Shown here: one piece after another, positions 1-24,000 of the stretch
How the letters are laid out: each line of letters opens with the position of its first letter
Position numbering within the stretch: position 1 is the first letter of the stretch
Made by a program: the position numbers and the translations under genes
The notes under the pieces: generated by a model
Databases searched by the model: none
Seen by the model: the letters and a program-made list of their open reading frames with translations, nothing else
Told to the model about the DNA's origin: nothing
Source: Pseudoduganella rivuli
GTDB lineage: Bacteria > Pseudomonadota > Gammaproteobacteria > Burkholderiales > Burkholderiaceae_D
NCBI RefSeq assembly: GCF_009674485.1
Contig: NZ_WKJJ01000004.1
Span: forward strand, 215,076 to 239,075
Direction of reading: 5' to 3'
DNA: 24,000 nt

Positions 1-15
1 GAGTACCTGAAATCG

Positions 16-1314
16 GTGCCGCCCAACTTCGGCAACGAAGACCTCGATGCGTCGCGCTATACGTCGCGTGATTTCCACCGCCTCGAAGCGCAGCGCCTGT
101 GGCCGAAAACCTGGCAATTCGTGGTGCGCGAAGAGGAAATTCCCAAGCCCGGCGACCATGTCCTGTACGACATCATCGACAAGTCGATCATCGTCATGCG
201 CGGCGACGATGGCGTGATCCGCGGCTTCTATAACTCGTGCCTGCACCGCGGACGCGCGCTGCGCACCCAGAACGGCTGCGCCGGGCAACTGAAGTGTCCG
301 TTCCACGGTTTCACGTGGGATCTGCAAGGCCGCTTCAAGAGCAAACCCTGTGAATGGGACTTCCAGCATGTCGACAACGCCAAGATGGAATTGCCGCAGG
401 TGCGCTGCGAGAGCTGGGGCGGTTTTGTCTTCATTCACTTCGACTTGGATGCGCCGCCGCTGATCGAGTTCCTGGGCGTGCTGCCCGACCATTTTAAAAA
501 TTACATGATGGACCGTTCGTGCTCGATCGCCCACGTGCAGCGGCGCCTGGCCTGCAACTGGAAAGTCGGGCAGGAAGCCTTTTTTGAAGCGATGCACACC
601 AAGGCCACCCATCCCGGCATCATGACGTTCACGTCCGACGTCGACAGCCAGTACGACGTGTTTGACGACCATATCGCACGCGCCATCACGCCGATGGGGG
701 TGCCGAGCGCGAACCTGTCCGGCGTCGACCAGGCCACGGTGATGCGCGACATGCTGATCCTGTCGGGCCGCATGTCCAGTACCGACGGCGACGGCCACGT
801 GCTGCCCGAAGGCGTCACCGCGCGCCAGTATGTCGGTGAACTCAACCGGCAAATGTTTTCCGCGATTTCCGGCCAGGACCTGTCGCAAGCCACGCTGGCC
901 GAACTGGAAGACGCGATCCTGTATTCGGTATTCCCGAATTTCCAGGTCTGGTCCGGCTACTTCGGCAACATTGTCTACCGCTTCATCCCCGACGGCGACG
1001 ACCACGAGCACTGCCTGTTCGACGTGTATCTGCTGGGACGCTATCCGGAAGGCGCCGCCTGCCCGCCGGCCGCGCCGCTGCGCCGCCTGGGCGACGACGA
1101 GACCTTTGACAAGGCGCCCGAGATCGGCGCGCTGGGCGACGTGTTCGAAGAAGACATGCGCAACCTGCCGCACATGATGAAGGGGCTCAAGGCGTCCAGG
1201 AGCGGCAAGCTGAAACTGGCCAGCTACCAGGAGAGCCGCATCCGCCACCACCACCTGACGCTCGACAAGTATCTCGGCCTTGGTAACCAGAACGCCGGTA
1301 AGGAGGCCAAGTGA
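16..1314 (+). CDS. Rieske [2Fe-2S] non-heme-iron oxygenase, catalytic alpha subunit (start uncertain; frame is open to the window edge)
   Basis: Rieske motif C75-L-H77 ... C94-P-F-H97 (CLHRGRAL...CPFHGFTW). Mononuclear-iron motif NWK...EAFFEAMHTKATH (H-x4-H). No adjacent beta subunit, so it is a class-IA-like alpha-only enzyme. Codons 1-15 upstream of the GTG are in frame with no stop. Confidence 0.9.
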   Translation: MPPNFGNEDLDASRYTSRDFHRLEAQRLWPKTWQFVVREEEIPKPGDHVLYDIIDKSIIVMRGDDGVIRGFYNSCLHRGRALRTQNGCAGQLKCPFHGFTWDLQGRFKSKPCEWDFQHVDNAKMELPQVRCESWGGFVFIHFDLDAPPLIEFLGVLPDHFKNYMMDRSCSIAHVQRRLACNWKVGQEAFFEAMHTKATHPGIMTFTSDVDSQYDVFDDHIARAITPMGVPSANLSGVDQATVMRDMLILSGRMSSTDGDGHVLPEGVTARQYVGELNRQMFSAISGQDLSQATLAELEDAILYSVFPNFQVWSGYFGNIVYRFIPDGDDHEHCLFDVYLLGRYPEGAACPPAAPLRRLGDDETFDKAPEIGALGDVFEEDMRNLPHMMKGLKASRSGKLKLASYQESRIRHHHLTLDKYLGLGNQNAGKEAK

Positions 1315-2327
1315 GCGGCAATATCGAATGGCGTTTGCGCGCGCGGCCCCAGGGCGAAGTCACGCGCGAAGACTTCGACGTCCGCAGCGCCGCGCGCCCA
1401 ATGCCCGGCCCGGGGCAGGCGCTGGTGCGCAACATCTATTTGTTCGTGCCGCCGTCGATGCGCCTGTGGATGGATGAAAAGGAGAGCTACCTGCCGCCGC
1501 AGCCGCTGGGCGAGGTGATGACCGGCATCACGCTGGGCGTGGTGGAAGCGTCGAACCATCCGGCGCTGGCGGTTGGGACCTATGTGAACGGCATGGGCGG
1601 CTGCCAGCAATGGTACGTGGCGCCGGCCGAACGGCTGCAGTCGGTGACGGCGCACCCCGGCCTGCCGCTGGCCGCCTACCGCACGGTGCTCGATGTGCAG
1701 GGTCTGACCGCCTATTGCGGGCTGACGGAAATCTGCCGGCCGCAGGCCGGCGAGACGCTGGTGGTGACGGCGGCCGCCGGCAGTGTCGGCTCGCTGGTGT
1801 GCCAGATCGGCAAGAAGCTGGGATTGCGCGTGGTCGGCGTGGCCGGCGGGCCGGATAAATGCGGCTGGCTGCTCGATCAGTGCGGGGTCGACGCGGCCAT
1901 CGATTACAAGGCTGATGATGTCGGCCGGCGCCTTGATGAAGCCTGTCCGGACGGCGTGGACATACTGTTCGAGAACGTCGGCGGCCCGGTGCTGGACCAG
2001 GTGCTCGACCGTATCAACCGGCGTGCCCGGATCGCGCTGTGCGGCCTGGTGTCGAGCTACAACGGCGGCGGGACGCAGCGCAGCAGTGCCCTGATGCAAT
2101 TGGTCAACAAGAGCGCCCGCATGGAAGGCTTCCTGCTCACCGACCATTACAGCCGCTATGCCGAAGTGGTCCAGATGCTGGAACAGTGGATCCTGGACGG
2201 CAGCATCCGCTACCAGATCGACATACTCGACGGCCTGGAACGATTGCCTGAAGCGATGGGCAGGGTGTTCCACGGCCGCAACCGCGGCGCACAGTTGCTG
2301 CGCCTGTCACCCGAGGAAAAAGCATGA
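1311..2327 (+). CDS. NADP-dependent oxidoreductase of the medium-chain reductase family (YncB/CurA/alkenal-one reductase-like)
   Basis: GTG start overlaps the upstream stop (GTGA) and is preceded by AAGGAGG. Nucleotide-binding stretch AAAGSVGSLVCQIGKKLGLRVVGVAGG and the overall pattern (VRNIYLFVPPSMRLWM...) are typical of zinc-independent MDR enone reductases. Confidence 0.85.
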   Translation: MSGNIEWRLRARPQGEVTREDFDVRSAARPMPGPGQALVRNIYLFVPPSMRLWMDEKESYLPPQPLGEVMTGITLGVVEASNHPALAVGTYVNGMGGCQQWYVAPAERLQSVTAHPGLPLAAYRTVLDVQGLTAYCGLTEICRPQAGETLVVTAAAGSVGSLVCQIGKKLGLRVVGVAGGPDKCGWLLDQCGVDAAIDYKADDVGRRLDEACPDGVDILFENVGGPVLDQVLDRINRRARIALCGLVSSYNGGGTQRSSALMQLVNKSARMEGFLLTDHYSRYAEVVQMLEQWILDGSIRYQIDILDGLERLPEAMGRVFHGRNRGAQLLRLSPEEKA

Positions 2328-3514
2328 CTGAAGACATACAAGCCCGGGCCGAGCGCCTGCGCCAGGACATCCGCCGGTTTTGCCGCGATTTGCCGGCGGA
2401 CCTGCGCAGCAAGTCGCAGCGGCACCAGGTGCTGGACAAGGACGATTATTTACAGTGGATGCGCCTGCTGCAGGCGCAGGGCTGGGCGGTGGGCCACTGG
2501 CCGCGCGAACATGGCGGCCTGGCCTGGTCGCCGCTGGAGCGCTTTGTCTTCGAAGACGAACTGGCGCGCCATGGCTGCCCGTGGGTGATTCCGTTCGGCG
2601 TGAAATACGTCGGGCCGGTGATCTATGCCTTCGGGTCGGCGGCGCAACAGCAGCGCTTCCTGCCGAAAATCGTCAACAATGAAGAGTTTTGGGCGCAGGG
2701 TTATTCGGAACCGGAAGCCGGTTCCGACCTGGCCGCGCTGCGCACCACCGCCGTGCGCGATGGCGACCATTACATCGTCAACGGCCAGAAGGTCTGGACC
2801 ACGTACGCGCACTGGGCCGACTGGCTGTTCTGCCTGGTCCGCACCGGCCGCGAGGCACGCCCGCAAGACAGCATTTCCTTCCTGCTGATCGACATGAAGA
2901 GCCCGGGCGTGACGGTCAAGGAAATCCGCACCATGGACGGCTACCACCATGTCAACGAAGTGTGGCTGGAAGACGTGCGGGTACCCGTCGCGAACCTGGT
3001 GGGCGAGGAGGGCGGCGGCTGGACCTACGCCAAGTACCTGCTGAAAAATGAACGCACGGCCGGCGCCAGCATCGGCATGGCGTGGCACGCGCTGCACCGC
3101 CTGCGCGAGCTGGCGCAGGAACAGGGGCCCGACGGCGGGCGGCCGATCGACAGTCCGCTGCTGAGCAACCGCATCGGCTCGCTGGAATTGCGCTATCTGG
3201 CGCTGGAAAAGGCCGCTTACCGCGCGGTCGGCGCCATGATGGACGGTACCGAGAACGGCGGCGAAGCGTCGCTGATCAAGCTGCGCGGCACCGAGCTGTA
3301 CCAGGATATCGCCGAGAGCCTGGTCGACCTGCTGGGCGCGGCGGGCATCGCCTACGACCCGGCCGCGCTGCACAGCGCCGGGCTGCCGCCGCTTGGGCCG
3401 GACGATGCCGGCGGCATCATCAAAGACCACTTCTACAATCGCGCGGCGACGGTTTTCGGCGGCTCGTCGGAAATCCAGCGCAACATCATCGCGAAGGCTG
3501 TGCTGGGACTATGA
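2324..3514 (+). CDS. acyl-CoA dehydrogenase (catalytic-Glu-containing subunit)
   Basis: ATGA overlap with the upstream gene. ACAD-like middle and C-terminal regions (WAQGYSEPEAGSDLAAL, DGDHYIVNGQKVWTT). C-terminal FGGSSEIQRNII carries the catalytic Glu (GAA at 3470-3472). Confidence 0.9.
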   Translation: MTEDIQARAERLRQDIRRFCRDLPADLRSKSQRHQVLDKDDYLQWMRLLQAQGWAVGHWPREHGGLAWSPLERFVFEDELARHGCPWVIPFGVKYVGPVIYAFGSAAQQQRFLPKIVNNEEFWAQGYSEPEAGSDLAALRTTAVRDGDHYIVNGQKVWTTYAHWADWLFCLVRTGREARPQDSISFLLIDMKSPGVTVKEIRTMDGYHHVNEVWLEDVRVPVANLVGEEGGGWTYAKYLLKNERTAGASIGMAWHALHRLRELAQEQGPDGGRPIDSPLLSNRIGSLELRYLALEKAAYRAVGAMMDGTENGGEASLIKLRGTELYQDIAESLVDLLGAAGIAYDPAALHSAGLPPLGPDDAGGIIKDHFYNRAATVFGGSSEIQRNIIAKAVLGL

Positions 3515-4623
3515 GTACCGACCACGACACCATTTCCATGCTGCGCGACGCCGTGCAGCGCTATACCAATGACCATTACGGCTTTCTCGACCGCGCCGGC
3601 GTGCTTGGGCGCGCGCCCGGTTTCAGTCCCCGGGCCTGGCGCGATTACGCCGATTTCGGCTGGCTGGCATTGCGCCTGCCGGAAGACGACGGCGGCATCG
3701 ACGCCGATGCCGCCGCGATCGGCGTGCTGATGGAAGCGGCCGGCAGGCGTTTGCTGCTCGAGCCGCTGCTGGCCAGCGCGGTGCTGGGCACCGGCCTGCT
3801 GCTGCGGACGGGCAGCGCCGCGCAGCGCCAGGCGTGGCTGCCGCAACTGGCCGACGGTTCGGTTAAACTCGCGTTCGCCCATCAGGACGATGCCAACGCT
3901 CCCTGCGTGTGGCGCGACGGGTTGCTGGACGGCGTCAAGACCGGCGTGCTGCACGGCGATGTCGCCGACCGCGTGATCGTCGCGGCGCGCAACCCGGCAG
4001 GCGACGCGGTGCTGTGCATGGTGGCCGCCGGCGACCTGGCGGCCAGCAGCTACCGCCTGGTCGATGGCCGTGGCGCCGCCAACCTGCGTTTCGACGGCGC
4101 CCGGGCTGAAATGCTGGGCCAGCCCGGCCAGCCGGCGCAAGACGCGATAGCCCTGGCGCTCGACGAGGCGGCGGTGGCGCTGTGCGCGGAAGCGTATGGG
4201 GTGATTGCCAGCCTGGTGGCCATCAGCGGCGCCTACCTGAAAATGCGCAAGCAGTTCGGCAAGCCGATCGGGACCAACCAAGCCTTGCAGCACCGCATGG
4301 TCGACATGTATTTGCTTCAGGAGGAAAGCCGCGCGCTGGTCAATGCCGCGCAACAGGTGCTGGCGCTGCCGCGGGCCGAACGCGAACGCGTCGTCAGCGG
4401 CGCGCGCGCCTATGTTGGCGCGGCCGTGCGGCGGGTGGCCAACGAGGCCGTGCAGATGCACGGCGGGCTCGGTATCACCGAGGAACTCGATGTCAGCCAT
4501 TATTTCAGACGTGCGATGACGATCGACAGCCTGTTTGGCGGCCGCGACCTGCACATGGCGCGCTTTACCGCACATAGCCTGACGGCGGATCAACCGGGAG
4601 AACAGCCATGCGTACCGATGTAA
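3511..4623 (+). CDS. acyl-CoA dehydrogenase family protein, probable non-catalytic partner subunit
   Basis: Start taken at ATG 3511 (ATGA overlap with the upstream stop), not at the 3082 ORF start. ACAD C-terminal helical region is present (QMHGGLGITEE...). The position equivalent to the catalytic Glu reads FGGRDLHM, with no Glu. Confidence 0.8.
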   Translation: MSTDHDTISMLRDAVQRYTNDHYGFLDRAGVLGRAPGFSPRAWRDYADFGWLALRLPEDDGGIDADAAAIGVLMEAAGRRLLLEPLLASAVLGTGLLLRTGSAAQRQAWLPQLADGSVKLAFAHQDDANAPCVWRDGLLDGVKTGVLHGDVADRVIVAARNPAGDAVLCMVAAGDLAASSYRLVDGRGAANLRFDGARAEMLGQPGQPAQDAIALALDEAAVALCAEAYGVIASLVAISGAYLKMRKQFGKPIGTNQALQHRMVDMYLLQEESRALVNAAQQVLALPRAERERVVSGARAYVGAAVRRVANEAVQMHGGLGITEELDVSHYFRRAMTIDSLFGGRDLHMARFTAHSLTADQPGEQPCVPM

Positions 4624-6260
4624 GCGGCTGGCAAGTGCGCCTCGACGACGCGCTGATCGCCGGCCACGTGAACAGCGGCGCATGGCGCAACCGGACCATC
4701 GGCGAGATGGCGCGCGAGATGGCGGAACGCGATCCAGAGCGCGTCACGCACGTGTTCGAAGGGCGCGCCTGGACCATCGCCGAACTGGTGCGCGACGCCG
4801 ATGCGCTGGCGGGCAGCCTGCGCGCGAAGGGCTTGCGGCCCGGCGACGTGGTCAGCTTCCAGTTGCCGAACTGGGTGGAGGCGCTTGTGATCGATATCGC
4901 CGCCGCCATGCTGGGCCTGGTGGTGGCGCCGATCGTGCCGATCTACCGCGACGCGGAACTGGCTTACATGCTGGCCGATGCCGGCGTCAAGGCCGCGTTC
5001 GTGCCGGGGGAATACCGGGGCGTCGACTACATGGCGATGATGCGCCGCCTGGCGCCGCAATTGCCAGCGCTGCAAATGATCTGTCCGGTGCGCATGGCGC
5101 CGGACCAACGCGATGCCTGCAGTTACGAAGTCCTGACCGCCGCGGGCAACCGGCTGGGCAGCGCGCCGGCGGTCGATCCGAACGCCGTCAAACTGATTTT
5201 ATATACGTCGGGCACCACCGGGCGGCCCAAGGGCGTGCTGCATTCGCATAACAGCATGGAATACGCGGTGCGCCGCGCGATCGAACACTGGGGGCAGGAC
5301 GAGGGCGACACCATGCTGATGGCGTCCCCGGTGACGCACATCACCGGTTACGGGTCCGGGCTGGAGTTGCCGATCCAGTCGGGCATGCGCGCCGTGTTCA
5401 TGGAACGGTGGAATGCCGCCGAAGGCGTGGCGCTGATCGAGCGCGAACAGGTCACCATGAGCATGGGGGCGACGCCATTCCTGCAAGAGCTGCTGGCCGA
5501 AGCGGCGCTACAGGGCAAACGCCTGCCGTCGCTGCGCAGCTATGCCTGCGGCGGCGCCGCCGTGCCGCCCGCGCTGATCCGCAAGGCGCGTGAAGTGTTC
5601 GAGAACTGCAAGGCGTTCCGGGTATTCGGGGCCAGCGAAGTGCCGCTGACGACGCTGGGCTTCGTCGGCGACGGCCAGGTCGATCTGGCCGCCGAGACCG
5701 ACGGCGAAATCGTCCATTACGCCGTGCGCGTGGTGGACGACGATGGCCGCGAGGTGCCCGACGGCGTCGAAGGCGAAATCTGCGCGCGTGGACCGGCCAT
5801 GATGCTGGGCTATGCCGATCCGCAGCAAACCCTGGACAGTTTCGACGACGACGGCTTCTTCCACACCGGCGACCTGGGGCACGTGACGCCGCAGCGGGCC
5901 ATCGTCATCACCGGCCGCAAGAAGGACTTGATCAACCGCGGCGGCGAAAAGATCAGCGCCAAGGAAGTCGAAGACATCCTGCACCGGCATCCCGCCATCG
6001 ACGAGGCGGCGGTCGTCGCCATGCCGCACGAACGGCTGGGCGAGACGGTGTGCGCCTTCGTCACGCTTAAGGCGGGCAAGATGCTCGACTTTGCGCAACT
6101 GGTCGCCCATGTCGGCGCGTGCGGCGTGGCAAGGCAAAAATATCCCGAGCGCCTGGTCGTGCTGGAAGCGCTGCCGCGCACGCCGACCGGCAAGATCCGC
6201 AAGGACCGCTTGCGCGAAATTATCCGTGAACGGCTGCTGGCCGAAAGGAGCGCGGCATGA
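4608..6260 (+). CDS. AMP-dependent acyl-CoA synthetase/ligase (ANL superfamily)
   Basis: AMP-binding signature LYTSGTTGRPKGV. Also has GDLG...GRKKDLINRGGEKIS and the C-terminal PRTPTGKIRK motif. Overlaps the upstream gene by 16 nt. Confidence 0.9.
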   Translation: MRTDVSGWQVRLDDALIAGHVNSGAWRNRTIGEMAREMAERDPERVTHVFEGRAWTIAELVRDADALAGSLRAKGLRPGDVVSFQLPNWVEALVIDIAAAMLGLVVAPIVPIYRDAELAYMLADAGVKAAFVPGEYRGVDYMAMMRRLAPQLPALQMICPVRMAPDQRDACSYEVLTAAGNRLGSAPAVDPNAVKLILYTSGTTGRPKGVLHSHNSMEYAVRRAIEHWGQDEGDTMLMASPVTHITGYGSGLELPIQSGMRAVFMERWNAAEGVALIEREQVTMSMGATPFLQELLAEAALQGKRLPSLRSYACGGAAVPPALIRKAREVFENCKAFRVFGASEVPLTTLGFVGDGQVDLAAETDGEIVHYAVRVVDDDGREVPDGVEGEICARGPAMMLGYADPQQTLDSFDDDGFFHTGDLGHVTPQRAIVITGRKKDLINRGGEKISAKEVEDILHRHPAIDEAAVVAMPHERLGETVCAFVTLKAGKMLDFAQLVAHVGACGVARQKYPERLVVLEALPRTPTGKIRKDRLREIIRERLLAERSAA

Positions 6261-7348
6261 ATGCGATGTTGAACCCGCCATTGATCGATACCGCGCCGCA
6301 GTTGCGCACGCCGGCTGACAGCGTGCCGCAGGACTGGCCGCGGCTGGCCGCGCACCTGGCGCAACACGGCATGGCATTGTCGCTGGCCGAGCCGCCGCGC
6401 CAGTTTTCAGGCGGCCTGGCCAACCTGAATTACCTGGTGCTGGTCGACGGCCGCGAGGCGGTGCTGCGCCGGCCGCCTCCCGGGGAATTGCCGCCCGGCG
6501 CCTTCGACATGGCGCGCGAATTCGGCATCCTGGCGCGTGTGTCGAAGGGCCTGGACCTGGCGCCCCGGCCTTTGTACCTGGGTGCCGATCCGGCCGTGCT
6601 GGGGGCGCCGTTCCAGATCATCGAATTCCGGCGCGGCTTTGCCGTGCGCGGCGCCATGCCGGACGCGCTGTCGGCGCTGCCGGACATCGGCGCCCGCCTG
6701 GGCGCGACCATGATCGACGTGCTGGCGAGGCTGCACGCGCTCGATACCGGGGCGCTTGGCCTGGGCGACCTGGGCCGGCCGCAGGGATTCCTGGAGCGGG
6801 CGGTGGAGGGCTGGAGCAAGCGCGCGTTGCTTGCCACCGAAGGGACCACATCGCCGCTGATCCCGGCGCTGAGCGCCTGGTTGCGCGCCAACCGGGTGCC
6901 GGACGGTCCGTTCGCGCTGCTGCATAACGACCTCAAACTCGACAATATCCTGCTCGATGGCGGCACGCTGGCGCCGGTCGCCGTGCTGGACTGGGACCAG
7001 TGCACACGCGGCGACGCGTTGTTCGACCTGGCCACCACGCTCAGTTACTGGACCGAGGCAGGCGACCCGCCCGCCATGCAGGCGCTGCGCCAGATGCCGA
7101 CCGCGCACCCCGGTTTTCCGACCCGCGAACAGGCGGCGCTGGCCTATGCGCGGGCGACCGGCCGTGACCTGTCGGACTTCCGTTTTTACCGCGTGCTGGC
7201 CATGTTCAAGCTGGCCGTGATTTTTCACCAACTTCATGCGCGCTACCGGCAAGGCGGGACCCAGGACCCGCGTTACGCGGCCTTCGGCACGCTGGCCGAC
7301 GGCATCCTCGAATTCACCCAAACCGTCGCCCAGGGCGACATTTTTTAA
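6257..7348 (+). CDS. phosphotransferase of the APH/ChoK kinase-like fold (ACAD10/11-associated or LvaA-like type)
   Basis: ATGA overlap with the ligase. Nucleotide loop QFSGGLANLNYLV, catalytic HNDLKLDN (HxDxxxxN) at about 6923-6946, and metal-binding LDWD at about 6986-6997. Confidence 0.85.
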   Translation: MNAMLNPPLIDTAPQLRTPADSVPQDWPRLAAHLAQHGMALSLAEPPRQFSGGLANLNYLVLVDGREAVLRRPPPGELPPGAFDMAREFGILARVSKGLDLAPRPLYLGADPAVLGAPFQIIEFRRGFAVRGAMPDALSALPDIGARLGATMIDVLARLHALDTGALGLGDLGRPQGFLERAVEGWSKRALLATEGTTSPLIPALSAWLRANRVPDGPFALLHNDLKLDNILLDGGTLAPVAVLDWDQCTRGDALFDLATTLSYWTEAGDPPAMQALRQMPTAHPGFPTREQAALAYARATGRDLSDFRFYRVLAMFKLAVIFHQLHARYRQGGTQDPRYAAFGTLADGILEFTQTVAQGDIF

Positions 7349-7351
7349 ACC

Positions 7352-8529
<1,178 letters not shown>

Positions 8530-8533
<4 letters not shown>

Positions 8534-9486
8534 CTGGACTGTCTGTCAAGGTTGCCAGGAGAACCGAGGAAGCGCTCGATATCGCCAGCTTCGAACTGGT
8601 CTCGCTGGACGGCGCGCCGCTGCCGCCATTTTCCGCCGGCGCCCATATCGACGTGCAGGTAAAAGAGGGCCTGGTGCGCCAGTATTCGCTGTGTAATGAC
8701 GCCCGGGAAACGCAGCGCTACGTGATCGGGGTGCTGCGCGATCCCAAGTCGCGCGGCGGCTCCGTCGCCATGCATGACGGCGTGCGTGAAGGCGATGTCC
8801 TGCGCATCAGCGCGCCGAAAAACCATTTTCCGCTGGCGCCGTCACGGCGCACACTGCTGTTCGCCGGCGGCATCGGTATCACGCCCATCCTGTGCATGGC
8901 CGAACAGCTGGCGCACAGCGGCGCGGATTTCGAACTGCATTACTGTACCCGTGAGCCAGCGCGCGCGGCGTTTCACGGGCGCCTCCTGGCGCCGCGGTTT
9001 GGCGCCAGCGTGCACCTTCACTTCGATTGCGGCGCGCCGGCGCAAAAGCTCGACTTGCCCACGCTGTTGGCAACGCCGGACCCGGACACGCACATCTATG
9101 TCTGCGGTCCGGGCGGCTTTATTGACCACGTGGTCAATAGCGGCAGGGCGCAGGGCTGGAACAGTGCGCAAGTCCACCTCGAGCATTTTTCCGCCAAGGC
9201 GCAGGACAAATCCGCCGACACGGCTTTCAATGTCAAAATCGCCAGCAGCGGCAAGACGTATTGCGTACCGGCCGGCAGGACGGTCGCCTCGGTGCTGGCC
9301 GACAACGGCGTCACAGTCCCGACCTCGTGCGAGGAAGGGGTGTGCGGCACCTGTATCACGCGCGTGCTCGATGGCGTGCCGGCCCACCGCGACGCGTATT
9401 TCACCGACGACGAGCGGGCCAGGAACGACCAGTTCACACCCTGCGTGTCACGCGCGCTGAGCAACTGCCTGGTGCTGGATTTGTAG
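8530..9486 (+). CDS. PDR/VanB-family oxidoreductase (flavin + NAD(P)H domains with a C-terminal plant-type [2Fe-2S] ferredoxin)
   Basis: Start taken at ATG 8530 (ATGA overlap). Flavin motif RQYSL, NAD motif GGIGITP, and cluster motif CEEGVCGTC...C. About 318 aa, the size of phthalate-dioxygenase-reductase-type partners of alpha-only Rieske oxygenases. Confidence 0.9.
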
Positions 9487-9539
9487 CAAGCGTTGGTGTT
9501 ACATTACCAGTACGGCACGCAGATGCCGGGGGAGGGGAT

Positions 9540-10313
9540 ATGGGAAACACGTGGGATGAACGCTTTCGCGAAAAGCTGTCGGCACAGACCAGCCTGAACT
9601 CGGCGGCGCTGCTGCTGGCGGAAACCGCCTCCGAACTTGGCTGGAACCTGGCCGCGTTCCAACTCGACCGTGAACAATTGGCGCTGCCGCGCTGCAGCGA
9701 CGGCCAGTTCATCGGCACTGCCATGGGCTGGCCGTCCGACTGCGTGCACGCGTGGGTCGAGCGGGAACTTGGCCGCGATTGCCCGGTGACGCAGCAGTGC
9801 GGCCGCACGGCCGACGCCATCGTGTGGGAGTGCGATCCGGCCGGCGTGGCCTGGCGCGGCCGCAAGCTCGGCCCCGGGCAAACCGAGGTGTTGCGGTACT
9901 ACCGCAATTACTTTGAAGGCGCGGTGACGGTGCCGGTGCACCGCCCGGGCGGAAAATCCGGCTACGTGACGTGGTGCATCAGCGACCGCGACCAGCTGCT
10001 GCAGCGGGCCCGCGAAACGTATGGCGCCACCTACCTGATTTCCCATGCCTTCATCCGCCATATCGACAGCCTCGACGCCCTGCGCCGCGAAGCGTTCAAT
10101 ACCGCCAACCCGAATGCGCTGACGGCGCGTGAAATCGAATGCCTGCACTGGGCGGCCTGTGGCAAGACCGAGGATGAAATCGCGCAGATCATCCAGCGCT
10201 CGCACGATACGGCGCGCTTCCACCTGCGCAATGCCGTGGCCAAGCTCAATGCGAGCAACCGCACGCATGCGGTGGCGATCGCCTGTTCGCGCGGCCTGAT
10301 CACGGTGCGCTAG
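9540..10313 (+). CDS. LuxR-family transcriptional regulator (autoinducer-binding-like N-domain + LuxR HTH); no luxI in the window
   Basis: Start taken at ATG 9540, preceded by GGGGAGGGG. C-terminal HTH is LTAREIECLHWAACGKTEDEIAQIIQRSHDTARFHLRNAVAKLNASNRTHAV. The N-domain has a WP..C...W........DCP stretch in place of the canonical YP..W...Y........DP. Confidence 0.85.
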   Translation: MGNTWDERFREKLSAQTSLNSAALLLAETASELGWNLAAFQLDREQLALPRCSDGQFIGTAMGWPSDCVHAWVERELGRDCPVTQQCGRTADAIVWECDPAGVAWRGRKLGPGQTEVLRYYRNYFEGAVTVPVHRPGGKSGYVTWCISDRDQLLQRARETYGATYLISHAFIRHIDSLDALRREAFNTANPNALTAREIECLHWAACGKTEDEIAQIIQRSHDTARFHLRNAVAKLNASNRTHAVAIACSRGLITVR

Positions 10314-10340
10314 GCGCAGTGGCAATCAGGCGGACGGCTT

Positions 10341-10646
10341 TCAGCTGTCCATGCCGCCCACCGAACTGACGCGGTATTTCTTGACGTCGAACCCCAGCAT
10401 GGTCATCGATTGCGTTTTTCGCAGGAAGTCCGTGATATGGGGCGACTTCAAATGGTCGAGCAGCGCCTGCTCGCTGGCCCATTCCTCGCTGATCAGGATC
10501 ACGTTGGACTCTTCGAGGTCGCGTCCGAACGCATAGTAATTGCAGCCGGCCTCCTTGCGGGTCGGCGCGATGATGGCCGCCGCGGCATCGCTGAAGGCGT
10601 CGGTGAACTCGGGGGCGAGGGTAATGCGGGCGGAAATGGCGATCAT
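10341..10646 (-). CDS. small ABM-domain (antibiotic-biosynthesis-monooxygenase / quinol-monooxygenase-like) protein
   Basis: 101 aa. The pattern IAISARITLAPE...KEAGCNYYAF...ESNVILISEEWASEQALLDHLKSPH is typical of the ferredoxin-like ABM fold (YgiN-like). Confidence 0.7.
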   Translation of the reverse strand: MIAISARITLAPEFTDAFSDAAAAIIAPTRKEAGCNYYAFGRDLEESNVILISEEWASEQALLDHLKSPHITDFLRKTQSMTMLGFDVKKYRVSSVGGMDS

Positions 10647-10825
10647 CGTTGTCTCTCTTTCTCAATGGTTCTTGATGTTATCTCGGGTGATGTTGGCCGG
10701 TGATGCGGCGAAATCATCTTAGCAAAACACCCCCCTGGCCGAGACCTCCCTAAAAGGGTAGTTGTGGCCAATCCGTGCTTGGTCGACACTCATCGACATA
10801 CAACGAGATCAATCACGGAGACACC
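10647..10825. promoter_or_regulatory. divergent intergenic region between the ABM gene and the second Rieske operon; contains three TGATG(T/C)(T/G) direct repeats
   Basis: A 179-bp non-coding gap between divergently oriented genes. TGATGTT at 10673-10679 and 10688-10694, TGATGCG at 10701-10707. GGAG lies 6 nt upstream of ATG 10826. Confidence 0.3.
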
Positions 10826-12019
10826 ATGCTCGATGAAAAAGCAGTCTTGCACGCCATCGTCAAACGCGTGCTCAAGCACCTTGACGCCGGCACCACGGAC
10901 AGCGCGGAAGCGCCTTACCGCCATCCCACCTGGACTTACACCGATCCGGCGCTGTTCGAGGTGGAACGGCTTAAAATCTTCAAGGAAAACCCGCAACTGG
11001 TGGGTTTTTCGCCGGACTTGCCGCATCCCGGTTCGTTTTTCACCTTCGACGATCTCGGCGTGCCGGTACTGGTGGTGCGCGACAACGACGGCAAGGTCAA
11101 CGCTTTCCTGAACGCCTGCTCGCACCGCGGCGCGCGCTTGAAAGAAGGCTGCGGCAAGGCCGCTTCGCTCAGCTGCCCGTATCACGCCTGGGGCTTTGAT
11201 TTGAAAGGCAAGCTGCGCACGATCTACAAGGAAGAGAGCTTCGGCTGCGTCGACAAGGCCTATTACAACCTGGTCAAGCTGCCGGCCGAAGAGAAGTACG
11301 GCATGATTTACGTCGGCCTCGACCCTGACATGAAATTTTCCATCGACGACCACCTGGGCGACCTGGCGCAGTACTTCGCCATGTGGGATTTCTCGAAGAT
11401 GGCGCTGGTCAACACGCATGAATGGCGCATGCAGACCAACTGGAAGCTGGCGCTCGACACGTTTTGCGAGGGTTATCATTTCGGCCCGCTGCACAAGGAC
11501 AGCGTGGGCGATTACGCGATCGGCAATTTGTCGCTGTTCGACCGCTTCGGCCCCGGCCAGCGCCATCACCGGATCGCCTTCCCGAACACGTCGATCGGCA
11601 CGCTCAGGGACGTGCCGGAAGAACAGTGGACCGATGTGTTCAGCCACTTCCAGCTGGTGCATTTCATTTATCCGAACATATCGCTGCTGGTGTCGCCCAC
11701 CGCGGTGGAATTCTTCCAGCTGTATCCCGGCGCCACCGTCGACAGCCATCTGACGCGCTACCGCTGCTACTGGCGCTCCGACCTGGACCGGCCCGACCAG
11801 GGACGGGATCCTCAGGCCCACTTTGAATTCATCCGCGAGGTGGTCGACAAGGAAGACTACTGGGTCAGCGCCAACGTGCAAAAGTCGCTGAGCGCCAACA
11901 TCAAGCCGTTCTCGACCTTTGGACGCAACGAACCGGCGCTGATCAATATGCACCAGGCCTTCCTGCGTGGCGCCGGCATGACGCCCGAACAGGCGCAACT
12001 CGAAAAAGTGGGCGCCTGA
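10826..12019 (+). CDS. Rieske [2Fe-2S] non-heme-iron oxygenase, catalytic alpha subunit (second copy)
   Basis: Rieske motif CSHRGARL...CPYHAWGF and iron motif NWKLALDTFCEGYHFGPLH (H-x4-H). Start placed at the ATG preceded by GGAG; the ORF track begins 51 nt upstream at a non-ATG codon. Confidence 0.9.
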   Translation: MLDEKAVLHAIVKRVLKHLDAGTTDSAEAPYRHPTWTYTDPALFEVERLKIFKENPQLVGFSPDLPHPGSFFTFDDLGVPVLVVRDNDGKVNAFLNACSHRGARLKEGCGKAASLSCPYHAWGFDLKGKLRTIYKEESFGCVDKAYYNLVKLPAEEKYGMIYVGLDPDMKFSIDDHLGDLAQYFAMWDFSKMALVNTHEWRMQTNWKLALDTFCEGYHFGPLHKDSVGDYAIGNLSLFDRFGPGQRHHRIAFPNTSIGTLRDVPEEQWTDVFSHFQLVHFIYPNISLLVSPTAVEFFQLYPGATVDSHLTRYRCYWRSDLDRPDQGRDPQAHFEFIREVVDKEDYWVSANVQKSLSANIKPFSTFGRNEPALINMHQAFLRGAGMTPEQAQLEKVGA

Positions 12020-12020
12020 C

Positions 12021-12731
12021 ATGAAGCGCGTCGACGGCAAAGTCGTGCTGGTCACGGGCGCGGCTTCCGGGCTGGGCCGGGCCGATGCCCTGCTGCTGGC
12101 CCGCGAAGGGGCGCACATCGTGGTGAGCGACATCAACGAAGAAGCGGGACGCCAGGTGGCGCTGGAATGCGGCGGCGTGTTCGTGCGCCACGACGTGACC
12201 AGCGAAGCCGACTGGCGGCGTGTGGTCGCTGTGGCGGTGGAACGGTACGGCCGGCTCGACGTGCTGGTCAACAATGCCGGCATCGTGATTCCCGCCAATA
12301 TCGAGACCACGACGCTGGAGCAATACCGGCTGCTCAACGCGATCCACGCCGAAGGCACGTTTCTCGGCTGCCAGGCCGCACTCGGGGCCATGAAGGAACG
12401 CGGCGGCGCGATCATCAATATCGCTTCGATCACGGCGTTGCGCGGCTCGCCCCAGGTGCTGGCCTATGCGGCGGCCAAGGGCGCGATCCGGTCGCTGAGC
12501 CAGTCGGTGGCGGCGCACTGTATCGATAAAGGCTACCCGGTCCGTTGCAACGCGATCTTTCCCGGCGTGATGGCGACCCCGCTGGTGATCGCGGTGGTGG
12601 GCGAGAACTACCCCGGTGCGGGGCAGCCGGACGACGTGGCGAACATGGTGCTGTTCCTGGCGTCGGATGAGTCGCGCTTCGTCAATGGCGCTGAATTCGT
12701 GGTCGACAACGGCGCCTCGATGCGGCTGTAA
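12021..12731 (+). CDS. short-chain dehydrogenase/reductase (classical SDR)
   Basis: TGxxxGxG motif VLVTGAASGLGRA, plus NNAG and catalytic YAAAKGA (YxxxK). Starts 1 nt after the upstream stop. Confidence 0.9.
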   Translation: MKRVDGKVVLVTGAASGLGRADALLLAREGAHIVVSDINEEAGRQVALECGGVFVRHDVTSEADWRRVVAVAVERYGRLDVLVNNAGIVIPANIETTTLEQYRLLNAIHAEGTFLGCQAALGAMKERGGAIINIASITALRGSPQVLAYAAAKGAIRSLSQSVAAHCIDKGYPVRCNAIFPGVMATPLVIAVVGENYPGAGQPDDVANMVLFLASDESRFVNGAEFVVDNGASMRL

Positions 12732-12783
12732 AACTATACCGGCGGGCCGCCACGCGCAGGCCACGTCGAACCAGGAGACAGAG

Positions 12784-13554
12784 ATGACTGAAGCACCGCA
12801 GCACAAGGGCGCCATCGACGGCGTGTTGATCGCCTCCGGCAAGTACCACGATATCGATTTCGCACGGCTTGAACTGCTTAAATTGTTCGCCGAGGATGAA
12901 CACGTTCGCATCCGCGTGTTTGAAGACTACGCCAACCTCGATGCGATCCGCAACGCCAGTTTCCTCGTCACGTACACGTGCGACGTCGTGCCCAGCCTGG
13001 AACAGCAGGAAGCCTTGCGCAACTGGGTCGAAGCGGGCGGGCGCTGGTATGCGCTGCACGGCACCAGTTCCATCCTGCGCTTTCTCTCCAACGGCCTGGT
13101 CGATTCGCCGGACTGGGCGCCGCACCTGATGGAGACGCTGGGTTCGCAATTCATAGCGCACCCGCCGATTGCGCCATACCGGGTCGAGGTGGCCGACGCG
13201 GATCACCCGCTGGTGCGCGGCATTGAACCGTTCGAAGTGACGGACGAACTGTACTTGTCCGACATCCACGCCGACTTGCACGTGCTGCTCGATGCGCGAT
13301 TCGAGGGCGAGGCGACGGGCTTTGCGCGCGCCGACTGGCCCAAGGCCCGCCATCCTGTGTTTTACCTGCGCACCATCGGCCGGGGCGCGGTGCTGTACCT
13401 GACGCTCGGCCATTGCCGCGGCCACCACGACATGCGCCCGCTGATGGCGCACTGGCCCGAAGTCCAGCGCTGCGCATGGGAATTGCCTGTGTTTTATGAG
13501 CTGTTGCGGCGCGGTATTTCATGGTCGAAAGCAGCCGAACCATCCCCGAAGTAA
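12784..13554 (+). CDS. ThuA-like domain protein (class-I glutamine-amidotransferase-like fold, function unknown)
   Basis: Start at ATG 12784, preceded by AGGAG. The pattern VLIASGKYHDIDFAR...FLVTYTCD...WVEAGGRWYALHGT...F.AHPP resembles ThuA/trehalose-utilisation-domain proteins. Recognition is by eye only. Confidence 0.55.
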   Translation: MTEAPQHKGAIDGVLIASGKYHDIDFARLELLKLFAEDEHVRIRVFEDYANLDAIRNASFLVTYTCDVVPSLEQQEALRNWVEAGGRWYALHGTSSILRFLSNGLVDSPDWAPHLMETLGSQFIAHPPIAPYRVEVADADHPLVRGIEPFEVTDELYLSDIHADLHVLLDARFEGEATGFARADWPKARHPVFYLRTIGRGAVLYLTLGHCRGHHDMRPLMAHWPEVQRCAWELPVFYELLRRGISWSKAAEPSPK

Positions 13555-13599
13555 GCACCCAATCATAACGATAGCAATCAATTACAAAAGGAGAATGAA

Positions 13600-14358
13600 A
13601 TGGAACTGGGACTGCGTGGCAAGAAAGTCATCATCAACGGCGGCAGCCGCGGCATCGGCCGGGCGGCGCTCGAGCTGTTCGCGCAGGAAGGCTGCGACGT
13701 CGCCTTCTTTTCACGCGACGCCAAGCGCGTCGACGAGACCGTGACGCAATTGACGGCGGCGGGCGGCAAGGTGTTCGGCGAAGCCTTCGACATGAACGAC
13801 ATCGCGGCCTACCAGGCCTGGCTGGCCAAGGCCGCGGAAAAGCTCGGCGGCTGCGACATCTTCATCCACAACGCCAGCTCGTCCGGCGCGCAGGGCACCA
13901 CCGACTGGGATTTGACTTATAAACTCGACATGCTGGGCGCGGTGCGCGGCTGCGAAACGCTGGAACCATTCCTGGAAGCGTCCGGCGCCGGATCGGTGAT
14001 CCTGATGTCGAGCACGGCCGCGTTGGAAACGTTCATCTATCCGCAGGCGTTCAATGCCATCAAGTCCGCCATCATCACGTATGGCAAGCAACTGTCGCAA
14101 TTGTGGGCGGCCAAGAACATCCGCGTCAACATGCTGTCGCCGGGACCGGTCGCGTATCCGGGCGGCAACTGGTCGATGATCAAGGAGGCGGTGCCGGAGC
14201 TGTACAACAAGACGCTGTCGGAAATGCCGCTGGGCCGTTTCGGCGCGGTGGAGGATGTGGCGAACGCCATGGTATTCCTGTCGAGTTCGGCGGCTTCCTA
14301 CATCACCGGCGCCAACCTGGTGATCGACGGCGGCTATACCAAGCGCGTGCAGTTCTAA
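13600..14358 (+). CDS. SDR-family oxidoreductase
   Basis: Glycine-rich motif VIINGGSRGIGRA, plus HNAS, YxxxK-like AFNAIKSA and C-terminal ITGANLVIDGG. AGGAG lies upstream. Confidence 0.85.
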   Translation: MELGLRGKKVIINGGSRGIGRAALELFAQEGCDVAFFSRDAKRVDETVTQLTAAGGKVFGEAFDMNDIAAYQAWLAKAAEKLGGCDIFIHNASSSGAQGTTDWDLTYKLDMLGAVRGCETLEPFLEASGAGSVILMSSTAALETFIYPQAFNAIKSAIITYGKQLSQLWAAKNIRVNMLSPGPVAYPGGNWSMIKEAVPELYNKTLSEMPLGRFGAVEDVANAMVFLSSSAASYITGANLVIDGGYTKRVQF

Positions 14359-14371
14359 GCGGGAGCGCGCC

Positions 14372-14989
14372 ATGAAGCTGCATACCTCGATCGGGCCCAA
14401 TCCGCGCCTGGTCAACTTGTTCATCGCGGAAAAGGGCTTGTCGCTGCCGACCGTCATGGTCGACATCATCGCCGGCGAGAACCGGCGCCTGCCATTCCTG
14501 GCCATGAATCCGGCCGGCGGCACGCCGGTGCTGGAACTCGATGACGGCACCGCGCTGGCCGAGACCGTCGCGATCTGCGAATGGCTCGAGGAAGCGCATC
14601 CGGCGCCGGCGCTGATTGGCGCGACGGCGCGGGAAAGGGCCATTACGCGCATGTGGACGCGGCGGGTCGATTTGCTGGTGGTGCAGCCCATGACCGCCGG
14701 TTTTCGCGGCGCCGAGGGCTTGCCGCTGTTCAAGGACAGGCTGCGCTGCCTGCCGCAGGCGGCGGACGACCTGAAACTGGCGGCGCGCGAAGGGCTGGCG
14801 TGGCTGGACCGGCAACTGGGCGAGCGGCGCTACATTGCGGGCGATACCGTGTCGCTGGCCGACCTGCTGCTGTTCAGTTTTGTCGAGTTTGGCGCGCAAG
14901 TCGGGCAGCCGCTCGATGCCGGTAACCGGCGCCTGGCCGCCTGGCACGACCGGATGGCGTCGCGTCCCAGCGCAGTGGCGACCGCCTGA
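14372..14989 (+). CDS. glutathione S-transferase
   Basis: The N-terminal thioredoxin-like GST pattern ([14 protein letters not shown]...[29 protein letters not shown]) is followed by a helical C-domain. Confidence 0.85.
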
Positions 14990-15009
14990 GCGCGACCGGG
15001 AGGAAGCCC

Positions 15010-16647
15010 ATGCCATCGCTCTCGATTGCCAACAAGTTGCTGGCCGCGTTCGCCGCCATGCTTGCCATTGCGACCATATTGGGGATGTTTTCCATCAGCC
15101 AGCTGGGCACGGTCAACGGTACCGCCAAAGAACTGGGGCTGCTGTGGATGCCCAAGGTGCGTGCACTGCTCGAAGTCAAGGCCGACCTGGGAGACCTTCA
15201 TGCAACGGAACTGAACTATCTGTTGTCGCAGCAGCCGGCGTCGAAGGCTGCCTACAAGACCCGCATCGGCGTCATCCTTGCCCGGCTCGGCGGCACCGCC
15301 AAGCAGTACCGCGACTTGATGTCGACCCCCGACGAAATCACCATCTTCAAGGCGTCGGCCGTGACGTTCCAGGCATTCATGGCGGAGCATGAGAAGTTGA
15401 TGGCGCTGGTGGAAAAGGACCAGGGCGAGACGGCATTGACGCTGATCCGGGGCGACTATGCGCGCCTGCTGGAGGAATTGAATGGGCAGATCGATACCGT
15501 GGTCCGGCTCGATGTCGATGGCGCGGCCCAGGCCAGCCGCGATGGCGAAGCCCGCTTTGAGGCGGCACGGCTGTCGATAGGCTTGATGCTGGCAGGCGCG
15601 CTGGCGCTCGGGCTGCTGCTGGCGCTGTTGATTTCGCGCGCCATCGGCCGGCCGCTGCGCGCGGCCGCCAGTGTGGCCCGGCGTGTCGCCGATGGCGACC
15701 TGGGCGCCCATATCGAAGCGAAATCGGCTGACGAGACGGGCCAGATGCTGGACGCCCTGCGCGACATGAATGGCAGTCTGGTGCGGCTGGTGCGGCGGGT
15801 CCGTGCCGGCACCGAGACCATTGCGGGCGGCTCGGAGAGAATTGCCGCAGGCAACCTCGACTTGTCGCAGCGCACGCGGGCCCAGGCCGGCACGCTGGAG
15901 CAGACCGCCACGGCGATGGAGGCGCTGACGGCCGCGGTGAAAACCAATGCGGCCAGCGCGCTGCAGGCCAATCAACTGGCGGTCGCCGCCGCCGACGTGG
16001 CGAACCAGGGCGGCGCGGCCATGGCGCGCGTGATCGGCACGATGGGCGAGATCGATGCGTCGGCGCGGCGCGTGATCGACATCATTGCGGTCATCGACGG
16101 GATTGCATTCCAGACCAACATCCTGGCGTTGAACGCCGCGGTCGAAGCGGCGCGCGCCGGCGAGCAGGGCCGGGGATTCGCGGTGGTGGCCAGCGAGGTG
16201 CGCCACCTGGCGCAGCGCGCGGCCAGCGCCGCCAAAGAGATCAAGACGCTGACCGGCGATTCGGTGCAGCGGATCGACGACGGCAGCAGGATGGTGGGCG
16301 AGGCGGCGTCCACCATGCAGGAAGTGGTCGACAGCATCAGCCGTGTGACCGACTGCATGCGCAGCATCACATTGGCCAGCCAGGAACAGTCCACCGGCAT
16401 CGAGCGGGTCAACCGCGCCATCGGCGACATGGACCACGCCACGCAGCAGAACGCCGCGCTGGTACAGGAAACCGCGGCGGCCGCCCAGTCGCTGCAGGAG
16501 CAGGCCGGCGAACTGGTGACATTGGTGCGCGTGTTCCGGCTCGGGGCCGGCGACGCGCCGCCGGCAACGGCCGACTCGGCGCCAGCCGCCGATCCGGTGC
16601 GGCGGGGACTGCCGGCGGACCGCAGGATAGCCGCCGGCCACGTCTGA
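15010..16647 (+). CDS. methyl-accepting chemotaxis protein (4-helix-bundle sensor, HAMP, MA signalling domain)
   Basis: Two TM segments flank a roughly 160-aa periplasmic helical region. HAMP region is [18 protein letters not shown]. The highly conserved signalling hairpin is [42 protein letters not shown]. Confidence 0.9.
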
Positions 16648-16670
16648 GATAACATTTCACGGAGAATACG

Positions 16671-17519
16671 ATGGAAGTCAACGCGGTCGGCGTCATTGGC
16701 GCCGGCATCATGGGTAGTGGCATCGCGCAGATTTGCGCAGTCTCCGGCAGGCAGGTGGTGCTGGTCGATACGTCCGACGCCGCGGTGGCGCGCGGCATGG
16801 CCGGCATCAGCGGCACGCTGGACCGCGCGGTCGGCAAGGGCTTGCTCGATGCGCCGGGCAAGGCCGCGGCGCTGGCGCGGATCAGCGGGACCACGGATTA
16901 CCAGCGCCTGGCGCAATGCGACCTGGTGATCGAGGCGGCCACCGAGAACGAAGCCATCAAGTTGCAGGTACTTAAGCAGGTGGACGAAGTGTTGCGGCCC
17001 GAGGCGATCATCGCCACCAACACCTCGTCGATTTCCATCACCAGGCTGGCGGCAGCCACGTCCCGGCCCGAGCGTGTGATCGGCATGCATTTCTTTAATC
17101 CGGTGCCGTTGATGGCGCTGGTGGAACTGATCCGCGGCCTGCAAACGTCGGACCGGACCCATGAGACAGCCGAAATCCTCGCGCTGGCCATCGGCAAGAC
17201 CCCGGTCGCGGTCGGCAACAGCCCTGGCTTCGCGGTGAACCGGATTCTTTGCCCGATGATCAATGAAGCGATCTTCGTGCTGCAGGAAGGCCTGGCCAAG
17301 GCGAAAGACATCGACGACGGCATGAAGCTCGGCTGCAGCCACCCGATCGGCCCGTTGGCGCTGGCTGACCTGATCGGCCTCGACACGCTGCTGGCGGTGA
17401 TGGACACCCTGCACCAGGGTTTCAATGACCCCAAGTACCGGCCCGCGCCGCTGCTCCGGGAAATGGTCGACGCCGGGCGGCTGGGGCGCAAGAGCGGCCG
17501 CGGATTTTACGAGTACTGA
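16671..17519 (+). CDS. 3-hydroxyacyl-CoA (3-hydroxybutyryl-CoA-type) dehydrogenase
   Basis: Rossmann motif VGVIGAGIMGSGIAQ. Also has IIATNTSSISIT, HFFNPVPLM, and a C-terminal GRKSGRGFYEY typical of the Hbd/PaaH family. Confidence 0.9.
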   Translation: MEVNAVGVIGAGIMGSGIAQICAVSGRQVVLVDTSDAAVARGMAGISGTLDRAVGKGLLDAPGKAAALARISGTTDYQRLAQCDLVIEAATENEAIKLQVLKQVDEVLRPEAIIATNTSSISITRLAAATSRPERVIGMHFFNPVPLMALVELIRGLQTSDRTHETAEILALAIGKTPVAVGNSPGFAVNRILCPMINEAIFVLQEGLAKAKDIDDGMKLGCSHPIGPLALADLIGLDTLLAVMDTLHQGFNDPKYRPAPLLREMVDAGRLGRKSGRGFYEY

Positions 17520-17521
17520 CC

Positions 17522-18316
17522 ATGGACAGCACGAACAACCCGATTTTGTACTCCTGCCGCGATGGCATCGCGCGCATCCGCTTCAATCGTCCGGCGGCGC
17601 TGAATGCGATCGACGAGACGATGGCGAAGGCCCTGTGCGGCATCGCCTTCGAACTGGAACACAGCCGCGATGTGCGCGTGGTGGTGATGAGCGGCGAGGG
17701 CGCGGCCTTCATGGCGGGCGGCGACCTGGTGAGTTTTCACCAGGACAAGGCGCGCATGGCGTGCACCGCCGATGCGATCATCAAGCCGGTCAATGTGGCG
17801 TTGGCGCGCCTGGCGGCGCTGCCGCAACCGCTCGTCGCCAGCGTCCACGGCGCGGTGGCCGGCGCCGGCGTGAGCATGGCGCTGGCCTGCGACCTGTGCA
17901 TCGCCGCAGACGATACCCAGTTCAATCTGGCGTATGCCCGTATCGCCACCAGTCCCGACGCCGGCAGCACCTGGGCGCTGCCGCGCGTGGTCGGCACCCG
18001 CAAGGCGCTGGAACTGATGTTGTTGTCCGAATCGTTCGGCGCCGAGGAAGCGCTGCGGCTGGGCATCGTCAACCGGGTGGTCACGCGCGAAGGGCTGGCG
18101 GACGCCACGGAAACCCTGGCGCGCCGCCTGGCCGCAGGGCCGACCCATGCCTATGGCCAGATCAAACGCCTGGTCCAGGCCTCGTTCGACACCCGCTTTG
18201 AAGAACAGCTCGACGCCGAGCGCAAGGCCTTCTGTGCCTGTACCGCCACGGCGGATTTTGCCGAGGGACTCGATGCGTTCTTCGAAAAGCGGCGTCCGGT
18301 TTTCAGTGGTGGTTGA
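17522..18316 (+). CDS. enoyl-CoA hydratase/isomerase (crotonase family)
   Basis: Crotonase pattern RIRFNRPAALNAID...VVVMSGEGAAFMAGGDL...HGAVAGAGVSMALACD...FFEKRRPVF. Starts 2 nt after the upstream stop. Confidence 0.9.
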   Translation: MDSTNNPILYSCRDGIARIRFNRPAALNAIDETMAKALCGIAFELEHSRDVRVVVMSGEGAAFMAGGDLVSFHQDKARMACTADAIIKPVNVALARLAALPQPLVASVHGAVAGAGVSMALACDLCIAADDTQFNLAYARIATSPDAGSTWALPRVVGTRKALELMLLSESFGAEEALRLGIVNRVVTREGLADATETLARRLAAGPTHAYGQIKRLVQASFDTRFEEQLDAERKAFCACTATADFAEGLDAFFEKRRPVFSGG

Positions 18317-18349
18317 TGTCATTGGCGCAGGTGCGCGACAGGAGCCGTT

Positions 18350-18538
18350 ATGGATACGTTCAGGAAGAAAAGCTGGAAATGGCTGTTGATATTGGCGGGC
18401 GGACTGGCTGCTGCCGCGGCGGGCGGTGTTTTCGATGACCCGGCGCCGGCAGGGCAAATCCAGGCCGTGATGCCGGACGGCTATCCGGGCATACCGCCGG
18501 CGTTCAGCTGGGACGATATCTTCAGGGCGCCGCATTAG
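18350..18538 (+). CDS. possible small membrane-anchored or secreted protein (62 aa), hypothetical
   Basis: AGGAG lies 6 nt upstream of the ATG. Basic N-terminus plus hydrophobic segment KKSWKWLLILAGGLAAAAAGGVF. Codon third positions are GC-rich like the neighbours. No recognisable family. Confidence 0.35.
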   Translation: MDTFRKKSWKWLLILAGGLAAAAAGGVFDDPAPAGQIQAVMPDGYPGIPPAFSWDDIFRAPH

Positions 18539-18567
18539 TATTGCGTTCCAACCGGCCGTCAATCTCG

Positions 18568-19092
18568 TCACGACTGCCTGCTGGAATCCATGGGGGCGAG
18601 GTATATGCGAATGCGTTCAATTGAAATCTCGATGCCGTCAGGAAGCTCGTGATGAGGGTGTATGGAGACCTGAAACTGAGCATCCGGCGGCAGCGCCTGC
18701 CCGAAGAGTTGATTGGCTTGGGACGTGAAGTCGAGGTAGCTTGTCAATCCGGCATTCGTTCCACCTGGATGAGACACACTGGCCTTCCTGAGGCCGAAAA
18801 GGGCGATACTTCCAAGATAAACCTCGCCGGCAGTGCCGCCCCCGTTCGGGCTGCGGGCCCGTATCTGCACGCGAAGCACCGTAGCGTCGAAAGTGCCACG
18901 CATGTTTTCGAGCGCAATGTAGACGCGGGAGGTTGAACCGATGCTGCTCATGGTCGCGGCATCGGAGAGGACCGCGCCCTGTAAGCGCACTGTCACTTCG
19001 ACGCCAGCGGATCGGACGGATGTGACGTTGTCACACGAGGCGATTACCAGAGGCGCCGAGGTTGTCCTCGATTTGTCACTCTTTTGTATCAT
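18568..19092 (-). CDS. free-standing paralog of the tyrosinase C-terminal (PPO-type lid) domain; hypothetical protein
   Basis: By-eye alignment to aa ~430-538 of the tyrosinase at 19900-21525. RVYIALENMRGTFDATVLRVQI aligns with QLYLKLENVRGTQDAAVLRVYI. GSIALFGLRKAS aligns with GSVGLFGLRRAS. GLTSYLDF aligns with GLTFILDI. ISIERIRIY aligns with IEVGRVSIY. It is the last gene of the - strand operon, 27 nt after the upstream stop. Confidence 0.7.
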   Translation of the reverse strand: MIQKSDKSRTTSAPLVIASCDNVTSVRSAGVEVTVRLQGAVLSDAATMSSIGSTSRVYIALENMRGTFDATVLRVQIRARSPNGGGTAGEVYLGSIALFGLRKASVSHPGGTNAGLTSYLDFTSQANQLFGQALPPDAQFQVSIHPHHELPDGIEISIERIRIYLAPMDSSRQS

Positions 19093-19119
19093 ATAGGTGC
19101 CTGTGCAACGTCTGATTTG

Positions 19120-19887
19120 CTATTGGGACCGTTTGAGTAAAGGCGCGAGCCAGCCAGGAGCATTTAAGCAAGCGGTGCGGCGAAGGCGTAAAGCGGCAGT
19201 GCGACCCCCCCTCAGTTTCCAGCCGGGTGTCGTCGGCGGATCCATACGCTCGCAGTACATGAGCAATGCCACCAGGGCCATGCCTTCAATATGCCACTGT
19301 GAGAGCGAATCGGCAAACAGCATCAGCGCCCAGCAAGAACCCATGCACCAGAATCCATGGTCCAAGCCGAAGCGAAGCGCGTCCATGTCGGCCGCCAGCC
19401 CAAATGCGGATAGCGGACGGTGAAAATGGCATTGATTCAGGCATCGCTGTTTCAGGGGGGAGACCTGCCAAAGACCGGCCGTCAGCGCCGTTACGCCAAC
19501 GAGGAAAGACTCATCCTGGACACCCCGGCTGATCACCAGTTCAAGCAGCTTCGTGGCCCAGCCTGCGACCAGCCAAATCGCAATGTACCCCACCCAGAAA
19601 AGCGCATTGCTGCGCCGTCGCCGGTCGCTAAACGAACTGATCCGAATGTGCAATAACGGCTGGATGTTCAGGGGCGTCATCATTGCGGCAACCATCAACA
19701 GCCATCCGGCGCTTGCCGACAGCATCCAGTCAGCCGTTGATCCAGGAATCCAGCCTGAGCCACAAATGGATGTTATCTGCACAGGCCCTGACCAAAGAGC
19801 CTGTGCAATGATGGGAGCCCACGCGGCACAGCTGATGAAAAAAAGGCAGCGCTGGATACGGTGGGCTTCGCTTCTGCTATAGAACAT
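19120..19887 (-). CDS. polytopic membrane protein resembling DUF2182/COG5486 (predicted metal-binding integral membrane protein; PpoB2-like candidate copper chaperone for tyrosinase)
   Basis: Several hydrophobic segments with Met/Cys/His clusters: LLMVAAMMTP, CLNQCHFHRP, GFWCMGSCWALM, WHIEGM. Starts 12 nt after the tyrosinase stop. Family assignment is by recollection of the motif pattern and is not searched. Confidence 0.65.
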   Translation of the reverse strand: MFYSRSEAHRIQRCLFFISCAAWAPIIAQALWSGPVQITSICGSGWIPGSTADWMLSASAGWLLMVAAMMTPLNIQPLLHIRISSFSDRRRRSNALFWVGYIAIWLVAGWATKLLELVISRGVQDESFLVGVTALTAGLWQVSPLKQRCLNQCHFHRPLSAFGLAADMDALRFGLDHGFWCMGSCWALMLFADSLSQWHIEGMALVALLMYCERMDPPTTPGWKLRGGRTAALRLRRTACLNAPGWLAPLLKRSQ

Positions 19888-19899
19888 CGTCGCGACGGA

Positions 19900-21525
19900 T
19901 CAAATCGGCTGGCGATAAATGCTTACCCGGCCGACTTCGATCGGGCTGGCTTGCGGCGCGCTGCCGGCGCTTTCGACATCGACTTTGATCTGGTTGGCGG
20001 ACAGCTTGTCTTTGACAAACAAGGTATCCACGAAGCGCGAAATATCAAGTATGAATGTCAGGCCTGAACCGCCGTGTGCACCATCCTTGATGCTTGCGCG
20101 CCGCAGCCCGAAAAGGCCGACACTGCCAACGAACTGCTTGCGCTGGGTGGCCTGGTCTGGCTGCGGCGGCAGATCGATGTAGACGCGGAGGACAGCTGCA
20201 TCCTGCGTGCCCCGTACGTTTTCCAGTTTCAGGTACAGCTGGTCGGGAAGCTGGGTGACGGATGCAAATCCCAAGCTCTTCACCACATTCTTTTGAACCG
20301 CCTGGTGCAGCCCCACGTTGACAGAGGTGAAGCCCGCTTTCGAGATCTGAAGTGGACCTGTGTTCGCGCCGAGAAGCTCGGCAGGCTGCGCCGGACTCGC
20401 TTTGTGGGTCAACGGTACAAACTCATTCGCAGCGCCGATAGCCCCCAACTTGACCAGCCGCTGCGCCAAAAGGTTTGCTGCCGGCTTTTGAGGCATTGCA
20501 GCGTCTTGATAGGCATAGTTCAAGGTCGAAAGGCTTTGTACTTCACCTGGCGTATAGACCCATGGCTCGCTGTCAGGCATCGGCATCACAAATTGCTGTG
20601 CCGGCCCGTCGAGCCAGGCGCTCTCGGTAGGGTTGGCATTTCCGGCATCGTTCCAGGAGGCCCACATCCGGTCGATATTGCAATGATGAAGGTAGAAGAC
20701 CGGGTCCAGTGCGGCCGTGCCTGGATCGGCCATGATGCCGTAGTCAGGACTGCTGAGGTTTCCGCCGACGTAGACGTGAACCAGGTCATGCGGATTACTT
20801 TCCATATTCCCGTGCGGGCTGCCGTTGTGGGCGAATCCGGACTCTGGTCCGCCGAATCCTGGTGCCGGCGTGGCTGGATCCGATCCGGTATAGAGATCAT
20901 TGTGCATGCAAATATCGGTCACATCACCATATTGCGGTTTGGGCGCTTGACCGTGTCCTTCTACCCAGGCGGGGGTCGGAATGTAGATATTGCCGTCATC
21001 TTGCGGGCCGAAGCGCATGGTGACAAACAAGGGGTTGGGGGTGCCGTCCGGGAGTTTCTCGGTGGTGAATGCCGGCGGAATTGCCGCATCGGCTCCTTGT
21101 GCGCCACCAAAGTAATTCCAGTACGGAAGCGCCCAGGTATCCGGTCCGCCGAGACTGACGATGTCAGCGCGCAGCTGCGCCTCCAGCGCCAGAAGGTAGC
21201 CGCGATGCCATGGCAGGAAGTACCAGGTGCCGTGTTGGCATTGATTCCAGAATTTGTCTTGTGTCGTCTGGCTTGGAAGCGGCGAGGTCGGCACGGCAGG
21301 CTGGCCGCTCACGTATCCCCAGGCGGGGAATGCGGGTGGATTGGGGTACCAGGCTGTGTCGGGATTCACATATTCGCCATGGATCGCAGCGAAGAACCAC
21401 CAGCTGGCCGGATCATTGAGCTCGCGCTGCATCATCTTGCCAACGCCCTTCGCATACCAGAGAAGGTCGGGATTACTGAGGGTACCGCCTTGGTTCCATG
21501 CATTCTGGCGCGTAAAAGTAGTCAT
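19900..21525 (-). CDS. tyrosinase / polyphenol oxidase (type-3 copper) with a PPO-like C-terminal domain; no signal peptide
   Basis: CuA: H49 (AAIHGEY) and C96-Q-H98-x8-H107 (CQHGTWYFLPWHRGY). CuB: H246-x3-H250 (NPHDLVHVYVGG) and FYLHHCNIDRMW. Y-x-Y motif (YAY, aa 337-339), then a linker and a roughly 145-aa C-terminal domain. Confidence 0.92.
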   Translation of the reverse strand: MTTFTRQNAWNQGGTLSNPDLLWYAKGVGKMMQRELNDPASWWFFAAIHGEYVNPDTAWYPNPPAFPAWGYVSGQPAVPTSPLPSQTTQDKFWNQCQHGTWYFLPWHRGYLLALEAQLRADIVSLGGPDTWALPYWNYFGGAQGADAAIPPAFTTEKLPDGTPNPLFVTMRFGPQDDGNIYIPTPAWVEGHGQAPKPQYGDVTDICMHNDLYTGSDPATPAPGFGGPESGFAHNGSPHGNMESNPHDLVHVYVGGNLSSPDYGIMADPGTAALDPVFYLHHCNIDRMWASWNDAGNANPTESAWLDGPAQQFVMPMPDSEPWVYTPGEVQSLSTLNYAYQDAAMPQKPAANLLAQRLVKLGAIGAANEFVPLTHKASPAQPAELLGANTGPLQISKAGFTSVNVGLHQAVQKNVVKSLGFASVTQLPDQLYLKLENVRGTQDAAVLRVYIDLPPQPDQATQRKQFVGSVGLFGLRRASIKDGAHGGSGLTFILDISRFVDTLFVKDKLSANQIKVDVESAGSAPQASPIEVGRVSIYRQPI

Positions 21526-21581
21526 CTTCGTCTCACTTTCTTGATATTGGTTGCGAATGGGGGCAAGTCAACTGGCTTGCT

Positions 21582-22211
21582 CTACCAGGAGAACATGCAT
21601 TTCTCAGGCTCTACGATGTCGCTTTCAAATGGAGGTTGCGGGTAATACTGAAGGTTGCGTTGCACTTTCCGCGCTGTCTCATCGCCAAATAGCTGACGGA
21701 CCAGGTGCAGCGATTCATCCAGGCAGGACGAAATGCCGCCGCCGGTGAGCCGATTTCGGTCGTGGACGAAGCGCGGGAAGCCGTCTGCGACGTCGATGAG
21801 GGGGAACTGTCGCAAGCAGGGCAGAAATGCCCAGTGCGTGGTCGCCTTGTAGCCGTCCAGCAGGCCCGCCCTGGCTATAAGGAGCGCACCTTCGCATACT
21901 GAACAAACCCAGGTGGCCTGCTCGCCGATACGGCGCAGATAATCAAGAAAGACGCCACCGTCCTGGCGATCCATCAGCATTGCCAACGCCTTGGGATCGC
22001 CGCCAGGCACCCACAGAATGTCCAATTTGTCGACGTCCGATAATCGTTTCGACGCGAGAAATCGGAAACCATCCCGGGTGACGACAGGTTGGTCAATCGA
22101 GGTGGCCAACAGCTGCACTTCCACCTTGTCGCCAAGCCAACTGAAGACCTCGTGGGGGCCGGTGACGTCAAGCAGGTCGACGCCCTGGTAGACTGGAATG
22201 CCGATAATCAT
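21582..22211 (-). CDS. DJ-1/PfpI-family protein (class-I glutamine-amidotransferase-like fold)
   Basis: Has IGIPVYQGVDLLDVTGPHEVF, ILWVPGG, the nucleophile-elbow Cys context VCSVCEGALLIARAGLLDGYKATTHW, and C-terminal LTGGGISSCLD. AAGAGGGG lies upstream of the ATG. Confidence 0.85.
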   Translation of the reverse strand: MIIGIPVYQGVDLLDVTGPHEVFSWLGDKVEVQLLATSIDQPVVTRDGFRFLASKRLSDVDKLDILWVPGGDPKALAMLMDRQDGGVFLDYLRRIGEQATWVCSVCEGALLIARAGLLDGYKATTHWAFLPCLRQFPLIDVADGFPRFVHDRNRLTGGGISSCLDESLHLVRQLFGDETARKVQRNLQYYPQPPFESDIVEPEKCMFSW

Positions 22212-22220
22212 GAGCCCCTC

Positions 22221-22691
22221 TTATTGGCCGCCAGTGTGCGAAGTGTCCGCCAACATGATGAAGCTCGCCGTAACGCCTGCCGGCGCACCGTTGTGCGGAA
22301 CGGCTCTTAGGACGGTCCCGACGAATGCCGGCACTTGATTGACGCTTGTCGGCCATACCGGGCAGAGAAATGCCTGATAGTCGTATTCCCAGCCTTCAGT
22401 TGGCGTACCTGGGCGGCCTTTGCCCACGAACGCCAATTTGGTCGCAGATTCCGTGTCCGTCAGTTGGCCGCGTACGTCAAGAATGTAGTCGCTCGACATC
22501 ACGAATTCGCCGGAGATCGTTTGTTCGTCTTGCGTCAGGGTGAACACGCCTTCGCCGAAGATTAAGGCCAGCGCTTTGGTTGGATCGCCGTCCACAAGCC
22601 CAATATTGTTGCGATAACTTCGATAGACCCAGGTGGAAGATTGAAGGGTTTGGTGCGCATTCAGCGCCTCTGGCGTGACGTTTGAATTCAT
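22221..22691 (-). CDS. hypothetical protein (156 aa), first gene of the tyrosinase operon; no recognisable family
   Basis: ATG is preceded by GAGGT. The stop lies 9 nt before the DJ-1 start. Alternating hydrophobic/polar stretches suggest a beta-rich soluble protein. No signal peptide and no motif I can name. Confidence 0.6.
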   Translation of the reverse strand: MNSNVTPEALNAHQTLQSSTWVYRSYRNNIGLVDGDPTKALALIFGEGVFTLTQDEQTISGEFVMSSDYILDVRGQLTDTESATKLAFVGKGRPGTPTEGWEYDYQAFLCPVWPTSVNQVPAFVGTVLRAVPHNGAPAGVTASFIMLADTSHTGGQ

Positions 22692-22907
22692 GATGACGAC
22701 CTCGCTTCGATAGCAAAAGTTGGGTACGGATACCGGCCGATTTCAGGAAACGTTCGTGTGGATTGCGCTACTCCGTTTGGGGCAGAGATTTCTGAGTCGC
22801 GTAGGAGGAATCTTACTGAGTATAAAAACGGCAATACTATCCAATTGTTGCAATTTGTTTTTTTGCAACAGCTAACAACATGTGGGAGAGGGTACGGAGA
22901 TGCGACG
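22692..22907 (-). promoter_or_regulatory. AT-rich 216-bp intergenic region upstream of the tyrosinase operon (candidate promoter/operator, and terminator of the GT gene)
   Basis: This is the only sizeable non-coding gap on the - strand in this block. A - strand TATACT (-10-like) lies at 22819-22824, with no well-spaced -35 found. The inverted repeat is listed separately. Confidence 0.3.
22846..22870. repeat. 8-bp perfect inverted repeat TGTTGCAA-n9-TTGCAACA
   Basis: The arms are at 22846-22853 and 22863-22870, with a T-rich 9-nt spacer on the + strand (A-rich on the - strand). It lies 38 nt downstream of the GT stop on the - strand. No U-tract follows it on the - strand, so it could be a weak terminator or a protein-binding palindrome. 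Confidence 0.4.
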
Positions 22908-24000
22908 TTACGTTCCGGCTGCGGATGGTCGATATCCCGCCTCGATCACCTGCGCCCCGCACGCCGGGCCATCGAAACGACGTACATCGCGTTGCATGGC
23001 CGCCAGCGCGGCGTGCACGTCCCGGTCGCCCAGCAGGCGGTCGGCATGGGCGCGCAACATCGCCGGCGTGTGGCGCACGCGCGATACGCGCACGCCCACG
23101 CCGAGTTGTTCGAGGCGCTGCGCGACCCAGGTCTGGTCGAACACAAAAGGAAAGGCAATCACCGGTACGCCGTGATACAGGCACTCGGCAGCCGTGTTGT
23201 AGCCGCCATGTGCAAAGACCAGGTCGAACTGCTCGATCAGGTAAAACTGGTTGACGAAGGGCCTGCCGAGGATGGTGGCCACGAGCGGCAAGTCCGCGAG
23301 CGCTTCGCTGAGCAGATCGGGCGGCGCCGAAAACAGGAACAGGCAATCTGCCTCATTGTGGGATAACACGATATGGCGGAATATGCGCAATGCCGCCGCA
23401 CGGTTGTGTTCCATGCCGGCCAACACCGAGCCCAGCGAAACGAAGAACTTCCTGCCCTTGAATCGGGCTATCCGGACCGCCAGGTCCAGGTCGTCGGCGC
23501 TCGGCTCGCGCCGCACGAAGGCCGGGCCGACAAAGGACACCGGCACCGCGCCGGTGGTGCCGATGGCGCTGGCCGCGCGCTGGTCACCCGGCGCCGCCGC
23601 GCAAAAGGTGGGTGTGGCAAAGCAGAGGTAATGCGCTGGCAAGGCCAGTGCGTTTGCGCCGTGTGGCAAGCTGCGCTCCAGACTCGCACACAGTTCGCTG
23701 AACAGCGTATTGAACGCGGTCGCCATGCCTTTGCCGACGCAGGACGGCAGCTCGTCTTTCGGCAGGAACTCCAGCGGCGAGCTGATCGTGTAGGCAAAGC
23801 GGCAGTCCAGTTCACCGGCCAGCAGTGGCGCCAGCGGCAGCAACTGGTCGAACAACAGCAGGTCCGGCGCAAACTCGCGGCAATGCCGCAAGGTGTCGGC
23901 ATGGACCGCCAGGCAGAATTGTTGCAAGGCCTGCAGCGCTTCCGTCACCAGGCCGCCATCGGCCACGTGACCGATCGCCTGCTCGATGTTAAACGAGGGA
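22908..24000 (-). CDS. GT1-family (GT-B fold, UDP-glycosyltransferase/MGT-like) glycosyltransferase, 5'-truncated by the window edge
   Basis: C-terminal nucleotide-sugar motif HGGYNTAAECLYHGVPVIAFPFVFDQTWVAQRLE. The reading frame remains open from the GTG at 23966 to nt 24000, and the length (352 aa + 11 codons) is short for the family, so the true start is probably beyond the window. Confidence 0.85.
   Translation of the reverse strand, partial: PSFNIEQAIGHVADGGLVTEALQALQQFCLAVHADTLRHCREFAPDLLLFDQLLPLAPLLAGELDCRFAYTISSPLEFLPKDELPSCVGKGMATAFNTLFSELCASLERSLPHGANALALPAHYLCFATPTFCAAAPGDQRAASAIGTTGAVPVSFVGPAFVRREPSADDLDLAVRIARFKGRKFFVSLGSVLAGMEHNRAAALRIFRHIVLSHNEADCLFLFSAPPDLLSEALADLPLVATILGRPFVNQFYLIEQFDLVFAHGGYNTAAECLYHGVPVIAFPFVFDQTWVAQRLEQLGVGVRVSRVRHTPAMLRAHADRLLGDRDVHAALAAMQRDVRRFDGPACGAQVIEAGYRPSAAGT

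Follow-up and report, generated by a model that had tools for sequence, protein, structure and literature searches.

A tyrosinase locus of Pseudoduganella rivuli built from two conserved gene modules

Described tyrosinases and their partners

In Marinomonas mediterranea, a gene of the PpoB2/COG5486 type directly follows the tyrosinase gene; ppoB1-ppoB2 is described as a two-gene operon, and the founding PpoB2 hands copper specifically to its own tyrosinase (PMC2855505). In the melC1-melC2 pair of Streptomyces, a small separate protein, the caddie MelC1, inserts an aromatic side chain into the active site and aids copper loading; it is the sole separately encoded lid-type (active-site-covering) partner in a 2024 review (PMC11608171). 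Hahella sp. CCB MM4 offers a different arrangement: its HcTyr1 (466 aa; PDB 8B74) is a latent tyrosinase whose lid is self-cleaving, and it has been studied as a single protein with no operon partners reported. Without its lid, the kcat of HcTyr1 rises approximately 30-fold, and approximately 50-fold for L-DOPA (PMC11609597). Below, we compare with these systems a five-gene cluster found in a 24,000-nt stretch of P. rivuli DNA, referred to as the window.

The five genes and their products

The cluster consists of five packed minus-strand open reading frames, separated by gaps of 9, 56, 12 and 27 nt. The coordinates and gaps given by a first-pass annotation of the sequence agree exactly with the open reading frame list, and Pfam profiles matched all four of its domain calls (DJ-1/PfpI, tyrosinase, a DUF2182-like protein and a copy of the tyrosinase C-terminal domain). 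All five proteins are present in the records of P. rivuli FT92W (MRV71674-MRV71678), and the long starts are backed by N-terminal residues conserved among orthologues. In composition the five genes stand apart as an island, with a GC3 of 0.64-0.70 compared with 0.80-0.86 in the genes flanking both sides, and horizontal acquisition of this island is part of what we consider the best explanation of the locus. The promoter is presumed, solely from position, to lie in the A+T-richer 216-nt intergenic region upstream (22692..22907, minus strand), within which GTTGCAA-N9-TTGCAAC forms a perfect inverted repeat at 22847-22869. A scan for the sigma-70 consensus gave no match, a search with the sigma-54 pattern gave none exceeding chance, and no promoter or terminator consensus backing a single transcript was found; we infer that the five genes are co-transcribed.

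The tyrosinase (541 aa; 19900..21525, minus strand) matches Pfam Tyrosinase (PF00264, 2e-32) and DUF7868 (PF25271, 2e-47). The type-3 copper catalytic domain occupies approximately residues 40-293 and the DUF7868 lid residues 382-539 (nt 19903-20382, minus strand); no Sec or Tat signal was found in the protein. Its closest solved relative and top PDB match is HcTyr1 (1.3e-58), which covers catalytic domain and lid alike, although the window enzyme is longer. The copper ligands read from this alignment are H49, C96-x-H98, H107, H246, H250 and H281/282; all six histidine ligands are kept, as are the C-x-H motif and the plug phenylalanine, with F472 in the motif LFGL aligning with Phe397 in the GLFGL of HcTyr1 (PMC11609597). 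The next gene (19120..19887, minus strand) encodes a membrane copper chaperone of the PpoB2 type (255 aa; Pfam PF09948, 2e-31, formerly DUF2182/COG5486), with hydrophobic segments and the cysteine motifs C149xxxC153-HFH and C181xxxC185. Its orthologues align over all 255 aa with 70-73% identity.

The last gene (18568..19092, minus strand) encodes a stand-alone DUF7868 paralogue of 174 aa (Pfam 5e-22), which we term the trans-lid. It keeps the plug motif as LFGLRxAS, in which F99 corresponds to Phe397 of HcTyr1, and L[F/Y]GLRxAS is invariant across the aligned trans-lids. These proteins are 36-69% identical among themselves and share an N-terminus (MIQKS, MNQKS or MIKKS), whereas identity between trans-lid and cis lids is 22-30% (30% with the lid of the window's own tyrosinase). 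DUF7868 has no mention in the searchable literature. In function, the trans-lid is best compared with the caddie MelC1, although this belongs to an unrelated family (PF06236) that neither window protein matches in Pfam. In addition, MelC1 has a Tat signal whereas the window proteins have none, and the window enzyme has a cis lid, lacking in the Streptomyces tyrosinase, as well as a copy in trans.

Upstream of the tyrosinase lies the gene for a DJ-1/PfpI protein (209 aa; 21582..22211, minus strand; Pfam DJ-1_PfpI, 4e-16), with its nucleophile, Cys106, in the motif SVCEG. The family had been recognized in the first-pass annotation; our comparison narrows it to an isocyanide-hydratase-like clade, the closest solved relative being isocyanide hydratase from Pseudomonas fluorescens (PDB 3NON; 1e-32). 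The match is whole-length (residues 3-197) and the nucleophilic cysteine, an aspartate close to the N-terminus, ATTHW and TGGGI are kept; however, identity is approximately 40% and the residue after the cysteine is glutamate in the window clade rather than threonine. Among tyrosinase-linked homologues, D15, SVC(E/T)G, ATTHW and TGGGISS are invariant.

The first gene (22221..22691, minus strand) encodes a protein of 156 aa that, like 32 members of its family, has no Pfam or NCBIfam match. It had been regarded as an orphan, which does not hold: there are at least 257 indexed homologues, and the family comprises 572 representative clusters at E <= 1e-3. No signal peptide was found in the window protein. 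An AlphaFold model (pLDDT 84.8) has eight antiparallel strands, and the protein is predicted to be a calycin-like beta-barrel; the best Foldseek matches in the PDB, to streptavidin, avidin and rhizavidin, FABP and RBP, are weak (E ~1e-2, TM ~0.5). Its invariant residues are W21, Y23, R24, W101, Y103, D104, Y105, W113, Q119, R129, H133, S143 and F144.

Two conserved modules

The cluster joins two conserved modules. The first, module A (genes 3-5), comprises the tyrosinase with its DUF7868 lid, the PpoB2 chaperone and the trans-lid. This trio occurs at 17 loci, the window included (L001, L005, L058-L064, L066, L067, L070-L072, L075 and L076), in Oxalobacteraceae, Burkholderia, Paraburkholderia, Dyadobacter and soil metagenomes. 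The PpoB2 gene is directly 3' of the tyrosinase gene in all 17, and the trans-lid is always the third gene; in the metagenome set it is found at each of the ten loci with enough sequence after PpoB2. Compared with ppoB1-ppoB2, then, the window has a conserved third gene and two more upstream. The tyrosinase and membrane-protein pair is, as had been stated, the only part for which we found a published precedent (PMC2855505), and no description of the lid paralogue, the barrel partner or the DJ-1 enzyme was found in the searchable literature.

Module B (genes 1-2) comprises the barrel protein and the isocyanide-hydratase-like DJ-1 protein. The trio mostly occurs without it: both genes are missing from nine triad loci whose upstream sequence is long enough, so that module B is dispensable for this clade of tyrosinases. 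The neighbourhood survey proposed in the first-pass annotation, in which a lack of conservation outside this genome was to count against the idea, found every part conserved well beyond it. The view of the five genes as one system fared less well, since each module is conserved but the two are apart far more often than together. The exact gene order recurs on one other contig (L059; 53-81% amino-acid identity) and in no further case; in Pseudoduganella sp. UC29_71 (L005), the DJ-1 gene is absent.

The barrel, with or without DJ-1, is found mainly with other tyrosinase subfamilies and with multicopper oxidases; in many bacteria, the two recur beside, or fused to, phenol-oxidizing copper enzymes. 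Among 50 barrel loci from species-representative genomes, a tyrosinase domain lies within approximately 3 kb at 39, which span at least four phyla, and a multicopper oxidase is present at 23. DJ-1 is likewise present at 23, no more than approximately 175 nt from the barrel in 17, past an intervening tyrosinase in five and 4.7 kb away in one. At least one of the three accompanies the barrel at 42 loci and none was found nearby at the other eight. At least seven gene orders were seen, in Alpha-, Beta- and Gammaproteobacteria, Actinomycetota and Bacteroidota, and the tyrosinases concerned belong to different subfamilies. Of 17 long family members tested, 14 are fused to a tyrosinase and/or a multicopper oxidase, often with AhpC/TSA, RidA, DUF4440 or HEAT domains as well. 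Many barrel homologues and their oxidases have Sec or Tat signals, which the window proteins do not, and the compartment therefore varies by lineage.

Members of the barrel family, annotated only as hypothetical, are also encoded directly upstream of tyrosinase on rhizobial plasmids. On pRmeGR4b of Sinorhizobium meliloti GR4, a multicopper oxidase gene precedes the barrel and tyrosinase genes; on pRphaN261c, one of the Rhizobium phaseoli plasmids concerned, the genes run M4 peptidase, barrel, tyrosinase (DUF7868), DUF2182. We take the tyrosinase of pRmeGR4b to be MepA, whose gene, mepA, was mapped to that plasmid. These barrels are 35-37% identical to that of the window, but the loci have no trans-lid and no DJ-1. 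A further comparison is with PvdP (PDB 6EYS), a tyrosinase of Pseudomonas aeruginosa that takes part in pyoverdine maturation and has a non-lid domain N-terminal to its tyrosinase domain (PMC11608171). Its catalytic domain is insect-type, with two CuB sites, and gave no match to the window tyrosinase at E <= 0.001. The N-terminal domain is presumably a streptavidin-like eight-stranded barrel and, if so, would parallel the natural barrel-tyrosinase fusions (e.g. P0255 and P0279); a barrel-family profile recovered no PvdP chain from PDB sequences, and the 50 best Foldseek matches of the barrel do not include 6EYS.

Proposed roles and alternatives

We think it probable, on balance, that this is a cytoplasmic phenol-oxidase operon of the melanin type, acquired horizontally and assembled from the two modules, and that its products act as follows. 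By analogy with HcTyr1, the tyrosinase would be latent through its own lid, with the LFGL phenylalanine plugging the dicopper site, and, by analogy with the founding member, PpoB2 would pass copper to the apo-tyrosinase. The roles of the other three proteins are suggested by genomic context. The trans-lid may bind the tyrosinase as a separate molecule: it could hold the enzyme in the manner of a caddie while PpoB2-dependent copper loading proceeds, or it could act as a re-capping inhibitor after displacement or cleavage of the cis lid; in either case, intracellular o-quinone production would stay gated. DJ-1 may remove a reactive electrophile or inhibitor, its place being occupied by peroxiredoxin or RidA domains in fused proteins. 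The earlier suggestions of the trans-lid as inhibitor or caddie and of DJ-1 as protection are plausible. Since ReMelA, RmMepA and HcTyr1, in which the C-terminal domain is present, are active as recombinant proteins in E. coli without these partners (PMC11608171, PMC11609597), the partners are not needed for catalysis.

The barrel travels and fuses with two unrelated classes of phenol-oxidizing copper enzyme, and its invariant residues are rich in aromatics, together with Arg, Asp and His; we therefore propose that it binds a phenolic substrate or a reactive quinone or radical product, as a carrier or in a dirigent-like manner, rather than metal. Plant dirigent proteins are small eight-stranded beta-barrels that, although redox-inactive themselves, capture phenoxy radicals from a copper oxidase. 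Their operation with laccases or peroxidases offers a mechanistic analogy for a barrel linked or fused to multicopper oxidases, and an analogy only, as no sequence or fold match was found and the 50 best Foldseek matches include no dirigent protein.

Alternatively, the barrel might be a maturation factor for copper oxidases and not bind small molecules, but this we regard as rather unlikely. It could act as a copper-insertion chaperone or, in the manner of a REMP, as a pre-export proofreading chaperone that keeps Tat-exported tyrosinases or multicopper oxidases in the cytoplasm until they have received their metal. Copper and O2, besides phenolic substrates, are common to the two enzyme classes that the barrel accompanies, and the known tyrosinase partners MelC1 and PpoB2 are copper-loading factors (PMC11608171, PMC2855505). 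Moreover, loci of Caulobacter, Rhizobium and Methylobacteriaceae pair a barrel that has no signal with a tyrosinase bearing a twin-arginine signal and a multicopper oxidase bearing a signal peptide. However, the barrel family has one invariant His and one near-invariant Met, with no conserved Cys and no His/Met-rich motif; the window operon already contains PpoB2; many barrels carry a Sec signal themselves, or follow one in a fusion with the oxidase, and so act outside the cytoplasm; and fusion as a permanent domain would be unusual in a transient chaperone.

Returning to DJ-1, it is improbable, in our estimation, that the protein is a true isocyanide hydratase and module B a counter-inhibitor device against isonitrile natural products, destroying or sequestering compounds that would otherwise poison copper phenol oxidases and thereby keeping the oxidases running in soil or rhizosphere. 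The match to the hydratase and its retained catalytic Cys and Asp fit such a role, as do the Cys-Thr pair retained in Caulobacter-type members, the occurrence of the DJ-1 and barrel pair alone (L036, L038 and L057), and the low-nanomolar inhibition of mushroom tyrosinase and insect phenoloxidase by the isonitrile rhabduscin (PMC6386379). Against this, the identity to the characterized enzyme is low, the window clade has Glu beside the nucleophile, functions in the DJ-1 superfamily are notoriously poorly transferable by homology, and peroxiredoxin or RidA at the equivalent position of fusions suggests that reactive species in general, not isonitriles, are being dealt with. We know of no isocyanide chemistry in tyrosinase operons.

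More doubtful still is that the cluster tailors a specific phenolic secondary metabolite rather than being a general generator of melanin or quinones, an alternative that had been raised earlier and for which no conserved support was found. Beta-barrels and NTF2-like (DUF4440) domains serve as cyclases in natural-product pathways, a PKS-NRPS gene adjoins one related locus (L063), and a GT1 glycosyltransferase is encoded on the same strand 216 nt upstream of the operon. However, the GC3 of this gene (0.80) is that of the backbone, placing it outside the island; among 80 related loci examined, no conserved biosynthetic core gene was found beside the trio or the barrel; and flanks vary by locus, often with insertion sequences. 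Finally, that the genes are chance neighbours, with three open reading frames unrelated to the tyrosinase, is very improbable and already contradicted by the conservation data: the rarity of the exact order and the lack of a consensus promoter or terminator would allow it, but linkage is repeated over many gene orders and phyla and in domain fusions, the same-strand genes are only 9-56 nt apart, and all five share the atypical GC3.

Composition of the five-gene cluster

The cluster joins two modules, one consisting of a tyrosinase, PpoB2 and a stand-alone copy of the tyrosinase lid domain (the trio), and the other of a small barrel protein and a DJ-1 protein. In order on the minus strand, the genes encode a 156-aa protein recognised as an ORF (the barrel; 22691-22221) and four proteins assigned by Pfam: a 209-aa DJ-1_PfpI protein (22211-21582), a 541-aa tyrosinase with a C-terminal DUF7868 domain (21525-19900), a 255-aa PpoB2 protein (formerly DUF2182/COG5486; 19887-19120) and a 174-aa protein comprising DUF7868 alone (19092-18568). 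The intergenic gaps are 9, 56, 12 and 27 nt. All five ORFs were recovered at the coordinates of the first-pass annotation, the domain calls of which were all confirmed by a Pfam profile search, and the exact sequences of the five proteins are recorded under Pseudoduganella rivuli FT92W (Oxalobacteraceae).

It had been proposed from the sequence that the five genes constitute an undescribed system. This is supported for the joining of two modules and not for a fixed five-gene unit, the exact order having been seen only in the window and on one contig of a metagenome-assembled genome (MAG; L059, 53-81% amino-acid identity). Among the 17 trio loci, six have the barrel (the window, L001, L005, L059, L060 and L075) and two have the DJ-1 gene (the window and L059); Pseudoduganella sp. 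UC29_71 (L005), for example, has the order barrel-Tyr-PpoB2-lid without DJ-1. The cluster is of the same overall kind as melC1-melC2 of Streptomyces and ppoB1-ppoB2 of Marinomonas, in which accessory proteins for maturation, or serving as a lid, are encoded together with a tyrosinase. Two features appear to be new: the conserved stand-alone lid (trans-lid) in third position within the PpoB2-type operon, and the recurrence of an unnamed barrel family and a DJ-1 protein resembling isocyanide hydratase (ICH) as partners, often fused, of tyrosinases and multicopper oxidases (MCOs).

Tyrosinase, PpoB2 and the stand-alone lid

The tyrosinase matches PF00264 with 113.8 bits (curated Pfam cut-off 22.6). 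Its closest solved structure is that of the latent Hahella enzyme HcTyr1 (PDB 8B74; 1.3e-58), and the alignment spans the catalytic as well as the C-terminal domain. In this alignment, for which the HcTyr1 numbering was taken from PMC11609597, the six copper histidines and the C-x-H thioether motif are present (H49, C96-x-H98, H107, H246, H250 and H281/282); the histidines fall three each to CuA and CuB, and the C-x-H motif is typical of lid-bearing bacterial enzymes. The C-terminal (cis) lid matches DUF7868 (PF25271) with 161.6 bits (Pfam cut-off 25), and F472 in its VGLFGL motif aligns with Phe397 (GLFGL) of HcTyr1. The C-terminal domain of HcTyr1 acts as a lid that places Phe397 over the active site, and its removal increases turnover by approximately 30-fold (approximately 50-fold for L-DOPA) (PMC11609597). 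Judged from its sequence, the window enzyme is a type-3 copper tyrosinase with a predicted intact active site and a lid that carries the plug residue. It has no Sec or Tat signal, so that a cytoplasmic, latent enzyme is the reasonable reading. The recombinant tyrosinases ReMelA, RmMepA and HcTyr1, each with its C-terminal domain, function alone in E. coli (PMC11608171, PMC11609597), which suggests that catalysis does not depend on the partner proteins and that their part is to modulate, protect or direct it.

The ppoB2 gene starts 12 nt past the tyrosinase stop codon, and it directly follows the tyrosinase gene at every one of the 17 trio loci as well as at two further related loci (L056 and L065). 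Its product matches PpoB2 (PF09948) with 109.8 bits (Pfam cut-off 28.7), has three clear hydrophobic stretches in a simple hydropathy scan and contains CxxxC-HFH and CxxxC motifs; the PpoB2/DUF2182/COG5486 family consists of polytopic membrane proteins defined by such Cys/His metal motifs. Transfer of copper to its own tyrosinase has been shown only for PpoB2 of Marinomonas mediterranea (PMC2855505), and by analogy with relatives the protein of the window is a predicted copper-delivery protein.

The trans-lid matches DUF7868 with 79 bits (Pfam cut-off 25) and retains the plug motif as ALFGL (F99). The plug position is Phe or Tyr in ten of ten trans-lids, and L[F/Y]GLRxAS is invariant in their alignment. 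Identity to cis lids is 22-30% (30% to that of the window's own tyrosinase), as against 36-69% to trans-lid orthologues, which argues for an old, maintained paralogue and not for a recent duplicate or a fragment. When the trans-lid was used in a word-indexed search, only six homologues came back, all stand-alone; the limited sensitivity of the method wrongly suggested a tiny clade. The neighbourhoods of tyrosinase homologues revealed the order Tyr(DUF7868)-PpoB2-DUF7868 in Glaciimonas, Paraburkholderia, Burkholderia ubonensis and Dyadobacter (Bacteroidota), and Tyr-PpoB2 only on a Pyrinomonadaceae contig. A metagenome scan with the trans-lid alignment yielded 15 loci, with a stand-alone lid following PpoB2 in all ten that extend far enough. 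The trio was seen at 17 loci in all, the window included. In Betaproteobacteria and in Bacteroidota alike, the trans-lid has kept its place as third gene, after those for tyrosinase and PpoB2. At one locus (L058:8893-12882), the trans-lid is followed by a 1329-aa protein with amine-oxidase and lipoxygenase domains and then by a DUF4440 protein.

No paper mentioning DUF7868 was found in the searchable literature, and in a comprehensive 2024 review the lid domain has a counterpart encoded by a gene of its own solely in the caddie of Streptomyces (PMC11608171). Neither the trans-lid nor the barrel gave a profile match to that caddie, MelC1 (PF06236). We suggest that the trans-lid docks on the tyrosinase via the same plug. 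Once docked, it might hold the apo-enzyme open, in the manner of a caddie, for PpoB2-dependent metallation; alternatively, it might re-cap the tyrosinase after the lid has been displaced or cleaved. Either mode would restrict the production of quinones in the cytoplasm.

The barrel family and its DJ-1 partner

The 156-aa protein had been regarded as an orphan, a view that cannot be maintained given at least 257 indexed homologues and the 572 representative clusters returned at E <= 1e-3 by an exhaustive profile search. An AlphaFold model (pLDDT 84.8) predicts an eight-stranded antiparallel barrel. The best fold matches in the PDB are avidins/streptavidin, with a probability of 1.0 but weak by other measures (E ~1e-2, TM 0.5-0.55), followed by FABP and retinol-binding protein; no related PDB sequences were found. 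The window barrel has no Pfam match at E <= 1 and none in NCBIfam, and a Pfam search with 32 family members found no family for any of them, the lipocalin families and DUF3237 included (E <= 10). The UniRef label 'DUF3237 family' was rejected since Pfam did not reproduce it on these 32 members.

Genomes usually hold at most one or two tyrosinase genes. We therefore estimate the chance of adjacency for a given gene at approximately 0.1-1%. Of 50 loci (one genome per species; 15 are from Caulobacter and the loci are not phylogenetically independent), 39 have a tyrosinase domain at a distance of up to ~3 kb from the barrel gene, which cannot be due to chance. An MCO is found at 23 of the 50 loci, an ICH-like DJ-1 at 23, and at least one of tyrosinase, MCO and DJ-1 at 42. 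The linkage persists through many rearrangements of gene order: MCO-Tyr-barrel-DJ1 in Caulobacter and a Rhodanobacteraceae MAG, barrel-(DJ1)-MCO-Tyr-151aa in Rhizobium and relatives, DJ1<-Tyr<- ->barrel in sphingomonads, Tyr<- ->barrel in Thermoleophilaceae and another actinomycete MAG, barrel->Tyr-HEAT in Chitinophagaceae, MCO-barrel-Tyr on S. meliloti pRmeGR4b, and M4 peptidase-barrel-Tyr(DUF7868)-DUF2182 on R. phaseoli plasmids. The tyrosinases beside the barrel come from different subfamilies, several giving no match to DUF7868 and some being similar to the C-terminal domain of plant PPO.

The barrel also occurs in one chain with tyrosinase and/or MCO domains in 14 of the 17 scanned family members of more than 400 aa. 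The fusions include barrel-Tyr-DUF7868 (P0255), Tyr-...-barrel (P0155), barrel-Tyr (P0279), barrel-MCO (P0210, P0238, P0240 and P0259), barrel-MCO-AhpC/TSA-Tyr(-HEAT) proteins of 1300-1900 aa (P0222, P0243, P0246, P0266, P0267 and P0281) and barrel-DUF4440-RidA-MCO-AhpC (P0284); DUF4440 is fused to the barrel in P0273 as well as P0284. A single-sequence AlphaFold model of P0255 (pLDDT 34.7) gave no usable placement of the barrel on the enzyme. That the barrel is linked and fused to both tyrosinases and laccase-type oxidases argues for a shared accessory role. Many barrel homologues and fusions start with a Sec-type signal peptide and many partner tyrosinases and oxidases have Tat or Sec signals, whereas the proteins of the window have none; the partnership therefore works in either compartment.

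The barrel probably binds a substrate or reactive product: its invariant positions are aromatic-rich and include Arg, Asp and a single His, and one invariant His argues against a copper site. It is possible, and we propose it tentatively, that the barrel family and the stand-alone DUF7868 protein are two unnoticed accessory families of bacterial phenol oxidases. On this proposal, the barrel would be a dedicated partner domain of tyrosinases and MCOs that captures or steers phenolic substrates or quinone/radical products, the bacterial equivalent of a dirigent or caddie protein, and its usual companion would be a detoxifier acting through cysteine (ICH-like DJ-1, peroxiredoxin or RidA); the stand-alone DUF7868 protein, as a lid acting in trans, would govern with PpoB2 the copper loading and latency of lid-bearing tyrosinases. 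As the main alternative, the barrel could serve both tyrosinases and MCOs as a maturation or copper chaperone, as would be consistent with signal-less barrels beside Tat-exported oxidases. We consider this unlikely because the barrel has no metal-binding motifs and secreted barrel fusions exist.

The DJ-1 protein matches DJ-1_PfpI with 59.6 bits (Pfam cut-off 26.6) and scores far below the cut-offs of the equivalog models for DJ-1, PfpI and YajL in NCBIfam. Among solved structures, the best match is to Pseudomonas ICH (1e-32, full length), with C106 in the nucleophile elbow aligned with ICH Cys101. Of the other two residues in the catalytic set of ICH, Asp17 is conserved (D15) and Thr102, next to the nucleophile, is replaced by Glu107 in the clade of the window and retained in Caulobacter-type members; D15, SVC(E/T)G, ATTHW and TGGGISS are common to the tyrosinase-linked homologues. 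The DJ-1 and barrel genes are no more than ~175 nt apart at 17 of the 23 loci that have both. In three genomes (L036, L038 and L057, the last on the Ralstonia syzygii megaplasmid NZ_CP068286.1, 565112-566218) the two stand side by side with no tyrosinase or MCO within 6-10 kb, so that the pair can exist as a unit of its own. The DJ-1 enzyme may clear an electrophile or an inhibitor. A peroxiredoxin or RidA in the equivalent slot of the fused proteins suggests the generic removal of reactive species made by the oxidase. Alternatively, since isonitriles such as rhabduscin inhibit tyrosinase at nanomolar levels (PMC6386379), the DJ-1 protein, if a true isocyanide hydratase, could be a counter-inhibitor.

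The genomic evidence is strong and leads to testable hypotheses on tyrosinase latency and quinone handling, in which the roles given to trans-lid, barrel and DJ-1 are putative. The locus bears on how a bacterium with a cytoplasmic tyrosinase avoids self-poisoning by o-quinones and on how lid-bearing bacterial enzymes are activated, and it provides three testable candidates: a trans-acting lid, a beta-barrel family absent from Pfam and an isocyanide-hydratase-like DJ-1. Melanin, L-DOPA and catechol are produced with bacterial tyrosinases, which also serve in cross-linking and are almost always expressed alone. If both accessory families are what we propose, many bacteria of soil or associated with plants run their tyrosinase activity by a multi-protein machine and not by a single enzyme, and widely used recombinant tyrosinases have been studied without their native partners; the production and regulation of tyrosinases in biotechnology, and the reading of phenol oxidation by soil microbes, would change if the roles are correct. 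Because an unannotated barrel gene lies beside plasmid-borne rhizobial tyrosinase genes, genetic systems for the barrel already exist.

The rhizobial loci yielded some further observations. A secreted protein of ~151 aa with the motif EIGRFGIFP is conserved directly after Rhizobium-type tyrosinases (L004:12264-12719, L009:14988-15533, L012:14258-14725 and relatives). It matches no Pfam family, and comparison with DUF7868 lids (hhalign), which considered it as a candidate divergent trans-lid, gave a probability of 4.5% and an E of 0.009 over the last 26 columns only. On the symbiotic-type plasmid pRphaN831c of Rhizobium phaseoli (L081; NZ_CP013566.1, 93028-103393), a second barrel gene follows a truncated MCO gene, and a gene annotated as avidin/streptavidin family lies ~1.9 kb from it. 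The plasmid search, which returned no R. etli CFN42 record, gave no support for taking the pRphaN261c tyrosinase of R. phaseoli to be the published MelA of R. etli.

Genomic setting of the cluster

The five genes form a compositional island, with GC3 values of 0.64-0.70 as against 0.80-0.86 in the genes either side (an enoyl-CoA hydratase gene on one side and a GT1 glycosyltransferase gene on the other). This shared composition, unlike that of the flanks, indicates that the cluster was probably acquired horizontally, and the insertion sequences that often flank related loci fit a mobile module. The GT1-family glycosyltransferase (EryCIII-like C-terminal domain/UDPGT; 22908-23966, minus strand), 216 nt upstream of the barrel gene, was rejected as a sixth member because its GC3 of 0.80 is that of the backbone and it is not seen beside related loci. 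An anti-phage defence system was likewise dismissed, none of the five proteins matching PADLOC models at E <= 0.01.

A perfect 7-bp inverted repeat, GTTGCAA-N9-TTGCAAC (22847-22869), precedes the start codon of the barrel gene by ~155 nt, within an A+T-richer region, and is a possible operator site. A consensus scan of 18200-23100 found no sigma-70 promoter, and the seven terminator-like sites in the same interval (4.4 expected) are at chance level and inside genes. Rhizobial melanin genes are NifA/RpoN-dependent, for which reason a sigma-54 (-24/-12) pattern was sought; it was not above chance in the window or in L056.

A plus-strand ORF of 62 aa (18350-18538), with a signal-peptide-like N-terminus (MDTFRKKSWKWLLILAGGLAAAAAGG...) and no Pfam match, occupies the space that separates the enoyl-CoA hydratase gene from the island. 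The island is inserted at the end of an aromatic/CoA-dependent catabolic block (1-18316, plus strand) with GC3 at backbone level. The block encodes Rieske ring-hydroxylating oxygenase alpha subunits (16-1314 and 10775-12019), acyl-CoA dehydrogenases (2324-3514 and 7352-8533), an AMP-dependent ligase (4608-6260), an APH-type kinase (6257-7348), an SDR (13600-14358), a methyl-accepting chemotaxis protein (15010-16647), a 3-hydroxybutyryl-CoA dehydrogenase (16671-17519) and the enoyl-CoA hydratase (17522-18316), all on the plus strand. A second dip in G+C, to 0.58-0.60 from ~0.65-0.70 around it, occurs at 10001-12000, over the second Rieske oxygenase gene.

Follow-up and report, generated by a model that had tools for sequence, protein, structure and literature searches.

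Why should an operon whose tyrosinase already carries a C-terminal lid encode such a lid a second time, as a protein of its own? This question is raised by a 174-aa open reading frame within the 24,000-nucleotide stretch of Pseudoduganella rivuli DNA analyzed here (the window). A first-pass annotation, made by eye, had described the product as a free-standing paralog of the tyrosinase lid and had estimated 35–40% identity over the last ~110 aa of the enzyme. Formal alignment bears out the relationship. In a single BLASTP comparison aa 56–168 of the 174-aa protein matched tyrosinase aa 429–541 without gaps, with 39 identities in 113 positions (35%), 51% positives and 61.6 bits; at E = 7e-16 this similarity is significant. 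The conserved blocks that had been named, LEN[MV]RGTxDAxVLRV, GSxxLFGLRxAS, GLTxxLD and IxxxR[IV]xIY, were all recovered. Thus, the estimate of identity held, but the extent of the homology had been underestimated. The 174-aa protein matches Pfam DUF7868 (PF25271) with aa 17–164, corresponding to profile positions 5–156 of 158 (E 5e-22, 79 bits with a gathering cut-off of 25). The tyrosinase also scores above this cut-off and carries the domain at aa 382–539 (E 1.9e-47) beside its catalytic PF00264 domain. Since both proteins match DUF7868 across the domain, the homology covers the whole lid of ~150 aa and reaches beyond the last 110 aa.

The protein is identical to WP_443094164.1, which both NCBI and UniRef name 'DUF7868 domain-containing protein' of Pseudoduganella rivuli. 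Public records differ in the start, giving 174 aa in WP_443094164.1 and 127 aa in the older MRV71674.1. The 174-aa form is the correct one, because homologs conserve the N-terminal 47 residues, which are also predicted to fold with confidence. Structure prediction of the protein alone with AF2 yielded a confident beta-sandwich (pLDDT 86, pTM 0.82), and the top PDB match of this model in Foldseek was the lid of 8b74 (E 4.4e-6, TM 0.60 on query). Other solved lids were found among the matches, namely those of Ralstonia 7xio and of apple MdPPO1 6elv (TM 0.55 on target). A profile of 88 short DUF7868 proteins compared with the PDB recovered the HcTyr1 lid alone (E 1.4e-23, residues 312–464), with the plug columns in register. 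Sequence, profile and predicted fold together make it well founded that the 174-aa product is a paralog of the lid domain.

HcTyr1 from Hahella sp. CCB MM4 (PDB 8B74) has a C-terminal LID over the active site in which Phe397 acts as a placeholder; the enzyme slowly cleaves off this lid by itself and becomes ~10-fold more active without it (PMC11609597). Of the solved structures, that of HcTyr1 is nearest to the window tyrosinase, with an alignment that spans the core as well as the C-terminal domain (E 1.3e-58). The 174-aa protein shares with the HcTyr1 lid the DUF7868 family, the fold and the LFGL..AS motif, and the HcTyr1 lid is its best PDB match by profile as well as by Foldseek. In the printed alignments Phe99 falls on HcTyr1 Phe397, the F of GLFGL, and on Phe472 of the window tyrosinase, which assigns it to the plug position by alignment only. 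Differences exist as well. Identity to the HcTyr1 lid is only ~18–25%, and in HcTyr1 the lid is part of the enzyme chain until self-cleavage removes it, whereas the 174-aa protein is translated alone and coexists with a cis lid. Membership in the lid class presupposes the same polypeptide as the catalytic core and removal upon activation, but here the domain is a separate open reading frame whose homologs conserve the N-terminus.

The coordinates of the genes and of their relevant parts are collected in Table 1. The first-pass annotation had taken the tyrosinase as the neighboring gene, which proved incorrect, as a PpoB2-family gene sits between the two. It is the product of this gene that matches PF09948 (PpoB2), and the 174-aa protein has no match to that family. 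The 174-aa open reading frame starts 27 nt past the PpoB2 stop with its own ATG. Five closely spaced minus-strand genes form a cassette that encodes, in this order, a 156-aa protein, a DJ-1/PfpI family protein, the tyrosinase, PpoB2 and the free lid. Pfam and NCBIfam scans of the 156-aa protein gave zero matches. A scan for promoters and terminators between and around the cassette genes revealed nothing, and an Rfam scan of the entire window returned no matches. Read by eye, the N-termini of the tyrosinase and of the 174-aa protein contain no signal peptide, and a twin-arginine signal is absent from the N-terminus of the latter.

Table 1. Position of the cassette genes and of the lid and plug elements in the window.
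Feature	Position	Strand	Basis
Free-standing DUF7868 (lid-domain) protein, 174 aa	18568..19092	-	ORF with ATG start; Pfam DUF7868
Plug loop L98-F99-G100-L101-R102-K103-A104-S105	18778..18801	-	F99 codon 18796-18798; alignments to 8b74
PpoB2-family membrane copper chaperone, 255 aa, operon gene 2	19120..19887	-	Pfam PF09948, E 2e-31
Tyrosinase, 541 aa	19900..21525	-	ORF; PF00264 + DUF7868
Tyrosinase catalytic core, aa 1-345	20491..21525	-	Pfam PF00264, E 1.9e-32; 8b74 match E 1.3e-58
Cis lid of tyrosinase, aa 382-541, DUF7868	19900..20382	-	Pfam E 1.9e-47; aligned to HcTyr1 lid
Plug Phe472 of tyrosinase cis lid	codon 20110-20112	-	Phe in all cis lids compared
DJ-1/PfpI family protein, 209 aa, upstream cassette gene	21582..22211	-	Pfam PF01965, E 4.4e-16
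156-aa protein, cassette gene 1	22221..22691	-	no family match

Part of this arrangement has a precedent. In Marinomonas mediterranea PpoB2 transfers copper specifically to the tyrosinase PpoB1, and there, too, the tyrosinase gene is followed by that of a PpoB2-family membrane protein (PMC2855505). The Marinomonas ppoB1–ppoB2 operon has been described as a two-gene operon, whereas the operon in the window adds a third gene, which is confined to one subclade. The order tyrosinase (core and lid), PpoB2, DUF7868 on one strand, with spacings from 73-nt gaps down to 4-nt overlaps, is kept in 21/21 loci of the set L001–L021, and also in L022/23, L025, L028/29, L030/31, L032 and seven metagenome loci. 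This amounts to ~35 three-gene operons in four phyla, with Beta- and Alphaproteobacteria, Verrucomicrobia and Bacteroidetes as hosts. Eighteen loci, counted with one genome per species, come from Glaciimonas, Pseudoduganella, Janthinobacterium, Burkholderia, Paraburkholderia, Piscinibacter, Chthoniobacterales/Verrucomicrobia, Hymenobacter and Sphingomicrobium. Distant members with 25–30% identity (L025, L028/29, L030/31 and L032) show the same three-gene order. Indeed, every stand-alone copy with enough flanking DNA was found in this order with one exception, P0019, which lies on a 1.7-kb contig and has no PpoB2 gene directly upstream.

An exhaustive profile search (E <= 1e-3) returned 518 clusters at the 50% identity level. 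Among the best 150 of these clusters, 62 short proteins favor the stand-alone profile over the lid profile, and 25 short proteins group with cis lids, all of them with a Phe plug. These 25 matches are probably 3' ends of tyrosinase genes on short contigs, mis-called from an internal Met, and they were excluded from the counts; the fragment reading was checked for two of them, P0008 by sequence and P0040 via L026. Many of the 160–170-aa 'DUF7868 proteins' in metagenome catalogues are probably tyrosinase 3' fragments or frameshifts as well (L026, L027, L076) and inflate stand-alone counts. At one of these loci, L076, the tyrosinase at first seemed to lack its lid and to precede a free one; the gene is in fact a frameshifted tyrosinase, and the locus was rejected.

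The tyrosinase core itself has 3385 relatives at E <= 1e-20, and the architecture of core plus DUF7868 is present in nearly all of the best 120. For an unbiased sample, metagenomes were scanned with the core alone as seed. This gave 80 loci, and at least 1450 nt of sequence downstream of the tyrosinase were available in 51. PpoB2 directly follows the tyrosinase in ~50/51 loci. A genuine stand-alone DUF7868 gene comes after PpoB2 in 7/51 (L033, L034, L036–L039 and L044), and ~42/51 have PpoB2 only and no free lid; the remaining loci are the frameshifted tyrosinase L076 and one without PpoB2. The seven free-lid loci are among the closest relatives (59–68% identity). The pair of lid-bearing tyrosinase and PpoB2 is a widespread core system, and the free lid is an add-on. 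As the free lid marks one subclade and ~42 sister operons do without it, it is not needed for copper loading in general. A separately encoded lid next to an enzyme that already has one had been called unusual. This stands in so far as full-text literature searches found no paper on it, but the domain has a Pfam entry as a DUF, and the gene is fixed throughout one clade of operons. The same searches yielded no paper on DUF7868, none with both tyrosinase and DUF2182, the former name of the PpoB2 family, and no account of a bacterial lid that acts in trans.

Neighbor-joining of the core sequences placed all 30 tyrosinases whose operon has the third gene in one clade, with zero two-gene loci inside. 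Among the sampled operons the free lid was acquired a single time, with no later loss within the clade, and this clade has spread over four phyla. Its tyrosinases also share core insertions at aa 59–63 (21348–21362, minus strand) and aa 186–200 (20926–20970, minus strand), and they carry Met32 and Met170 where two-gene relatives have Gln and Ala. Lid trees were computed as neighbor-joining distance trees, midpoint-rooted and with no bootstrap. The cis lids fall together in these trees. The stand-alone copies lie outside that group on longer branches and never cluster with the lid of their own operon; branching within the two groups is broadly parallel. Comparison of the window with L001 gave dN/dS values of 0.26 for the free lid, 0.25 for PpoB2, 0.14 for the cis lid and 0.12 for the core. 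The free-lid gene is under purifying selection and evolves faster than the cis lid. It encodes a real, selected and separately translated paralog of the tyrosinase lid domain.

We then asked which residues are retained, using a set of 84 verified or stand-alone-like sequences. The L-[F/Y]-G-L-R-x-A-S plug loop is the most conserved feature of the stand-alone family (L98 99%, G100 100%, L101 100%, R102 95%, A104 99%, S105 94%), with a conservation at least as high as in cis lids. At position 99 all 84 copies have either F or Y. The R65-G66-x-x-D69-A70 motif is also among the most conserved columns. Within the stand-alone copies the plug is Tyr in 54/84 (64%) and Phe in 30/84, and it switches between close relatives, whereas the cis lids have Phe throughout (43/43 in one set and 30 + 38 = 68 in another). 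When the F/Y state of the plug was compared by mutual information with alignment columns of the two partner proteins, tyrosinase and PpoB2, the signal reflected phylogeny only. Phe plugs have been described in C-terminal extensions, such as HcTyr1 F397, vsTyr F453, aoTyr F513 and abTyr F454, and the separately encoded Streptomyces caddies have a Tyr98/Tyr92 plug that is oxidized to the quinone (PMC10526336, PMC6312201). The split between Phe in cis and Tyr or Phe in trans, as read from the alignments, matches this published pattern of Phe extensions and Tyr caddies (PMC10526336).

No His, Cys or Met column exceeds 35% among the 84 stand-alone sequences, so conserved metal ligands were not found in this set. 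Several positions that are near-invariant in cis lids are lost in stand-alone copies, namely the DGxHGG loop and the lid residues that correspond to columns 127, 162 and 165 in the numbering of the 174-aa protein, so that the interface cannot be identical. The DGxHGG loop lies just past the plug; in the window tyrosinase it corresponds to aa 479–484 (IKDGAH, 20074–20091, minus strand) with His484. This His occurs in 62/68 cis lids of both operon types and in 26/92 free-standing copies, and the HcTyr1 lid lacks it. It is conceivable that the His makes a contact or serves as a copper relay with PpoB2.

The first-pass annotation had also pointed to the Streptomyces caddie MelC1. Like MelC1/ORF378, the free lid is a small, separate protein of a tyrosinase operon; the caddie places its Tyr98 side chain in the active site (PMC6312201, PMC10526336), and most free DUF7868 copies carry a Tyr plug, although the window protein differs with Phe. 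Beyond this the two part. A Pfam scan of the 174-aa protein at E <= 0.1 returned DUF7868 alone, and no caddie chain was present among the top 50 fold matches listed for its model. The 174-aa protein is unrelated to MelC1 in sequence and fold and has neither conserved copper-binding residues nor a twin-arginine signal. Unlike in the MelC1 system, the enzyme of the window has its own lid and the PpoB2 chaperone. The free lid is lid-like in family, fold and plug, and it is encoded like a caddie without caddie homology or copper ligands.

To see how a free lid may sit on the core, we modeled a single-chain chimera with AlphaFold2, in which tyrosinase aa 1–381 were followed by free-lid aa 13–174 in place of the cis lid. 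The alignment contained rows for 8 full-length tyrosinases, 18 core-only and 62 stand-alone sequences. Both domains were well folded (pLDDT 87.3, pTM 0.72). Superposition on 8b74 gave TM 0.57 (on target) and an rmsd of 19 Å over 543 columns, for a model with 8 bridging rows only and no native-lid control, and the values were similar against all latent PPO structures. Such values are to be expected when the core alone superposes, and the free lid of this chimera was thus not placed at the HcTyr1 lid position. The net charges of free lid and core are anticorrelated (Pearson -0.47, p = 0.02, uncorrected for phylogeny), and the cis lid behaves similarly. Verrucomicrobial cores are basic and have acidic free lids, and Hymenobacter cores are acidic and have basic free lids. 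This is a weak hint of an interaction between free lid and core.

Taken together, the free lid is probably a so far undescribed third partner in the operon that caps or regulates the tyrosinase. The best reading of the sequence data, which we put forward tentatively, is that it could act as a pseudo-substrate cap in trans. The 174-aa protein would bind the tyrosinase on its active-site face and push Phe99 of the plug loop into the substrate pocket above the dicopper center, in the manner of the cis-lid Phe472. It would take up this role once the cis lid is displaced or cleaved. Capping would then restrain or time the activity of a cytoplasmic enzyme without signal peptide, and copper delivery would be the task of PpoB2 and not of the 174-aa protein. 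In homologs with a Tyr plug the cap might be oxidized and released, as described for the Streptomyces caddie, and the window protein with its Phe would represent a non-consumable cap. Trans capping is the most economical function, since the sole feature that is held almost absolutely is the loop that enters the pocket in the homologous lid. Restrained quinone formation in the cytoplasm would fit with the absence of a signal peptide and with the DJ-1/PfpI neighbor, although a need for such restraint is speculation. Speaking against a cap, the tyrosinase keeps its own lid, so that the need for a second one is not evident. Furthermore, inhibition and activation by the free lid are not distinguished by the sequence. 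In an unlikely extension, the free lid would be a convergent caddie for which the lid fold of the enzyme itself was used. As a sacrificial or reversible pseudo-substrate cap it would act after copper loading by PpoB2 and movement of the cis lid, and in the Tyr-bearing majority of the family its oxidation by the enzyme would lead to release and hence serve as an activation timer.

Several other functions have to be weighed against capping. As an analogue of MelC1, the free lid could be a metallation helper that bridges PpoB2 and the apo-tyrosinase, keeps the site open or shielded during copper insertion and then leaves. The gene comes immediately behind PpoB2, and its start codon often overlaps the PpoB2 stop codon, which suggests co-production. 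Moreover, its dN/dS equals that of PpoB2, and the product is a separate polypeptide with an aromatic plug that is mostly Tyr, as in caddies. Nevertheless, it has no conserved His, Cys or Met to carry copper, even the near-invariant His of the cis lids is lost in most free copies, and both the fold and the family differ from MelC1. Because PpoB2 and the cis lid suffice in the ~42 related operons and copper ligands are missing, we regard a MelC1-like role in copper loading as improbable and less likely than a cap. An activator that competes with the cis lid or docks beside it and speeds its release or self-cleavage, and so switches on the latent enzyme, seems quite improbable to us. It would have a counterpart in apple MdPPO1, where an externally added C-terminal domain speeds self-cleavage of the pro-enzyme rather than inhibiting it (PMC6563526); this domain (Csole, PDB 6ELV) resembles the free lid in being a lid of related fold that is stable alone and acts in trans. 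The slow self-cleavage and the gain in activity of HcTyr1, which belongs to the same lid family (PMC11609597), and the retained plug loop would also agree with activation. The plant precedent is a distant one, however, as Csole is a laboratory construct of a plant enzyme and not a natural gene, with no detectable sequence similarity. Moreover, the window tyrosinase has no sequence sign of cleavage, and the sister operons without a free lid would lack their activator.

The beta-sandwich may also have been recruited elsewhere, to plug or regulate PpoB2 or to bind the polymer product or carbohydrate, with no contact to the tyrosinase active site. The chimera in which the free lid did not dock as a lid would agree with this, as would its faster evolution compared to the cis lid with loss of lid-specific positions, the resemblance of jelly-roll lids to carbohydrate-binding modules (PMC10526336), and the one member outside the operon (P0019). 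It is at odds with a near-total invariance that falls on the active-site plug loop, where F or Y only is tolerated, and with strict co-inheritance with one tyrosinase clade, and we hold such a recruitment to be rather doubtful. The homology to the 3' end of the operon's tyrosinase gene might finally be explained by a non-functional leftover of a tandem tyrosinase duplication, but this is extremely improbable. The open reading frame is intact and of constant length in ~35 loci and 62 clusters at 50% identity, its product has a confident predicted fold, and in trees it never pairs with the lid of its own operon. A decaying remnant was ruled out by this conservation together with the dN/dS of 0.26.

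Bacterial tyrosinases are sorted in the HcTyr1 and vsTyr papers into caddie-dependent, lid-bearing and bare enzymes (PMC11609597, PMC10526336). The free-lid clade combines a cis lid and a membrane copper chaperone with a second lid in trans. A free lid that caps the enzyme would represent a natural and genetically separable protein inhibitor or regulator of tyrosinase. It would then allow a direct test of the order of latency, copper loading and activation inside the cell, and might become a tool to control recombinant tyrosinases in catechol, melanin and lignin chemistry. If the oxidizable cap works as a timer, it would constitute a third, undescribed mode of bacterial tyrosinase control beside the caddie- and the lid-dependent ones. 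The strict use of Phe in cis and of Tyr or Phe in trans offers a simple, testable rule on why an attached lid avoids an oxidizable plug.

Finally, the genomic setting of the cassette deserves mention. Homologs of the 156-aa and the DJ-1/PfpI proteins lie beside free-lid operons (L002, L003, L007, L010, L028 and L037) and also beside tyrosinase–PpoB2 operons without a free lid (L091, L098 and L104/105). They look like further accessory genes of tyrosinase–PpoB2 operons. The G+C content of the five-gene cassette (window ~18500–22700) is 55–61%, and that of the flanks is 65–69%. The right flank is common to the window and its near-identical relatives L022/L023, and L001, whose tyrosinase core is 86% identical to that of the window, is surrounded by unrelated genes. 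The five-gene cassette appears to move as a block. Judged by translations and neighboring annotations, window positions 13600–18316 encode housekeeping-type proteins, namely a short-chain dehydrogenase, a glutathione S-transferase-like protein, a methyl-accepting chemotaxis protein, a 3-hydroxyacyl-CoA dehydrogenase and an enoyl-CoA hydratase. On the opposite side of the cassette, a glycosyltransferase is encoded at 22908–23966 on the minus strand.
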